From Patescibacteria group bacterium (GTDB lineage: Bacteria; Patescibacteriota; Microgenomatia; UBA10105; UBA927): DNA of 64,000 bases. The position numbers and the translations under genes are program-made. Below, one piece after another: positions 1 through 64,000 of this stretch. Each line of letters opens with the position of its first letter. Positions within the stretch are counted from its first letter, which is position 1. The notes below the pieces were generated by a model. The model was not told the origin of the DNA, did no database searches, and worked only from the letters and a program-made list of their open reading frames with translations. The DNA lies in contig JBBTWJ010000003.1 of the NCBI GenBank assembly GCA_038062895.1, positions 27,474 to 91,473 on the forward strand, in the 5' to 3' direction.

Positions 1-181
1 TCCTCGGGTAAAGAAGTAGTACGAATGATTAATTTCGTACTTCTGTAACGCCTCAATCAATAATTTTGTATACATCCCAACTCCCCGGTCCTTATGACCG
101 GAATATAAGGGAGAGACATCGATAGCTATATTCATAGAATGACTAGACAAAGGACAATAAACAATAAACTGTCCTAGCTCT

Positions 182-237
182 GCTTATTGCTTATTGCTTA
201 TTGTTTATTGTTTATTGTTTATTGTTTATTGTTTTTC
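182..237. repeat. Heptanucleotide tandem repeat tract: (GCTTATT)x3 then (GTTTATT)x4-5. Its reverse complement (CAATAAA)x2 lies at 160-176, so the two form an inverted repeat. The tract spans the stop codon of the 219..1811 gene.
   Basis: Direct reading: tgcttattgcttattgcttattgtttattgtttattgtttattgtttattgtttttcg. Upstream ggacaataaacaataaactgtcc is its reverse complement. Confidence 0.8.
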
Positions 238-1811
238 GACTTCCCTAACGAAATTATACCCCATGCAGCTAAACCGACCAAACATACCAATGACAGCAAG
301 TTAACCGCAACCCGCAGCGGGGTATCAAAAAAATTTGTCGTAATCAAATGAGTACCCGGGCTAAACGGGACACTGATCATCCCCTTTTCATCCGGCGTCA
401 CATCTAAGCTCTTGCCATCCACTACGACGTTCCAGCCGGGATAATACGCCACATGGATTCGTAGTTTTCCTCCCGAAGAAGAATCGACCTCCCCGACAAA
501 CTTCGTCATTCCTTCCTCTTTCATCGTGACCGATCCTTCTCCGGAAACTATTTCCATGCGCTTTGCGGGTCTCGCCGGCTGCCACGCCATCCAGGCGGTA
601 GAAAAACCATTGCCCAGCGATGACGTCCCATCCGTAAATTCGCGTCGCGAGAGATAGTATGCATCCGGCCGTGGGGCATAGAGTACCGGCTTGGTATAGG
701 AAAATGAAACAAGGCCCGCACATAATGCGACACTTATAGCAATAAAGGGCCATCGAATCCGGGAAAACATCGCTGCCGCTAAAAACGGTGTCACAACGAA
801 GCCCACGGATAATAACCGCCATGGATATTGAAGATTAGGAAGAAGCGGCACCTTCTCCCAAACCGGAATACTAATCTCCAGCATAAGAAATAATGCAACT
901 CCTGCCGCTCCAATAAAAAGTAACGCAAATCGTTCCTTACGCCAAAACAATACCGGCGAGACGAGAAGAATAAGCATAGGGATAAATCCTATTTGATAGG
1001 ACATTTCATCCAGTGCAAAACCAGGACCGGATAGGCCTGTACCCCATGAGGGAATGAGAAGCTGTGCCAATTCGGGAAAATGATCCTGATAATTGACGGT
1101 GTTCAGTCCCACCACATACCTCCTCTCGACGAGAGCGGGAACCCAAAAATATGAAGATAAGATTATCCCCATCACCACCGCAAGCGCCAATGATCTACCC
1201 GTCATCCACGCATACACGATAATGATGGGAAGAAAAATCATCGCGATGATATTATGGCTGACAATAATTCCAGCAATCGCAAAAGCCAAAAGCGTCTTTT
1301 TTTCATAAACGACACAAGACAAAGCAATAAAGACGAATGCGATGGCCAATACTTCCCCAATTGATCCCCGCACGAATATATCGACGAACCAATATGGCGT
1401 AAACGCGCCGATCACACTTCCGGCTACCGCAGGAATTGTTCCGTATAATCGTTTCAACCAATAATACGAAGCGATAATTGCGATGATATACCCCGCTGCC
1501 ATAGTCCACCGGAACGAATCTGCGAGACTCCAACCAAAAAGATGAAAAAGTGAGCCTATATAATTAGGCAACGGGTAAAAAAATGTAAAAAGAGGCACCC
1601 CGTACCCGCTATTTAAACCCGGCGCCCAACGTGGAAAAAAATTTCCTGCGTCAAGCATCCTGCCGAACTCATAAAAACGGATCAGATGATATTCACCATC
1701 ATGCGTCGGTAAAAACCCCGGCACGAAGAGGTAACGGATGGAAATCAAGCTGATCAGAAGAACGATAATCCATCCCACCCATTCGTATATTGGTATCGTA
1801 TTATGTTTCAT
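219..1811 (-). CDS. Polytopic membrane protein, GT-C-like family with N-terminal HDGEYH...FPRW...GYG.P.F.FYPLPNY motif (YfhO/PTPS-related-like). Paralog of 8181..9827, 38515..40206 and 40203..41732.
   Basis: Long ORF with many predicted TM segments and conserved N-terminal motifs shared by four paralogs in the window. Start is placed at the internal ATG (MKHNTIPIY...), which forms an ATGA overlap with the stop of the upstream gene at 1808. The ORF track extends it to 1877. Confidence 0.5.
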   Translation of the reverse strand: MKHNTIPIYEWVGWIIVLLISLISIRYLFVPGFLPTHDGEYHLIRFYEFGRMLDAGNFFPRWAPGLNSGYGVPLFTFFYPLPNYIGSLFHLFGWSLADSFRWTMAAGYIIAIIASYYWLKRLYGTIPAVAGSVIGAFTPYWFVDIFVRGSIGEVLAIAFVFIALSCVVYEKKTLLAFAIAGIIVSHNIIAMIFLPIIIVYAWMTGRSLALAVVMGIILSSYFWVPALVERRYVVGLNTVNYQDHFPELAQLLIPSWGTGLSGPGFALDEMSYQIGFIPMLILLVSPVLFWRKERFALLFIGAAGVALFLMLEISIPVWEKVPLLPNLQYPWRLLSVGFVVTPFLAAAMFSRIRWPFIAISVALCAGLVSFSYTKPVLYAPRPDAYYLSRREFTDGTSSLGNGFSTAWMAWQPARPAKRMEIVSGEGSVTMKEEGMTKFVGEVDSSSGGKLRIHVAYYPGWNVVVDGKSLDVTPDEKGMISVPFSPGTHLITTNFFDTPLRVAVNLLSLVCLVGLAAWGIISLGKSKNNKQ

Positions 1812-3079
1812 TGCAATAATCGTATTCCGGTATAATTTACCCACAACGTGTACAGAAAAAACGGTACCATCCACCATCGTATTCTTCCGGCAGACCAGAA
1901 ATAAATCAGTATGATCAGAAGAAAAGAGAAATCAAGTGCGTAGCGGTATCCAAACTGCATCCACCCCGTGCTGTAGTAAAGAATGGTCGGCAACGCCGTC
2001 GCCGCAATTCCCAACCAAAGCGCCATAATAACATGCGTATACGTTCGCGTCTTTGACCAAACCCAAGGAAGTGTACAGAAAGCAAGAGCAAGAAGCGGAC
2101 TCAAAACAAAAATTGAATTACCGGCTAAATCGATATCGATGACCGGCCCTTTTTTCCAGAAAAAATGCGGCGATGCCACCGTCATATGCCACAGATTCCT
2201 AGGCGCATGGAAAACGGAAAACATGCCATATCGTTGTCTATTTCGGGCAAGATCCGGATCTTCCTGAATATATCGATATCCCGTCTCGAATGGATTACCA
2301 AATCTGGCAGCGTTGTAAAATAAAAAGAGAGCCGTCGTAAACATGATTGGCAATATTAACCATACAATTTTTCGTCGATCTGATGCATGCTGCTTCGTGT
2401 CATAGAGAAACAAAAAAAACGGAATAATAACAAGAAATACGAGTGTTGGTCGCCCAAGAAGGGTCAAGCTGCAACATGCAACGGAACATATATAGTCTGC
2501 TATCGATCGTTTCTTTTTAAGAATTACCGCTACGCCAAAAACCCCGATAAACGTTGAGACAGCTTGATTTACATACCAGACGCTCCCTACTGTCGAAACG
2601 TAAAACTGCATGGTACCGAACGCATAAAGAAACGTACCGAACAAAGGCATCCAGACTGATTGGCGAGGGAACCAATCGTCCCGCAAGCGCCGAAGTGCCC
2701 ACCACACCGTACCCACTGTGAGGCTTCCGAATAAAAGGCCCGTATAGATGGGAGGAACGAATCTGCCGCCCACAAGAAGCTGTAGCGGTATGTGAACAAG
2801 CGGCGCGAGCAAGCCCCAAGGGATATACCACCGGCCGTTATAGGAAATCAGATCATATGTCATTGGCGGATTGGGAATGTCCAACCGGAACGATCTCACG
2901 GAAAGTGCCATAGCATTGACATAGTCTATAACCCATGGTGGATGAAACGTCCATCCTGTCGCCATGCCAAAGTACAACACAAATACCACTGCGACGATCA
3001 CTGCCATAGGGATCAATTTACTTGCGGCCGCATATTTATTGATCCTTTTAAAGTTCATAGACTGTAATTGTTTCATCAC
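1808..3079 (-). CDS. Polytopic integral membrane protein, probable GT-C-fold glycosyltransferase (unassigned family).
   Basis: 423-aa ORF, hydrophobic throughout, sitting in an operon of GT-C genes. Exact start is ambiguous (M1, M2 or M8). Confidence 0.45.
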   Translation of the reverse strand: MMKQLQSMNFKRINKYAAASKLIPMAVIVAVVFVLYFGMATGWTFHPPWVIDYVNAMALSVRSFRLDIPNPPMTYDLISYNGRWYIPWGLLAPLVHIPLQLLVGGRFVPPIYTGLLFGSLTVGTVWWALRRLRDDWFPRQSVWMPLFGTFLYAFGTMQFYVSTVGSVWYVNQAVSTFIGVFGVAVILKKKRSIADYICSVACCSLTLLGRPTLVFLVIIPFFLFLYDTKQHASDRRKIVWLILPIMFTTALFLFYNAARFGNPFETGYRYIQEDPDLARNRQRYGMFSVFHAPRNLWHMTVASPHFFWKKGPVIDIDLAGNSIFVLSPLLALAFCTLPWVWSKTRTYTHVIMALWLGIAATALPTILYYSTGWMQFGYRYALDFSFLLIILIYFWSAGRIRWWMVPFFLYTLWVNYTGIRLLQ

Positions 3080-4658
3080 TATAAACGACAGGCAATATAG
3101 ACTTTATTTTTTCTTCGTCAACGGTGTATGGGAAATCTTTCCTATCAATTGGGATAGCTATGTAATGAATATTCTGTTTCTTCATTTCGCCAATCGTACT
3201 GCGATGAACATTGCCTAACCACGTATCAATTTGTTTTCTTCTCCCCCAATAATCATATCCCATGACGGAAACGTAATATTCCAAACCAAGATAATTCTTG
3301 CGGCCTGCGATGGCAATAGGATCATAAAGCGCGTGCTTGGAAATAAATATGCTGGATGGATCAGTCTCTATCTCTACCCATCGGGAAAAATTGCTCCGTC
3401 CAACATCGTCAATCATTGTTTGATAATCATTTTTCACGACCATCAGATTAAATAATCCTGAAGCTATTAGGATGACGAAAGCACTTGTCCCAATAATTTT
3501 CCATAGAACCCCGCGCATCCGCCACCAAGCCACCAATAAGTTTGCTATGAAAGGGAGCCATAAAACCGTCGCATAATTAATAAGTGAATGATTATGTTCG
3601 ATGCGGTAGCTGATCTGCAATGTATTGGCGAGGATAAATAGTATACCCGCTCCGATCATCAGGCGCCGGCCGATCGCATTCGTTACCACCCAGGATAAGG
3701 GCATCAATACTACGAGAAGACCAAGATTGTAAATCCAAAACCAACCCCAGGAATCCATAGAAAACGGCCGCGGCGCCAGATACCCGGGATTCCAAAGTTG
3801 AGGTACTCCAACTGCGGATCTCATTGAAAAAATCCCTATGAGATGCGGTGCAGATGCGAGGACTGCCGCCCCCGCAAACAAGAGTAACGCTCTTGTTCTT
3901 TTTCCAAAAAGAAGGATGATTACTGAAATTCCGGTCGCCACGGCGATCACGAGGTGGACTCTGGTTGCAAATCCGATCACAATACCCACGAATATCCATC
4001 GCATATTCGATGTCCGCTTGTTTTCCTGAAGCCATCTAACGGTCATCCAGATGACCAATACCGCAATAGCCATACCGACGACAAGGTGACGTTGGTTAAG
4101 ATACGGCGCAAGCGTCGCATAGATAGTTATGACCGATCCATCAAACGGCCCCTGGTGGAGATAATCCGGATATCGCCAAAATCCGGTAAAAAATGAAAAA
4201 TCCTTTGGCGCCAGTCTTAAAATCTCGACAAATGAGAAATTGCTCGGTAAAAGAAAAAAAGCGATAGACAGCAAACCCGCTATTCGTGATCCATGAGATA
4301 CTAATCCCGTCAACCGATACAAACCATACAGCAGTACGGTCAGCGCAACAGCACTTACTCCATTGAGCGCATAGTCAATTCGTATCCCCTGCCCAACCAT
4401 CTGCCCTACGAGCCAATCAATTGCATAGTGATATACCAAAGGCTTTCCCGGAAAAAATGGTGACTGGGCAGGGACGTTTTTACCCCATGCAAATGACCGG
4501 ATGAGGCTAATATGAAGCCCGAAATCTCCTACTTCGTGACGGGCTACACGGAATTGGGACGCACCGGTATCGTAACCGAAACTCTTCGCCATAAGCCACC
4601 AGGAAAAGATCAAAAGCGCCGAAACGAGGATGATGTCAATGAAGGCGTGTTTTACCAT
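3048..4658 (-). CDS. Polytopic membrane protein, GT-C/GT39-like (HEVGDFGLH...SPFFPGKPLVYHY N-terminal motif).
   Basis: 536-aa ORF with a hydrophobic profile and context. The family call is based on recalled resemblance, not a search. Confidence 0.4.
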   Translation of the reverse strand: MVKHAFIDIILVSALLIFSWWLMAKSFGYDTGASQFRVARHEVGDFGLHISLIRSFAWGKNVPAQSPFFPGKPLVYHYAIDWLVGQMVGQGIRIDYALNGVSAVALTVLLYGLYRLTGLVSHGSRIAGLLSIAFFLLPSNFSFVEILRLAPKDFSFFTGFWRYPDYLHQGPFDGSVITIYATLAPYLNQRHLVVGMAIAVLVIWMTVRWLQENKRTSNMRWIFVGIVIGFATRVHLVIAVATGISVIILLFGKRTRALLLFAGAAVLASAPHLIGIFSMRSAVGVPQLWNPGYLAPRPFSMDSWGWFWIYNLGLLVVLMPLSWVVTNAIGRRLMIGAGILFILANTLQISYRIEHNHSLINYATVLWLPFIANLLVAWWRMRGVLWKIIGTSAFVILIASGLFNLMVVKNDYQTMIDDVGRSNFSRWVEIETDPSSIFISKHALYDPIAIAGRKNYLGLEYYVSVMGYDYWGRRKQIDTWLGNVHRSTIGEMKKQNIHYIAIPIDRKDFPYTVDEEKIKSILPVVYSDETITVYEL

Positions 4659-5748
4659 ACATAAGGGTACTGACTAAAGCCGGCACAAACGTCACTATTT
4701 TTTTAATCAACGGGGTCATGCCGCCCCAGGAACGGGTGTAAAAAAACGGCACAATCCGCAAACTTAGCCCCAATGAAAACCCGTATGATGCCGCGTAGAG
4801 CACGGTGGGCTTATCCACAAGAGCCAGAAACGTAAGCGGCCAAATGAAGTACCACGCATACATTTCTTCCCGAAAGGGCGATAAAAAGAAAATCATATAC
4901 ATAGCGATACTTGCCCAATACCACACCCGGGACGGCGGAAGTGGTCTCTTATTCCACACTGAATACAGAAACCACAATAATACGGGTACCAGAAAAAGCG
5001 TTGCTCCTTTAATGAAGATGGAACCAATGAGTAATACTATTCCCATCACAAACTTGCGGCGCTTTATACATAAAAACGATGCGAGCGCCAGAGTCATCAT
5101 GACCACGTCATTATGTCCGTCAACGAGTGTCGAGAGGACCACTAACGGATTGAGCGCAAAAAACGCAAGGGCCCACGGCTTCTTCTGTGAAGCTATCCAG
5201 ATGAGGTAACAAAGGACGAGATACCAAAATACGATAAAAATTTTGAATGTAAATAATGTAAGCAATAGATTTCCGAACCCCATGAAATGCGGTATACCGG
5301 TCAATACAATCCATACCGGACCATAGAGCGCTACCTTATTTGCCGCGTGCAGAAACGAAAAACTCGGCTCGCCGGACAGATCGATAGGCATGATGATGTA
5401 TGGGTTCTCCCGATAGAAAAATGTGACTTTGGCTGTCGCAATGTAATTAAAAATATCGTTTGACAGAGCCGGATAGGACCACATGAGGATAACGACGGTG
5501 GCAACAATCGCCAACCAAACATGTTTTGAAGTCAACAATCCCTTTTTGATGCTATGTAATATCCAAACATACCATCCAAAGAGAGCTACAACACTTGCGG
5601 TATACCATGCAGTCGGATAGAGAGTCTTGAAATAAATAATAGGCTGAAGTGAAACGATGTGGGGCAAAGACGAATTTGCATCGACAAATCCCCAGGAAAT
5701 AATGGTAAAAACGATCAAAACAAGCCCATAAAACAAATTTAATGCCAT
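4636..5748 (-). CDS. Polytopic membrane protein, DUF2029/GT87-like. Paralog of 43287..44435 (shared SNDIFNY / NPY motifs).
   Basis: ORF track 4636..5871. Start refined to the internal ATG (MALNLFYGLVLIVF...) to avoid a 133-nt overlap with the upstream gene. Shares a conserved motif block with the paralog at 43.3 kb. Confidence 0.45.
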   Translation of the reverse strand: MALNLFYGLVLIVFTIISWGFVDANSSLPHIVSLQPIIYFKTLYPTAWYTASVVALFGWYVWILHSIKKGLLTSKHVWLAIVATVVILMWSYPALSNDIFNYIATAKVTFFYRENPYIIMPIDLSGEPSFSFLHAANKVALYGPVWIVLTGIPHFMGFGNLLLTLFTFKIFIVFWYLVLCYLIWIASQKKPWALAFFALNPLVVLSTLVDGHNDVVMMTLALASFLCIKRRKFVMGIVLLIGSIFIKGATLFLVPVLLWFLYSVWNKRPLPPSRVWYWASIAMYMIFFLSPFREEMYAWYFIWPLTFLALVDKPTVLYAASYGFSLGLSLRIVPFFYTRSWGGMTPLIKKIVTFVPALVSTLMYGKTRLH

Positions 5749-6872
5749 ATTTTTCGTAATCCCCACCGGAGAATCCAAACCCCTACGATATATGAAACAG
5801 GAAACAACGGCAGAAAAAATCGGGATGAAACCACGCCGAGAGAGAGAAAGGCGCTCATAACCATAAACCATACTATCAGCAGCGAAACCGGATCCTTCAT
5901 CGAAATTTTACGGGACGCAAAAAGCCCAATTGCTATCCACCCCAATACCGTGCTTACCGGCCATGTCCATCGCCAGTCGTCGGCTGAAAGGATACGCATA
6001 TCACCCCACCACGCCTGCCATTGATTAAAAAAAAGAAAAGGCCATACGGAAAAAGGAAATATAAGCTTGCTTTGCTGATACAAAAAAATCCACTTCTGAA
6101 ATCCAATAAATTCGGCAATCGTATATCCGCTCATAAAAGTTCTCGTATAGGAAGCCACAAAAATAATACCGGAAATACTCAACCATAGACTTAACCGCAC
6201 TATCTGCTTCCATTGACGCTGCAAACCAAGAAACGCCATAAACGTAGCGACCAGTAAAATCGCAGGAACCACGGTCTTCGTCGCCATAACCAGTCCAATC
6301 ATAACTGCGGTTACAAAAAATGACCTTCGAGACCTCTCCCATAAAAATGCCGCAATAGCAAATAATAACCACGGAAGCTGAATGATATCTAAAAGCGGGG
6401 CAATACGAATTTGACCCAAAAAAAGAGGCTCTGTCGTAAGGACCGCCACAGGAATAAGCGCCGCTACCTTATCTTTAAGCGTCATTGAGCCGATGATCCA
6501 GACCGCCACTAGCGTGAGTATAGCGCTTGGCAACACGATAAACTTGTCATTTTTCATGACAAGAATAAAGAGACCGATCATATATTTACCAAGCGGTGTG
6601 TGCTCAGAATTAATAAGGATGGGATCGACACCCCGGATATAGGCTCCTGCTGCGTAACTAAAAACCGTCTCATCGGGAATAATCCCTGCGTTTTCTTTCC
6701 TGCGGTACTGCGACCCGTCATACGCTTCCCGAAACCCCTTATACATATCATCGGTGTAATACCCAGATGTATACCCCACCCATAAAGGACTGATCGTCTG
6801 TATCAGCGTTAGAACCGTAATTCCCAATAACATCAACGCGACGAGTGTTCGCAATGGAATAAATCTTTTCAT
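5739..6872 (-). CDS. GT39/PMT-like phospholipid-carrier-dependent glycosyltransferase (membrane).
   Basis: 377-aa polytopic ORF. General resemblance to the ArnT/PMT family. Sits in an operon of related genes. Confidence 0.4.
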   Translation of the reverse strand: MKRFIPLRTLVALMLLGITVLTLIQTISPLWVGYTSGYYTDDMYKGFREAYDGSQYRRKENAGIIPDETVFSYAAGAYIRGVDPILINSEHTPLGKYMIGLFILVMKNDKFIVLPSAILTLVAVWIIGSMTLKDKVAALIPVAVLTTEPLFLGQIRIAPLLDIIQLPWLLFAIAAFLWERSRRSFFVTAVMIGLVMATKTVVPAILLVATFMAFLGLQRQWKQIVRLSLWLSISGIIFVASYTRTFMSGYTIAEFIGFQKWIFLYQQSKLIFPFSVWPFLFFNQWQAWWGDMRILSADDWRWTWPVSTVLGWIAIGLFASRKISMKDPVSLLIVWFMVMSAFLSLGVVSSRFFLPLFPVSYIVGVWILRWGLRKIWH

Positions 6873-7417
6873 GGAAGTTTAGGTAACGCGTCACTGCGGA
6901 TACGCTCTGCTTCAGAGAGCGCTGCATGTAAGCCAAGCACTTGAGGAGCTTTTTTCTCCGGAGTCCAAGTAAACTCTTCAGGTACATCCTTTTTGATCTT
7001 AACAATCAACCGCTTGTGCTCTTCCAGTGCCGCCATAAACTCCTGTTTATATTTCTCTATATTCTTTCCTTCATCCCTAGCCTGTCTCAAGGAAACGGAA
7101 ACGCGCGGAAGAGCAATATTGGATCGCTCAAGGGCGTCAAGCGCCAATAGGTATTGGTTATACTCGAAGAGTATTTTGGCTTCCACTAGCGCTTTATCTG
7201 ACTGTTCCAACTCATACCGGTATGAAGCCAAGTTCCCCCAATACCAATATTTCTTCGCTTCATCAATTACCCGGGAGACGCGATACAGTTTATTCCCGGG
7301 CATGTAGGAGGGATAGGGCAAGACATAAGCGGCGGTGACTTTCTGCAGGGGTAGATAGCAGATAACAGATAACAGAAAGCAGAAAGAAAGCAATAATAAT
7401 TTTCTTTTATTATTCAT
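6869..7417 (-). CDS. Secreted or periplasmic protein with N-terminal signal peptide, unknown function.
   Basis: N-terminal KRKLLLLSFCFLLSVICYLPLQ hydrophobic segment followed by a charged, helical body. The signal peptide is encoded by a heptamer repeat tract. Confidence 0.45.
   Translation of the reverse strand: MNNKRKLLLLSFCFLLSVICYLPLQKVTAAYVLPYPSYMPGNKLYRVSRVIDEAKKYWYWGNLASYRYELEQSDKALVEAKILFEYNQYLLALDALERSNIALPRVSVSLRQARDEGKNIEKYKQEFMAALEEHKRLIVKIKKDVPEEFTWTPEKKAPQVLGLHAALSEAERIRSDALPKLP
7353..7390. repeat. Heptanucleotide repeat tract (AGATAAC/AGAAAGC-type, x5) encoding the signal peptide LLSVICYL of the 6869..7417 product.
   Basis: Direct reading: agatagcagataacagataacagaaagcagaaagaaagc. 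Confidence 0.7.
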
Positions 7418-8184
7418 GATCGTTGTTGATTTTTAATATAGCGCATATATGCTAAAGGGTGATGCAACGCTGAAAATAAAGCGAAGAGAAATCCCCAATA
7501 CCCGTCAACAAACCCTTTGTGCCGCATGAATATGGAAAAAAATGTTACGACCGGTTTGAAAAAGTTGTACTCCACATACGTTAATAAGTTCAACGGTAAT
7601 TTTTTTTCTTTATACTCTTGCGCCGTCAACGAAATATACGCATTTGCCTTTCTCCAGTAATCTCCAATCGAACCGTATGGATAATGTAGCAACGGGTTGT
7701 TGAGATGCCCCACTTTTCCGTCAACCACAATCTGTTCGTGGACGCTCTTACAGGGAAAATGCGCACTTCCCCGCCTGATAAGCCGGATGAGATAATCCGG
7801 ATACTGACCGCCTTTACTTAACCACCGTCCACAGAAAAAATTCTTTCTTGGAATAAAATATCCCTTATCTGTTATCTGTTGTCTGTTATCTGTTATCTGT
7901 CGAATCTCTTTTGCAAGCTCTGGCGTCACTACCTCATCAGCGTCAAGCTGGAGAATCCAGTCTCCTTTACACGCTTCTAGCGCTTTTTGCTTGTTGATGT
8001 GAAAAATAGGCGGATTATCCGTCTGTATAATACGGGCTTTATACTTGGCAGCTGTCTCAAGGGTTCGGTCGACCGATCCTCCATCCACAAGAACAATCTC
8101 ATCGGTCCACGATACGATAGAAGCTAAACAAGCATCAAGCTTCTTTTCTTCGTTATATGTGGCGATAGCGACGGAAAGTTTCAT
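7414..8184 (-). CDS. GT2 family glycosyltransferase, WaaE/KdtX-like. Paralog of 33152..33919 and 35457..36359.
   Basis: N-terminal LSVAIATYNEEKKLDACLASIVSWTDEIVLVDGGSVDRT followed by a DADE (DxD) motif. A typical GT2 fold signature. Confidence 0.75.
   Translation of the reverse strand: MKLSVAIATYNEEKKLDACLASIVSWTDEIVLVDGGSVDRTLETAAKYKARIIQTDNPPIFHINKQKALEACKGDWILQLDADEVVTPELAKEIRQITDNRQQITDKGYFIPRKNFFCGRWLSKGGQYPDYLIRLIRRGSAHFPCKSVHEQIVVDGKVGHLNNPLLHYPYGSIGDYWRKANAYISLTAQEYKEKKLPLNLLTYVEYNFFKPVVTFFSIFMRHKGFVDGYWGFLFALFSALHHPLAYMRYIKNQQRS
7866..7900. repeat. (TTATCTG)x5 heptanucleotide tandem repeat inside the GT2 CDS. On the coding strand it encodes QITDNRQQITDKG.
   Basis: Direct reading: ttatctgttatctgttgtctgttatctgttatctg. 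Confidence 0.8.
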
Positions 8185-9827
8185 AATGAACGACCTTTTT
8201 TACGTTGAAAAAACACAGTGAAAAGCAAAATGATTAAACCTCCTAGGCTCAATAAGTTTGCCGCCATGCGTAGTTTCGTTTCTCCGAAGCGTACTACAAC
8301 ACGGTGGTCTCCCGCGGAAGTCTGAAACGTCATGAGTCCACGATAATTAGGATCCTGGTAAATAAGATCACGGACAAGATCCAGAGGCCTCCCGTCTACG
8401 AATACCTCCCACCCGGGAAAATACAATGTATTCTCGAGAATTCTTACATCCGTTGCCGCACTCACCACAAACTCATGACGCGTACTACTGCGGTGACCAG
8501 AAAGAATGGTTCCCTGTCCTTCAATAACTTCGTATTGAGCGAGCGGCCGATGCTCCATAAAGCGTATGGACCAAATAGGGCTGCTCTCGCCCGTGTCCGT
8601 GGTTCCTTCATAAATATCGCTGTAATATGCATCCGGCTTGACGATATATTCTGGTGCGCGCCACATAGGTACCGTGGATACCACGATAACGGACAATAAA
8701 CAAAAAACAGTAAACACGCGGAGTCGCTTTGGAATGTACGCGACAGTGATTGCACCCACAACAGATGAAAGAATCACCGTTACGGTTAACAGTCTCCATG
8801 GAAATTGAAATTTTTGTAAGAGCGTTACGGTATTCCATACAATTTTTGATCCATCCGTCATCAGCCATAACGTCACCAAAATACACACCAATGCGCCCCC
8901 CACGAACCATCGCACGAAACGCACTTTGGTGCGAAAAAATAAGATAAGCGCGGCCGAGATGCTCACCCACTGCGGAAGCCCCAACGCTTTCGTAAACTCT
9001 TGGCCTCCGCCATAGTTCCAGGGCGATATAAAAAACCATTGCCACGGGACAAACCGGTCAGTAAAGTCTCCCTTCGTCACGATGTCCCGAAGCGTATATT
9101 TACCTTCAAAAAATGCCGGTATCCAGAAGAAAGCGCTTAAGACAAAACCGAGTAGTGAATAGTGAGTAGTGAGTAGTAAAAAGCGAGAGGAACGCTTGGA
9201 TTCAAATACATATAAATATATTGTATATCCTATTATTAATGGCAATACCATGATGGCGATAGCATTATGGGACAAAAGTAGCCCTGCCATCGCCAGCGCG
9301 GTAATCACTCCGCCCGATTTGCTCTGATGATTTCTTGCTAAAGTGAGTAAACCATAAAAAATAAGCGGTGGAAAAATAAATGCGACGTGCTCCCCTATCG
9401 CCCCGCGTACATACAGATCAACGAACCGGTAGGGAGCAAAACCATAGAGTATGGCGGCAGCAAATCCGGGGACTGCTCCCCATGCAGCCCGCGCAAACAC
9501 ATACATCGCCAGCATGCTTACCACAAAGGAAACTACAAAGACGAGCTTCGTGCTATCGACAAACGAAAATCCTATCGCATGAAATAGTGACGCTATATAA
9601 GAAGGAAAGGGATAAAGAAACATGAGGATTGGATGCCCATATCCCCAGTTTAGGTTACCCGCCCAACGGGGGATAAGATTTCCTTCAGAAAGCGACGTAT
9701 AAAAATTGGCAATCCGGGCGACGTGATCGGGCGTATCATGCCCCCTGGGGAGTCCAGGGTGAAGAAGATCAAATAATGGCAATAATGCAATCACTACGAG
9801 AACAACAATGAGTATTCGTGCTTTCAT
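8181..9827 (-). CDS. Polytopic membrane protein, GT-C-like HD..H family (paralog of 219..1811).
   Basis: N-terminal PRGHDTPDHVARIANFY...LIPRWAGNLNWGYGHPILMFLYPFPSY conserved with paralogs. ATGA overlap with the downstream GT2 gene. Confidence 0.5.
   Translation of the reverse strand: MKARILIVVLVVIALLPLFDLLHPGLPRGHDTPDHVARIANFYTSLSEGNLIPRWAGNLNWGYGHPILMFLYPFPSYIASLFHAIGFSFVDSTKLVFVVSFVVSMLAMYVFARAAWGAVPGFAAAILYGFAPYRFVDLYVRGAIGEHVAFIFPPLIFYGLLTLARNHQSKSGGVITALAMAGLLLSHNAIAIMVLPLIIGYTIYLYVFESKRSSRFLLLTTHYSLLGFVLSAFFWIPAFFEGKYTLRDIVTKGDFTDRFVPWQWFFISPWNYGGGQEFTKALGLPQWVSISAALILFFRTKVRFVRWFVGGALVCILVTLWLMTDGSKIVWNTVTLLQKFQFPWRLLTVTVILSSVVGAITVAYIPKRLRVFTVFCLLSVIVVSTVPMWRAPEYIVKPDAYYSDIYEGTTDTGESSPIWSIRFMEHRPLAQYEVIEGQGTILSGHRSSTRHEFVVSAATDVRILENTLYFPGWEVFVDGRPLDLVRDLIYQDPNYRGLMTFQTSAGDHRVVVRFGETKLRMAANLLSLGGLIILLFTVFFQRKKGRSL
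9151..9178. repeat. (AGTAGTG)x4 heptanucleotide repeat inside the 8181..9827 CDS (encodes LLLTTHYSLL).
   Basis: Direct reading: agtagtgaatagtgagtagtgagtagta. Confidence 0.7.
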
Positions 9828-9832
9828 AAAGA

Positions 9833-11491
9833 TTAGCGATCAGCGATACGTATGGCCTCTTTTCCATCCAGATAATTGATCGTCAATAGGTTCGCAGCAG
9901 ACATTTCCTTAGGAGTACCGATAAATAATGTTTTTCCGTCCTTGGTCTCGCTATCCCAATGGATCGGCCGGAATTCATACCGGTCGAATTTGTTTTTTAT
10001 CTCGGCGAACCCACCGGATGACGTCCCTCCTTCAGACAAGTATTTGGCAGGGTCGTATTTGAGGAAGTAGAGAAAAAACATGTGTGGCTGTTCCAGCTTG
10101 GTCGATACGACTACCTTCGTGTACCCGGCACCTTCTTTTTGTGCATAATCCACCGCCTGCTTGTACCCGTATTGCCAATACTCGGAAACCTCCCGGTTCA
10201 TATGAGAAAAATACATATGAAGGAAATACATAATATTAATAACAAATAATAAAATAAACGAATAAGTAAATAAACGAATAAAAAAGGAACGTTTGTTATC
10301 TTCATGCCAACGCAATGCCTGTAGCACGCCGAAGGCGGTAAACACCTGAAACGTGGGCAGAAAAACGAGAGTGCGGATTGCGTGGGGCAATCCCGTCGTG
10401 GGTGAAGCTGCAACCGGTGCCAACAAAAACCAGCCGATCATTATTTTTGAGAATTTTCCTCCCTGCTTACCGACCGTCATCATACCCCACAGGAGAAACG
10501 GCAGCTCTGCAAGGTATAAAAGTCCCATATCCGGCGCATGATGACGTGGATTGTCTCCGGTCACGAACAACCACCGGAACGAAAAATGAGAAAGATAACC
10601 ATCTAGAATTGTTGTAGCCCACACAATCCGCCGGTTATCAAATAGAACACCAAGAAGATTACCGGATTTGCCATCCTGGTCGAGCTTGCGGACACTTTTA
10701 GCAAGTAATCCTGTTTGGTCCGCGAGTGAACTCGTTCCCCGAAGCCTCATGATAGTTGTAGGATTGAGAAGCACCGTAAGAAGCGGTGCAATGGTTAGGA
10801 TACCAACGAGCACCCCGACCACTACGGATCGCTTCTGCATCAATAACTCCTTCCGGTATATCCACGTCAGGAGCAGCACAAGAAGCGGAACAAATATTCT
10901 CTCGCTGTGATAGGCATACAGCCCTAGCCCAAACAAAAAGGAGCTTGCTAAAAGCATTCTCTTTTGCTGTAAACCTTTTAGAAATGCCCACACCGCCCAA
11001 ATATTTATCGTCACCCCAATATTGGCTTCAAAAGCGATACGAGAAAACTGGATATGCCAGGGGGAAAGAGCCAACAAAAGCGAAGCTATTGTTGGCAAGT
11101 AAAAAGTCTGTAAAGTCGAAAGTCCATAAAGTTTATTAAATTTTTCCCGAGTTAATTCCTTCACTAAAAAATATGTTCCCAAAACCGCTAAAATGCCTGC
11201 AATCGCAGAAGGAAGACGTACGGCCCAGGTTTCCAAACCAAATACAGCAACGGCAGGAAGCGCAAGATACATATAAAGTGGAGGCTTGTAATCATCGTAC
11301 GAACGAAGTGAAAGTGGAAACCAGGTACTGTATTCATCGCGGCCGGTTTTTAATACCGAATACGCGTTATACCCTAAAGCCGCCTCATCCCAATCCGGAC
11401 TTGGAGGAATAGTTCCCAATTGCCACAACCGGAGCATCGCGGCTAGCACCACAATCATGAGTAGCGCAACCTTATTATTCATAGTTTTCAT
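9833..11491 (-). CDS. GT39/GT83 ArnT/PMT-family polyprenyl-phosphate-sugar-dependent glycosyltransferase.
   Basis: N-terminal DWDEAALGYNAYSVLKTGRDEYS motif (the catalytic DE and YxAxSxLxTGxDE loop typical of ArnT/PMT-like enzymes) followed by ~12 TM helices. Confidence 0.7.
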   Translation of the reverse strand: MKTMNNKVALLMIVVLAAMLRLWQLGTIPPSPDWDEAALGYNAYSVLKTGRDEYSTWFPLSLRSYDDYKPPLYMYLALPAVAVFGLETWAVRLPSAIAGILAVLGTYFLVKELTREKFNKLYGLSTLQTFYLPTIASLLLALSPWHIQFSRIAFEANIGVTINIWAVWAFLKGLQQKRMLLASSFLFGLGLYAYHSERIFVPLLVLLLTWIYRKELLMQKRSVVVGVLVGILTIAPLLTVLLNPTTIMRLRGTSSLADQTGLLAKSVRKLDQDGKSGNLLGVLFDNRRIVWATTILDGYLSHFSFRWLFVTGDNPRHHAPDMGLLYLAELPFLLWGMMTVGKQGGKFSKIMIGWFLLAPVAASPTTGLPHAIRTLVFLPTFQVFTAFGVLQALRWHEDNKRSFFIRLFTYSFILLFVINIMYFLHMYFSHMNREVSEYWQYGYKQAVDYAQKEGAGYTKVVVSTKLEQPHMFFLYFLKYDPAKYLSEGGTSSGGFAEIKNKFDRYEFRPIHWDSETKDGKTLFIGTPKEMSAANLLTINYLDGKEAIRIADR

Positions 11492-13224
11492 GGTTTATCA
11501 AAAAGAACGAAAGCAGTTTCCCCATTGAGACGCTTAATGGTCGACAAAATACGTTCTCCCCCGGGCGCTTCACTGGACAAAGCCACGTAGAGTATCCCGC
11601 GGTCAAAGGATCCGATTCCTTTATCGGTAAATCTATATTTCCCAAATCCGAAGACATGATAAAATCCGGCCGCATCAAACGTGGATTTCTTCGACGCGAG
11701 ATACGCGGATGGATCCGTTCGTGTAAAAAAAAGTGTATACATGTATGATCTTCCGTACGCTTCGCTGAGGACTACCCCATCATACGAGTCCTCAAATTGT
11801 TGCATCTGGGCAATGGCCTGCTTGTATCCATACTGCCACTCGGCAGAATATTCCTGGGCATAGTGATTGAAGTAGTTATGCCAGAAGTAAGAAAAACTTG
11901 CTATAAACAATAAGCAATAAACAATAAACACGAGATTACTTTTGACTTTTTCAGCCAAAGGCTGATCCGCCTCTGGAGGAGACTTTTGACTTTTGACTAG
12001 GGCTATCAATCCATACGCGGTGAAAATATGCCATACCGGCAAAGTATTTTCGATCCGAAGTGCATGCGGCGTCTCCCGTGCCACTCCTGCCGGCAATATC
12101 GCAAGTACGATCCAAAGAATGAGCGTCCACGCTAATTTCGTATCAACCGCAAACAACCGATAGATTCCGTAGACGAGAAACGGCGCTTCGATAAGATACA
12201 ACTGCCCCACGTCTTGAAGCGAAAACTTCGGATTACCATCTCCCCGGATAAAAAGAAACCAAGGCTGCAAGTGATCAAAGAGATGCTTGAGATATTCGAT
12301 ACCAAACCCAACTCTCCGATTGTGAAAAATTCTTGCAAAAAATGTATTACCATCCACGGCCATCCGATCGTTAGATTTCTCAATGATCGACAGGTCTGAA
12401 AAAATATTGACTTCGGTAAACCGGAGTCTGGCTTCCGGCGAAACCAAATGGGGCATGAGCGGAGCCAGAAGAATAAGTCCCAAAAAAATGCCCACGAGGG
12501 CATAGCGTTTATATGCCCATATCTTGTCCCGAATCCAAAAAAAGAATAACAGAGCAAGAAATGGTGCCACGTACCGAGCGCTATTAAAGGTATACATAGC
12601 CAGCACAAACGGCATCCAGCAAACCATAAGAACACGCGGTCTTTCTCGGGAGAGCAAAACAAGCCATATACCGAACAACAGAATGGTAAGTGCAATATTT
12701 GCCTCCCACCCGGCCCGGGAGAGCTGAATATGCCAAGGCGATACCGCCAGCAAAAACGCACTAAGGAGTGCTATTGCTTGCAAATTCCAATTTTCAAATT
12801 CCAAATTCCAAAATTTTGGCGCTTGGTGCTTGCTTGGTATTTGATGCTTGATGCTTGGTGCTTCCTGACGAAAAAGCTCTAACACCAATAGATACGTGAG
12901 CAATACAGCGAGCGTGCCGGCTATAACCGACGGCAATCGCACCGCGAGTTCCGTAAGACCAAAAACTGCAATAAACGGGACCGTGAGGTAAACCGCAAGT
13001 GGGGGTTTGTAATCTCCGTAACCCACGAACGTATCTATCGGCAGAAATCTTCCATGCTCATCCTTCCCCGTTTTCAGAATACTATATGCGTTATATCCTA
13101 TGGATACTTCATCCCAAGATAAAGAAGGCGGTACGCTTGAAACGCCGATGAAACGAATATATGCAGCTATGACAACGATGGCAATCAAAAAAAAATGATC
13201 CCTTAATAGTTTCCGGAATTTCAT
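11488..13224 (-). CDS. GT39/ArnT-like glycosyltransferase (tandem paralog of 9833..11491).
   Basis: SLSWDEVSIGYNAYSILKTGKDEHG motif and polytopic profile. ATGA overlap with the downstream paralog. Confidence 0.7.
   Translation of the reverse strand: MKFRKLLRDHFFLIAIVVIAAYIRFIGVSSVPPSLSWDEVSIGYNAYSILKTGKDEHGRFLPIDTFVGYGDYKPPLAVYLTVPFIAVFGLTELAVRLPSVIAGTLAVLLTYLLVLELFRQEAPSIKHQIPSKHQAPKFWNLEFENWNLQAIALLSAFLLAVSPWHIQLSRAGWEANIALTILLFGIWLVLLSRERPRVLMVCWMPFVLAMYTFNSARYVAPFLALLFFFWIRDKIWAYKRYALVGIFLGLILLAPLMPHLVSPEARLRFTEVNIFSDLSIIEKSNDRMAVDGNTFFARIFHNRRVGFGIEYLKHLFDHLQPWFLFIRGDGNPKFSLQDVGQLYLIEAPFLVYGIYRLFAVDTKLAWTLILWIVLAILPAGVARETPHALRIENTLPVWHIFTAYGLIALVKSQKSPPEADQPLAEKVKSNLVFIVYCLLFIASFSYFWHNYFNHYAQEYSAEWQYGYKQAIAQMQQFEDSYDGVVLSEAYGRSYMYTLFFTRTDPSAYLASKKSTFDAAGFYHVFGFGKYRFTDKGIGSFDRGILYVALSSEAPGGERILSTIKRLNGETAFVLFDKP
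11905..11931. repeat. (AAACAAT)x4 heptanucleotide repeat. On the coding strand (TTTATTG) it encodes the TM segment VFIVYCLLFI of the 11488..13224 product.
   Basis: Direct reading: aaacaataagcaataaacaataaacac. Confidence 0.75.
12781..12866. repeat. Two adjacent heptamer tracts, (CAAATTC)x5 and (TTGGTGC/TTGATGC)x6, inside the GT39 gene. They encode a low-complexity loop ...HQIPSKHQAPKFWNLEFENWNL.
   Basis: Direct reading: caaattccaattttcaaattccaaattccaaaattttggcgcttggtgcttgcttggtatttgatgcttgatgcttggtgcttcc. Confidence 0.8.
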
Positions 13225-14510
13225 ATCTCTCCCTCATCCCACGCTTTCACTCCACCTAATAAAAACAGCGTTGATAAAAATAACACGTGACTGTTGTTAA
13301 AGTACCGGCTCGTATACCAAATGATCAAAAGAAAAAAACTATATCCAAATAATAATCGGTGGATAGAAGGCTTTTGTCTTATATACCAACATGCCCATAA
13401 TGCCGTTGGAATACCGAGGGCAGCCTGCCATAGGACAAAAGGATAATATGCGTGGATATCTCTGATGATCCCAAATCCGTATAACACCATTCCTAAACCG
13501 TATCCGGATACGGGATAACTATGGGGAGAATTACCGCTTAGATAAAATACGGTACTTCTCACATAAGCACCCGCATCCCATAGAAGAAAAGGCAACAAGA
13601 TGCCCCCGGCGACTATGCCGATGGCGATCAAAACTTTCAGCATTGGGAGGCCCGGACGTTTATTTGAAAACCAAATATATCCCAGATAAAACGGTGCAGC
13701 AAACCATATTGTCTGCTTGGAAACAAGCGCCAGTCCAAATAGTGCTGCAGAAACGAGAAGACGTTTTTTTTCCAAAAAGTATAATGCCAATAAAAACCAA
13801 AATAGGGCAAACGAATCGCTTCTGCCTTCAATAAAAAAATTGACGGCTCCCGGGGCAAAGGTAAAAAGAATAATCCCCAAACGTGCAATTCTTTTATTAT
13901 TGGTCCATTTCCACAGTACGATTAATGTGCCGATAAATGTAAAAACAAGAATCTCCCGACCATCAAAATATCCCAGTGTACGATGGGATAGAGTCCAAAT
14001 CGGATAAGACGAAATCAAATACCATGGCGGCATAACAAAGTTATAGAGCGCCGGATTAACCGCAATGTTTCCAAGCTCGCGGTATTCCCATTGTGCGAGC
14101 GGGGTTTGGAAATATGTCTCATAATATGGATTTTTCCCTTGGGCTAAAAAGCCAATCCCCGATTCTAATTGCAAAATGATGTCATGGACTTCGTTGGGGC
14201 CTCCGGGTGCATTCTTCCCTCTATTGATTATTGACGTCACAAGCGCTGCTCCCACCGTAAGCATGATGACTATACATACCACCGCCGTTTGAACCTTTTC
14301 GAATAATTTCTTATTTATTTGTGAAGCCAACAACGAAAAAACAATGTTTCCGAAAACAAGAATATAAATAATACTAAAAAGCCAATAAGGAGTTGGATCA
14401 ACTGGCAAAATTCGATACGAGAACGGCAATGGAAGAGCAAGAACAGCGAGGAGTACAGCGTCAAAAACAACAGGCATACTAAGCTTCATTCTACGCGAGA
14501 AGCCAATCAT
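13221..14510 (-). CDS. DUF2029/GT87-like polytopic membrane glycosyltransferase (mannosyltransferase-like).
   Basis: 429-aa ORF with many TM helices, NPYYETY and RGRSDSFALFWFLLALYFL motifs reminiscent of GT87/DUF2029. Start could also be the internal MKLSMPVV. Confidence 0.45.
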   Translation of the reverse strand: MIGFSRRMKLSMPVVFDAVLLAVLALPLPFSYRILPVDPTPYWLFSIIYILVFGNIVFSLLASQINKKLFEKVQTAVVCIVIMLTVGAALVTSIINRGKNAPGGPNEVHDIILQLESGIGFLAQGKNPYYETYFQTPLAQWEYRELGNIAVNPALYNFVMPPWYLISSYPIWTLSHRTLGYFDGREILVFTFIGTLIVLWKWTNNKRIARLGIILFTFAPGAVNFFIEGRSDSFALFWFLLALYFLEKKRLLVSAALFGLALVSKQTIWFAAPFYLGYIWFSNKRPGLPMLKVLIAIGIVAGGILLPFLLWDAGAYVRSTVFYLSGNSPHSYPVSGYGLGMVLYGFGIIRDIHAYYPFVLWQAALGIPTALWACWYIRQKPSIHRLLFGYSFFLLIIWYTSRYFNNSHVLFLSTLFLLGGVKAWDEGEI

Positions 14511-16292
14511 TTGGCAATACTATCCCGCCTCATGTATGATGAGTCATGCAGTATGATCAGAAAAAATAGTTTTGTATTTGCTCTGTACCTAGCTCTCGCC
14601 GTCGTTCTCACTTGGCCACTCGCACTCTCCGGGTGGGATCACGTCATCAATGCCGGCGATCCGCTCTTTTATGCATGGAACCTCATGCATAATTTCCGGT
14701 CAATCGGAAGTGGACTCGGCAATATACTTGATACGAATATTTACTACCCGACGCCGAACACGCTTGCGCTCTCCGACACATTGCTTGCCCAAACAATACT
14801 CACCTATCCCATAATTTGGCTTACCAATAATCCAATTTTCGCTATCAATATCTATACGCTCCTCACCTTCCCTATCGCGGGATTAGGCATGTATCTTCTC
14901 GTCACATCTCTCGTCAAAAATGAATGGGCAGCATGGCTTAGCGGCGCTCTGTTCGCTTACTCGATGTCCCGCTTCGGACAAATATCCCATCTACCGGCGT
15001 TGAGCAGCCAATGGCTCCCATATTATTTCTATGGACTGTATTGGTTTCTCCGGGAAGGCAAATTCCGTAACATCACTGCAGCCATGATCTCTTTTCTCCT
15101 CCTTCTGAGCTCTACCGTATATTTGGGTGTTTTCGCCGTCGTTGTCTCCATCGTTACGGTTGGTGCATTCCTTATCTCTTGGGTCAGAAATCATCAGATG
15201 TCTATCGCTTGGGCCCGTTTCAAGATGTCGCTTCTTCCTCTGGGTTTTATCACTATTGCCTCCCTCATTCTCATGTATCCATACATTCGCCTAAAAGCGG
15301 AACATCCGGAAATCACCCGATCACTGGAAGAATCCTCTGCCAGAGCCGCCTATCAACAAGACTATTTTGCCGTGACCAAAACAAGCATCCTCTCACCAAT
15401 CCTCAAAACTGATGAGGGGGAACGAACGCTGTATCCGACCATTACCCTCCTCCTGCTTGCCGGATTAGGCATGACGCAATGGAAGAAAAAAACATACCGG
15501 TTTTCTATCATGCTGTCTTTTTTGATCACGCTCACCGGTCTCATCCTATCTTTTGGGCCGGAGCGGCCGTTTTCCATCGGCTCTTTTTCTACTGGCTATA
15601 TCACGCTTCCCTACGCATATCTCTATAAAATTTTTCCGCTGCTTCAAATTCTTCGAGTTCCCGCACGATTTTCTATCGTGTTTCTTCTCGGGCTCTGCAT
15701 GCTTGCGGGATTCGGTGTGGCTTCAATCCGCAATCCCAAAGGTAAGACAAAATTTCAAATGGCAACGCTTGGCTTTATTTGTCTCATTTTTTTCCTCGAA
15801 ATATGGCAATTGCCACTGTCGCTTGTAAAAGTTCCTACCTATACCAACGTCCCGCTTATCTATCAATGGCTTCAACAGCAACAAAACGTGCAGGCTATCA
15901 TAGAGCTACCGATTGGCAATATTGAGACTGGGATAATTCCTATAGATAAACAGGTGACACTTCGCTACGAGGATCTTACCGGGGATAGCCCGTTGGCGAC
16001 GGAAACATACCGTGTATACTTTGCGGGGTTTCACAATAAAAAAACAGTCAATGGCTACAGCGGTTATGTAGCACAAAGCTTCCACGACGCTGTTGATGCC
16101 ACGGCTTCATTCCCGAGCTCCTCTTCCATCGAGTATTTACGATCTCAAGGTGTTTCACACATCATTGTCCACCCCAGGCAATTACCTCCGGAAAAACGCG
16201 GACAATTTATCATCGACCCAAACCATCCGGAGCTCCAAGTAAGATTTTCCACTCTTGACGGTGATATTGTTTATGAAATCAGGCATCAATAA
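14511..16292 (+). CDS. Polytopic membrane protein (unassigned, probable GT-C-like) with a C-terminal extracytoplasmic domain.
   Basis: Long ORF and one of the few plus-strand genes. The track start is TTG at 14511, immediately abutting the divergent gene. A more plausible start is ATG at 14553 (MIRKNSFVFALYLALAVVL...). Confidence 0.5.
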   Translation: MAILSRLMYDESCSMIRKNSFVFALYLALAVVLTWPLALSGWDHVINAGDPLFYAWNLMHNFRSIGSGLGNILDTNIYYPTPNTLALSDTLLAQTILTYPIIWLTNNPIFAINIYTLLTFPIAGLGMYLLVTSLVKNEWAAWLSGALFAYSMSRFGQISHLPALSSQWLPYYFYGLYWFLREGKFRNITAAMISFLLLLSSTVYLGVFAVVVSIVTVGAFLISWVRNHQMSIAWARFKMSLLPLGFITIASLILMYPYIRLKAEHPEITRSLEESSARAAYQQDYFAVTKTSILSPILKTDEGERTLYPTITLLLLAGLGMTQWKKKTYRFSIMLSFLITLTGLILSFGPERPFSIGSFSTGYITLPYAYLYKIFPLLQILRVPARFSIVFLLGLCMLAGFGVASIRNPKGKTKFQMATLGFICLIFFLEIWQLPLSLVKVPTYTNVPLIYQWLQQQQNVQAIIELPIGNIETGIIPIDKQVTLRYEDLTGDSPLATETYRVYFAGFHNKKTVNGYSGYVAQSFHDAVDATASFPSSSSIEYLRSQGVSHIIVHPRQLPPEKRGQFIIDPNHPELQVRFSTLDGDIVYEIRHQ

Positions 16293-16316
16293 TGCAAGGG
16301 AAACAAGTGCTATAAT
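16285..16316 (+). promoter_or_regulatory. Candidate sigma70-type promoter with extended -10 (TGcTATAAT) upstream of the plus-strand GT39 gene.
   Basis: gtgcTATAATctct is 32 nt upstream of ATG 16348. The -35 is weak (atcaat, at a 20-nt spacing). Confidence 0.35.
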
Positions 16317-16347
16317 CTCTCTGAGAAACCCGTAATTTACAACGAGT

Positions 16348-18045
16348 ATGAAGTCTAAATATACATGGATATTATTCGGAGTGATTTTACTGATCGCCTT
16401 TCTCCTCCGTTTTTATAAGCTCGGCGAGATTCCCAACGGACTGTATCAGGATGAAACCGCTATCGGATATAACGCCTACTCCATCCTGACCACCGGTCGA
16501 GACGAGCATAGCAGCCCATACCCACTCTACTTCAAATCGTTCGGAGACTGGAAATTACCAGTTTATATTTACTTGACCGCAGGATCCGTCCGATTATTCG
16601 GCTTAAACGGATTCTCTGTCCGGTTTCCTTCGGCATTATTCGGAGTGCTTTCCATAATAGTTTTGTATTTCTACATCCGCGCAATCACAAAGAATCCTAC
16701 TCTTGCCCTCCTGGCGAGCGGACTTCTTGCCATTAATCCGTGGCACGTATTCTACTCACGTGCGACGTTTGAAGTAAGTGTCGCACTATTCTTCTTTCTC
16801 GTTGGCGGGCTATTTCTTGATCTATCGCTCAACAACAGAAAAAAAGGCGCATTTATTGTATCCGTGCTTTCCTTTCTCATCGCCTTCTGGTCATATAATC
16901 TCACAAGACTATTAGCTCCAATGCTTTTTATACTACTCTTTCTTCAATACCGGAAACATTTGAACTATCTGTCCAAAATTGAAATAGGATTGACCCTGGC
17001 ATTTTCATCCATTATTTTATTCCCATTTTTCATTTCTCTTGGCCAAAGCGGTGGCAGCGCGTCAGCCACAGGAACGCTTATTGGCACGAGTGCGAGTGTC
17101 CAAGCGAAGCTTCTGGAATTTCGAAGTTACCTCATAGAGCTTCCGGCGCCAATCATAAAATTATTGTTTAATAAGTGGGCGCTTACCGGCTGGCAATACC
17201 TGACAAATATAGCCTCGTACCTATCCGTACCGTTCTTTTTTCTGACCGGATCCGATCATGGGAATCACGGAATCGGAACAAGTGGACTTTTTTACCTCTT
17301 TGAACTGCCGTTTCTCCTCATTGGAAGTATGTCACTAATACGACAGAAACTTCCATGGAGCTTGCATCTGGGCACATGGGCTCTAGCGACAGTTGCCGTC
17401 GCCTCACTCACCCGCGAATCACCACACGCTACGCGGAGCTTTTTCCTGACCATTCCTGTCGAAACTATCGTTGCGTGGGGACTTTTGACTACTATTTCTT
17501 ATTGGCGTTCACTGAAAAAAACGCCTCTATCATACATACTTGCTTTCGCATTATGCGTTGTTTTTGTATGGAACATCGCGCATTACTATACCTCCTATTT
17601 CGTCCGATTTCCTATAGCCTACGCACCGTCATGGAGATCAGCAGACAAGGACCTTTCGCTGTTCATCGCAGGAGCACAGCATAATTATGAAAAGGTTATT
17701 TTTGATAAAAAAGCCGGATTTATGTATACGTCGCTTCTTTTCTATGCTTCTTATCCTCCAAAAGAATTTCAGGAAACGGCAACATATGCACCGGATGATA
17801 CGGAAGGATTTAGTGAACTGCTCTCTTTTGGAACATACGAATTCCGGGAAATCGATTGGCACAAGGATCTGACGCCCGGCACCCTCATTATCACGGCGCC
17901 TCATCAAGTGCCCACGACGGAATCACTCATGCGCACATTTTCTTACCCGCGACGGCCTATTGTTCTTGCCCTCAAGCAATCGATAGCGCAATACCCCGTT
18001 GAGGAAGTAGCCTATGCGGCAGTCACCGCTTCATTTGGCAGGTAA
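16348..18045 (+). CDS. GT39/ArnT-like glycosyltransferase.
   Basis: GLYQDETAIGYNAYSILTTGRDEHS motif and polytopic profile. Paralog of the minus-strand genes at 9.8-13.2 kb. Confidence 0.7.
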   Translation: MKSKYTWILFGVILLIAFLLRFYKLGEIPNGLYQDETAIGYNAYSILTTGRDEHSSPYPLYFKSFGDWKLPVYIYLTAGSVRLFGLNGFSVRFPSALFGVLSIIVLYFYIRAITKNPTLALLASGLLAINPWHVFYSRATFEVSVALFFFLVGGLFLDLSLNNRKKGAFIVSVLSFLIAFWSYNLTRLLAPMLFILLFLQYRKHLNYLSKIEIGLTLAFSSIILFPFFISLGQSGGSASATGTLIGTSASVQAKLLEFRSYLIELPAPIIKLLFNKWALTGWQYLTNIASYLSVPFFFLTGSDHGNHGIGTSGLFYLFELPFLLIGSMSLIRQKLPWSLHLGTWALATVAVASLTRESPHATRSFFLTIPVETIVAWGLLTTISYWRSLKKTPLSYILAFALCVVFVWNIAHYYTSYFVRFPIAYAPSWRSADKDLSLFIAGAQHNYEKVIFDKKAGFMYTSLLFYASYPPKEFQETATYAPDDTEGFSELLSFGTYEFREIDWHKDLTPGTLIITAPHQVPTTESLMRTFSYPRRPIVLALKQSIAQYPVEEVAYAAVTASFGR

Positions 18046-19731
18046 CGTTTCTAATAACGGGATTACTCTTAATAGAGAAAACACAGGAAGCCCATCAGGT
18101 CGACTAATTGTGCGTATCACGCGGGCATTCGTCGGAACTTTACAATCACTTCTATTTACATAAAGCGTATCAAGGTCTCCATCAACCGGGCCACCATTAT
18201 TGTCCCCCAAGGGACAGTAGGTGCGACGAAAAGTGATATTTTGAAACTTCAGACCTTCCTGCTCTCTGGGCGAACCCAGCTGTTGAAAAACATAGGGGTC
18301 AAACTTTCCAAAAAATAAATAGAAAATGAAATTGTTATTTCCATCCGTAGTCACTACTGCCTGCTTATTCTCTTTTGTGTAATCCGTCACAGCCTGCACC
18401 AACTCTTCTTCGTTAGCACTTCGGTACCATGGCTCATGTATTTTCAGATGATGAAAGTAGTTATGGAAAAAAGAACCCGCATTGTACGTAAACAGCAACA
18501 TAACAACTCCTATTCCGATAACTTTAATGTATTTTGCTGTGACGGCATAATACAACTCATGCATCCCGAACGCACTCATCATCAGAAGTGCAGGAAGCAT
18601 AAGACTAGCGCGCTGGATATTAGGCGTGTCCTCCCATGTAAGTCCGGCTGGCAGTGCGCCAACAAAAAGCCACAGCAAGGGGATAAAATACAGGCTTTTT
18701 TTAGACTTTATGACGCCACTCAAAAAAATTGAAAACCCTGTAACAATAAATAATATATCCGTAAGATACAGGTTGCCTGACCAGGGGACTTTATAACGGA
18801 CCGGTAAACCAGTAGTTACAAAGAGGAATTCCCCCGAAAAATGCTGAAAATAAAAAGAAAGAAACCGATGTCCGTAGAGAAATAATTTGTTGTGAAAAAA
18901 CCGTGTGATGACAGGCAGCTGATGCTCGTCTTCTTCAATTTGTTTCAGGAGCTCCCACGTTGATCCGCCAGGGAAATTAAAAATGCTAATACTCGCCGGG
19001 CGGTCTGCTCCCCGGCTCAACATAAAAATAGCCGCAAGAGCGACTATCAAACTTACAAAAAATACATACACCCATTTCTTGACCGTTTGATTTGGTTTAT
19101 ACGCCAGAAAAAAAAGTGGAATCGACACAAGGAGAAAAACAGGAACGAATATCCTGGCCGCGTGATAAAACAGAAGGCTTAACGTATAAAATACAAAGCT
19201 CGAGAGCAATAACTTAGGAGTATCGGTTTTACTTTTTAACGTACGAATCAAATAAACAGTTCCAAGCATGATAAAAAACCCCGCGATGACGCTTTCCGAA
19301 GTTGCACGGGAAATGATGATATGCCAGGGAGAAAATGCAAGAAATATGCTTCCCAATGTCGCAATCGATCTTAATTGTAATATCTCAAGAATGAGATAAT
19401 AAAAAACGATAACCGATGCTGCGCCAAATAGTGCTGAAGGAAGCCGGGTCGCGAAAACGTCTAATCCAAAAATTCCCACAAAGGGAGCAGCAAGATAGTG
19501 ATATCCCGATGGTCTGTAATCACCAAACTGGTCAACCGTAAGAGATAGCAGCTGTCCGTTTTGATCTTTCCCGGTCTTTAATAAGGAATATGCATTATAC
19601 CCGATGCTTGCCTCATCTCCATGAAGCCCAACCGGCACTTCAGCAAGTTGCCACGTGCGAAGAAACAAAGCAATCAGAAAAATAATAATAAGATGCCAAG
19701 GTAATTGCTTTATTTTTTGTACTATTTGCAC
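18031..19731 (-). CDS. GT39/ArnT-like glycosyltransferase (convergent paralog overlapping 16348..18045 by 15 nt at the 3' ends).
   Basis: GLHGDEASIGYNAYSLLKTGKDQNG motif. The ORF track extends to 19854, but a GTG at 19731 preceded by GGAGA (giving MQIVQKIKQLPWHLIIIFLIALFL) avoids a 107-nt overlap with the upstream gene. An ATG at 19773 is the alternative. Confidence 0.6.
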   Translation of the reverse strand: MQIVQKIKQLPWHLIIIFLIALFLRTWQLAEVPVGLHGDEASIGYNAYSLLKTGKDQNGQLLSLTVDQFGDYRPSGYHYLAAPFVGIFGLDVFATRLPSALFGAASVIVFYYLILEILQLRSIATLGSIFLAFSPWHIIISRATSESVIAGFFIMLGTVYLIRTLKSKTDTPKLLLSSFVFYTLSLLFYHAARIFVPVFLLVSIPLFFLAYKPNQTVKKWVYVFFVSLIVALAAIFMLSRGADRPASISIFNFPGGSTWELLKQIEEDEHQLPVITRFFHNKLFLYGHRFLSFYFQHFSGEFLFVTTGLPVRYKVPWSGNLYLTDILFIVTGFSIFLSGVIKSKKSLYFIPLLWLFVGALPAGLTWEDTPNIQRASLMLPALLMMSAFGMHELYYAVTAKYIKVIGIGVVMLLFTYNAGSFFHNYFHHLKIHEPWYRSANEEELVQAVTDYTKENKQAVVTTDGNNNFIFYLFFGKFDPYVFQQLGSPREQEGLKFQNITFRRTYCPLGDNNGGPVDGDLDTLYVNRSDCKVPTNARVIRTISRPDGLPVFSLLRVIPLLETLPAK

Positions 19732-19747
19732 AGAAATTTCTCCTATG

Positions 19748-21322
19748 TCACCGCTTGGGATTAAATATACCATACTGCTCCGCCTGCAACCATTGATCAT
19801 CGGTAACGGAATTAAATTTCGATTTAAGCATAAATAAGCAAGATGGTCCGTCATTTTTTTCTAAACGGATATACTCCTTCAACAGATCAAAAGGAACAAC
19901 GGCAGGATCTAGGTCTCCTTTTGTACAATCGCCATAGTAAAACGTCGGTGTTGCATCGCGGAACATAATTTCTCTGGCTTCCCGGTACTGCGCCACGCCG
20001 GGCATGAGAGACGTATACCAGACGTACTGATATGGCGAAAACCTTTTTGCTTCCCAATAAATGAGGTCATCTAAACCATCAAGAAATACTGTATCGGCAG
20101 GAGTGGAGAGTACCCGCACCGCGCCTCCAAATGAATAATATAATGAATAATTTGTCGCAAACTCCGTTTGCCGATCAATTTTATCATGGAGATACGAGTC
20201 AGGCGACACGATGACCCATACCAAAAGAAAAGCCGCAACACCGGACAACGCCAATGCAATAAACTTGTGAGACCGATCCGACCAAACATCCTGAAGTAAC
20301 AAAAAAACGGTAAATATGAAAAGGCCGTACCATTGAATGTGGTGAAATCCACCGTAATAGATATCTCCAGGAAAATTCCATCGGATATTGGCAAGACCCA
20401 AAATCATCACAAGGACTCCCAACGCCACCACATTCTGTCGTATCCGCGTTCGCAATGCGACGAGAAGAAGAAACATGCTGCTTAATACCACTTCAATCCA
20501 ACGGAACATATTCCATTTTCCTTCAAAAAAAATGGAGATGGGGTAAAAAAATAATCGGGTGAGTCCCCAACTAAAGAGACCATTCGTCTGTACTTCCTGC
20601 GCTGCAATCGTCGTTTTATTTAACGTAACAACGTTAAAGTAATACGCGTTGAGATCTTGGCTGCCTAGGGTAATCAGAAATAATAGACCAAATATCGCAA
20701 GCGAACTAACTACCCATACTCTCATAGTGCGTAAGGAGTAGAGAATAATTCCATAAAGGAGGAGAGCCAGCGGGACGTAGGGCTCACGTAAAAATACGAT
20801 ACTCCAAGCGCATACAGCAGCAAGCAGGACCTCTGTGGGGTGTATGCCTCGCTTCTTCCATACATACCAGATAAGTCCGAATAGATAGATCGTCGGGTAG
20901 ACAATCAGCGCTTCCGGCAAAAACCGTTCGCCGAAAACAAATCCTTTCGTTGACTCAAATAAGAATGCGAAAGCAAGTCCCACTATCCCAAACCGCAGCA
21001 CAAGGAGAGCATCAGCGATCATGGAAAAATACACAATAAACATCCTATGCGCGGAGATCAATGCGTATGTATTTTCGGGTTGAGTGATGCGTTGAATCAA
21101 CGCACTCAAATATATAATCAGGGGCTGATGATTGAAAAAAACTTCTGTATAAAGATGCTTCCCCGCGTTGACAAAATACGCAGCCATATATACGGAACAG
21201 TCGTCAAAACAGCCAAACGATCCAATCCTGTCTCGGTAAACAGATCTTAAAAAAAACCAAAGAAGTAAAAGTGGTATGAGGAGCACGCACCTCATGAATA
21301 ATTGCTTTAATTTTTTATGCAT
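19748..21322 (-). CDS. Polytopic membrane protein of unknown function (probable GT-C-like).
   Basis: ORF track 19748..21367. Start refined to ATG MHKKLKQLFMRCVLLIPLLLLWFF, giving an 8-nt overlap with the upstream gene. Confidence 0.45.
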   Translation of the reverse strand: MHKKLKQLFMRCVLLIPLLLLWFFLRSVYRDRIGSFGCFDDCSVYMAAYFVNAGKHLYTEVFFNHQPLIIYLSALIQRITQPENTYALISAHRMFIVYFSMIADALLVLRFGIVGLAFAFLFESTKGFVFGERFLPEALIVYPTIYLFGLIWYVWKKRGIHPTEVLLAAVCAWSIVFLREPYVPLALLLYGIILYSLRTMRVWVVSSLAIFGLLFLITLGSQDLNAYYFNVVTLNKTTIAAQEVQTNGLFSWGLTRLFFYPISIFFEGKWNMFRWIEVVLSSMFLLLVALRTRIRQNVVALGVLVMILGLANIRWNFPGDIYYGGFHHIQWYGLFIFTVFLLLQDVWSDRSHKFIALALSGVAAFLLVWVIVSPDSYLHDKIDRQTEFATNYSLYYSFGGAVRVLSTPADTVFLDGLDDLIYWEAKRFSPYQYVWYTSLMPGVAQYREAREIMFRDATPTFYYGDCTKGDLDPAVVPFDLLKEYIRLEKNDGPSCLFMLKSKFNSVTDDQWLQAEQYGIFNPKR

Positions 21323-23756
21323 ATTTCTTGATGTACCACCAGGAAACAAAAAACACAATAACGCCAAGAGCAGTTCCCATCAATCCGAACCGAAAAGAAA
21401 TGGGCTCATAGGTCAGTATAACAGTATGTGACCCTGCTTCAACTGGCACTCCACGAAGCGCATAGTCCACGAGATAGACCTTCGCCAGTTTTCCGTCTAC
21501 GCGGGCGATCCACCCGGGAAAATAGGTATCGGAAAGCACCGCCATGCCCGGCGCTGGACTGGTTACGTCAAGCTCGATAAAAGTTGGTTCATACCGGCGG
21601 ATAGTAACTTTTTCTTCTGTTTTCCCAATAGTTGAACCAGTCGCTTCAGGCGCGTTTTCAACGATTGCCGTCGTTTGAAGATCAACGTGACTGTTCAAGA
21701 TTGCATCCACAATCAGCTGGGGATCTTTCTCAAATCGAATGTCCGCGGCAAACCATGCCCGAGGTAACGCCTTTTTGTATTCCCAGATACGCCACACGTC
21801 ATTTTCCCATGCGGGGACAAATAATTCCGAAGGGAACCGTACATCTGAAGATAGTGCCTGCTTTTGTTCTATACTCTTTAACTCTACGATATAGCGCACT
21901 CCTAAAAGCGACATAAGGCGTAAGCGCGATGTTGATTGATCCATGGGATCACGCTCGGTCATACCTTTAAGAATCGCATCCGTTCTATCAATTTGATTCG
22001 TCACCACTCCTCCGCTTTTGATTGTATGCAAAAGCTCTCCGTACTTCTGGGAAAACAGGGCGTCATACCCTTCGGGAGAAGATAGGCCATAGTAGGAAAG
22101 AATATTTGGGGTGAAAGACGCATCGCCATAGCCCCAAACACGGGAATAATCCCCAGATGTTAATTCCTTGAGTTTTACTATTACTGTCGTTTCGGGAAAC
22201 TCGAAACGCCGATCTGAAAAATATAGAAATTTATCTGCTGCATAAAGACTCCACGCGAGCGTTGCAACGAGAACAACAACATAGCAAAGTGACAAGCTAA
22301 AACGACCCATAAATACGACCCACGCAATTCCAAGGAATAAGGTCGGAAGAAAAAGGTTACGGAATGATATGGTCGCATATCTGTTAAAAAGTTCGAGATC
22401 AACGACCGAAAGAGTTGTATCGTGTGTTACTCTCCAGCGTGCAATCAACACAAACGCCCAAAGGGTGGTTAAAGCTATAAAAAATAGTAACAGTACGAAG
22501 CCTGCTCGTTTTTTTGATATTTTCCCTGCAATCCACTCTTCCATACCATACGCAGCTAACACACTTGCTCCAAATGCAAACAACACAAAAATACGAGCCG
22601 GAAGGGCCGCGGAAAGCACCGGAATGCGCAACATGTACCATACCCAGCTCGTGGGCAAAGCAAACCCAAGAGACAAAACTATAATCGTGAATATGATCCA
22701 AAACCGGATACGCGGGTTTTTCCAAGAACAAACCGCGAAGAGGGCGAATATGAAGGGAAATAACCCAATCCAAATTGCTTTCTCATGATAAAAAAGTTTC
22801 GGAAAAAAATAATTGTATGAACCGGGATTACCCCAAAAATCCGGCACAAGAAGCGTAATCAGATGCCGAAGCGGCACGAGGTAATCGTCGAATAAAAACG
22901 TCGCTACCACCGTTCCTCTCGGCGAAAAAAGGTATGCCTCCCATGCTGGTAGCCACTGTATTGCGGTTATGAGAACAGTAGTCAAAAATGCAAGCAAGAC
23001 CCATGGGAACACGTTGCGTGAACTTTTTTCTTGTTTCGTATCCCACCAACAATAGATATTCCAAAGCAACGCTACCCCAAAAAGATAGATGCTCATTTGT
23101 AAAAACCCCGCCAATATTGACATGCTAAGCGCCAACACCAACAATACCCATCCCCATACTTTCTGTTGTTTCCAAAGCAATGTGCTACCGTAAAGTGCCA
23201 ATGGGAGCCAAAGAATAGAATGAACAATAACGATAGACTCCTCCCACCACGCGATCATCCAGCCTGAAAATGCAAATGCGATGGCCCCAAAAAGACTAGC
23301 GCGCAGCGACAGTCTTTGAGACCTGATGAATAGAAACATGAACCATCCAACGAGTACCGGCTGGAGAAGTATAAGAATACTCCACGCATCCGCCTGCGGG
23401 AGAACGAAATAGAAAAAATTTAACGGATACCAAACTGCCGCTTGATATGTGGCCGCGTGGACATTTCCGGAAAATACATACGGATTCCACAGTGGAACTC
23501 TTCCTTGGTTCATCTCTCCAATTGTGAACTTCCGATACGGATAGAATAATTTAGGATTATCCGTTCCTATTGGCTTATTCGGCACTCCACGCTCATATCC
23601 CGACCACATTTCATGATTCCACGGGCTATATAATGCAGGAAGAAGATTAAACTGGATAGGTACGTAACCCAGGAATATATATAAACGGAATACAACGGCA
23701 GTAAGAAACACGAAAAAACCGATTACGAAACCATTGAAAGCAAGTGAACGCCGCAT
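21315..23756 (-). CDS. YfhO-family membrane protein (GT-C glycosyltransferase), paralog 1 of 3.
   Basis: VPLWNPYVFSGNVHAATYQAAVWYPLNFFYFVLP motif characteristic of the YfhO family. 813 aa, polytopic with a large C-terminal extracytoplasmic domain. Confidence 0.65.
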   Translation of the reverse strand: MRRSLAFNGFVIGFFVFLTAVVFRLYIFLGYVPIQFNLLPALYSPWNHEMWSGYERGVPNKPIGTDNPKLFYPYRKFTIGEMNQGRVPLWNPYVFSGNVHAATYQAAVWYPLNFFYFVLPQADAWSILILLQPVLVGWFMFLFIRSQRLSLRASLFGAIAFAFSGWMIAWWEESIVIVHSILWLPLALYGSTLLWKQQKVWGWVLLVLALSMSILAGFLQMSIYLFGVALLWNIYCWWDTKQEKSSRNVFPWVLLAFLTTVLITAIQWLPAWEAYLFSPRGTVVATFLFDDYLVPLRHLITLLVPDFWGNPGSYNYFFPKLFYHEKAIWIGLFPFIFALFAVCSWKNPRIRFWIIFTIIVLSLGFALPTSWVWYMLRIPVLSAALPARIFVLFAFGASVLAAYGMEEWIAGKISKKRAGFVLLLFFIALTTLWAFVLIARWRVTHDTTLSVVDLELFNRYATISFRNLFLPTLFLGIAWVVFMGRFSLSLCYVVVLVATLAWSLYAADKFLYFSDRRFEFPETTVIVKLKELTSGDYSRVWGYGDASFTPNILSYYGLSSPEGYDALFSQKYGELLHTIKSGGVVTNQIDRTDAILKGMTERDPMDQSTSRLRLMSLLGVRYIVELKSIEQKQALSSDVRFPSELFVPAWENDVWRIWEYKKALPRAWFAADIRFEKDPQLIVDAILNSHVDLQTTAIVENAPEATGSTIGKTEEKVTIRRYEPTFIELDVTSPAPGMAVLSDTYFPGWIARVDGKLAKVYLVDYALRGVPVEAGSHTVILTYEPISFRFGLMGTALGVIVFFVSWWYIKKYA

Positions 23757-23757
23757 A

Positions 23758-24642
23758 TCATGTGCGTAACTTTTTCTTTGCTATTACTACCATGTTATCA
23801 AAAGTAGGCAGATAGATGGGAAATTTTCCGATATTGAGAAGCTCAACCAAACGATATAGAAATTCTGCAAATACACTTTCTCCCCCCGTGCGGGCAAGAT
23901 GCAATACATACCGCAAACTCAACCATTTCCCAATTCTGGACCACATAACGGGTTCAAATCCCTTATCACGAAGAAGTCTCGTCATAGTATCCTTATTGAA
24001 ATAATAGAGGTGTTGCGGCGGATTATAAAAGGTCCAACGCCTACCAAGAATGCGCGCAAATAGACTGCTTGTATCACCGGTTGCTATGATCATGATTCCA
24101 TCGTCCTTCAACATCTTATTGAGTTTCACCAGATCGGCTCCCGGATCCGCAAGGTGCTCGAAGACGTCAAACATAGTAACCACATCATACGTCTCCGGCT
24201 TATCCCGGAGATCAGATATCTTTGCCTTCCGGATCAGGGTCTTACCAACAAGCTTTTTGGCTTTCATCACTGCATAATCAGACGGATCTACGCCATACGC
24301 CTGATATCCGTATTGTCTGGCAAGTTGGGTCGAAAACCCTAACGCGCACCCAATGTCCAGTAGTATTCCTGTCGGTTTATATCCCTGTATAAACGTAAGG
24401 AACTTGCGCATATTTCCGACAATATACGGTTTGTCATCTTCGTAATTGGCATACGCGATCCGCGAACGATCACCGGTAAAATATCCTTTTTGGTAATAAT
24501 GTTTTACAAATGAAGCGTAATTATCCTGTAGATCCGTGCGTATGAGACCGCAAGTTGGACATTTTTCCAACGTAAATCCATTTTTGACAAGAAAGGGCTG
24601 AAAATTACTACTGCAAATCGTGCACTTGATAAAGTGTGCCAT
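23758..24642 (-). CDS. Class I SAM-dependent methyltransferase with an N-terminal CxxC...CxxC zinc ribbon.
   Basis: CTICSS...CPTCG followed by the LLDIGCALGFST glycine-rich SAM motif and DVVTMFDVFEHL. Start refined to MAHFIKCTIC (track 24678). Confidence 0.7.
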   Translation of the reverse strand: MAHFIKCTICSSNFQPFLVKNGFTLEKCPTCGLIRTDLQDNYASFVKHYYQKGYFTGDRSRIAYANYEDDKPYIVGNMRKFLTFIQGYKPTGILLDIGCALGFSTQLARQYGYQAYGVDPSDYAVMKAKKLVGKTLIRKAKISDLRDKPETYDVVTMFDVFEHLADPGADLVKLNKMLKDDGIMIIATGDTSSLFARILGRRWTFYNPPQHLYYFNKDTMTRLLRDKGFEPVMWSRIGKWLSLRYVLHLARTGGESVFAEFLYRLVELLNIGKFPIYLPTFDNMVVIAKKKLRT

Positions 24643-26614
24643 AGGTATTTGTATATAAAAAACGCAGCCACGGCTCACTCACAAACCACGGTTGCGCTCC
24701 CTTCGGGGCTACAATGAAGTCCATACTATACTTCTCTTGTAGTGTTTGCAACGCTTTACGCGACTCTGCACGTTTCTCTTCTTCCGATAATCGACTATTG
24801 AAACCCAAAAGAAATGCGTTCAATAATGCAATTCTCGGATTGACCCACTCATCATAAGGGAACTGCACCACTTCGTTACCTAAAAATGTCCGTTTTCCGC
24901 TCAACGCCGGCATAGTCGGCCCAGTACGATAAACCCAACCACGTATATGCTCTTCCGAATAGCCATCTACGACAGGCATCACGAGTACCGTATCCCCGGG
25001 ATTCCCTACCCGCCTAAGTACCCGGTAAAAAGCTATTTCATCATGGGATAGTGCAGTCGACCTCTCGGTAAAACTCACAAACTTTTCCGTTGCCGAAGGA
25101 ATAGTAGCCACAATCATAATGATAGAAAGAATTACCCTCCATAATGGGGTGGCTTTATCAAGCAATAACGACCATCCCCACCCGGCGAGGATCCCCATAA
25201 ATACAAGGAAATACCAAAAAAATTGGATCATATTGAATGCACCGATGGGCTGAAGAAAAAACATAGGGAGAGTAAACGACACCAAGCTTCCAATGATCAA
25301 AAATGAAACGATGACTGAAACTTTCTTCTGCTTCATCCTCAATAAACCAATAAGCCCCACAAATCTTGTACCGAGATTGCCGAATATAAAAATAACCAGC
25401 GCGACAATCTCGAGCTTTACCAGGCCGCGCGTGGCTCTCATTTGCTCTAGGGTCTGGCGCTTGAGTTCCCACTGGGTAAAATCCAATACTCCCTGCATCA
25501 CCCGATGGGGCGGCCATAATGGTTGATAACGCAGAAATCCATATGAAGCGTTTAAAGGCAGAAACGTACCGGCCGCAACAACCCCTGCCACTACCACTAT
25601 GACGATACTTGCCCAATCTCTTCTGGTAACCAACCGGAGCAAAACAAACCATCCGATAATTGGTAAAAGAATCATTCCCGCATACACCTTCATTCCCACT
25701 GCCAGACCCGCAAAAACTCCTATCAGTGCCCCAAATATCCAAGAAGGGCGCTTGTCATACGCATCAAGAAATAACCATGTGTAAATAATAGAAAGAAGAG
25801 ATAGCGCGAAGGACGGGCTTACCAAGAGCGAAAACGGCTGCGTGATGCCAAAGGCGTCATCCAAACTTGCGGATCGACCAAAAAAAACCGGCAACACGAA
25901 TGCAAAACTGCCTCCTGCTAAAGCAAAAAACGTAGCCCAAATGCTGTGGCGCCGGAATCCGGTGAGCTTTAGAGCTAACGCGTATATCCCATACACTAAT
26001 AGGAAGGACATGACGACCGGAAAAAAATGAAAATGAAGACTGATGGTCGGCAATCCGGACAGTCGGGCAAAATCAGCAACCAGAAGATTGTACAGCAAGT
26101 GATACCCTTTCAGGAGCACGCCTGCGATTGCCGGGTGCTCGGGCGGAAAAGAATGAACAAGCTCCTCAATAAGCGCAAGATTCCAAATCCCATCTACACT
26201 GTTTACACCACGTAATTCCAACCCACCGTTAGTGAACCAACCGCTACTAACAACGGAAAATGAAAAAAGTAAAACCAAGGGAATCAAAAACCAGTGAGGT
26301 CCGGCCCAATCCTTGCAAATAAATTTCCAATTTTTACAAAAATATATACCGCCGATTGATGCAATTATTATAATAATGGGTAGTACGACCCATCGAACAT
26401 GAAGCAGTGATGCTGCATAGGAAATACATATAAATACCGAAATACCAATCCATAAAGCTGTTACCACTCTCATCCAGCCCGTAAACGATCGCTTGGTGAT
26501 GGCCACAATGGCTTCTCCCGGCAGATACAAAAAAATGAATCCTACAAAAATATACGAGATCAATAAACGTAAAAAAGAAGCTATTTCCATGGATTTATCG
26601 CAAACGGAGATCAC
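24608..26614 (-). CDS. Large polytopic membrane protein, probable GT-C-type glycosyl/arabinosyltransferase-like (unassigned).
   Basis: 668 aa with ~14 TM segments and a C-terminal soluble domain. Embedded in the coupled glycosylation operon. Confidence 0.4.
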   Translation of the reverse strand: MISVCDKSMEIASFLRLLISYIFVGFIFLYLPGEAIVAITKRSFTGWMRVVTALWIGISVFICISYAASLLHVRWVVLPIIIIIASIGGIYFCKNWKFICKDWAGPHWFLIPLVLLFSFSVVSSGWFTNGGLELRGVNSVDGIWNLALIEELVHSFPPEHPAIAGVLLKGYHLLYNLLVADFARLSGLPTISLHFHFFPVVMSFLLVYGIYALALKLTGFRRHSIWATFFALAGGSFAFVLPVFFGRSASLDDAFGITQPFSLLVSPSFALSLLSIIYTWLFLDAYDKRPSWIFGALIGVFAGLAVGMKVYAGMILLPIIGWFVLLRLVTRRDWASIVIVVVAGVVAAGTFLPLNASYGFLRYQPLWPPHRVMQGVLDFTQWELKRQTLEQMRATRGLVKLEIVALVIFIFGNLGTRFVGLIGLLRMKQKKVSVIVSFLIIGSLVSFTLPMFFLQPIGAFNMIQFFWYFLVFMGILAGWGWSLLLDKATPLWRVILSIIMIVATIPSATEKFVSFTERSTALSHDEIAFYRVLRRVGNPGDTVLVMPVVDGYSEEHIRGWVYRTGPTMPALSGKRTFLGNEVVQFPYDEWVNPRIALLNAFLLGFNSRLSEEEKRAESRKALQTLQEKYSMDFIVAPKGAQPWFVSEPWLRFLYTNTYGTLYQVHDLQ

Positions 26615-27497
26615 CGTCTTTAAGCTTCCAATAGTGATACGACTGAATACGTGATGAGATAGCCTTCGGCGTACAAAGCAATGCCCATGTGTATCCGATG
26701 AGCATAGCCAAGTCGCCGCGGATAATCGCTTGAGTAAGCCTTATGGGTGTCCAGATTGCATGTGCCAATAAAATATTTAAGTCTGATAGGTTCTTCCAAA
26801 TAAAAAGAAATTGATTTCGATAAACAACTATCTTCACCTGAAACTCGGAGTATTCCCGTTTAATGACTCCTGTCTCATGCTCATGGGCAACCACTGATTT
26901 AGGCTCAAACTCTAATCCATATCCTGCCTTTAACGCCCGGTAGCTTAAATCAATATCTTCCCAATAAAACGGATCATATATCGTATCCATACCGCCGAGT
27001 TTCTCCCAGATTGCCTTCCGAAAGGCTCCACTTCCGCCCGCGACCCAAGCAGTTGACGGCCTATCCACTTCGCCGCGCCAATGCACAAAAAATCCGCGTT
27101 TCCAAGCAGCTTCTCCTCTTCCCCGCAGTACCGTAGCGTTTCCTTCAGCACTTTTCTCCAAACAACCCACGGCGAATACTGCAGGATCATCAAAACGCTT
27201 TACTAATGGATCAAGAAATGCTTTTTCGGGTCGTACGTCGCTATTGAGAAGCACCACGACATCGCCTTGTGAGGCCTTCACACCCGCGTTCACCGTGCTG
27301 GCATACCCATCATGATGCGATTTAGGCACGACACGGACAGAGGAAAACGTATTACTAAGAAGATTCAACGAATCATCCGTCGAAGCGTCGTCAACCACAA
27401 TTATTTCCGCACCTTTTGCTGCAACAATTACAGACGGCAGATTTTTCCTAAGCAATGCTGCCCCGTTTCTATTGGGAATAATAATGCTAATCTTCAT
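26595..27497 (-). CDS. GT2 family glycosyltransferase (WbbL/rhamnosyltransferase-like).
   Basis: MKISIIIPNRNG...EIIVVDDASTDDS and DxD-type motifs. ATGA overlap with the upstream YfhO gene. Confidence 0.7.
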   Translation of the reverse strand: MKISIIIPNRNGAALLRKNLPSVIVAAKGAEIIVVDDASTDDSLNLLSNTFSSVRVVPKSHHDGYASTVNAGVKASQGDVVVLLNSDVRPEKAFLDPLVKRFDDPAVFAVGCLEKSAEGNATVLRGRGEAAWKRGFFVHWRGEVDRPSTAWVAGGSGAFRKAIWEKLGGMDTIYDPFYWEDIDLSYRALKAGYGLEFEPKSVVAHEHETGVIKREYSEFQVKIVVYRNQFLFIWKNLSDLNILLAHAIWTPIRLTQAIIRGDLAMLIGYTWALLCTPKAISSRIQSYHYWKLKDGDLRLR

Positions 27498-29779
27498 AAT
27501 GAATACGAAAACACTATGGTATGTGTGCCCGATGGCACTACGATGCCCTGAAAGGCATAATTTGTCCGATATATCTCGGTCGTTTTTCCGTCAATGGTCG
27601 CACGCCAACCAGGGTGATACACATTAGTCACGACCACGAGTCGTGGAACTGAAAGCGTTGTGTTGATTTCTAACCGATTAGGATCATAGTTTTCCAAAGA
27701 TACGGATTCATCGCTTCTCATGGGAACTGAAAGAATCGATATATTTCCTTCTACAATTGCTTCGCGACGATAATCTTTTATGGCATACAATGCTTGCATC
27801 GTTTCCTCTTTTCCGGAAGCCCCGATGGGGCGCTCTACCACATAAACGCGAGGGAGTACCCGGCTATCTTCATAAACCCGCGTCTCACCCTCAAGAAATA
27901 CTTTTTGAAGATACGGCTGGGTTAGATCAGTAAGCGATGCCACATATCGTACGTTAAGCATGGGTAGTAGTGGAGACTCAAGTGATTCAAGAGTAATAAT
28001 TCTATTAAACCCAAAAGGCGCCGTGATATCCGGTTTCCCCCGCGCAACTGCAGCCATAAGCTCCTCGTATCGGGATGAAATGATCGGATCATACCCCTCA
28101 ATGGATTCTATTCCGAAATAACTTGCCGTGTTGGGCGGTAGTATTCGTTTATCGACACTCATTATTCGAAACGGGCGTGGCTGTTGTTTTAGAAATGATA
28201 GAACCTTCGTTTCAGGAAAAAAGTAATCTCTGGGTGTAAATGGCGTAAACTTCCAACCAAACCGAAGCAAGTCTACCGCAACCAACGCAACGAAACTCCA
28301 TGTTACTATGTTGCCAAACATGGCAACATGACGCATCCGCTGATACATAATAAGGAAAGTCGTGGAGGCAATAAATAAAACGGTTGGTAATACGAGATTG
28401 CGTGTGCTTACTTCAAAAGACCACACGAGAGAAACTCCCCAAAGAATAGCCAGTACGATGCCGATTAATGTCAGACTAACCACCACACGATATTTCTTCG
28501 AATTCTCAAGAAACTCTTGACATCCGTACGCGGTAAGTATGGCAAGAGCGAAATCTACAATAAAGAGAAGTCTCGTTGGTTGGAGTGAGGAGAATATGGG
28601 GACTTTCAGAATAAACGGTAAAACTGAAATAGGTGTTGGAAGAGCAAAAAGTAAAGCTACGGCACCTATCCCAACCCAAAATAGACGCGCTTTATTACGC
28701 ACGGATAGAATAGCAACAAGGGCAAATACCAAAGGGAGAACACCGACGTAGCCTACAAATTCACCATAATTCCACTGTCCCCAATAATTAAGCGTCGTCG
28801 GGTTACCAAAAAAGTCAGGTGCCACAAACTGGACAAGGTGAGCCCATGGAATAAACCACCCTTCCTTATTCCAGTCTGACCCATCAACGATACGGCCACT
28901 CTCCCTGATCCAGTCAAGCAAGGGTATCCATTGAACGGTCGTGATGAGTGCGGCTAAGCCGAATAAAAACATGAACACAAACGCTGACTTTTTTTGTTCT
29001 TTTGCTTGAAGGATCCGCATCGCGCAGTAGGCAATGACCACTAGAGTAAAATAGAGCGAAATCTGCGCGTGACCGGCAAAGAATTGAAACGTCATCGAAA
29101 TGATAAATAGAACCGACCAGGCAATTTTTACCATCGATTCCGGACAATTGCGAGACTTCTTTAATTCCGGGAATCGACCATTCGTAAGTTTGTTAACAGA
29201 AAGAAGCGTAAGCGGGAGCCAGAGTGCCACGTGTCCTATCGTCCCCCACGTAAGCCATGCCATATTAAATCCCGAAAAACTCCACGCAATTGCTCCCAGA
29301 AGCCCCGCAATCGGCCCCAATCTCAATGACCGAAGATACAAGTACATAAAAATTCCTGCAAGGAGCGTTTGGGAGATAATGAGCATAGTCCACGCATCAA
29401 TAAACGGAAATATCAGAAACAGAATATTGAAGGGATACAATGAGGCAGCCTGTATATTGGCGAGAATGGGGAATCCTGAAAAATTATACGGATTCCATAG
29501 AGGAATTTTACCTTGCTTCCATTGGTCCGTAACAATTTTTCTCCAGGGAATCTGTTGACGTACGGGGTCAGTGACAAGAAAATTTTTAAATGGGATACCC
29601 CGGGGATATTGTCTATTATAAAAATCTCTCCAAGGATGATAAAGCCCCACGAGCGCATCAGAGGGTACTGGTAGTTTCCCCCGGAAAATTGTCGGAGAAA
29701 AAAACGCAGCCACAACGACTAAAAAAGTCACGACCGCCCAAATATCATGAGAGAAAACACGCAACGATTTATGAATCAT
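27494..29779 (-). CDS. YfhO-family membrane protein, paralog 2.
   Basis: IPLWNPYNFSGFPILANIQAASLYPFNILFLIFPFIDAW motif. 761 aa. Confidence 0.65.
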   Translation of the reverse strand: MIHKSLRVFSHDIWAVVTFLVVVAAFFSPTIFRGKLPVPSDALVGLYHPWRDFYNRQYPRGIPFKNFLVTDPVRQQIPWRKIVTDQWKQGKIPLWNPYNFSGFPILANIQAASLYPFNILFLIFPFIDAWTMLIISQTLLAGIFMYLYLRSLRLGPIAGLLGAIAWSFSGFNMAWLTWGTIGHVALWLPLTLLSVNKLTNGRFPELKKSRNCPESMVKIAWSVLFIISMTFQFFAGHAQISLYFTLVVIAYCAMRILQAKEQKKSAFVFMFLFGLAALITTVQWIPLLDWIRESGRIVDGSDWNKEGWFIPWAHLVQFVAPDFFGNPTTLNYWGQWNYGEFVGYVGVLPLVFALVAILSVRNKARLFWVGIGAVALLFALPTPISVLPFILKVPIFSSLQPTRLLFIVDFALAILTAYGCQEFLENSKKYRVVVSLTLIGIVLAILWGVSLVWSFEVSTRNLVLPTVLFIASTTFLIMYQRMRHVAMFGNIVTWSFVALVAVDLLRFGWKFTPFTPRDYFFPETKVLSFLKQQPRPFRIMSVDKRILPPNTASYFGIESIEGYDPIISSRYEELMAAVARGKPDITAPFGFNRIITLESLESPLLPMLNVRYVASLTDLTQPYLQKVFLEGETRVYEDSRVLPRVYVVERPIGASGKEETMQALYAIKDYRREAIVEGNISILSVPMRSDESVSLENYDPNRLEINTTLSVPRLVVVTNVYHPGWRATIDGKTTEIYRTNYAFQGIVVPSGTHTIVFSYSL

Positions 29780-30825
29780 AGAGCTATCTTTGTGAGTAAC
29801 GCATCAAATGCATCACAAAATCTGTTCACGGAGAACTGTTTGCTTTTTTCAATGGCATTCTTCCGCAAATCCATTGCACCATCTTTATTCATGATAACGT
29901 CATTGGTTTTCCCGAGAAGCTCATCAACGGTTCTCCAAAGAAATCCATTTTTACCATCGTCGACCACTTCCGGTTGACCCCCACCCGCAAATACGACAGG
30001 CACTGCCCCCGCGGACATAGCCTCAACCGTGGTTATTCCGAAATGCTCCATCCACCGCGGATCCGTCTCCCCATATCCGGCCGCGTGCCAATACACCGAC
30101 GCCCGGCAGTAGTAGTCCGTAAGCTGATCATGAGAAATATTTGGCTCAATACATATGGGTAATCCCTTCGTCTTTTTTTTCAACGCATCAACGTAATCCT
30201 GATCTCCCGGCAGAAAACCTCCGGCGAGTACAAGTCTCCAACCATTCCATTTTGTATTTTTAAATCCTTTTGCAAACGCTTCGATAAGCACGTGCTGCTT
30301 CTTGGTAGTATGAAATTCTGAAAATCGTCCTATCGAAAGAATGAGGTTTTCCTTCTTCCGGCCGTCAGCCTCGACAGGACAAACCGGTGGATAGATAACG
30401 ATGGCACGCTGACTCACCCGGGCATCAAGCGCGCGCTTCGTAAAATCAGAATTACACACCACGGCTTGATACCGCCAAAGTTTTATTGGTGAATAGGAAA
30501 CCTTCGGAAACGGGACCTGGTAGTGAAGAATATTTAATGTGGCAAGCGAAGACGGAATGCTCCCATCGCTTAAAACAAAGATTAGATCGTATTGTCGGGA
30601 TAATAGTAATTTTTTGAATACATTAGATGCTCTAAATATATTTCGAGTAACTTTTATCCTCGATAGATCTATATCGAGCCGTCCTTGAGCTTCATTAAGG
30701 ATATTTTTATTATCCCAAAAAACAGAAACAGTATGTGCCTTGGACCAATGGGATGCAAGAGTAAGCGTATACCGCTCGCCTCCTCCTTGGGTGTCCATGT
30801 AGGGATTATAAATTCCGATTTTCAT
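29776..30825 (-). CDS. GT4 family (GT-B fold) glycosyltransferase.
   Basis: C-terminal EHFGITTVEAMSAGAVPVV (the GT4 E-x7-E-type motif). Start refined to MKIGIYNPYMDTQGGGE (track 30891), which gives an ATGA overlap with the YfhO gene at 30822. Confidence 0.7.
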   Translation of the reverse strand: MKIGIYNPYMDTQGGGERYTLTLASHWSKAHTVSVFWDNKNILNEAQGRLDIDLSRIKVTRNIFRASNVFKKLLLSRQYDLIFVLSDGSIPSSLATLNILHYQVPFPKVSYSPIKLWRYQAVVCNSDFTKRALDARVSQRAIVIYPPVCPVEADGRKKENLILSIGRFSEFHTTKKQHVLIEAFAKGFKNTKWNGWRLVLAGGFLPGDQDYVDALKKKTKGLPICIEPNISHDQLTDYYCRASVYWHAAGYGETDPRWMEHFGITTVEAMSAGAVPVVFAGGGQPEVVDDGKNGFLWRTVDELLGKTNDVIMNKDGAMDLRKNAIEKSKQFSVNRFCDAFDALLTKIAL

Positions 30826-33125
30826 GGCTTTATAATACGTATGACCTTTGCCAACAATGCCAGCAATAAAACTCCAAACCCCGCAAACCACAACCCTACC
30901 ACGAAACTTCCCGGCCAGTATACCATCCGGATGGTGTGTTCGCCCGAAGGCACAAAAACGGAGCGGAAATCATAATCAGCACGATAAATCTGTACATTCT
31001 GACCATCTATGGTCGCTTTCCACCCCGGATCGAATGCATCGGAAAGAAATAATAGCTTGGGAGTCCCTGAAGATGTACGCATGACCACGTCGTTTGGGGT
31101 GTACGTAATGATATCAACTCCACCTGCTCCTGATTGCACAAACACTTTTGGATCAGTTTCTAATACAAGAGTTTGCCCAGCATCAAATCCTTCTGAAAAA
31201 AGTGTGTCGATGATCTGTTGATCAGTAGAACGAACAAGATAGGATGAAGCAAAAAAAGCACGCGGCAGGGATTTCTGATTTTCAAATACCTCATAATGTT
31301 CATTTCTGTATATACTTTTATAATACGGATATTCCCAGTACGGGTACGCCCATGAGAATCGGCCGTCACTTAACCGGTGGACGATATAGCGCACTCCCAA
31401 CAATTGCAATGCTTGTTCAGAAAATTTCGCGAGTTTTGCAAATTGCACCACAGAACGTTCCGGAACAATAATTTTACCCTCGCTTAACGAGCGGATAAAT
31501 TCTCCATATCGTTTTTGATATACCGCGTCGTATCCCTCAATTCCCAAAAGTCCGAACCCGTTCGTGACTTCCCCTCCAAGGTTGCCTAATATTCTCTCGT
31601 GGTCAACTGTATTCTTAAGAAATGACAGCACCGCGACTTCCGGATATACATATTCCCGCGGGTCAAACGGCATCCATTTGGCCGCGTACCGGACCATATC
31701 TAAAGTCGCCAGCAGCATAAATAATCCAATAACCAATGATCGAATGATCTTCCACTTTCTCATACAACCCATGACGGCAAACACACAAAATCCCAGAGCC
31801 AAACCTGTGGGAAACAAAAGATTCCTTCGCGCAATGGCGAGTTTCTCTATCTCAAACGGATGAAAGAACAAAACGACAGACCATGTGGCTATAAGAAACA
31901 GGGATATGATCATCGCAGTCAGTAATATCGGAGACGTTCTTTTCTTCTCCCAATCCTCCCGTAACCCATCCAAACCGTATGCTGCGATCACACAAAGGGA
32001 AAAACTCACCAGAACGATGATCCGGACTGCGTAACTTGTAGAAATTGCAGGCAATTTAAGCCAAACCACGAATACGTTGACGGGTGAGGGAGTCGCAATG
32101 AGAAATGAAATGATGGCAACCCCCAAGAAAAATCCTATCCTCCTTGTCCGACGAACGATCGCATATACGGCCAGTAATAATGGTATGACGCCAATATAGG
32201 ATGCCCATTCGGCGTAATATCCAAACCAATCATTACGGGTCACGGGATTTCCATAGAAATCAGGCGAAAATAGTGTGATGAGATACCGCCATGCGATACC
32301 GCCCCCTTGAGTAAATAATTCACTGCGCACGGACCTGCTGTACGCATCAAAAGAGAGTAGAATTTGCGGCGCGCTTATCATCAAACCAAACAATACAGCC
32401 AACCCCAACTCAATGACTGCTTTTATATTCTTCCTCGAGAAACCCTGATAGATGACAAATGCAGTTACTGTAATCAACACATAGACACTCATCTGAAAAT
32501 GCCCAGATAGAAATGACCATGCCAGACCTGACGAAACGATCACAGGGTTGTACCATGACCGTTTATTGACATGCATGAGCACTACAGCCAATAGAAGCGG
32601 CAACCAAAGCACTGCCCACGAGAGCGTCCCATAGGCCATCCAGACGGTTAAAAATCCACAAAACATGAATGCGATTGATCCGATGAAGCCTGCTGCCTGT
32701 GACCGGTCTAAACCGCGAAGCAATATATACATAAAAATACCGGCCAATAGCGGTTGGAGAAGAATACTCAAACTCCACGCATCAAGAAACGGAAAAACGA
32801 AATAAAGGAGATTGACGGGAGAAAACACGGCAGTCTGATAATTAGCCGCATGCGGCGAGCCGGAGAAGCTATAGGGATTCCAAAGTGGCACCTGACCCTG
32901 TCGCCAACTATCTATAGTTATTTTCTTCCAAGGGTAAATCTGTGTGACGACGTCCGGCATCGCATTATTTTTAAGAGCCATTCCGTATTGTGCACTCCAC
33001 GGTGAAAAAAAAGTAACCAGATATTTACTCGGGAAAGGGACCAACCCCTTAAAAAAATAGGGCGAGGAGAAAATAAACCAAACAATGATGATCGCAAATA
33101 TTGGCCAGTATTTTTTTATTAACAT
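30822..33125 (-). CDS. YfhO-family membrane protein, paralog 3.
   Basis: VPLWNPYSFSGSPHAANYQTAVFSPVNLLYFVFPFLDAW motif. 767 aa. Confidence 0.65.
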   Translation of the reverse strand: MLIKKYWPIFAIIIVWFIFSSPYFFKGLVPFPSKYLVTFFSPWSAQYGMALKNNAMPDVVTQIYPWKKITIDSWRQGQVPLWNPYSFSGSPHAANYQTAVFSPVNLLYFVFPFLDAWSLSILLQPLLAGIFMYILLRGLDRSQAAGFIGSIAFMFCGFLTVWMAYGTLSWAVLWLPLLLAVVLMHVNKRSWYNPVIVSSGLAWSFLSGHFQMSVYVLITVTAFVIYQGFSRKNIKAVIELGLAVLFGLMISAPQILLSFDAYSRSVRSELFTQGGGIAWRYLITLFSPDFYGNPVTRNDWFGYYAEWASYIGVIPLLLAVYAIVRRTRRIGFFLGVAIISFLIATPSPVNVFVVWLKLPAISTSYAVRIIVLVSFSLCVIAAYGLDGLREDWEKKRTSPILLTAMIISLFLIATWSVVLFFHPFEIEKLAIARRNLLFPTGLALGFCVFAVMGCMRKWKIIRSLVIGLFMLLATLDMVRYAAKWMPFDPREYVYPEVAVLSFLKNTVDHERILGNLGGEVTNGFGLLGIEGYDAVYQKRYGEFIRSLSEGKIIVPERSVVQFAKLAKFSEQALQLLGVRYIVHRLSDGRFSWAYPYWEYPYYKSIYRNEHYEVFENQKSLPRAFFASSYLVRSTDQQIIDTLFSEGFDAGQTLVLETDPKVFVQSGAGGVDIITYTPNDVVMRTSSGTPKLLFLSDAFDPGWKATIDGQNVQIYRADYDFRSVFVPSGEHTIRMVYWPGSFVVGLWFAGFGVLLLALLAKVIRIIKP

Positions 33126-33126
33126 G

Positions 33127-33175
33127 GTTACTTTGTAATTTAGTTACTTTGTTACTTTGTTAATTTGTTACTTTG
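33127..33175. repeat. Octanucleotide tandem repeat (TTACTTTG/TAATTTAG)x6 spanning the stop codon of the GT2 gene 33152..33919 and the short intergenic region.
   Basis: Direct reading: gttactttgtaatttagttactttgttactttgttaatttgttactttg. Confidence 0.75.
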
Positions 33176-33919
33176 TTGCATCTCCCACAGCTTGGCATAT
33201 GTGATAAATATACTAAATGCCTGATAAATGCTTTCGATCCATCCGAGCGTTCCCGCCCGCCAACCTCCTTGCCCAATAAACGAATCAAAAAATGCAGTGG
33301 ACATAACCCGTATGAACCGCCACCAAACGACTGGAGGATGCTCCGCATCAAACCGTAATCTGGCTTCCGCTTGGGACCATTCATTTGTTTTTGTGACCAT
33401 TTCTCCCAACGACCGATGCGTATCGTGCAGCAAGGGAGCATGTAATCTCCCTATTTCGCCCGTTATGCGTGCTGTTTCGTGGAGTTCTCCATACCACTCG
33501 GTAAGCGCGTCTTTGCGCATGAGTCGCAGAATATATTCATCCGCCGGCCACTCATGACCCAAATAATAATTTTTCCTCCTAATTTTGTATCCGCTGAAAG
33601 ATGAAAGCTGATCGCGGATAACTTTTCTAATTTCTTTAGCAAGCTCTTCCGTCACCACCTCATCGGCGTCAACATATAAGAGCCAGCCGCTAAGGGCTTT
33701 ATCTTTCGCTATATTTCTAAGTTTGGCAAAATCGACAACACCCTGGGCTTTGACAATCACCGCTCCTGATCGAAGAGCAAGTTCAGTTGTTTTATCCATT
33801 GATCCATTATCTACGACGATCATCTCATCTGCCCACTTGAGAGACGATAAACACTTCAAAATCCGTGCTTCTTCATTTTTGGCGATAATGATAGCTGATA
33901 TATTCATGCTTTTCCCCAT
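33152..33919 (-). CDS. GT2 glycosyltransferase, WaaE/KdtX-like (paralog).
   Basis: ISAIIIAKNEEARILKCLSSLKWADEMIVVDNGSMDKT...DADE motifs. Confidence 0.75.
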   Translation of the reverse strand: MGKSMNISAIIIAKNEEARILKCLSSLKWADEMIVVDNGSMDKTTELALRSGAVIVKAQGVVDFAKLRNIAKDKALSGWLLYVDADEVVTEELAKEIRKVIRDQLSSFSGYKIRRKNYYLGHEWPADEYILRLMRKDALTEWYGELHETARITGEIGRLHAPLLHDTHRSLGEMVTKTNEWSQAEARLRFDAEHPPVVWWRFIRVMSTAFFDSFIGQGGWRAGTLGWIESIYQAFSIFITYAKLWEMQQSNKLTK

Positions 33920-34836
33920 TTTCCTACTAAAGCGTCTATTACCGCCTTTCGATATATTGATGGTCCTACAAAGACGAACCGCAGTGCCTCCCTAATAAGC
34001 GCAAGTTTTGTCCGTGCGCTCGCATAACGCAAACCTACGAGAAGTCGATTCCGCGTCATATAATACTGGTGAAGTTCACTGCCCACGCCACTTGAACCGG
34101 CATTATTGTGCCATAGTATTGATTGCGGAACATACAGGAGTTTATATCCCCCTTGTTTTGCCCGTAGACAAAAATCTACATCTTCCAGATATGCAAAAAA
34201 TTTCCCATCAAATAATCCAACATCCTCAAATACCTGGCTTTTGATCATCATCGAACAACCGGTGACGAACGAAGTTTGTTCCAAAATTTCATATTGTCCC
34301 GTATCCACCTCATCCACACCGCGATGGGAGGCATACATATTCTTCCAATCAATAATGCCTCCGGCATACCAAAGCACGCGACCGCGATCCTTCACTCCAT
34401 AACGATCTTTGTGATATTCCCGGCCCGGCGCAAAATAAATCTTTGATCCCGCAATACCTACACGACTATCTTGAAATGCGTCAACGAGTGCTGCCAAAGC
34501 ATTTGGATCCACCACGGTGTCATTATTCAAAAGCCACACGAAATCAGCTCCCTGTTCCAACGCTTTCCTAATTCCGGCGTTATTACCTCCCGAAAACCCA
34601 AGATTCCGACCGGTCTCTATAACGTCCACGTCAGGAAAATTCTTCTTTATTACTATCACAGAATCATCGGTCGAACCATTGTCAACCACGATACTTTTGA
34701 CATTCAACTTTTGTCCTGCGGAGCTGGATCCCGCTTCGCGGGAACTTTTTACTTTTAACTTTTTTAACGAAGCGAGACACGCAAGCGTATCCTTTTTTCC
34801 GTTCCAATTAACGAGTATGATGGATATATTCGTCAT
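33904..34836 (-). CDS. GT2 glycosyltransferase (WbbL-like) with a low-complexity K/S-rich insertion.
   Basis: ISIILVNWNG...VVDNGSTDDS, DTVV and LEDVD motifs. Start refined to MTNISIILVN (track 34884). Confidence 0.65.
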   Translation of the reverse strand: MTNISIILVNWNGKKDTLACLASLKKLKVKSSREAGSSSAGQKLNVKSIVVDNGSTDDSVIVIKKNFPDVDVIETGRNLGFSGGNNAGIRKALEQGADFVWLLNNDTVVDPNALAALVDAFQDSRVGIAGSKIYFAPGREYHKDRYGVKDRGRVLWYAGGIIDWKNMYASHRGVDEVDTGQYEILEQTSFVTGCSMMIKSQVFEDVGLFDGKFFAYLEDVDFCLRAKQGGYKLLYVPQSILWHNNAGSSGVGSELHQYYMTRNRLLVGLRYASARTKLALIREALRFVFVGPSIYRKAVIDALVGKWGKA

Positions 34837-34837
34837 A

Positions 34838-35473
34838 TCAGTTTGTAACAATCCGAATTCTTGCGTTTTGAATATTTGCATCATATTTTAGCGTCGACAA
34901 TCCCATCACGCGGTATAGTTTTGCGCCCGGCTCGAGGGTAATCGTTGCCTCTTTTTTAGTAAGAATCGGTCCCTCCGAGCTCACCTCGCTAAACCAAACA
35001 TCATGCTTATCAGTCACATTATAAAGCTTGGCTTTTACCATTCCGTTCGCCGTTGGTATGTTAAGAAATACTTCAAATAATATCGATTTAATCGACGGAT
35101 AATTGGTTGTATCTATAACGGCTTCAACACCTGCTACATCCTCCCAGACACTACTTTTTGTAGATCCGGATCCTAAGGTAATATAATATTCTTTCACGGT
35201 ATTTTTCGTTGGTAATAATGAGGTGCTCTGTTGGGTTGCAACCGCGCTTATTGAATCTATCCGCCGGTTTAACGCGTCAATTTTCTCTGCGCAGGATGCT
35301 GAACATGCTTCTGTTGGAGATACAGGCGGAGCGATACGCACGGACGCGGCGTTCATTTCAACAGGTCGAACCACTTGACGGTTAAAAATAACAGCAAGAT
35401 CAAGCATGACAATATTTACTGTAAGAAGTAACAAAAACGAAGCGACAAGCCCAATTTTAACGGTACGTGGCAT
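34838..35473 (-). CDS. N-terminally membrane-anchored extracytoplasmic protein, unknown function.
   Basis: A single N-terminal TM segment (IGLVASFLLLLTVNIVML) followed by a soluble domain, with no recognisable motif. Confidence 0.4.
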   Translation of the reverse strand: MPRTVKIGLVASFLLLLTVNIVMLDLAVIFNRQVVRPVEMNAASVRIAPPVSPTEACSASCAEKIDALNRRIDSISAVATQQSTSLLPTKNTVKEYYITLGSGSTKSSVWEDVAGVEAVIDTTNYPSIKSILFEVFLNIPTANGMVKAKLYNVTDKHDVWFSEVSSEGPILTKKEATITLEPGAKLYRVMGLSTLKYDANIQNARIRIVTN

Positions 35474-36359
35474 ATTTTCGTAAGATCCGGTACCACAATT
35501 TTTTCATCGAACTCACGGTTTGGGAAATTTTTACGCTAAGCATCCAATATCTGACCTCTCCCCCAGCCCGGACCATTTCTTTATCCATGACCTCAATGGG
35601 GAGATCAATCGCAATAAATTTCTCCCGTTCCCATAATTTAACAAATACGATAAAAGAATAAAACGCCTGAAGCAAGGAAAGTACGAGACCATGTAAGCCG
35701 TCTTTAAAGCCTCTCTGCGCAAGAAACGTTTTAACAAAATCACTCATGGGAAACCGGATTGCGTCATACCAAATGACACGATACCCTGACGCAAGATGAT
35801 TTTCTACTTCGCTGACCGTATAAATCTCATCCATCTTGCGGATAAACTGTGAAACGGTTTCGTAGTTATAATGCACCATCGACGAAGTCAGTTCGCTCGT
35901 GAGACCATCAACGGAGAGGTACTCATGCACATGTTTACACGGGAACCCGCCCAACCCACGCTTAAATAGCCGAAGTTGTTTATCGGGCCACCATAACCCG
36001 TGCTGTATCCACTTCCCGAAAAGTATATTCTTTCTTGGAATCCAATATCCAACAATATCTGCGTGAGTAATTTGTTGTATTTCGTGGGCTAGCTCCGGCG
36101 GAATTACTTCATCTCCATCCAAAGATAATATCCAATCACTTTTTACTTTGGTAAATCCAAAATTTTTACTCACGTTCAGCATCGGGCTATTCTTATGGTG
36201 AAACACGTTAGCTCCATACTGTTTTGCCAGGCGTACCGTCTTATCGGTCGATTCGTTGTCCACAACGATGATTTCATCAGCCCATTGGATGGACGCGAGC
36301 GTCCGCTCAATTTTAGCTTCCTCATTTTGCACGGAAAGAACAACGCTTATCGTTTCCAT
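35457..36359 (-). CDS. GT2 glycosyltransferase, WaaE/KdtX-like (paralog).
   Basis: ISVVLSVQNEEAKIERTLASIQWADEIIVVDNESTDKT...DGDE motifs. Confidence 0.75.
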   Translation of the reverse strand: METISVVLSVQNEEAKIERTLASIQWADEIIVVDNESTDKTVRLAKQYGANVFHHKNSPMLNVSKNFGFTKVKSDWILSLDGDEVIPPELAHEIQQITHADIVGYWIPRKNILFGKWIQHGLWWPDKQLRLFKRGLGGFPCKHVHEYLSVDGLTSELTSSMVHYNYETVSQFIRKMDEIYTVSEVENHLASGYRVIWYDAIRFPMSDFVKTFLAQRGFKDGLHGLVLSLLQAFYSFIVFVKLWEREKFIAIDLPIEVMDKEMVRAGGEVRYWMLSVKISQTVSSMKKLWYRILRKYATYR

Positions 36360-37855
36360 AATTGCCTCACTTGAGCGGTAAGTAGCCCAACTTTTTCGCG
36401 TTCAAATCTCAAAATCACTACTCCAAACAGTATAACACCCACGCATTGGGCAACTATCGTCCAGAAGATTGTACTTCCCAACCACAAAATAATTCCTTGG
36501 GCCACGATACATTGTACGATTGCCCCAAATATAGATGTTTGTACGCTCCTTAAAAAGGAAAAAAACACGACTCGTTTGAGCAGCACTACCACTAAAGCAA
36601 CTGTGGAGGTAATTGCAAGGAGCGCAATGGCTACAGCGTTAAATCCGAAAACCGGTAGTAAGATAAGGGTAAATGCCCATGTGAGAGTCGTCCAAAGAAC
36701 CATGAGCTTGAGGGTCGTCCGTATATGCCCAAGCGCGTTAAGTGCATTGGTCAATGGAGTTGATAAACTCGCAACGGCTGAAGCCACCGCAAACAGATAA
36801 AAGGAAAAAAGCGCCGGCTCCCATTTACCATATCGAGGGATGACCGCCATAAATGGCCGGATACCCACGATCATAGCAACACTTATCGGCAAGATCGTAA
36901 CACTCAATCCAAAAAGCGTATGTTCTATTCCCGCGCGCAGACGTTTCGTGTCATGCTGTAGGCGCGAAAACGCAGGAAAAGTGACCCGTACAATACTATC
37001 CATGATGAGCCGAAGCGGCACCTCTGCCCATTTTTTCGCCCAACCGATATATCCCACTTGGGCGAGAGGAAGTACCTTTCCTAAATAGACCGTGAGCAGA
37101 TCGTCTTTAATAAGCGCAAGAAATGAATTCATCTGAAACGGAATACCGAACCGGAGAAGCCGCAAAGCCACATCCTTTGATATCCCGATTCCTGGGATCC
37201 AAGGGGCCACTATGTACATAGCAATAAGGCCAACCACTGCGCGCACTCCGACAGCCCATGTAAAACTGGTCACGCCAAAACCCCACCAGGCAAGAAGTAC
37301 CGCAGTAAGATAAAATCCCACGGTTTCCAATATTTGAGGGATAACCAATTTACCAAACGCAAGCTCGCGTTCAAGAAGTATCGAGGGAATTGTCTTAAGT
37401 GATGAAAGAAAAAATGCGAGCGCCAATATACGATAAAGCCACATCCCCGGTTCGTCCAGACCATACCAACGACCGATAAAAGGAGACAATACGAGGGCCA
37501 CGATAACCGCTGTCCCTACAAGAATTTGTTGTATGGTGAATGTCGTCACGAGATCTTCTCTTGTGAGAGCATGTTTTTTTTGAATAAGGGCAGCCGCGAG
37601 CCCGATATCGGAAAAATACCCTAAAAATGCAACCATCGCTGATACGACGTAAAAAATGCCAAATACTGCCGGACTTAAAAAAATGGTGAGAAGAAATGTC
37701 GCACTAAAAGCGATAAGCTGCAACACAAAGGTCCGTGAGGTCAGCGCCACGACACCAGCGAGCGCACGACCCCGTATTGAATCGACCGGCATAGTTTCAT
37801 CCACCATGACTCCTCCTATCCCATGGACGGGTAACAAAGAGTCTCCATAGCCCAT
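36347..37855 (-). CDS. Wzx-type oligosaccharide flippase (MOP superfamily polysaccharide biosynthesis protein).
   Basis: ~14 TM helices with Wzx/RfbX-like organisation. Start is ambiguous (M1, M17 or M22). Confidence 0.55.
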   Translation of the reverse strand: MGYGDSLLPVHGIGGVMVDETMPVDSIRGRALAGVVALTSRTFVLQLIAFSATFLLTIFLSPAVFGIFYVVSAMVAFLGYFSDIGLAAALIQKKHALTREDLVTTFTIQQILVGTAVIVALVLSPFIGRWYGLDEPGMWLYRILALAFFLSSLKTIPSILLERELAFGKLVIPQILETVGFYLTAVLLAWWGFGVTSFTWAVGVRAVVGLIAMYIVAPWIPGIGISKDVALRLLRFGIPFQMNSFLALIKDDLLTVYLGKVLPLAQVGYIGWAKKWAEVPLRLIMDSIVRVTFPAFSRLQHDTKRLRAGIEHTLFGLSVTILPISVAMIVGIRPFMAVIPRYGKWEPALFSFYLFAVASAVASLSTPLTNALNALGHIRTTLKLMVLWTTLTWAFTLILLPVFGFNAVAIALLAITSTVALVVVLLKRVVFFSFLRSVQTSIFGAIVQCIVAQGIILWLGSTIFWTIVAQCVGVILFGVVILRFEREKVGLLTAQVRQLWKR

Positions 37856-38537
37856 TCAAGTCCCCTTGAGCAGTTTTCATAACCCGTACCGTTGAGCCAG
37901 GATTGTCTATCCACGTTACCGGCTCCTCATAAATCCTGTATCCTGATTTTTCTCCAACGATGAGAAGTTCCGAATCAAAGAACCATTCATTATCTCTAAT
38001 CTTTGGAATAAGCTCCTCTACGACTCTGCGTGTTACAGCCTTAAATCCACACTGCGCATCAGAAAAATGTATCATAAAAAAGAGTTTAATAAGAAAAATG
38101 TATCCTTTGGACGTGATCGTGCGAAGCATGCTCCTCCCATAGACCCGAGCTCCGTGGGCGTTTCGAGAGCCGATGGAAATATCGTATCCCCGTACAAGTG
38201 ACCGGACGAGGGAAGAAAAGTGCTTGAGATCCGTCGAAAGATCTATATCCATATAGGCATTCACATCCGCGGGATACTTCGTCCATGCATATTTGACTGC
38301 CCTTCCTCTGCCTTTTTGATCTACGTGTATTGCGCGAACACGGTCAAACCTGGATCCTAAAGATTTTGCGATAGCGTACGTCTCATCTTTGGACGCATTG
38401 TCAATAATCGTTATCTTCCAATTAAAATCATCTAGCTCACGAGAAAGAAACCCATTAAGCGTCATGACGCTCTCTTCTAGCTCTTTCTCTTCGTTATAAA
38501 CCGGAAGGCAGATGTTAAGCGATGGATTTTTTACCAT
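37797..38537 (-). CDS. GT2 polyprenyl-phosphate sugar synthase (GtrB / Dpm1-like).
   Basis: LPVYNEEKELEESV, DIDLSTD and DAQCGFKA motifs typical of dolichyl/undecaprenyl-phosphate glycosyltransferases. Confidence 0.7.
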   Translation of the reverse strand: MVKNPSLNICLPVYNEEKELEESVMTLNGFLSRELDDFNWKITIIDNASKDETYAIAKSLGSRFDRVRAIHVDQKGRGRAVKYAWTKYPADVNAYMDIDLSTDLKHFSSLVRSLVRGYDISIGSRNAHGARVYGRSMLRTITSKGYIFLIKLFFMIHFSDAQCGFKAVTRRVVEELIPKIRDNEWFFDSELLIVGEKSGYRIYEEPVTWIDNPGSTVRVMKTAQGDLNGLWRLFVTRPWDRRSHGG

Positions 38538-40206
38538 AGGTTATGAGAAACCAAAGAATGACACCAATGCTTGATATAGTACCTATCACCCGTACGAGAG
38601 TGCTTTCAAATCGAAGCTCAACCACACTTCTCCCCACAGGAATAATGACGCTTGGCAGACCCTTATCGATTCGTGCTATTTGCCGCTTACCATTTACCCA
38701 GTACTGCCAACCCGGAAAATACGCCCGATTCAGTATAACTTCAATGGATGTCGGTACTTGAACATGCAGCTTCACATAGGTTTCAGTATCTATTTCCACT
38801 TCCACAATAAGACCTCTGTTATTATCGGAAACAAGAGTCTCATGCACAATCCCGGCTACGCTTGTGGGTTTAGAAAATGATGGCGGAAGGTATTCGTCGG
38901 ACACGCCGGATACGCGCCATGACAACTCTTCTTCGTTTTCAAAAAAACTCGCCGGCTTTTCGTACACCTCTTGCGGCACAAATAATTTCGCATTCAGAAG
39001 GATAACTGCAAGCGAAATGAGGACGAAAGCTCCTGCACGTACCCAACGACGGGAAATCCAAAAAAGCACTGACCCACCAACAATCGCAGTCATCAAAGCA
39101 ATGCCAGATAGAAACCGCCATGGGTATTGGACGAAAGCCAATCGTGGCATGAGTTCCCATACTCCCCGTGAGTACGATGTTACCATGACCGCACCTCCTA
39201 ATCCCACGATACTCACCAAACCAAGAGGACTGCTCCAAAATCCTCGCTTCAAACGTAAAATGCCCAAACCCAATCCTAATACTCCCAACATAATATGGAG
39301 CTTCCCCGCTTTAAATGACATTCCGTCTATGCAGCCCGAAACCGATCCACCGTAACCCCACAACGAATTCCAAAGTTGGGGGACACAAACAAAGTGGTCA
39401 CGAAAATTAGCAGTCGCTCCGATCTGACCCGCGACGTTGGTATACCCCATTTCAACGATCGCAGGAAGCCAAAAAAATGCGGAAACGCCAAGAGCAACAG
39501 CGAGCAACGATACATGATGAATGCCCGCCTTGAACGAGGACGAAGGGACGAATGATGGATGAAATTTCTTTCTCAATAGGAGAATAAGAGTATATATTGC
39601 AAGACCTATCACATAAAATGCCACGGCCACGTAGCCGGAAATCGTGTGAGACAGGATGACACCGGCAAGTCCCAAACCTCCGACCCATATTCCAGCTTGG
39701 CGCTTTTTGGAGTCAGAAAGAAAGAATAAACCTAAAAACAATACGGGGAGAAATGCATATGCCCAAAGCTCTCCAACTGCTCCCCGGACGTACAATTGGA
39801 CAGCGTGGTAAGGGGCATAGGCAAAAAGAACCGCCGCAAGAATCCCTGTGAGCCTGCCAAACAGAAATTGCATGAGCGCATACATAAAAATGGCTGATAA
39901 AACCATGCCGACCCCCATCATAATTTTCGTCGCCACGACAGCGCTGACCCCGGCAGCATACAATCCGCCGCCAACATAGTACGGCAGTGGACCGTAAAAA
40001 TTATAGAGAGGATATCCATAACCGTAACCCAGACCAGACACCCATCGAACCGGAAATTGGCCGTTACGAAGGGCTCTCCCCATAACGATGACGCGCGCTA
40101 CCTGCGTATCATCGTGCATCGAAAAATAGCCGGGACGCAACAGCGGTTTGACTGTCCAGTATGTGACTATAATGATCAGAAATAATGGCAAAAAATGTTT
40201 TTTCAT
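38515..40206 (-). CDS. Polytopic membrane protein, GT-C-like HD..H family (paralog).
   Basis: SMHDDTQVARVIVMGRALRNGQFPVRWVSGLGYGYGYPLYNFYGPLPYY conserved N-terminal block. Confidence 0.5.
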   Translation of the reverse strand: MKKHFLPLFLIIIVTYWTVKPLLRPGYFSMHDDTQVARVIVMGRALRNGQFPVRWVSGLGYGYGYPLYNFYGPLPYYVGGGLYAAGVSAVVATKIMMGVGMVLSAIFMYALMQFLFGRLTGILAAVLFAYAPYHAVQLYVRGAVGELWAYAFLPVLFLGLFFLSDSKKRQAGIWVGGLGLAGVILSHTISGYVAVAFYVIGLAIYTLILLLRKKFHPSFVPSSSFKAGIHHVSLLAVALGVSAFFWLPAIVEMGYTNVAGQIGATANFRDHFVCVPQLWNSLWGYGGSVSGCIDGMSFKAGKLHIMLGVLGLGLGILRLKRGFWSSPLGLVSIVGLGGAVMVTSYSRGVWELMPRLAFVQYPWRFLSGIALMTAIVGGSVLFWISRRWVRAGAFVLISLAVILLNAKLFVPQEVYEKPASFFENEEELSWRVSGVSDEYLPPSFSKPTSVAGIVHETLVSDNNRGLIVEVEIDTETYVKLHVQVPTSIEVILNRAYFPGWQYWVNGKRQIARIDKGLPSVIIPVGRSVVELRFESTLVRVIGTISSIGVILWFLITYGKKSIA

Positions 40207-41732
40207 TTGATTTGATATTTCATGCCTTTCAATAACATGATGAACAACACGATACTACTTATCACCGATACCATATCTGCCAAAAATCTCATTACGGTCT
40301 CCCGGAACTCGGCTTCCACCGTGTGTTTACCGGCGGAAATTGATACTTCCATAAATCCGTTGGGATTTTCATACGTAACGGGCACAAGTTTACCATCTAT
40401 CGTGATTCCCCACCCGGGATAATAGATGTTTTGGAGACGCAAAAGACTATCTTCCAATACATCAACATGAGCTACGACCTTCTGCGTATTAAGATATTTA
40501 TAGACCACAGTCCCTCTGCCACTGTGAAAAATGATCCGTTCGGGAGCTCTATTGCCAGGTATCACACTCACCCATTTGGGCATATATTCATCCGCAACCG
40601 TGCTCGTCCCTTCATTGGTCGTATAATATCCCTCCTCCCGCATAACGAAAGAAATTTTTTGGAGTTGGTACCAGGCGGGAAGTACTAAAATAACTAGCAA
40701 TACGCCGATGATAATAACTTTTTGTCTGATAAATTTTTCTCCGACTGACGCCACTATCCACGGGGTCATGAGAGCCGCTACGGCAAGCATTCGATAAGGA
40801 AACTGTACAAGAGAAGCCACGGGATGAATCGACCAAAAAAGCGCTGACATCGGAAGGGCAAAAAATAAACTGATAGTATTAAGCACAAAGGCAACCGACG
40901 TAATCTTCTCATGTTTTTTGACTTTACCGAACAGAAAAAAAATACCGGCCAATACCCCCGCCAGCCCCGCCAACCACATGGTCCTGAACCCAAGCATATA
41001 TTCCATGGGATTGGAAACCATAACGGTATCAAAACGTACGTATTGCTTCTCCGCGATGGCGGGTACCCAAAAAAACGCAGCCAAACCCATGCCCAATAAT
41101 AGCTGCCGCAAAAAACCCCATCGTCCCAGAGTAATGATAAAAACCACAAATACTCCCAAAAACAAAAGTGCCAACGTGTTGTGGCTCACTATCAATCCTC
41201 CTACTGCGATAGCAAATAGCAATGGCTTGTGAGCGACAATGCTGTATATACCCATCGATGCGGGTAAAAACGCTAAAACTTCCCCGACAGATCCTCGCGT
41301 ATAAAGGTCATAGAGAAGATATGGGGAACCAATGAACGCAAGCGTCCCAAGGGTTGAAGCAAATACTGAATATATTCGTCGCAGAGAAGCATATATCCAG
41401 GCAGAGCCTCCGATTACAGAAGCTACGAGAATAACCTTAACGCTCGTCACAAAAGATAGACCGAAGAAATGAAGGATTGATCCGATATAAAGAAATCCCG
41501 GATATAGAAAATTTGCCACCGGATACCCATAACTATTGTTGAGTCTTCCTAAAAATCGAACCGGGAATTGTCCGTCCGCGAGGCTTTGATAAAATGCAGA
41601 CAAACGAATAACCATCCATTCACCATCGTCAGATATATAAAATCCCCGTCTCATCAAGGGCCAAAGAATACCGGCTAGTGCCGCCACAATGATGAAAATA
41701 AATAACAATGAAATCCTGCTCGTTCGTTTCAT
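40203..41732 (-). CDS. Polytopic membrane protein, GT-C-like HD..H family (divergent paralog).
   Basis: SDDGEWMVIRLSAFYQSLADGQFPVRFLGRLNNSYGYPVANFLYP. ATGA overlap with the downstream paralog. Confidence 0.45.
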   Translation of the reverse strand: MKRTSRISLLFIFIIVAALAGILWPLMRRGFYISDDGEWMVIRLSAFYQSLADGQFPVRFLGRLNNSYGYPVANFLYPGFLYIGSILHFFGLSFVTSVKVILVASVIGGSAWIYASLRRIYSVFASTLGTLAFIGSPYLLYDLYTRGSVGEVLAFLPASMGIYSIVAHKPLLFAIAVGGLIVSHNTLALLFLGVFVVFIITLGRWGFLRQLLLGMGLAAFFWVPAIAEKQYVRFDTVMVSNPMEYMLGFRTMWLAGLAGVLAGIFFLFGKVKKHEKITSVAFVLNTISLFFALPMSALFWSIHPVASLVQFPYRMLAVAALMTPWIVASVGEKFIRQKVIIIGVLLVILVLPAWYQLQKISFVMREEGYYTTNEGTSTVADEYMPKWVSVIPGNRAPERIIFHSGRGTVVYKYLNTQKVVAHVDVLEDSLLRLQNIYYPGWGITIDGKLVPVTYENPNGFMEVSISAGKHTVEAEFRETVMRFLADMVSVISSIVLFIMLLKGMKYQIK

Positions 41733-43270
41733 GGATATTTTAATGGCTTAGATGTAGAAGAATTCGTTGCGGTAAATGTTTCTATTTTATACAGCCGGAG
41801 CGTACGGTCTTTTCTCAAACCCTTCGGATAGGAAGCCACGAGCGTGAGTGGCCAACCCAGCGGAACATCTTTAGGGTCATTGGCGACTAAATAGGTGGGG
41901 TAACGTTTAGCCGACTCAACAACCTCCGGGGGTGGAGTTTCAGTGAGCGGCCATACCCCATGAATCTCAATATTTGGTTTATCCACAAGCCAAATTTCAA
42001 GTCCATATGGGAGCAGACCGAATGTTCCTTCTGTATACACAACCACCTTTCCCTTCGCGGACTCTTGAAGAATAAAGTCACGGACTTCGCTCACCCCCCA
42101 TCCCGCCGGCCAATCATTGATGTACTGACCTCGATCTGCTTGAGGAATCAATGCATGGGTCGGAGAAGTCAACAGAAGGTAATCCGTCCAGATGCTTGGC
42201 AATATAAGTACACCCAAAAGTATCAATCCAAACATAGTTTTCTTCCATCGCAAGACAAGGGAATCTATGGTAAGACAAGCGAGAACCAAAAGTGGCATCG
42301 TCATGAAAAGAATAAATCGTGGGTAAAGTATCCTCCCAAAGAGCGCGAGCGCCACAAAGGGTGCTAACCACCAAACATAGAGCAATAGCTTTTCCCTCGT
42401 ATGTTTCCAAAACGTGAATGCCGGCAATAATACAGCAATCCAAACCGGCCATGTGAGGTAATGAATAAGCCAATCAAACATGCCGCGGATGTTGCCTACA
42501 AAAAACTCCATCGGGTGCTTGATCCATTCTCCAATTGGATAAATAAATACCGCATCTTTTTGTGCCACTATATGAAATAGCGGCGAAAGCCGTAAAACGC
42601 TATACATCGCCTGCGAAATAACAGCCGCCACGCCCACGTAGATCATCCATCTGCCTAAACGCTTGAAGCGATCCGCTTGGCGCATATCAAAAAGGATGAG
42701 AGACGCCGGTATCATATAAAGACTCAAAAATCCTGACGATTTATTGAGCATCCCAAGTCCGAGCGTCATCCCCAAGATAAGCGCGGTGTCCAGCCGAATC
42801 CGCCGTACAAGATGAACGGTAAAGTAGAGACTCCAAATTGATAGCATCGCCGTGAGTGAATCATAAAGAGCCATCCGGTCATACACCAGCGCAAACGGGC
42901 TGATAAGATAGAGGATACTTGCAAAGAGGCCGATCCTGGTATTTCTAAATACTTCCCGGCCCAAAAAAAACATTCCTATAAGGCCGCCAAATCCTGCAAA
43001 AACAGAAACAAGCCTCCCCGCAAAAATAGGGTCCGCAATCAAGCGCATCAACACCATCGCGATCCATGTATAGAGTGGTTGTTTGCCGTCAACCAGAGAG
43101 ATGAAGCGCCATGCAGCGTCCCGGCTGCCAATCTGCGACCAGCGGATGTAGATGGCCTCATCAGTAAATATAGGGAGGCTGGTGAGGTTATAAACCCGTG
43201 TCAGGAAAAAAATTCCAAAGACCAACGCTCCTCCCCCGATCCACCACCAAAATGACCGTTTTGAAGCCAT
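41729..43270 (-). CDS. GT39/ArnT/PMT-like glycosyltransferase.
   Basis: LPIFTDEAIYIRW motif and polytopic profile. Confidence 0.55.
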   Translation of the reverse strand: MASKRSFWWWIGGGALVFGIFFLTRVYNLTSLPIFTDEAIYIRWSQIGSRDAAWRFISLVDGKQPLYTWIAMVLMRLIADPIFAGRLVSVFAGFGGLIGMFFLGREVFRNTRIGLFASILYLISPFALVYDRMALYDSLTAMLSIWSLYFTVHLVRRIRLDTALILGMTLGLGMLNKSSGFLSLYMIPASLILFDMRQADRFKRLGRWMIYVGVAAVISQAMYSVLRLSPLFHIVAQKDAVFIYPIGEWIKHPMEFFVGNIRGMFDWLIHYLTWPVWIAVLLPAFTFWKHTREKLLLYVWWLAPFVALALFGRILYPRFILFMTMPLLVLACLTIDSLVLRWKKTMFGLILLGVLILPSIWTDYLLLTSPTHALIPQADRGQYINDWPAGWGVSEVRDFILQESAKGKVVVYTEGTFGLLPYGLEIWLVDKPNIEIHGVWPLTETPPPEVVESAKRYPTYLVANDPKDVPLGWPLTLVASYPKGLRKDRTLRLYKIETFTATNSSTSKPLKYP

Positions 43271-43286
43271 ATGTGAACATTATATC

Positions 43287-44435
43287 CTACTTCTTCCATA
43301 CATACACCTTACCCAAGCCTAACAAAAGCAAAGGAATGCCCACGGGCACGAGAGTCACTAACCATTTGAGAATCGGAACCGGCGCATTCCAGTTGCCATA
43401 ATAGAGGTAGGGGGCATAACGAAGCAGAAGCGCAAACGAATACCAACCGGCAAACACGGTGAGCCATTTCTTGGAAGGAAGCACTGCAACAAAAGGCATG
43501 AGCCATATCCAGTACCACGGCAGCGGCTCGCGCTTCGTTAGAACGAAAAGAAATCCAACACCCATTACGACCAAAGACCACACTCTCCAATTTATGGTTT
43601 TGCGATGTCCAACAAAAAAAATGGGAAGAAGGGTCACCGTCATGAGCTTCACGGCCACAGACAAGCACAACATCAGCCACGATGCAACGCGCTTTTTTTC
43701 AAGAAATAAAACAATAGCCCACACCGAAAAAGCCATCATGGCAATATCGTTATGTGCACTTACCAGGCTTTCAATAATGACCAAAGGGTTGAGCGCAAAG
43801 ACAGCGGTTCCAAAAACCGCAAGCTTAGGCTCTACCCGCTCCAGTATCCTTTCTACTCCCTTTACTGCGCAAATATAAAAGAAAGCAACCAATATCTTGA
43901 GATTCCATACGATCAAAAGAAATTTCCCAAAACCCAATAGGTAGGCCGGGAGAGTGAAAACAATCCAAATAGGCGTATATGCGCTTGGCAGATGGGTCCA
44001 ACGCATGACGGAAATCAACGGATCAATACCGGCAAATTGCAATGGAATAACCTCGTATGGGTTTTTGTGATATACAAGCACAGTTTTTGCCGTAAATACA
44101 TAGTTAAACAGGTCATAGGAGAATGCTGGGTAGGAAAATACCAATAAAACAGTTACAATACATATAATTTTCCAAAGATTTTTGGCCGGCAATAAACCTT
44201 TGTCTGTCACCCGAAGCGCTAATGCGTAAAGGATGAACCAAAAACCGATAATTCCCACAAATAACGAGGTCGAGAAAGGGCGTTGATAATACCCTATATG
44301 TTGAAAGGTCTCCTGAATTGTCTGAAGTAATCCTGCAGAAGACAACGTGAGGCTTAAGTCTACCTGGGTATAGGAATAAAAAAACAGAACAATTGAGGCT
44401 ATGACATAACCGAACAGTAAAATTGAAAATTTCAT
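43287..44435 (-). CDS. DUF2029/GT87-like polytopic membrane protein (paralog of 4636..5748).
   Basis: SYDLFNYVFTAKTVLVYHKNPYE block shared with the 4.6-kb paralog. Start refined to MKFSILLFGYV (track 44540), giving an ATGA overlap with the GtrB-like gene. Confidence 0.45.
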   Translation of the reverse strand: MKFSILLFGYVIASIVLFFYSYTQVDLSLTLSSAGLLQTIQETFQHIGYYQRPFSTSLFVGIIGFWFILYALALRVTDKGLLPAKNLWKIICIVTVLLVFSYPAFSYDLFNYVFTAKTVLVYHKNPYEVIPLQFAGIDPLISVMRWTHLPSAYTPIWIVFTLPAYLLGFGKFLLIVWNLKILVAFFYICAVKGVERILERVEPKLAVFGTAVFALNPLVIIESLVSAHNDIAMMAFSVWAIVLFLEKKRVASWLMLCLSVAVKLMTVTLLPIFFVGHRKTINWRVWSLVVMGVGFLFVLTKREPLPWYWIWLMPFVAVLPSKKWLTVFAGWYSFALLLRYAPYLYYGNWNAPVPILKWLVTLVPVGIPLLLLGLGKVYVWKK

Positions 44436-45184
44436 TGATATATTCCTCTCCATGCATTCATACGAATTTTTAGGATGTCCATAAGCCCCTGCCATGAATC
44501 TTTGATCGGACTGACGCGCCGGGTTTCCACATAATGCCACTCGACTGAAACCTCTTTTATATGAAAACCGAGCTGTTTTGCAACAAACAACATTTCTATA
44601 TCAAATCCGGCGGTGACCATAGAACCCTGGACGACGTGATTGTTTCCATAGAGTTTGAGCCGGCCAAAAATTTTCCGTACCACAGCATGACGAAACGCTT
44701 TAAATCCACATTGCGTGTCCGTAATGCCATGAAGTCCCAAAACAATTGACCGAAGCCACATAAATCCCCTTGCCATGGCAATCCGCGTAAGCGGGGCTCC
44801 CTCGCGCCTTTTACTCCTCGAGCCAATTACCACATCAAAACCTTTATCAAACCAGGGAAATAATTTTTCCACTTCGCCAATAGGAGTAGCCTGATCCAAA
44901 TCAGTAAAAAGCACAATATCTCCCCGGGCTTCTAAACTACCGGTAACAACCGTCGCCGCCTTACCCTGGTGCGGATTATGCATGACACGAAACCCGGAAG
45001 TTGCATGCGCATATTCATCCAAAAGTTTAGATGTTTCATCAGTAGAGCCATCATCGACAAGGATAACTTCCCAGCTATACTTGCGGCTTTCCATGAAGCG
45101 GGACACCTTATCAAGAGCTCCTAAACGAATATTGGTTTCCTCGTTATACGCAGGAATTACTATAGACAAAAAGGGACTTGCCAT
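44432..45184 (-). CDS. GT2 polyprenyl-phosphate sugar synthase (GtrB/Dpm1-like).
   Basis: LSIVIPAYNEETNI...ILVDDGSTDET...DLDQATP...DTQCGFKAF. Confidence 0.7.
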   Translation of the reverse strand: MASPFLSIVIPAYNEETNIRLGALDKVSRFMESRKYSWEVILVDDGSTDETSKLLDEYAHATSGFRVMHNPHQGKAATVVTGSLEARGDIVLFTDLDQATPIGEVEKLFPWFDKGFDVVIGSRSKRREGAPLTRIAMARGFMWLRSIVLGLHGITDTQCGFKAFRHAVVRKIFGRLKLYGNNHVVQGSMVTAGFDIEMLFVAKQLGFHIKEVSVEWHYVETRRVSPIKDSWQGLMDILKIRMNAWRGIYQ

Positions 45185-45186
45185 GT

Positions 45187-46761
45187 TTATAAGTGTACCA
45201 GTTTGTGAATCGTCACGAACGACGTCTGCCAGCTACCGGAGATCGTGGCAGTCCCGAAGCCTGCAATTTCCCAAAGAGGGTGACCGAGCGGCTTACAATC
45301 AGGAATCTCGCAAATAACAATGAGCTGGTCAGTCACGGTTTTTCTCTGCGGATCTTTAAATTCAGCTTCTATGGTAACCGGTGGACTTCCCCAAATTTCA
45401 AAAAAATAACGGTACACATGATCGGAGTTACCCTGCGTAACCAGGGCGAAATTAAACGGCCTTCCCTCCGTTTTATCGATTGCTTCTTTGGCAATGGCCC
45501 TGGCTTGTGCGAGTTGATTGTTCGGCGCATACTGAAACGGCTGACCCTGCCAATTCCACCATAGTAAAAAAACGGTTATGCCCATCGAAACTGCCGTCCC
45601 GATAAAACGAATTTGCTTCAGGCGATACAAAATGAGCCCTGTCACCAAAAATGGCAACGCGAACCAAATTCCGAAATAGTAATCATAAATCGCTCGTTTA
45701 TAAAACCCAAATAATACGGTAACTGCAATGCCCCAAAGTAACAGGAGTAATGACGACTGTCTCCACCTTGAATTATGACCCCTCCAGAGAGCTCCCCAGA
45801 CTAACAGAATCAGGCCCGTCGCGATGATTCCGACTATTCCCCAATGCCAAACTCCCTGCTGCCAACCCGGAATATCCGACCAGATTTCCGGCTGCGGAAA
45901 ACGCAATACGAGTCGTCCGACGAGTCGATATAATACTTCTTTGGCTATGTTTGAGTATTTCTCGCCGTCCAGTCCTGTATCTTTTCCCGCAAGGACAAAT
46001 CGCATGATCGACTGCGTATTGGGAAACCCATGGCGCAACTCAAACAGGAGAAACGGTGCATATCCTATCACAAACCCTATAACAGAAACCGCCAAACTTC
46101 GAATCTTCATCCCCACTTTACCCTGAACAATAAGCCAAAGGGCAGCAACCGGAAAAAGGAACAAAAAAAGATAATGCAGCTGAAGACCAATACCCATAGA
46201 TACTCCAACCCAAAAGACATTTCGCAGCCTCCCGTCGTTGGTGTTCTTCCATAAAAGATATATGGTCAAAAGAGAAAAAAACGGGACGATGTTGGGATTC
46301 CACGATGACCTTGAGTATGCAATCACGACGGGCGACAACGCATACAGCGCGCTCGCTGTAATTCCTACCCACGGATGAAACATATCCCGACCCGATCGAT
46401 AGACGAGGTATACGGTTGCCACGCCGAATAAGGCAACCATCACTGCCGGACCTGTGGGATCAAGTCTCCATGCCCAAAGAAAAGGCATCATGAAATAATA
46501 GTAGATAGGTCCCAAAAAAAATCCGCCCACGGAGGCCGTCGGCCCCAATAAGGTCCATTTATGGTCAACAATCATCTGCTTCACCACTAATACATCGCGC
46601 CCTTCATCTCCTAAAAACGTCATATAGCCGGAAATGTTGTGGAGACGTAGATAAGCAGCTACGAAAAGAATAACTACTATCAGCCATTCAGACCAAGGAA
46701 CATTCTGAAACTTTTGACTTATTTTTTCCATATCACTTTTGAATACATGGTGTAATTCCAA
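45187..46761 (-). CDS. GT39/PMT-like glycosyltransferase.
   Basis: FLGDEGRDVLVVKQM motif and polytopic profile. Confidence 0.55.
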   Translation of the reverse strand: MELHHVFKSDMEKISQKFQNVPWSEWLIVVILFVAAYLRLHNISGYMTFLGDEGRDVLVVKQMIVDHKWTLLGPTASVGGFFLGPIYYYFMMPFLWAWRLDPTGPAVMVALFGVATVYLVYRSGRDMFHPWVGITASALYALSPVVIAYSRSSWNPNIVPFFSLLTIYLLWKNTNDGRLRNVFWVGVSMGIGLQLHYLFLFLFPVAALWLIVQGKVGMKIRSLAVSVIGFVIGYAPFLLFELRHGFPNTQSIMRFVLAGKDTGLDGEKYSNIAKEVLYRLVGRLVLRFPQPEIWSDIPGWQQGVWHWGIVGIIATGLILLVWGALWRGHNSRWRQSSLLLLLWGIAVTVLFGFYKRAIYDYYFGIWFALPFLVTGLILYRLKQIRFIGTAVSMGITVFLLWWNWQGQPFQYAPNNQLAQARAIAKEAIDKTEGRPFNFALVTQGNSDHVYRYFFEIWGSPPVTIEAEFKDPQRKTVTDQLIVICEIPDCKPLGHPLWEIAGFGTATISGSWQTSFVTIHKLVHL

Positions 46762-47828
46762 AGGAGACCGATTCCTACACCTAAGATATAAAACCAGCGA
46801 TAAACAGAAACCCCAAAAACCATGGATCCTATCCAGACGGTTCCTGACTGTATGAGTACGGCGCCCAGAGAGGTTGTGTTAAATTGCAGAAATTTTGCGA
46901 TCGCATCAAATCCACGGACTTTACGTGTCCCGAATGTCCAGGAATTATTCAGAATAAAATTAGAAATGATGGCAAGTTCTGCTCCTAAACCGCTCCCAAT
47001 AGCAGGATGGAATCCATTGTGAACGAAAACCTCTAATATAAATGTATTAATGATAAAACCGAGACTACCGACTACGAGAAATTTACCAAACGATCCCGTG
47101 ACTATTTGCTTCACGCGTTGCTCAATGACATACTGCAGCACGTCACGAATATATTGAGATGGTGCTATCTTAGAATGTCCAAACTTTCTATCCGTGAAGC
47201 GAATCGGAACCTCTATAATTTTTGCGCCACGCAGTATCGATTTGTGAAGATATGCGATTTGAAATACATATCCCTGGTATTTGGATAATTCCGTACGGCT
47301 ATATCGAGCAAATTTTTCTGTATATGCCCGATACCCGCCCGTCCAATCATGGACGTTGGTAAATCCCAAACCAAACCGTACAATTCCATTACCGACAATA
47401 CTAAACAATTTCCGGTGTATGCCCCAATTTTCAGGAATTGATCCACCATCTATGTAACGGCTACCAACGGCAAAATCCCCACCTTTATCCAACGCAGTCA
47501 TAAAGAGCGGAAGTGATGTAGGATCATGGGATAAATCTGCATCCATCTGAACGATAATCTCTGCATACAAAACATCAAGTGCGTAAGCGATCCCATAAAG
47601 AAGTGCGCTGCCTAATCCTTCCTTTTCTTTTGTCAGAAGGATCACGTTAGGATGTCTTCTTCTATACTGATGAACCACTTCTGACGTGCCATCCGGAGAT
47701 TTATCATCAACAACAAGAATCGTGAGCTTATGCCCGGAAACGTTGCGCCATGCGTCAAAAATGCCATCCAAGAGGGTTTTGATATTTTCCCGCTCGTTAT
47801 ACGTCGGGAGTATGACGACGGTGTTCAT
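46719..47828 (-). CDS. Polyprenol-phosphate sugar synthase (Dpm1/Ppm1-like GT2) fused to a C-terminal GtrA-like membrane domain.
   Basis: VVILPTYNERENI...VVDDKSPDGT...QMDADLSHDP. The C-terminal ~110 aa carries GtrA-like TM helices. Start refined to MNTVV (track 47954). Confidence 0.65.
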   Translation of the reverse strand: MNTVVILPTYNERENIKTLLDGIFDAWRNVSGHKLTILVVDDKSPDGTSEVVHQYRRRHPNVILLTKEKEGLGSALLYGIAYALDVLYAEIIVQMDADLSHDPTSLPLFMTALDKGGDFAVGSRYIDGGSIPENWGIHRKLFSIVGNGIVRFGLGFTNVHDWTGGYRAYTEKFARYSRTELSKYQGYVFQIAYLHKSILRGAKIIEVPIRFTDRKFGHSKIAPSQYIRDVLQYVIEQRVKQIVTGSFGKFLVVGSLGFIINTFILEVFVHNGFHPAIGSGLGAELAIISNFILNNSWTFGTRKVRGFDAIAKFLQFNTTSLGAVLIQSGTVWIGSMVFGVSVYRWFYILGVGIGLLWNYTMYSKVIWKK

Positions 47829-47835
47829 GGGGTTA

Positions 47836-48795
47836 TTATACCCGTTCACGCCAGTAGTTGAGAAGATCCTCCATAGTTTTCTCAAAGGATATTTCCGGCT
47901 TCCAACCGGTCTTCTGGACAAATTTAGTATTATCACCGATAAGAACCGGCACATCGGATGGCCGCATGCGGGAAGGGTCTTCTTTCATTTCCACCTTCAC
48001 TTGAGAATAAGAAAGTAAAAGCTTGAGCATATCCGCCACCTTCACGGCTTTACCCGTGCAGATGTTATACACCTCACCGGCATCACATTTCTCTACCGCC
48101 ATTAAATACCCACGCACCATATCACGCACATCCGTCCAGTCACGCTGCGAATCCAAATTGCCCACCTGAATGATCGGCTCTTGTTTGCCTTTTTCAATCA
48201 TCGCGACTTGCTTAGCAAAATTACTCGTCACAAATGTCTCTCCCCGCCTGGGACCGGTATGATTGAATCCGCGCGTCCTGATAATCTTTAATCCGTAGGA
48301 CCGGTGATACTGATACCCTAAATAATCCATGGCAACTTTCGATACCGCATACGGCGAGAGAGGCCGAAGCGGATTGGTTTCCTTAATCGGAATCTCATCG
48401 GGGAGCACAAGTCCATATTCCTCCGACGAACAAGCGATTTGTATCACAGGGTTAATCCCCACCTGACGGACAGCCTCAAATATATTGGCTGAACCGACGA
48501 TATTGACTTCAAGCGTCACAGAGGGCGACACCCATGAGGTGGGCACAAATGATTGTGCTGCCAGATGGAAAATATAATCAGGCTTAATGCGGGCGATTGT
48601 CGAATAAAGACTATGTGAATCTAAAAGATCGGCGTCTTCAAGATGAATTTTGGATTTAATTAACTCGATATGGTCTGTTTTACTTCTTGGCCGGCACAAT
48701 CCGTAGACTTCGTATCCTTGTTGTTGCAACAACAACTCTGCTAAATGACTGCCGGCAAATCCGGCTATTCCCGTAATAAGTGCTTTTTTTGTCAT
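47836..48795 (-). CDS. NAD-dependent sugar-nucleotide epimerase/dehydratase family protein, Rmd-like (GDP-4-keto-6-deoxy-D-mannose reductase type).
   Basis: ALITGIAGFAGSHLAELLL Rossmann motif and YxxxK (PYAVSK). Start refined to MTKKALITG, preceded by GGAGG. The Rmd-versus-other-reductase call is uncertain. Confidence 0.6.
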   Translation of the reverse strand: MTKKALITGIAGFAGSHLAELLLQQQGYEVYGLCRPRSKTDHIELIKSKIHLEDADLLDSHSLYSTIARIKPDYIFHLAAQSFVPTSWVSPSVTLEVNIVGSANIFEAVRQVGINPVIQIACSSEEYGLVLPDEIPIKETNPLRPLSPYAVSKVAMDYLGYQYHRSYGLKIIRTRGFNHTGPRRGETFVTSNFAKQVAMIEKGKQEPIIQVGNLDSQRDWTDVRDMVRGYLMAVEKCDAGEVYNICTGKAVKVADMLKLLLSYSQVKVEMKEDPSRMRPSDVPVLIGDNTKFVQKTGWKPEISFEKTMEDLLNYWRERV

Positions 48796-48878
48796 ATATC
48801 CTCCCTTTGCCCGCCTAAGACCGCTCTTTGCATCGTGTACGAATAGTACTGAAAAGATGCAAAGCAAAGTCAGGAGGG

Positions 48879-50177
48879 TTACATTCGCCCTACACCATAA
48901 TACACGAATCCTAATTGTTTGACACGATAGGGATCATAAATGTTGCGCCCATCAAAGAGCACGCGCTCTTTGAGCCCTTTGGCTAATTTGACCAAATCCA
49001 ACTGTCGAAATTCGTTCCATTCGGTAACGACAATCACCGCGTCTGCTCCCAAGACTGCCTCATAAGCGTCCTTCGCATAATAAATTCCAACTGGAAGCAC
49101 TTTCCTCGCATTTGCCACCGAAACAGGATCGTATGCCCGAATACCCGCTCCTTGCGCAATAAGACTGCTAATGATACTCACCGATGGGGCCTCCCGCATA
49201 TCATCGGTATCCGGTTTAAATGAAAGCCCTAAAACTGCAAGCGTTTTCCCTTTCAGATCCCCGTGAAAATGTTGTGTAATCTTTTTGACAAATCGACTTC
49301 CTGCTTCTTTATTCACGTCTTCGACAGCTTTAAGGATTAAAAAATTGTACCCGTAATGAGCGGCTATGGCAATAAGCGCTTTTACATCCTTAGGAAAACA
49401 ACTACCGCCGTATCCTACTCCTGTATAGAGAAAACTTCTCCCGAGACGTTTATCAAGTCCTACTCCATCAAGCACTTTCTCGGCATCAGCGCCGACTTTC
49501 TCGGAGAGAAATGCGATGGCATTGGCAAAAGAAATTTTGGTTGCCAGAAGAGAATTGGAGGCATATTTAATAAGCTCGGCGGTCTCCGGATTACAAAGCA
49601 CCGTCTTACCGTCAATCGATTTATGAAGCTCAAGAAGAAGTTCCTCCGCGCGCTTGGATGTCGTCCCTATGACCACGCGGTCCGGATGAAGTGTATCGTT
49701 TATCGCCGTGCCTTCCCGTAAAAATTCAGGAACGGAAGCAATCGCAAATGATGCACTCCCTGTTTTTGTGCGTTCGAGAATTTCGGAGACTTTTTTATTG
49801 GTCCCGGGCGGCACCGTGCTTTTTGTCACGACCACCTTATAACCCACAAGCGACTTTCCAACGCTTTCTGCAGCAGCGAAAACGCTCGTCAAGTCTGCCT
49901 CACCAGACGGCTTGGGCGGCGTACCGACACAGATGAAGATAATCTCTGAAGGGGTAACCGCATCGTTGTAATCCAATGTAAATCGAAGCCGGCCAGCGAC
50001 AACGTTCCTTTTCACTAACTCCTCGAGTCCCGGTTCATAAAACGGTGCTTTCCCTTTTTTCAAACTCTCAATTTTTTCCTTTGTTCGACCTACGACCCAG
50101 ACGGAATTGCCCAGATCCGCAAATACCGCAGCGGTTACGAGTCCCACATAGCCATGGCCAATAAATGTAATTGTCAT
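48879..50177 (-). CDS. ugd: UDP-glucose 6-dehydrogenase.
   Basis: MTITFIGHGYVGLVTAAVFADLGN dinucleotide-binding motif and the catalytic GGSCFPKDV cysteine motif. The start ATG lies inside the left arm of palindromic element 1. Confidence 0.8.
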   Translation of the reverse strand: MTITFIGHGYVGLVTAAVFADLGNSVWVVGRTKEKIESLKKGKAPFYEPGLEELVKRNVVAGRLRFTLDYNDAVTPSEIIFICVGTPPKPSGEADLTSVFAAAESVGKSLVGYKVVVTKSTVPPGTNKKVSEILERTKTGSASFAIASVPEFLREGTAINDTLHPDRVVIGTTSKRAEELLLELHKSIDGKTVLCNPETAELIKYASNSLLATKISFANAIAFLSEKVGADAEKVLDGVGLDKRLGRSFLYTGVGYGGSCFPKDVKALIAIAAHYGYNFLILKAVEDVNKEAGSRFVKKITQHFHGDLKGKTLAVLGLSFKPDTDDMREAPSVSIISSLIAQGAGIRAYDPVSVANARKVLPVGIYYAKDAYEAVLGADAVIVVTEWNEFRQLDLVKLAKGLKERVLFDGRNIYDPYRVKQLGFVYYGVGRM

Positions 50178-50311
50178 ACCAAGTAGTGAAATTTCGCTGT
50201 TTGTGGTCAAGCCACAAACTTATACTATTTATCCCAACATAACTATCTCCCTCCAGATAGCATCTGCCTACCATGCGTCTCCGCATAAGCGAAATTCTAC
50301 TACCTGGTCAT
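50175..50311. repeat. Intergenic palindromic element copy 1 (137 bp). Arms are CATACCAAGTAGTGAAATTTCGC and GCGAAATTCTACTACCTGGTCAT, around a spacer with two hairpins. It sits between the rmlD stop and the ugd start.
   Basis: The arms are inverted repeats of each other, 17 of 19 nt. Spacer hairpins: atgcg-gaga-cgcat and gtttgtgg-cttga-ccacaaac. Confidence 0.75.
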
Positions 50312-50343
50312 AGAAAAAAAGATGACGCACTTTTCCGCGTCGC

Positions 50344-51198
50344 TTATAAAACCAACCGTACTCCTTCCGAGAAGGGCATCAGGGATACCCCCATGGATTC
50401 TATTTTAGTATTTTTCAATACCGCTTGAAGCGGTCGAGGAGCACGATTCTTATAATACATGGCCCACGTCGTGGATGCAATCTTTGATTCATCTAAATGA
50501 TGTGTGTGTGCAATCAGAACTGCCGCATCATAAGGCGAAAGAGCTTGAGCCCCCACAGCGTGATAAATGCCTGAAGCGTTATTGCCCACTAAACACCGTA
50601 TTACCTGAGCGATATCATCGATAAGGGTTGGCGTAATACGCTGATCTGCCGGAGCAACAATCGACTCGCCTAACCGAAGCTTTTCAATAATACGATGTAC
50701 AAAATCCGGTCGGCCTATCTGCACGGCTCGATAAGGAAAAGCAATCCGCAGAATGAGCCCTGCATTCTGAAGCCCTGTCACAAGCTTCTCTCCCTCACAT
50801 TTTGTCACCGCATACCAACTCTGTGGGTTGGGTTGCGTTTCTTCAGTATATAAGCCTATGCGTCCATCAAAAACGAAATCCGTCGAGAGAAAAAGCACAT
50901 GCATATTGTTGACTCGAGCAGCTTCGACAATGTTACGAGTCCCCTCTACATTCACGCGCCACGCGTTGCTTTTCTCCCCAAGATGCCTCTCTTTTTCCGC
51001 AACATCCAAATCTGTCGTAGCGGCGAAATGAAATACCCACGTAGCTTTCGACGCAGCAAATTTACTCATTACGACATCCTTTTGGGTAATATCGACACCG
51101 GTTTCGAGACTTAAATTTTCAAACTGAAACTCCGGTTGCAGGAGTTGGACTACTCGAGAACCGACAAGTCCGGATAATCCTGTACCTATGATATTCAC
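50344..51198 (-). CDS. rmlD: dTDP-4-dehydrorhamnose reductase.
   Basis: STDFVFDG and YAVTK motifs. Start placed at GTG (MNIIGTGLSGLVGS) with GGGGG 7 nt upstream. The track's 5' extension to 51330 reads through the palindromic element. Confidence 0.7.
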   Translation of the reverse strand: MNIIGTGLSGLVGSRVVQLLQPEFQFENLSLETGVDITQKDVVMSKFAASKATWVFHFAATTDLDVAEKERHLGEKSNAWRVNVEGTRNIVEAARVNNMHVLFLSTDFVFDGRIGLYTEETQPNPQSWYAVTKCEGEKLVTGLQNAGLILRIAFPYRAVQIGRPDFVHRIIEKLRLGESIVAPADQRITPTLIDDIAQVIRCLVGNNASGIYHAVGAQALSPYDAAVLIAHTHHLDESKIASTTWAMYYKNRAPRPLQAVLKNTKIESMGVSLMPFSEGVRLVL

Positions 51199-51208
51199 GG
51201 CTGTCCCC

Positions 51209-51344
51209 CATACCAGGTAGTAGATGTTCGATATTTCTCTTCGAAAAATGTGCTTCTGGTCATATATATTACCTCGTGTACAAAAGTGCTCATTGCTAAG
51301 CCTGTGCGCCCGACACACACAATCGAACATTCACTACCTGGCAT
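51209..51344. repeat. Intergenic palindromic element copy 2 (136 bp), lying between rmlB and rmlD. The right arm encodes the last codons and stop of rmlB.
   Basis: CATACCAGGTAGTAGATGTTCGA ... TCGAACATTCACTACCTGGCAT. The rmlB stop TAG is at 51334-51336, inside the right arm. Confidence 0.75.
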
Positions 51345-52344
51345 ATTGCTTTTTATAATATTCTTGATACTCCCTTGATTTGACGCGTTTCCACCATGAT
51401 TCGTGCGCTTTGTACCATGCAATGGTCTTACTCAACGATGTATCAAAATCGCAACTCGGCTGCCATCCTAACTCCTTTTGAATCTTGCTCCAATTAATCG
51501 CATACCGCCGGTCATGTCCCGGCCGGTCTTTGACAAACTCAATCGAACTGGCGCTTTCGCCCATAAGGCCAAGAATCTTTTTGACGACGGACAGGTTGTC
51601 AATATCACTAGTCTGTCCGCCAACACAATATGTTTCACCTACTTTTCCTCGCGTCAAGACAGCGTCGATTGCACGGCAATGATCTTCTACATACAGCCAA
51701 TCCCGTATATGATGTCCATCACCATATACCGGCACTTTTTTTCCTTCCAGGATATTGGTAATCGCAAGCGGAATAAGCTTTTCCGGAAAGTGGTACGGAC
51801 CAAAATTATTTGAACAGTTGGTAATTGTAACCGGAAGACCATACGTTTCATAATATACACGTACAAGATGATCAGAACTTGCCTTACTGGCGGAATATGG
51901 ACTTCTGGGGTTATATGGTGTTCGTTCATCAAACTTACTCAAAGTCCCAAGTTTAAGCGATCCGAATACTTCATCTGTTGATATATGATGAAACCGGGAG
52001 ATCTTGGCTTTCGTCGCCGCCTCAAGCAGAATATAGGTTCCGAGAATATTCGTCGTGATAAACGGCGCGGGTTCAAGTATTGATCTATCAACATGGCTCT
52101 CGGCCGCAAAATGCACTACTACATCAACTCCCTCAAGCGCTTTTTTGACCACATCAGGATCACAAATATCGCCATGAATGAATGTATATTTTGGATTACC
52201 CTCTACGTCTTCAAGATTTTCTAAATTTCCGGCGTATGTAAGCTTATCCAAATTTACAACACTATCTGCCGAATGCTCATGCATCCAATAGAGGATAAAG
52301 TTAGACCCGATGAATCCGGCTCCCCCGGTAACCAATAGTTTCAT
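51334..52344 (-). CDS. rmlB: dTDP-glucose 4,6-dehydratase.
   Basis: [27 protein letters not shown] and strong family-wide similarity. Confidence 0.85.
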
Positions 52345-52814
52345 GTTATATTCTTATTTGTAATCTCCATCCCCTGCACCCAGTCGTAACCAATTTCGCG
52401 ATCATCATAGGGAATACGACCTTCCTCATCTTTGTGGTAAGTACCACTGGTTACGTAAACTAATTCTGCCGGTCCTTTCATCACTTTTAACCCATGCGCG
52501 ACACCTGCGGGGATTTTAAGAATGATATCCTGATTTTCCGCGCCCAGCAGAAACTCATTCAGTTCTTTGTATGTACGACTTTCTTTCCTCACGTCATACA
52601 GAGCCGCCTTTATGGTCCCTTTTACGACATACCACCAATCAATCTGTGTTTTATGGACATGCCAGGCTTTCACCACCCCGGCAATCATGGAAGAACGTGA
52701 AAGCTGCCCAAATCCTTCTGCAAATATGGGGTCGGTGACACGGATGAGCTCTTCAAAAAAACCACGTTCGTCTGGATGCCGTGTAAGCTCCTTGATTTGT
52801 ACTCCATCAATCAT
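52341..52814 (-). CDS. rmlC: dTDP-4-dehydrorhamnose 3,5-epimerase (cupin).
   Basis: HPDERGFF...WHVHK...GVAHGL motifs. ATGA overlap with rmlB. Confidence 0.8.
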
Positions 52815-53548
52815 AACTTCCCCTCTTTTACCAGACGCGCAACTTGTTGATTAGCAAACAGAAGCTCGTCGTAGGATGTTCCGGCGTCTATCCACCAGTC
52901 AATAATCTCACAGAGGAGTTCTTGAGCTTTGAGATAATAATTGTTAAGGTCTGTGACCTCAAGTTCTCCCCGTCCGGAAGGCATCAAATGCTTAATATAC
53001 TCAAATACGTGGGCGTCATACATATAAATTCCTGTTTGAGCTATGTCAGACTTGGGATGCTCCGGCTTCTCTTCGATAGATAAGACTTTTCCGCCTTTAT
53101 CTACTTGAATAACCCCATATTGCTTAGACTGGGTGTCTTTGTGCACCCCAAATACCATTGCACCCTTGCCAGCTGCTTCAAACTTCTTCCGAGCTGCAAG
53201 CAGATTAAAATTAAATATATTATCACCCAAAAGAACCAAAATGGGCTCATTGCCCGCAAACTCCTCTGCCAGTGCCACGGCGTCTGCAATGCCGCCTTTT
53301 GGATTCTGCTGGATAGCATAGTAGAGTTTGAGATCAAAATCTTCTCCCGCTTTCAAAAGATTAGCAAAGTGCCCTGCATGATCACCAGATGTCGTCAATA
53401 ACACTTCCTTAATGCCCGCTTTCTGCATAGCCTCAAGCGGATAATAAATCATGGGCTTGTTGTAAATAGGCAACAAGTGTTTATTTGTAACGAGTGTAAG
53501 GGGACGAAGTCTGGTAGCAAGCCCTCCGGCTAAAATGACACCTTTCAT
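52811..53548 (-). CDS. rmlA: Glucose-1-phosphate thymidylyltransferase, short form (245 aa).
   Basis: MKGVILAGGLATRLRPLT nucleotidyltransferase motif. ATGA overlap with rmlC. Confidence 0.75.
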   Translation of the reverse strand: MKGVILAGGLATRLRPLTLVTNKHLLPIYNKPMIYYPLEAMQKAGIKEVLLTTSGDHAGHFANLLKAGEDFDLKLYYAIQQNPKGGIADAVALAEEFAGNEPILVLLGDNIFNFNLLAARKKFEAAGKGAMVFGVHKDTQSKQYGVIQVDKGGKVLSIEEKPEHPKSDIAQTGIYMYDAHVFEYIKHLMPSGRGELEVTDLNNYYLKAQELLCEIIDWWIDAGTSYDELLFANQQVARLVKEGKL

Positions 53549-53560
53549 ATTGGACCTCCT

Positions 53561-53809
53561 CTAATATCCTAAAACAATAAAAAGTAACGTAATGGCTATA
53601 CCGCCAATCATCACGTATTCTATCACAACTTTCCGATGGAGATCCCCCTGCATGGCGTGATGAATCATGCCCCACGCCACATACGCTATGCTCGTCACGA
53701 CACCAATCAGGAGTTGCAAGACGGTATTCCCCCGAGTCGCAATAAACATTCCAACGCCACTCGTAAGGATCAAAATAAGAACAATAAAATGAAAAATGTG
53801 CACGTTCAT
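53561..53809 (-). CDS. Small membrane protein (2-3 TM), unknown function.
   Basis: 82-aa hydrophobic ORF tightly packed between rmlA and the CAP-domain gene. Confidence 0.35.
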   Translation of the reverse strand: MNVHIFHFIVLILILTSGVGMFIATRGNTVLQLLIGVVTSIAYVAWGMIHHAMQGDLHRKVVIEYVMIGGIAITLLFIVLGY

Positions 53810-53815
53810 ATACTC

Positions 53816-54724
53816 CTAAAGAATTGCGCCTCTCGTCGCTATCTGTAAAAGGAAAAGCATCACGGCAAAAAACGCCATATGACCCACACTATGACCGGAA
53901 ACCCTGACAATCCTTCTTCTATATACATACCAACCATCCAACGCCACAACGAGAAGGATGAATCCCATAAATCCTGTCGTAACATATTTGGACAATCCCG
54001 ATATATCAACAACAGGCCGCACAAACACATCGGTCAATCCAAATATACTTTTTCGGGCGGCAACAGCAGCAAGTGACTGTTCTTCTTTCGGTGATACGGA
54101 CCCTGTTGTTGTAGCGGCGGACGGAGTAAGAATTGTAGGCTTAATCTGGTAGGCGATCTGACTGTCACCGGCGCCAAACATCTGAACAACAAGTGTTGTT
54201 TCTTCTCCGCCTATATGACCGTTCACCACAGCAAAACCTATATCTTTGTAATCCGCACGCATGATGTTCTCCTTATGCGTGGGAGAAGCCATCCATGCAT
54301 CCACAACTCCATTACTCATTGAAAAATTCTTCGCAAGATTTTCTCCTGCCACGCGATAATGATATCCTGCAATGGAAATAAAGGACCACGGAGTCTTCCC
54401 ATTGGGATTATTGTGAGCCCAATAATCGTCAGTGAACATATCTTGAGCTTTCAGTGCGGCGGCACGCGATAGCCGCTGATCAAGCGCCAATGGGGTAAGC
54501 CCTGCTTCTGCGCGTCTCGCATTAGTGCCTGCGAGCAACTGCTCAACCCGTATATCCGTGGCATACCCAAGCACATCAGGAAACTGCGCGTACCCAAGCG
54601 AAAGCAGGGACCGAAATAATACAAACGCCAAGAAATATACAAACATCGCATCGATATGAAGAACGCGCGCATGATGATTATTGGTCTGATGCGGAGTAAA
54701 TAAATGACGAAGAAAATCACCCAT
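53816..54724 (-). CDS. CAP/SCP/PR-1 domain protein (YkwD-like), membrane-anchored.
   Basis: YWAHNNPNGKTPW...AGENLAKNF...AWMASPTHKENI CAP-domain motifs. Start refined to the ATG inside the left arm of palindromic element 3 (track 54829). Confidence 0.6.
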   Translation of the reverse strand: MGDFLRHLFTPHQTNNHHARVLHIDAMFVYFLAFVLFRSLLSLGYAQFPDVLGYATDIRVEQLLAGTNARRAEAGLTPLALDQRLSRAAALKAQDMFTDDYWAHNNPNGKTPWSFISIAGYHYRVAGENLAKNFSMSNGVVDAWMASPTHKENIMRADYKDIGFAVVNGHIGGEETTLVVQMFGAGDSQIAYQIKPTILTPSAATTTGSVSPKEEQSLAAVAARKSIFGLTDVFVRPVVDISGLSKYVTTGFMGFILLVVALDGWYVYRRRIVRVSGHSVGHMAFFAVMLFLLQIATRGAIL

Positions 54725-54863
54725 ACCAGGTAGTAGAACTTCGCAGTTCCTCATCGGAACAACAAAATTATCCTCCCTTCGTTGATAAACATATTGTATA
54801 TAGCCAACGAGTGCTCTACTTTGATGCATTTACTGCATCAAGCGAAGTTTCACTACCTGGCAT
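54722..54863. repeat. Intergenic palindromic element copy 3 (142 bp), upstream of the CAP-domain gene.
   Basis: CATACCAGGTAGTAGAACTTCGC ... GCGAAGTTTCACTACCTGGCAT. Spacer hairpins: cttgatgca-gtaaa-tgcatcaag and gttcc-gatga-ggaac. Confidence 0.75.
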
Positions 54864-54909
54864 ACAGTACTATCATAGCAACCTCACAGTAAATTACCAA
54901 CGCCAGGAT

Positions 54910-55830
54910 TTACAATGGGTAGCGATCACCTTCGTACACAGGAGCAACCGTCTGTCCAACGGGTAAGCCATTGATGGGGACACCAAGAAGGACGCCAAGC
55001 ATATTGGCTATGGCGATCCCCACCCGAAGCCCTGTATAGGATCCGGGGCCAACAGAAACGGTAATTGCCGTAACATCGTCAAACGTTAACTCTTGCTCTT
55101 TAAAAAGCTCCTCAACCATCGGTAGAACTTCTTGTGCTTTCGCTTTTGATAACGGTTTTTCTAATGCGTGTTGCCCACGATCGCTCGTTTTTACAGCAAC
55201 TCGAATCACCTCTGATCCGGAAGAATCAATAATGAGGACAACCCCGTGAAGAACGATGGAGCCCTGACGTATTATCTGATAGGGACGAACGCTACAATCA
55301 ACCACCGTAGAAGCACCCTTCACGGAGCATTCACCTGGTACAACGTAATCCACGAGTCTGACGAGCTCCGGATCAAGATCATCAAACCGGTAGGGAGTCG
55401 GATTGCCGTGAAAGTTGGCTGAAGGCCCGAGAATTGGCACGCCCACACCCCGGATAAGCGCCAACGCGGCCTCGTGATGAGGCATCCGTAAACCAATATT
55501 TATTCCATCGCCACGGATAGGGGAGTATACCAGCTCTTTTTTGCATGGCGCGATAATAGTAAGTGCACCCGGCCAGTATTTTTTTATGAGATGTCGTACA
55601 ATTTGCGGAGGATCAAGATAGTAGGAGAGTGCTTGCTTCTCTGAAGACACGAGCACGGGTGTCGCCTGTGTCAATGGGCGTCTGCGTAATGCAAACAATC
55701 TGTCAACAGCTTTCATATCATCCATCCGGCACCCTATACCGAATGCCGTATCCGTCGGAAAAATAACGATGCCCCCATTACTTAGTATATGTATCGCTTT
55801 ATTAATCAGTTCTTTATTTTGTGTTTCCAT
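54910..55830 (-). CDS. Fusion of TsaC/YrdC (L-threonylcarbamoyladenylate synthase) with an N-terminal TsaB/YeaZ-like domain at its C-terminus.
   Basis: N-terminal half: GGIVIFPTDTAFGIGC...GPSANFHG (YrdC fold). C-terminal half: LIIDSSGSE...ITVSVGPGSYTGLRVGIAIANMLG (TsaB/Kae1-type motif). Start ATG METQNK (the track uses an upstream TTG). Confidence 0.65.
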   Translation of the reverse strand: METQNKELINKAIHILSNGGIVIFPTDTAFGIGCRMDDMKAVDRLFALRRRPLTQATPVLVSSEKQALSYYLDPPQIVRHLIKKYWPGALTIIAPCKKELVYSPIRGDGINIGLRMPHHEAALALIRGVGVPILGPSANFHGNPTPYRFDDLDPELVRLVDYVVPGECSVKGASTVVDCSVRPYQIIRQGSIVLHGVVLIIDSSGSEVIRVAVKTSDRGQHALEKPLSKAKAQEVLPMVEELFKEQELTFDDVTAITVSVGPGSYTGLRVGIAIANMLGVLLGVPINGLPVGQTVAPVYEGDRYPL

Positions 55831-55860
55831 AGTGCTTCTCAATAATTTCTAAATTCTAAT

Positions 55861-56367
55861 TTAGGTCAATTTTACAATCGCTATTCGATGCGTATCGTCC
55901 GATAAAATGGAGAACCGGATCTCTATTCGGCGTTTCGGGAGCAAACTACCGAGTTTTTCTGCCCATTCAATAAGGACAATTGAATCAGGATCAGCTAAAA
56001 TTTCCGGTAAGCCTAACTCCACGAGTTCTTTTTCGCCCATTACACGATAAAGATCCATGTGATAAAAAAAACCGACGCTATGAGGCATTGAATAACGTCG
56101 TACAATAAAAAAGGTCGGGGAGGGCAGGCGAGAGGTTATTCCACAGGTTTTTGCCAATCCCTGAACAAACGTCGTCTTCCCGCTCCCTAAATCTCCATAG
56201 AGACATACAGTTGTGGCTCCAGACCATCCACTCCCCTTTTTCCGTCTTGTCCCGAGTCTTTCCGAGGGATTACCTTTATCCTTTTTCCTTAATACATTCC
56301 CAAGTTCTTGGCCAAGATTCGCAGTTTCTTGGGGGCTCGTGGTACTACGTGACCTAAAAATATCCAT
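55861..56367 (-). CDS. tsaE: tRNA t6A biosynthesis ATPase TsaE (YjeE) with a K/R/G-rich insertion.
   Basis: LYGDLGSGKTTFVQGLAKTCG Walker A, SPTFFIV and HMDLYR motifs. Confidence 0.75.
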   Translation of the reverse strand: MDIFRSRSTTSPQETANLGQELGNVLRKKDKGNPSERLGTRRKKGSGWSGATTVCLYGDLGSGKTTFVQGLAKTCGITSRLPSPTFFIVRRYSMPHSVGFFYHMDLYRVMGEKELVELGLPEILADPDSIVLIEWAEKLGSLLPKRRIEIRFSILSDDTHRIAIVKLT

Positions 56368-56702
56368 ACTCCTCCTGCTCCAATGGCGTCAATTATAACA
56401 TCACGGAACTTTCCCTCTCTGGTTGGGACATAAAGTTGATGAATTTCATCAGTCCCCGCATAAAGAATCGTCAATACAAACGCCATCACGAATACGGTGA
56501 CGCTCGTACCGAAACGAAATGAGGACCGAAGCGCACGGACATATAAGAAAAATAAGATACTGTATTCAATAACGTGAAGCGTTTTGAAAAAAAGAAAGTT
56601 GATGAGTGGTTCCTGGGCAACTTGGACACTTGACCTGCTGGATAAGAAAAAAATAACCGCCATCCAGACGATTGCAGGAAACCAATACCGGATAAACTTC
56701 AT
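56289..56702 (-). CDS. VanZ-like family membrane protein.
   Basis: GTDEIHQLYVPTREGKFRDVIIDAIGAGGVW matches the VanZ signature. Overlaps tsaE by 79 nt. Confidence 0.6.
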   Translation of the reverse strand: MKFIRYWFPAIVWMAVIFFLSSRSSVQVAQEPLINFLFFKTLHVIEYSILFFLYVRALRSSFRFGTSVTVFVMAFVLTILYAGTDEIHQLYVPTREGKFRDVIIDAIGAGGVWIFLGHVVPRAPKKLRILAKNLGMY

Positions 56703-57604
56703 TCGATTAGTATACCAGATCGCTTCTCTTCTTCGTCCTTCATAACCTTCTCACGGGCGATCTTCCAGGTATAAAAACCAGCAAGAATGGCAAGACCGGT
56801 AGCCACAAGTAACAGAGAGATGACAAGCGGCTTCCACGAGTTATTCTGCGTGTACGCGCTAGGCGATGAGTCTTCAATGGTGTCACTTATCCCCAACACT
56901 ATCGGTGTCATCTCCGGCGTTTCAACGGGTATTTCTGTAGGCATCGGAGAAGGTTGTTTCGTGGGCGGCACGTCAAACGTGCCAGCCGCGTTTGACGGCG
57001 GCGTCGGCGAGGGAGTAGTGGGTTTGGGTGTCGATGTAGGAGTCGGTGTCTTGGTTGGGGTAGGCGTAGAAGTTGAGGCTACTGTTGGCTGCGGAGTAGC
57101 AGTGGGAATAAGAGTGGGTGTGGGAGTGAAAGTGGGAGTTGGATCCGGTTCATTCAACGAAACAGTTACCGTATTGTTCGTCCAATTAACAGACGAGGGA
57201 TTTCCCCCTGACGTCGTATAGTAAAACCCTACTTTTACCTTATATTCGCCTTCCCCTTTATACCCACTGTCTGCAAAATCACTCTTCACCGACAGGTTAC
57301 CATCCCAAATATCAACTATTGTTGATCGTTGATTTGTTGAAGTATCTCCATTTTTTATCCAAGAATCACCGCTCTTCGTGTATCCAAAATAATTTGTTGA
57401 ACCTTCCTGATAAAAAGCTCCTTTTATATAAATCGTTTCCCCTGGAGTAAAACCCGACACTGATGCGGTGATGGTCATTTCTTCATCACCAAATAGGGAA
57501 GCTTTGTCAGATGTAATCATTATCGATCTGGCGGCCAACACGTGAGACGGAAATACAATGAAGAAACAGCTACTGATAAAAGCTCCAATAAAAAAGAGTC
57601 TCAT
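56699..57604 (-). CDS. Secreted cell-surface protein with a signal peptide, a Pro/Thr-rich linker and a C-terminal TM anchor.
   Basis: N-terminal FFIVFPSHVLAA signal peptide, a ~60-aa PTPTPT/TPKPT tract, and a C-terminal LVISLLLVATGLAILAGFY helix followed by KIAREK. Confidence 0.6.
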   Translation of the reverse strand: MRLFFIGAFISSCFFIVFPSHVLAARSIMITSDKASLFGDEEMTITASVSGFTPGETIYIKGAFYQEGSTNYFGYTKSGDSWIKNGDTSTNQRSTIVDIWDGNLSVKSDFADSGYKGEGEYKVKVGFYYTTSGGNPSSVNWTNNTVTVSLNEPDPTPTFTPTPTLIPTATPQPTVASTSTPTPTKTPTPTSTPKPTTPSPTPPSNAAGTFDVPPTKQPSPMPTEIPVETPEMTPIVLGISDTIEDSSPSAYTQNNSWKPLVISLLLVATGLAILAGFYTWKIAREKVMKDEEEKRSGILIE

Positions 57605-57948
57605 TTCACATCCCCCTCTCTTGTATGTCGCTCTTTTTTATACGCATACACAAACCGTGACGCATCACTCCCGCCACCTGACCATCCATCTGTTTGATAG
57701 TTCGTAATAAAGTACCGCACTACCCTACGCGCCGCATCTGCGGTAAAGCATTCCCTGTATATCCAATAATCAACATCCTTATTTACTCCATGCCCCTCAA
57801 AGACCCGCGCTTGCGCGTCTATTGCTATGCCCACGTACCACTCTGCCTGTGGCGTATTGGTCATGAGGATATATTCAACTATGTCGTGTATGACCGTGCT
57901 TTCTTGTTGTGGCATAGCCCAAGTGTAGATTGGTGATAGGTGACTCAA
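57601..57948 (-). CDS. Small GIY-YIG nuclease-superfamily protein.
   Basis: YILMTNTPQAEWYVGIAIDAQARVFEGH aligns to the GIY...YIG...R...H core (cf. IYQIKNT....VYVGSAKDFEKRWKRH of I-TevI). Likely start at the internal MPQQ. Confidence 0.45.
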   Translation of the reverse strand: MSHLSPIYTWAMPQQESTVIHDIVEYILMTNTPQAEWYVGIAIDAQARVFEGHGVNKDVDYWIYRECFTADAARRVVRYFITNYQTDGWSGGGSDASRFVYAYKKERHTREGDVK

Positions 57949-57975
57949 CTGCGACTCACACGAGAGTCGGGAAAT

Positions 57976-59307
57976 TTAGGAGAGTTTTGAAGCGAGTGTG
58001 GGGTTTATACAATACTTTTTATCTGTGTGAGAGATGAGCTTCATACCAATCAGCTTTTTTACTTTGATATTTACAGCCTCGACCGCATCATACACAAGTC
58101 GCTTTACGTTTTTCTGCTCGTCGAGTTCTCCCATGGCATCAGACAGATCGAGCGTATCGAATTGTTTCTTGGGATTTATAAAGAGTAATTTGCATATATC
58201 GTGTTGATACGAATCCGGAGGAATATCGATACCATGAATGCCGTTGATAATGATTTTATTTTCTGGTGGATGAAATGCAATTCGATCAACGACAACACAC
58301 TGAGGATAGGTAAGCATTGCCAATCGTTCTTCAATAATTGCCCCGATATCATGACGATAAATAAAAATCGCAAACACAGCAAAGACAAAAACAGAAAGCA
58401 ACCCTGCTATCAATGACAGCAACAACTGATTACCAAGTATCTGGTTGAGCTCATTAAGTCCTTTTCCTACAGCAACGAGGCCGATCATTTCGCCACTGGC
58501 AAGAATAGGTTGAACAAGAAGCATGTACTTCTTTTGCGTGCCGGTATCGGATATAACCGTAAAATCTTTATGAGTAAGAACTTCTTGGAGATAACTCTTA
58601 TCGATATATGCAGGCGGACCCCCAATGCTTTTATGACTTCGATTGAATGGGTCAATGACCTCAAATGAGATATTATGATCAACGTCTGTATCAAGTATAT
58701 GTGTCGCATCAAGTACTTCGTTCGTAACCGTAATCTTGCTGTCTACCATTTGGGCGTTTGCCAGAAGCACTGCATCAATATCCTTCTCCAATCGGCCAGC
58801 CGGCTCAAAGTACCCCAGGAGGATCACGCCTTTTTCCTGGCCGTCCCGTTCAATGCGATAGGAAAATACGCGCCACTTTTCACCAATGGGAGAGGTGATT
58901 GTTTTGGGTAAAGTAAAAGAAGAGGCATACGTAAAATTGGAAGTATCCAAAAGACCGACAATGACGTTTCTGCGGTCAATTAGGAATCCATCAAGCGAGA
59001 AGATATATAGCGGGGTCTCTGAAGGAGTAGTCGTGTCAGACAAATACTTATTGGTATTCCAGGTACCCTTACTGTACTCAAAATCCTGTGAAACGGCTGA
59101 GGCAGTGTTTTTCAAATACTGCTTGAGATCATGAAGCGAGAGAGACCGGATGATGGAGTAGCTGGCGATCAGATACAAAACAAACGCAATAAGAAAGACT
59201 GCGGACAATCGGAGTACGAGAATTACTTCTGTTTTATCTGTATGAAGCGTTTTAATAAAACCAAAGACGTCTAATGTTGCCATGCGCGAGCGAGTTGTTC
59301 GTATCAC
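57976..59307 (-). CDS. Membrane protein with two TM helices flanking an extracytoplasmic domain and a cytoplasmic C-terminal domain (sensor-like, no kinase domain).
   Basis: Hydropathy pattern only; no catalytic motifs. Confidence 0.35.
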   Translation of the reverse strand: MIRTTRSRMATLDVFGFIKTLHTDKTEVILVLRLSAVFLIAFVLYLIASYSIIRSLSLHDLKQYLKNTASAVSQDFEYSKGTWNTNKYLSDTTTPSETPLYIFSLDGFLIDRRNVIVGLLDTSNFTYASSFTLPKTITSPIGEKWRVFSYRIERDGQEKGVILLGYFEPAGRLEKDIDAVLLANAQMVDSKITVTNEVLDATHILDTDVDHNISFEVIDPFNRSHKSIGGPPAYIDKSYLQEVLTHKDFTVISDTGTQKKYMLLVQPILASGEMIGLVAVGKGLNELNQILGNQLLLSLIAGLLSVFVFAVFAIFIYRHDIGAIIEERLAMLTYPQCVVVDRIAFHPPENKIIINGIHGIDIPPDSYQHDICKLLFINPKKQFDTLDLSDAMGELDEQKNVKRLVYDAVEAVNIKVKKLIGMKLISHTDKKYCINPTLASKLS

Positions 59308-59321
59308 AAACCGATCCTATA

Positions 59322-60455
59322 CTACTGCACATGAAGATAAAAACTCAATACCCCATCGCCATGATCAACATATTTAATTTTTATGATACTCCCACTGCCG
59401 CATGCCTGGCTGGATGAATAAAGATCTCCATCACGCGGCGCCCGAATGATGTTGCTGCCGGTTGATACCATATCATACCCCGTATGGATGCCGCCGGAGT
59501 ATTGGTAGCGCCATGAGTATGGAGTCTTCCCGAAATATTGGGTAAGCCTGATGGTATCTTCAAGCGGCCAAGCCCAACTGCCGCTACCGAACGTAGCATC
59601 TCCGCCGTTCTGATCGTCTTTCACCTGCTTAGAGGCCAAGTATCCTCCCGGATCAACCCACGTACCACCTTTTCGAACTTCAAAATGAAGATGCGCGCCC
59701 GTGGAACACCCAGGGTAGCCGGTATTACCTACCACCGCGATTGGATCGCCTTTTTTGACCGGTCCTATTTTGATCGAATCGATAAGCGCACGATCAACCG
59801 CCTGCTTTTCTGCTAGCGCCTGGGAAAGAAGCTTTTGGTACACTGTTTCACTATTTTTTGTCTGCTCCAAAAGCACCAATTTTTCTTTCTTTTGACGGGC
59901 AAGCGAGGCACTTTCCTGCTCAAGCTGCTTTTTAAGTTTTTCCTGCTCAAGCTTTTTCCCTTCACGGAGATTTTTTCTTTCCGCAAAATTGTTTTGGGTA
60001 GCCTTCAGTTGAAAAAGAAGTGCCGCATCATGCTCCTGGATAGTAGAAATATACTTTACTCTGGCAACAAAATCAGAAAACGAACTGCTCAAAAAAAGCA
60101 TGCCGAATTGCGACGTGCCTTTCCTCTTGTATGACTCCGGGATGCGCCGAAGGACGAGCTCGGTGCGCCTGGTCAGTAAATCCTCTAAACGCTCTATTTC
60201 TCCCGCTAGTTCATCTATCTCTGCTGTAAGCTTGGTGACAGCAGATCGGATGGTACTGACACGAAGGGTCGTTAAAGAAATCTGAGAATCCAAAAGTCCT
60301 ATTTGCTTCGATAAGGTATTTTCTTCCTGTTGAAGTTGGAAAATCTTTTTAGTCAGCTCCTCAATCGTTTTATTTACGTCGCCATCTACAGCCTGCGCGG
60401 ATAAATGAGGAAAAAATAATACAATAAGAAGCAACCCTATGCATAATCGTTTCAT
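59322..60455 (-). CDS. M23/LytM-family peptidase with an N-terminal coiled coil (EnvC-like FtsEX-associated murein hydrolase activator).
   Basis: Signal peptide, long coiled-coil region, and C-terminal GNTGYPGCSTGAHLHFEV M23 motif. Adjacent to ftsX-ftsE. Confidence 0.7.
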   Translation of the reverse strand: MKRLCIGLLLIVLFFPHLSAQAVDGDVNKTIEELTKKIFQLQQEENTLSKQIGLLDSQISLTTLRVSTIRSAVTKLTAEIDELAGEIERLEDLLTRRTELVLRRIPESYKRKGTSQFGMLFLSSSFSDFVARVKYISTIQEHDAALLFQLKATQNNFAERKNLREGKKLEQEKLKKQLEQESASLARQKKEKLVLLEQTKNSETVYQKLLSQALAEKQAVDRALIDSIKIGPVKKGDPIAVVGNTGYPGCSTGAHLHFEVRKGGTWVDPGGYLASKQVKDDQNGGDATFGSGSWAWPLEDTIRLTQYFGKTPYSWRYQYSGGIHTGYDMVSTGSNIIRAPRDGDLYSSSQACGSGSIIKIKYVDHGDGVLSFYLHVQ

Positions 60456-60463
60456 TGTACATT

Positions 60464-61360
60464 TTAGAACTTCAAATACCGGCCGACCGCCACTAAGCTA
60501 CCGATACTGCCCAATAAAAATCCGGTTGTTGCAAGCCCGCCAAAAAATATAAATGCTGCGATCAAAAAAGCCGCCGACGTCGGCGCTGCCAATACACTGC
60601 CAATCGCCGGGATGACACCCAAAAATGTGAGCAGAAACGGATACATCCAAAGGGCAAGCGCACCGATAATAATACTCGCGATTCCTGCACCAAAGAGCCC
60701 ATACAATCCCCCCTCTAAAAGGAAGGGCGCACGGATATACCAAGGAGAAGCACCCACTAAATTGAGCACTTCCACTTCCTGCTTTTTGATGGCAATCTTC
60801 ATACCGATGATCGTCATGACGATGAGGATGGAGTCCACTGCCAACAGTCCCGCAAGCGACCCCCCCACCCAACGGATGGCGTTAGTCCAGGAAATGAGCG
60901 TCTCCACCACATCGCGCTGATACACAACTTCCTCAACACCCTCTGACTCTTTGATCACCGCTTCAAGATCTGACAGAAAATTAGGATCGGTTGCCGATAC
61001 TTCAAGCGATGCCGGAAGGATATCTGCCGTCACCATCTCAAGAAGAAGCGGATCATTTTTATTTTGCTGCCGATAAAGAGCCAACGCCTCATCCTTGGTA
61101 ATATATTTGATGCTTACGGTTTTTCCTGTGGCCGTAAGCTCATTTTCAAGATTATGGATACTTTCCTCGCTCGTCTTATCCTGAAAATACACCGTAATCT
61201 GGGGCTTCCCCTCAAAATACTTGAGAACAAAGAAGGAAGCGGTGCTCGCCAAAAAAAACAAACCGGCTAACAGGAGCGTCAAAAACATGGTCAGGATAGC
61301 CGCCATTGCCTGATACGGCGAGCGACGCATATGCCTCCATGCAGTGGTCAGTGAAATCAT
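60464..61360 (-). CDS. ftsX: Cell-division permease-like protein FtsX.
   Basis: Four-TM topology with a large extracytoplasmic loop. Translationally coupled downstream of ftsE (ATGA at 61357). Confidence 0.75.
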   Translation of the reverse strand: MISLTTAWRHMRRSPYQAMAAILTMFLTLLLAGLFFLASTASFFVLKYFEGKPQITVYFQDKTSEESIHNLENELTATGKTVSIKYITKDEALALYRQQNKNDPLLLEMVTADILPASLEVSATDPNFLSDLEAVIKESEGVEEVVYQRDVVETLISWTNAIRWVGGSLAGLLAVDSILIVMTIIGMKIAIKKQEVEVLNLVGASPWYIRAPFLLEGGLYGLFGAGIASIIIGALALWMYPFLLTFLGVIPAIGSVLAAPTSAAFLIAAFIFFGGLATTGFLLGSIGSLVAVGRYLKF

Positions 61361-62064
61361 AGTTTATGAGTCCTGTGCTCCTTTTTGTGTATATGATATC
61401 GTCCGCGGGCTTCATCGCTCACAATCTCACCGTGTTCGAGCGTAATGGTGCGTTTCTTTAAATCATTTACAATACTCGCATTATGCGTTGCCATGATGAT
61501 AGTCGTGCCAATATCATTTATTTCCTGCAGGATATCCAAAATTTCCCATGAAGTTTCCGGATCCAGATTACCCGTCGGTTCATCAGCAAGAAGGACTTTC
61601 GGCCCACCCACGATGGTGCGGGCAATACTTGTCCGTTGCATCTCGCCCGCGGAAAGCTGTTGTGGAAAAAGGTATTTTTTGTTTTCTAGCCCGACAAGCT
61701 CAAGCACCTTATCTACGTCTCTGGTAATTTCCGGCTCTCTTTTACCGATTATTTCCAAAGCCAACGCAACGTTTTCAAACACCGTGCGGTCAGACAATAG
61801 TTTAAAATCCTGAAATACGACCCCAACACGACGCCTCAAAAGATGAATGCTCGAATCGGGAAGCGTGTTAATTTTCCAATCATCAAGCATGATATCTCCC
61901 TCGGTCGGCACCATTTCACGCGTAAGGAGCTTGAGAAATGTGGTCTTGCCAGCGCCGGACGGGCCGATGAGAAAGACAAATTCTCCGTCTTTAATGGTCA
62001 CGGAGACTTGAGAAAGGGCGTGGGTTTCCCCATAGAGTTTGGTGACACGGTCAAAGGAAATCAT
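61357..62064 (-). CDS. ftsE: Cell-division ABC ATPase FtsE.
   Basis: MISFDRVTKLYGE...GPSGAGKTT Walker A, LSAGEMQR signature and LLADEPTGNLD Walker B. The start ATG lies inside the left arm of palindromic element 4 (track extends to 62115). Confidence 0.85.
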   Translation of the reverse strand: MISFDRVTKLYGETHALSQVSVTIKDGEFVFLIGPSGAGKTTFLKLLTREMVPTEGDIMLDDWKINTLPDSSIHLLRRRVGVVFQDFKLLSDRTVFENVALALEIIGKREPEITRDVDKVLELVGLENKKYLFPQQLSAGEMQRTSIARTIVGGPKVLLADEPTGNLDPETSWEILDILQEINDIGTTIIMATHNASIVNDLKKRTITLEHGEIVSDEARGRYHIHKKEHRTHKL

Positions 62065-62213
62065 TCCAGGTAGTAGAAACTCGATAATTGTTTCTGTTTT
62101 TCGCTCGCTTAACAATTTTGTTAATTGATCAATAAATACAATACTCTGGCCGGTAGCGACGAAACAATTTGGCTCGCTAATGCGAGCGATCGAGTTTTCA
62201 CTACCTGGTCATT
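62062..62213. repeat. Intergenic palindromic element copy 4 (152 bp). The left arm carries the ftsE start codon and the right arm carries the stop codon of the 62209..62691 ORF.
   Basis: CATTCCAGGTAGTAGAAACTCG ... TCGAGTTTTCACTACCTGGTCAT. Spacer hairpin: gctcgc-atta-gcgagc. Confidence 0.75.
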
Positions 62214-62691
62214 CCAGAATTTCAATTTTTCCAACATCCATAAGCCAAGCGGCCTTTTTTGCGGCAAACGTCTCACCCCATACTTTCACCTTTTTTCCTG
62301 CATAGGAATCCATATCTATCACGGAAGAAACGAGGTATGCTGTCTGGGACGGGCCCCCTTCGCGGACAAGTTTGTGCGTCCCTTCACCATTCATCCCGCC
62401 TTTCTCAAGTGTACCTTCCGCAGAGTCTTTAAAATTTTTGGTATCGGCAATTCCTTCAATTTTATCCGTTTTGACCATTTTCGGAGCTTCCGTCGCCTCT
62501 TTACTCGCCAGCTTCGTATTACGGGACAAAAGATACCCGGTGCCTAAGCCAAGGAAAACAAGGGCTACATAGACACCCACTGCTACCCTGCGCATGGTTT
62601 GTTTTTCTCCGACCCGGCTGACGGACGGCATAGAAGACAAAGATGAACGAGGCGACTCAACGGTGGCGTTAGGAGCAAATGCCATATACAT
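62209..62691 (-). CDS. N-terminally membrane-anchored protein, unknown function.
   Basis: TM segment VAVGVYVALVFLGLGTGYLL followed by a Lys/Glu-rich soluble domain. Start may be the internal MRRVAV. Confidence 0.4.
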   Translation of the reverse strand: MYMAFAPNATVESPRSSLSSMPSVSRVGEKQTMRRVAVGVYVALVFLGLGTGYLLSRNTKLASKEATEAPKMVKTDKIEGIADTKNFKDSAEGTLEKGGMNGEGTHKLVREGGPSQTAYLVSSVIDMDSYAGKKVKVWGETFAAKKAAWLMDVGKIEILE

Positions 62692-62704
62692 ATAGTATTA
62701 CTGT

Positions 62705-63715
62705 TTAGGAAAATCTTTTCAAGTAGGAAGTAATAAACGCATCGAGATCTCCGTCTAATACGCTTTCTGTTTGGCTCGTTTCATATTGTGTCCGTAAATC
62801 CTTGACCATGTGATAGGGATGGAGAACGTACGAGCGGATCTGATTGCCCCATCCTGGCGTCTTGTAGACCCCCTTAATCTTGACCTCCTCACTCCGCCGC
62901 TGGTCCTCTTGGGCTGCCCACAATTTCGCTCGAAGTACTTTGAGCGCGTACTCACGATTTTGTCCCTGATAGCGCTGCGTCTGGCATGTCACGATAATCC
63001 CTGTGGGTTTGTGGGTCAGACGAACTGCAGTAGAAACTTTATTGACGTTTTGACCACCCTTGCCACCGGAGCGAAAAAAATCCCACACGAGGTCATCTTC
63101 TTTGATAACTGGCCCGACGGCATCTTCAACCACGGGCAACACTTCCGCCATGGCAAATGATGTCTGCCGGAGATTATCAGCATTAAACGGCGACTGACGG
63201 ACAAGCCTGTGAACGCCGGCTTCAGCCTTCAGATGCCCGTATGCATAGGCTCCGGTTACTTGAAACGTAATACTTTTGATCCCCGCTTCTTCCCCGACGG
63301 TCTCATCTAATACTTCAAAATCCCAGTTTTTACGTTCAAAATACCGTTGATACATCCGTGAAAGCATGGCATTCCAATCCATCGCCTCGGTTCCCCCTTG
63401 TCCGGCGTGGAGGGTAAGAATTGCATCAGCCCGGTCATACGGCCCCGAAAGATACACAGCATACTCCATCCGGTCTACTTCACGGGCAAGCTCTGCCTCC
63501 TCTCCACTTCCGATAAGGAGCTCGAGCATCTCCCCTTCTTCTAATTCCTTTTGAATGACGGACAACAACTTCATCTTTTTGGCAGCCGCTTGCGAATCAG
63601 CCCAAAAATCTTGCTTCATGCTTTCGGCTTCAAGCTCCCGTAAACGCTTGCGTTTATCATCAAGCCCCAGCTTATCTAAGATATCTTTCGCTCGCTTGTG
63701 TAGTGCTTCGTCCAT
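62705..63715 (-). CDS. prfB: Peptide chain release factor 2 (no programmed frameshift).
   Basis: SPF tripeptide motif (RF2-specific), GGQ motif in GGKGGQNVNKVSTAVRL, and a continuous in-frame N-terminus across the usual frameshift site (GGG CTT GAT GAT). Confidence 0.85.
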   Translation of the reverse strand: MDEALHKRAKDILDKLGLDDKRKRLRELEAESMKQDFWADSQAAAKKMKLLSVIQKELEEGEMLELLIGSGEEAELAREVDRMEYAVYLSGPYDRADAILTLHAGQGGTEAMDWNAMLSRMYQRYFERKNWDFEVLDETVGEEAGIKSITFQVTGAYAYGHLKAEAGVHRLVRQSPFNADNLRQTSFAMAEVLPVVEDAVGPVIKEDDLVWDFFRSGGKGGQNVNKVSTAVRLTHKPTGIIVTCQTQRYQGQNREYALKVLRAKLWAAQEDQRRSEEVKIKGVYKTPGWGNQIRSYVLHPYHMVKDLRTQYETSQTESVLDGDLDAFITSYLKRFS

Positions 63716-63731
63716 ATTGAAGTGTATTCTA

Positions 63732-64000
63732 TCATGAAGCGAAAAATTGCCAGAAGATGCCTATTGTCCCAAGAGTAAGCACGACGACCGTGGTCCATCC
63801 AAAAAGGTTATCAAACCAACGGTTCACCATGCCTCCCATAATCTTTTTATCGTTACACATAAAAAGAATGAGCGTCACGAGTACGGGACCGAGCATCCCC
63901 CCTAATACTTGAGAGTAGAGCAGTGCTTTCATGGGTGACACGCCGCTTATAGCAATACCTACCCCTACCACCATAGCGGCAGTAAGAACCGTATAAAATC
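63732..64000 (-). CDS. C-terminal fragment of a polytopic membrane transporter, possibly Nramp/MntH-like. The ORF continues beyond the window edge.
   Basis: No stop upstream of the first ATG in frame up to position 64000. A hydrophobic C-terminal region with a ...CNDKKIMG... block reminiscent of Nramp C-termini. Confidence 0.35.
   Translation of the reverse strand, partial: FYTVLTAAMVVGVGIAISGVSPMKALLYSQVLGGMLGPVLVTLILFMCNDKKIMGGMVNRWFDNLFGWTTVVVLTLGTIGIFWQFFAS

Follow-up and report, generated by a model that had tools for sequence, protein, structure and literature searches.

A palindromic insertion at the 3' end of rmlB and a probable family of small mobile elements in Patescibacteria

The palindrome situated between rmlB and rmlD in the 64-kb window (the whole stretch of DNA analysed here) is a genuine insert, a small mobile element with a non-coding core, as supported by comparison of the sequence with an empty site and with rmlB homologues. 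This copy, element B, probably (about three chances in four) belongs, as a non-autonomous and MITE-like copy, to a family of small transposable elements that occurs across the Patescibacteria (CPR). The features discussed are compiled in Table 1.

Table 1. Features of the rml region and of the element copies (positions in the window)
Feature	Position	Strand	Basis
rmlA	52811-53548	minus	Pfam
rmlC	52341-52814	minus	Pfam
rmlB, present form, 336 aa (ancestral form 338 aa)	51334-52344	minus	Pfam
rmlD from GTG start, 284 aa	50344-51198	minus	Pfam RmlD_sub_bind covers residues 1-283
Element B, non-coding core, 129 nt, CCAGG to CCTGG	51213..51341	minus	
Element B, 5' terminal inverted repeat, CCAGGTAGTGAATGTTCGAT	51322..51341	minus	
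Element B, 3' terminal inverted repeat, ATCGAACATCTACTACCTGG	51213..51232	minus	
TATG target-site duplication, upstream copy, within rmlB codons TAT G(CC)	51342..51345	minus	
TATG target-site duplication, downstream copy	51209..51212	minus	
Element-derived rmlB end, GCC AGG TAG (Ala-Arg-stop)	51334..51342	minus	
Ancestral rmlB tail relic, (G)GG GGA CAG CCG TGA (GGQP*)	51195..51208	minus	
22-codon ORF inside element B	51195..51263	minus	read from sequence
Element A, 129 nt, orientation opposite to B	50179..50307	minus	
Element C, 135 nt	54726..54860	minus	
Element D, 143 nt	62066..62208	minus	

The ATGA overlaps described in the original prediction for rmlA/rmlC and rmlC/rmlB are both present in the sequence. 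In the contig carrying the closest rmlB homologue (L118; 83% identical to rmlB of the window), rmlB and rmlD overlap in GTGA without an element between them, and the empty site reads GCAATATGGGGGACAGTCGTGAATATC. The rmlD gene of this contig encodes 285 aa, and the first 16 codons of rmlD specify the same residues in both orthologues. The element occupies a TATG in rmlB, 13 nt 5' of the ancestral stop codon. When the element and one TATG are taken out of the window sequence, rmlB ends with ...KKQYGGQP*, and its TGA overlaps the GTG of rmlD. Through the insertion, rmlB acquired the ending AR* in place of GGQP*, and its original tail persists 3' of the element, together with an intact Shine-Dalgarno-like ribosome-binding stretch GGGGGA (51209-51204) and an intact rmlD GTG that is still overlapped by the relic TGA. 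The closest rmlB homologues are 338 aa in length and end with QYGGQS, QYGGAL or QYGGTS (QYGGQS in the closest one), and QYAR is found at the end of none of 120 rmlB homologues. Inspection of rmlB C-termini and of an element-free orthologue had been named as the check that could speak against an insertion; the missing QYAR endings and the empty site in L118 favour one. The notion of an insertion into an operon junction thus holds for the insertion itself, given the empty site and the relic tail, but not for the junction, since the element landed within the last 13 nt of rmlB.

The extended rmlD gene call begins at the ATG at position 51330 and crosses element B. Its additional 5' part had been regarded as read-through of the element, in agreement with its absence from the orthologue and with the start of the Pfam RmlD domain at residue 1 of the GTG-start protein; the spacing of 11 nt between the arm and the rmlD GTG (51198-51196) was reproduced as well. 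The rmlD call is overlong by 44 codons, and the rmlB tail is altered. In case of rmlB, the last four codons plus the TAG had been placed in the arm. The TAG (51336-51334) is indeed located there, but GCC AGG are the only other codons supplied by the element; the TAT in front of them is part of the duplicated target. The 75-aa ORF at 51195..51422 is not antisense, as had been assumed, but lies on the strand of the rml genes; its frame is the one still terminated by the ancestral rmlB stop. The 22-codon ORF has a GAGGT 7 nt 5' of its ATG and ends at the ancestral TGA overlapping the rmlD GTG; it may re-couple translation. A terminator-like hairpin was found 3' of rmlD in the terminator scan.

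The inverted-repeat arms of element B (51210-51232 and 51322-51344) comprise 23 nt each, are 87% complementary and lie 89 nt apart, and the arm sequence had 0 chance matches in 100 shuffles. The RNA is predicted to fold with -51 kcal/mol (z = -5.4). Properties characteristic of MITEs are present: 20-nt ends agreeing at 18 of 20 positions, a size of 129 nt (under ~300 bp, with no coding capacity of its own), a target duplication of fixed length (TATG on both sides, and exact direct repeats of 4 bp flanking 75 of 116 relatives), and occurrence at multiple sites (four in the window, 127 elsewhere) combined with sites of elements A and B that are empty in L118. No nuclease remnant was detected in element B.

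The element is not unique: four copies (A, B, C, and D) were counted in the window. Two of the other three coincide precisely with the start codons of ugd and of a CAP-domain gene. Element A is flanked by TATGA at 50308-50312 and 50174-50178, with the downstream ATG (50177-50175) serving as the ugd start codon; its empty counterpart in L118 is embedded in the same gene order as in the window. Element C is flanked by TATG at 54861-54864 and 54722-54725, and here the downstream ATG is the start of the CAP-domain gene. Element D occupies an AATGA in which the stop codon of an unnamed ORF overlaps the start codon of an ABC ATPase gene: the upstream AATGA copy holds the TGA stop of ORF 62209-62691, the downstream copy the ATG of the ABC ATPase gene.

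Relatives were collected with a 22-base two-arm pattern, for which approximately 2 chance matches are estimated. The family end consensus from 127 copies is CCAGGTAGTGAAAATTCGAC; both large scans demanded the same 11 bases at each end, and the apparent invariance there is partly imposed by the search. Family ends occur in at least 112 stretches from genomes labelled as many CPR lineages. The target logo is Y-A-T-R, mostly TATG, and the exact flanking repeats, present in 75 of 116 copies, vary (TATG in 38, CATA in 16, and also TATA, CTCA, TGTA, TTGA, and GAG). Surviving copies are overwhelmingly located on start codons: in 81 of 116 copies (~70%), the ATG of the duplication is the beginning of an ORF with 80 codons or more, compared with a first-ATG position at only ~7.5% of all TATG sites. 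Mobility is indicated by one short copy that occurs in identical form at two loci of a single genome.

The repeats of the short copies are conserved while the interiors drift, and nearly all interiors are unrelated to one another. Nuclease remnants, C-terminal and recognisable at the protein level, were kept in only 2 of 127 short copies, and an origin of the short copies merely as recent deletions of long ones was rejected on this basis. Many short copies bear a GC-rich hairpin for which the long copies have no space, and thus the short copies are not simply recent deletion products. A constraint on element length by the reading frame was rejected (lengths modulo 3 are distributed 50:46:31), the repeated motif is not a coding sequence (its frame relative to the downstream genes differs among copies), and no Shine-Dalgarno sequence is supplied within reach of the downstream ATG.

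Ends shared with the short family were also found on long copies, represented by 109 metagenome matches of 283-345 nt (roughly 313 bp), e.g., a 309-nt copy with an 88-aa ORF (L033). In approximately 80 of the 109, an intact ORF of 84-100 aa with a common sequence pattern fills the interior. All three ORFs tested belong to PF01541 (E = 1e-15 to 1e-19; 57.7-68.3 bits versus a cut-off of 22.6), which places the catalytic domain of the long relatives in the GIY-YIG superfamily above the Pfam threshold. The closest solved relatives are UPF0213 proteins, followed by SLX1 and I-TevI, and the nuclease is assigned to the UPF0213/SLX1 branch. The nuclease gene starts 25-28 nt past the captured ATG, and its stop codon abuts the right repeat. 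Of 59 copies, 57 have the gene in the same direction as the flank ATG; in 28 of 47 copies (60%), its own ATG and that of the flank share one uninterrupted frame. In about 55 of the best 120 homologue clusters, the gene call starts at the flank ATG, the MPGSENS.. prefix being translated repeat. Long copies with 93% identity occupy unrelated loci, the same locus is occupied in several metagenomes, and insertions are found at the starts of many unrelated genes. Viral contigs scanned for the long form gave 0 matches. Related GIY-YIG genes of the same genomes are also carried in another vehicle, namely inside duplicated tRNA halves.

It is possible, although we rate it slightly below even odds, that these copies constitute an undescribed class of prokaryotic mobile elements: a transposon of ~313 bp, consisting of two 20-nt inverted repeats and one 88-aa GIY-YIG nuclease gene, that would target TATG at start codons, express its nuclease from host signals, provide the host gene with a fresh ATG, and generate or mobilise a swarm of ~130-bp palindromes across the Patescibacteria. 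The duplication leaves one ATG before the element and another before the host gene. In our preferred reading, the nuclease would be the element's own mobility enzyme, expressed by borrowing the start signals of the host gene. By recognising the shared ends it would move short copies in trans, and we infer that the window copy is mobilised in this manner. To our knowledge, such a nuclease cannot join DNA by itself; therefore, integration would depend on functions of the host or on a second, unseen component. In the rml operon, the insertion would be close to neutral, with ribosomes finishing rmlB opening the long RNA hairpin and rmlD initiating from its own signals. The absence of a GIY-YIG copy from the 64-kb window, the scarcity of nuclease remnants, the unrelated interiors, and an in-frame ATG in 60% rather than 100% of the copies count against the nuclease model.

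The short elements could be ordinary MITEs moved by a conventional transposase (e.g., a DDE enzyme making 4-bp duplications), with the GIY-YIG gene as a selfish passenger that repeatedly lodged between the repeats. In IS families that duplicate 4-5 bp (IS1380, IS701, IS5 group), a DDE transposase gene lies between the terminal repeats. Terminal repeats combined with a duplication of fixed length are the classic signature of DDE transposition, we know of no GIY-YIG nuclease that performs strand transfer, and both the related genes riding inside tRNA halves and the lack of remnants in most short copies fit a passenger. We nevertheless consider this unlikely, because approximately 80 of the 109 repeat-bounded units hold exactly the GIY-YIG gene alone, at a fixed offset from both repeats, and because no longer repeat-bounded unit was found in ~0.8 Mb of short-copy loci, where only variants of 204-309 nt were detected. 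The pattern scans covered units of up to 600 bp, and a longer partner is possible. Spread of the element by homing, in which the nuclease cuts the empty site and repair copies the element from the filled allele, would account for a nuclease domain related to intron-associated homing endonucleases (weak TIGR01453 match, weak I-TevI alignment) and for the same locus being filled in several metagenomes. It is very improbable in view of insertions at the starts of many unrelated genes, near-identical copies with unrelated flanks, and a 4-bp duplication, which is neither required for nor produced by homing through homologous repair. On the same grounds, unrelated gene starts and duplications, a homing endonuclease gene with one cognate target and homologous flanks was rejected.

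There is also little chance that the palindrome primarily serves the host cell as an RNA device (an RNase III site, a stabiliser or a hairpin for translational coupling), its mobility being secondary or long past. All four window copies form a closing stem of ~22 bp with z-scores of -5.4 to -7.3 in RNA folding, the UAUG flanks can lengthen the stem across the start codon in case of copy B, a hairpin with compensatory changes recurs beside the left repeat, and the repeats are kept while the interiors drift. The arms co-vary as well, with 1.9 mismatches within a copy versus 3.8 between copies, but this is equally expected of transposon ends. An RNA function does not explain why the sites of A and B are empty in L118 despite the same gene order, why the flanking duplications differ in sequence, or why the repeat sequence itself is conserved beyond pairing, including a fixed GA/AG asymmetry. 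Furthermore, about a quarter of the copies point away from the adjacent gene, the Rfam 15 covariance models gave no match at E <= 1 in window positions 49000-63000, and promoter and terminator scans revealed no promoter-like or terminator-like site on the gene strand of element B.

MITEs located in or between operon genes are known from other bacteria, e.g., Correia/NEMIS elements of Neisseria, RUP of pneumococcus, and Chunjie of Geobacter. Like them, the family described here measures 100-150 bp, has terminal inverted repeats and a short target duplication, reaches many copies per genome, folds into a long mRNA hairpin, and can reside in an operon that is not destroyed. Unlike these, its interiors are nearly all different, its ends span many CPR lineages instead of one genus, and its coding partner is a GIY-YIG nuclease rather than an IS transposase. 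In contrast to MITEs duplicating TA, it duplicates 4 bp at YATR/TATG and sits on start codons; an assignment to Correia/NEMIS or other TA-targeting MITEs was rejected due to the 4-bp YATR duplication. REPIN-RAYT systems link non-autonomous doublets of palindromes with a single-copy gene that has the same repeats on either side; RAYTs are HUH/Y1 enzymes, and REPINs lack target duplications. The arrangement of a small enzyme gene between inverted repeats that also form abundant short non-coding palindromes is shared, whereas the coding unit of the present family is multi-copy and mobile, encodes a GIY-YIG enzyme and has clear duplications. Membership in REP/REPIN-RAYT was rejected with regard to the duplications and to an associated gene of GIY-YIG rather than HUH/Y1 type.

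The GIY-YIG catalytic domain is shared with homing endonuclease genes, both intron-borne and free-standing (e.g., I-TevI, the T4 seg genes), and with the structure-specific UPF0213/SLX1 nucleases; selfish spread is a further common trait. Unlike all of these, the long-copy protein consists of the catalytic domain alone (84-100 aa), without a separate DNA-binding domain, and its gene is bounded by inverted repeats and target duplications, occurs at many genes instead of one cognate site, and uses a captured host start codon. An integron attC site was rejected because the ends CCAGG...CCTGG lack the GTTRRRY of R''/R' core sites and no integrase was present among the neighbouring genes scanned, and a JUMPStart/ops site because its motifs are absent. 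Small GIY-YIG ORFs in non-intron insertions were reported from rRNA genes of CPR bacteria, and their spread was judged by the authors not to occur by homing (PMC11270868). These insertions are alike in host group and in the type of ORF; unlike the present family, they were described without inverted repeats or duplications, and neither short derivatives nor sites on start codons were mentioned. No published description of the present family was found in literature searches covering MITEs of CPR bacteria, start-codon MITEs of bacteria, GIY-YIG genes associated with inverted repeats or MITEs, UPF0213/YhbQ, and the repeat sequence.

Many CPR genes probably carry start mis-calls of the same kind as rmlD, and many of the nuclease genes themselves are called from the borrowed ATG. 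If the 88-aa nuclease is the sole function encoded by the element, the long copies would rank with the smallest self-encoding mobile elements described so far. On the same condition, they would also represent, as far as we know, the first inverted-repeat transposon of prokaryotes to rely on a GIY-YIG nuclease, and this enzyme would be a compact, sequence-directed nuclease that is directly testable. Genomes of Patescibacteria are tiny and gene-dense, and any insertion should come at a cost. The family seems to escape this cost through insertion at start codons, which are duplicated in the process.

The genes around the rml region are all encoded on the minus strand, and ATGA overlaps were found at both the rmlA/rmlC and the rmlC/rmlB junctions, in agreement with the coupling originally predicted. 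The palindrome proposed between rmlB and rmlD, referred to as element B, is real: besides the complementarity of its arms (see table), no match was obtained in 100 shuffles, and its RNA fold reaches -51 kcal/mol (z = -5.4). As predicted, the TAG stop codon of rmlB (51336-51334) is supplied within one arm, and the GTG of rmlD (51198-51196) is situated 11 nt beyond the opposite arm.

Element B was inserted here, as shown by its inverted repeats, a target duplication, and the following comparison. P0002, the closest rmlB homologue (338 aa, 83% identical), ends with ...YYKRQYGGQS, and a QYGGxx C-terminus occurs in many further homologues, while the C-terminus ...YYKKQYAR of the window rmlB is unique among 120 homologues. 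On L118, the contig encoding P0002, the gene order is that of the window, rmlD comprises 285 aa, and the rmlB-rmlD junction reads GCAATATGGGGGACAGTCGTGAATATCATT with both genes overlapping in GTGA. The window junction consists of GCAATATG, 129 nt, and TATGGGGGACAGCCGTGAATATCATA. In silico deletion of element B together with one TATG restores ...KKQYGGQP* and a TGA overlapping the rmlD GTG, and therefore B was inserted 13 nt upstream of the ancestral rmlB stop. Four ancestral codons were thereby exchanged for Ala-Arg-stop, and the old tail persists downstream of B at 51195-51208. The site of element A is likewise empty in L118 (TTCTATGACCATT at the ugd start). The original prediction was thus right in interpreting the palindrome as an insertion, and also in regarding the 5' extension of rmlD in the ORF track (to the ATG at 51330) as read-through of the element. 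The 75-aa ORF 51195..51422, described there as antisense, is in fact a sense-strand ORF that shares the reading frame of the old rmlB tail.

Positions of genes, elements, and repeats in the window
Feature	Position	Strand	Remarks
rmlA	52811-53548	minus	Pfam
rmlC	52341-52814	minus	Pfam
rmlB	51334-52344	minus	Pfam
rmlD	50344-51198	minus	Pfam; GTG start
ugd (UDP-glucose dehydrogenase)	48879-50177	minus	Pfam
Inverted repeat arms, rmlB-rmlD junction	51210-51232 and 51322-51344		23 nt each, 87% complementary
Element A	50179-50307	minus	flanks TATGA; downstream ATG is the ugd start
Element B	51213-51341	minus	flanks TATG
Element C	54726-54860	minus	flanks TATG; downstream ATG is the start of a CAP-domain gene
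Element D	62066-62208	minus	flanks AATGA; downstream ATG is the start of an ABC ATPase gene
7-nt repeat runs	144-241, 7353-7383, 7868-7898, 8683-8716, 11903-11930

A search of the window with the arm sequence revealed three further palindromes on the same strand as B (elements A, C, and D). All four share the 5' end CCAGGTAGT and the 3' end ACTACCTGG, with one mismatch in A, and form a closing stem of approximately 22 bp (fold z from -5.4 to -7.3), whereas their interiors are unrelated (55% identity vs 54% in shuffled sequences). In case of element D, the preceding ORF terminates at the TGA within the upstream AATGA. Identical copies are present in five independent Hainich groundwater assemblies, which rules out an assembly artefact. 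In the region 1-47000, where large minus-strand genes follow one another in a long, tightly packed series, no element copy is present. Several genes with PMT_2 or glycosyltransferase domains are located at about 40,200-47,950, in the part matched by related contigs, and runs of 7-nt repeats (TGTTTAT/TGCTTAT, AGATAAC), some of them inverted, occur at several gene boundaries upstream of B.

Scanning species-representative genomes for 11 fixed bases per end separated by 96-126 nt, with about 2 chance matches estimated, yielded at least 112 stretches. According to the record labels, matching MAGs belong to Patescibacteria or to the CPR lineages Parcubacteria, Yanofsky-, Gottesman-, Lipton-, Jorgensen-, Doudna-, Portnoy-, Harrison-, Terry-, and Giovannonibacteria; for many other matches the label is Saccharibacteria, unclassified "bacterium", Gammaproteobacteria, or Bdellovibrionales. 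Either the carriers with the latter two labels (L016, L017, L026, L057, L058, L063, L066, L106, L107, and L110) are mislabelled records or the family extends outside the Patescibacteria. The short copies measure 119-154 nt, and 127 of them give the end consensus CCAGGTAGTGAAAATTCGAC and the target Y-A-T-R, with a constant difference between the two ends at positions 10-11 (GA vs AG). An exact flanking direct repeat of 4 bp was observed for 75 out of 116 copies, predominantly TATG (38) and CATA (16), also TATA, CTCA, TGTA, TTGA, GAG, CTTG, and GATA; the remaining flanks are mostly one base off NATG. In 81 of these 116 copies, an ORF of 80 codons or more starts at the ATG within the duplication (59 rightward and, with CATA flanks, 22 leftward). 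Since, inserted copies counted in, 398 of 5289 TATG in the same 785 kb are situated at a first ATG (1148 are otherwise intergenic), start codons are strongly over-represented among the insertion sites, an excess that may stem from targeting, survival, or both. Two loci (L034 near 6247-6377, L049 3547-3815) carry tandem element pairs with one common TATG, the arrangement to be expected from a preference for the duplicated target.

One short copy occurs in identical form at two loci of one MAG, and nearly all interiors are unrelated (111 of 127 are singletons). Immediately past the left repeat, a GC-rich hairpin is found in approximately 40% of the short copies, including all window copies and nearly all of the 17 copies of one Parcubacteria genome (LBYG01), where it shows compensatory changes. 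The arms co-vary within copies, which is compatible with an RNA stem and with transposon ends alike. The LBYG01 copies (loci L006, L009, L029, L031, L037, L050, L060, L093, L099, and L102, among others) are modular: left repeat, GTTCGC-loop-GCGAAC hairpin, A-run, AT-rich filler, and right repeat, in many cases with a subterminal AGAAATTCG, repeating the inner part of the end, just before the right repeat. Arrays of much shorter units with the same end motif occur in L213 (296-nt match, a repeat some 25 codons long) and L089 (4208-4340, 34-nt tandem repeats with CCAGGTAGTAGAGC).

Element B belongs to a family whose ends are common to nuclease-coding units. L033 carries a 309-nt copy with the same ends and an intact 88-aa ORF, and a metagenome scan for these ends spaced 260-320 nt gave 109 long copies with a length peak at 310-316 nt, about 80 of which contain an intact ORF of 84-100 aa (MFYYVYVLQS..LYIGYT.DLRKRL.EHN...STKPY.PW.LIHYEAY....DA.RREKYLKT.QG.RLLKRMLKEYFY). 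This ORF encodes a GIY-YIG catalytic domain, as assigned by PF01541 matches of three such ORFs (E = 1e-15 to 1e-19), with the UPF0213 proteins 1zg2 and 1ywl as nearest solved relatives, followed by SLX1 and I-TevI. Long copies with 93% identity to each other occur at unrelated loci, and C-terminal remnants of the nuclease adjoin the right repeat in two short copies (L013, E = 1e-9; L077, E = 4e-5). With its ATG 25-28 nt from the left end and its stop adjoining the right repeat, the nuclease ORF leaves no space for a promoter or ribosome-binding site ahead of it, nor for the GC-rich hairpin. The ORF is co-directional with the flank ATG in 57 of 59 cases and, among 47 copies with a flank ending in ATG, open and in frame with it in 28. 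Gene calls start at the flank ATG in about 55 of the best 120 of 734 homologue clusters (E <= 1e-10), yielding the prefix MPGSENS.AI, the translation of the left repeat. Further small CPR GIY-YIG genes lack these inverted repeats (L055 4106-4339, L087 5807-6043, L072 4847-5107); in L055 and L087, the 5' part of the following tRNA gene is duplicated and flanks the GIY-YIG gene, and in L072 the gene is followed by a tRNA-like sequence. Nucleases of this type appear to have a second vehicle in the duplicated-tRNA setting.

The GIY-YIG nuclease would most likely be the mobility enzyme of the family, recognizing the element ends and cutting YATR with a 4-nt stagger. Landing at a start codon would lend host initiation signals to the promoterless nuclease gene, the target duplication would provide the host gene with a new ATG, and the enzyme would mobilize short copies in trans. 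A nuclease by itself cannot join DNA, which fits poorly with its role as mover. Neither the unrelated interiors of the short copies, nor a hairpin for which the long copies have no room, nor the absence of any nuclease-coding long copy from the 64-kb window fits this model. The mover may instead be a conventional transposase encoded in a repeat-bounded unit of more than 600 bp; our scans for such units reached 600 bp at most.

For the rml operon, the loss of GGQP* in favour of AR* is probably harmless, judging from the variable tail of rmlB homologues. Due to B, direct stop-start coupling of rmlB and rmlD is lost; rmlD retains GGGGGA (51209-51204) and its own GTG. A 22-codon ORF within B (51263-51195), which has GAGGT 7 nt ahead of its ATG and terminates at the old TGA, could restore the coupling or be a chance occurrence. 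The rmlD stop is directly followed by a terminator-like hairpin with T-run (50324-50341, minus strand) that closely precedes element A, and a similar hairpin occupies the equivalent place in L118; thus the rml operon probably ends at rmlD, and ugd opens a new transcription unit.

By every structural criterion, element B is a MITE. Membership in the TA-targeting MITE families or in REPIN-RAYT was rejected, as was an attC site, and Rfam gave no family match across 49000-63000 (E <= 1). Searches of the open-access literature for MITEs of CPR bacteria, for GIY-YIG combined with MITEs or inverted repeats, for UPF0213/YhbQ, for start-codon bacterial MITEs, and for the repeat sequence yielded no description of the family; PMC11270868 mentions, without further analysis, GIY-YIG ORFs within insertions of CPR rRNA genes that are not introns. 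As a single insertion element B is ordinary, but the family to which it belongs is not.
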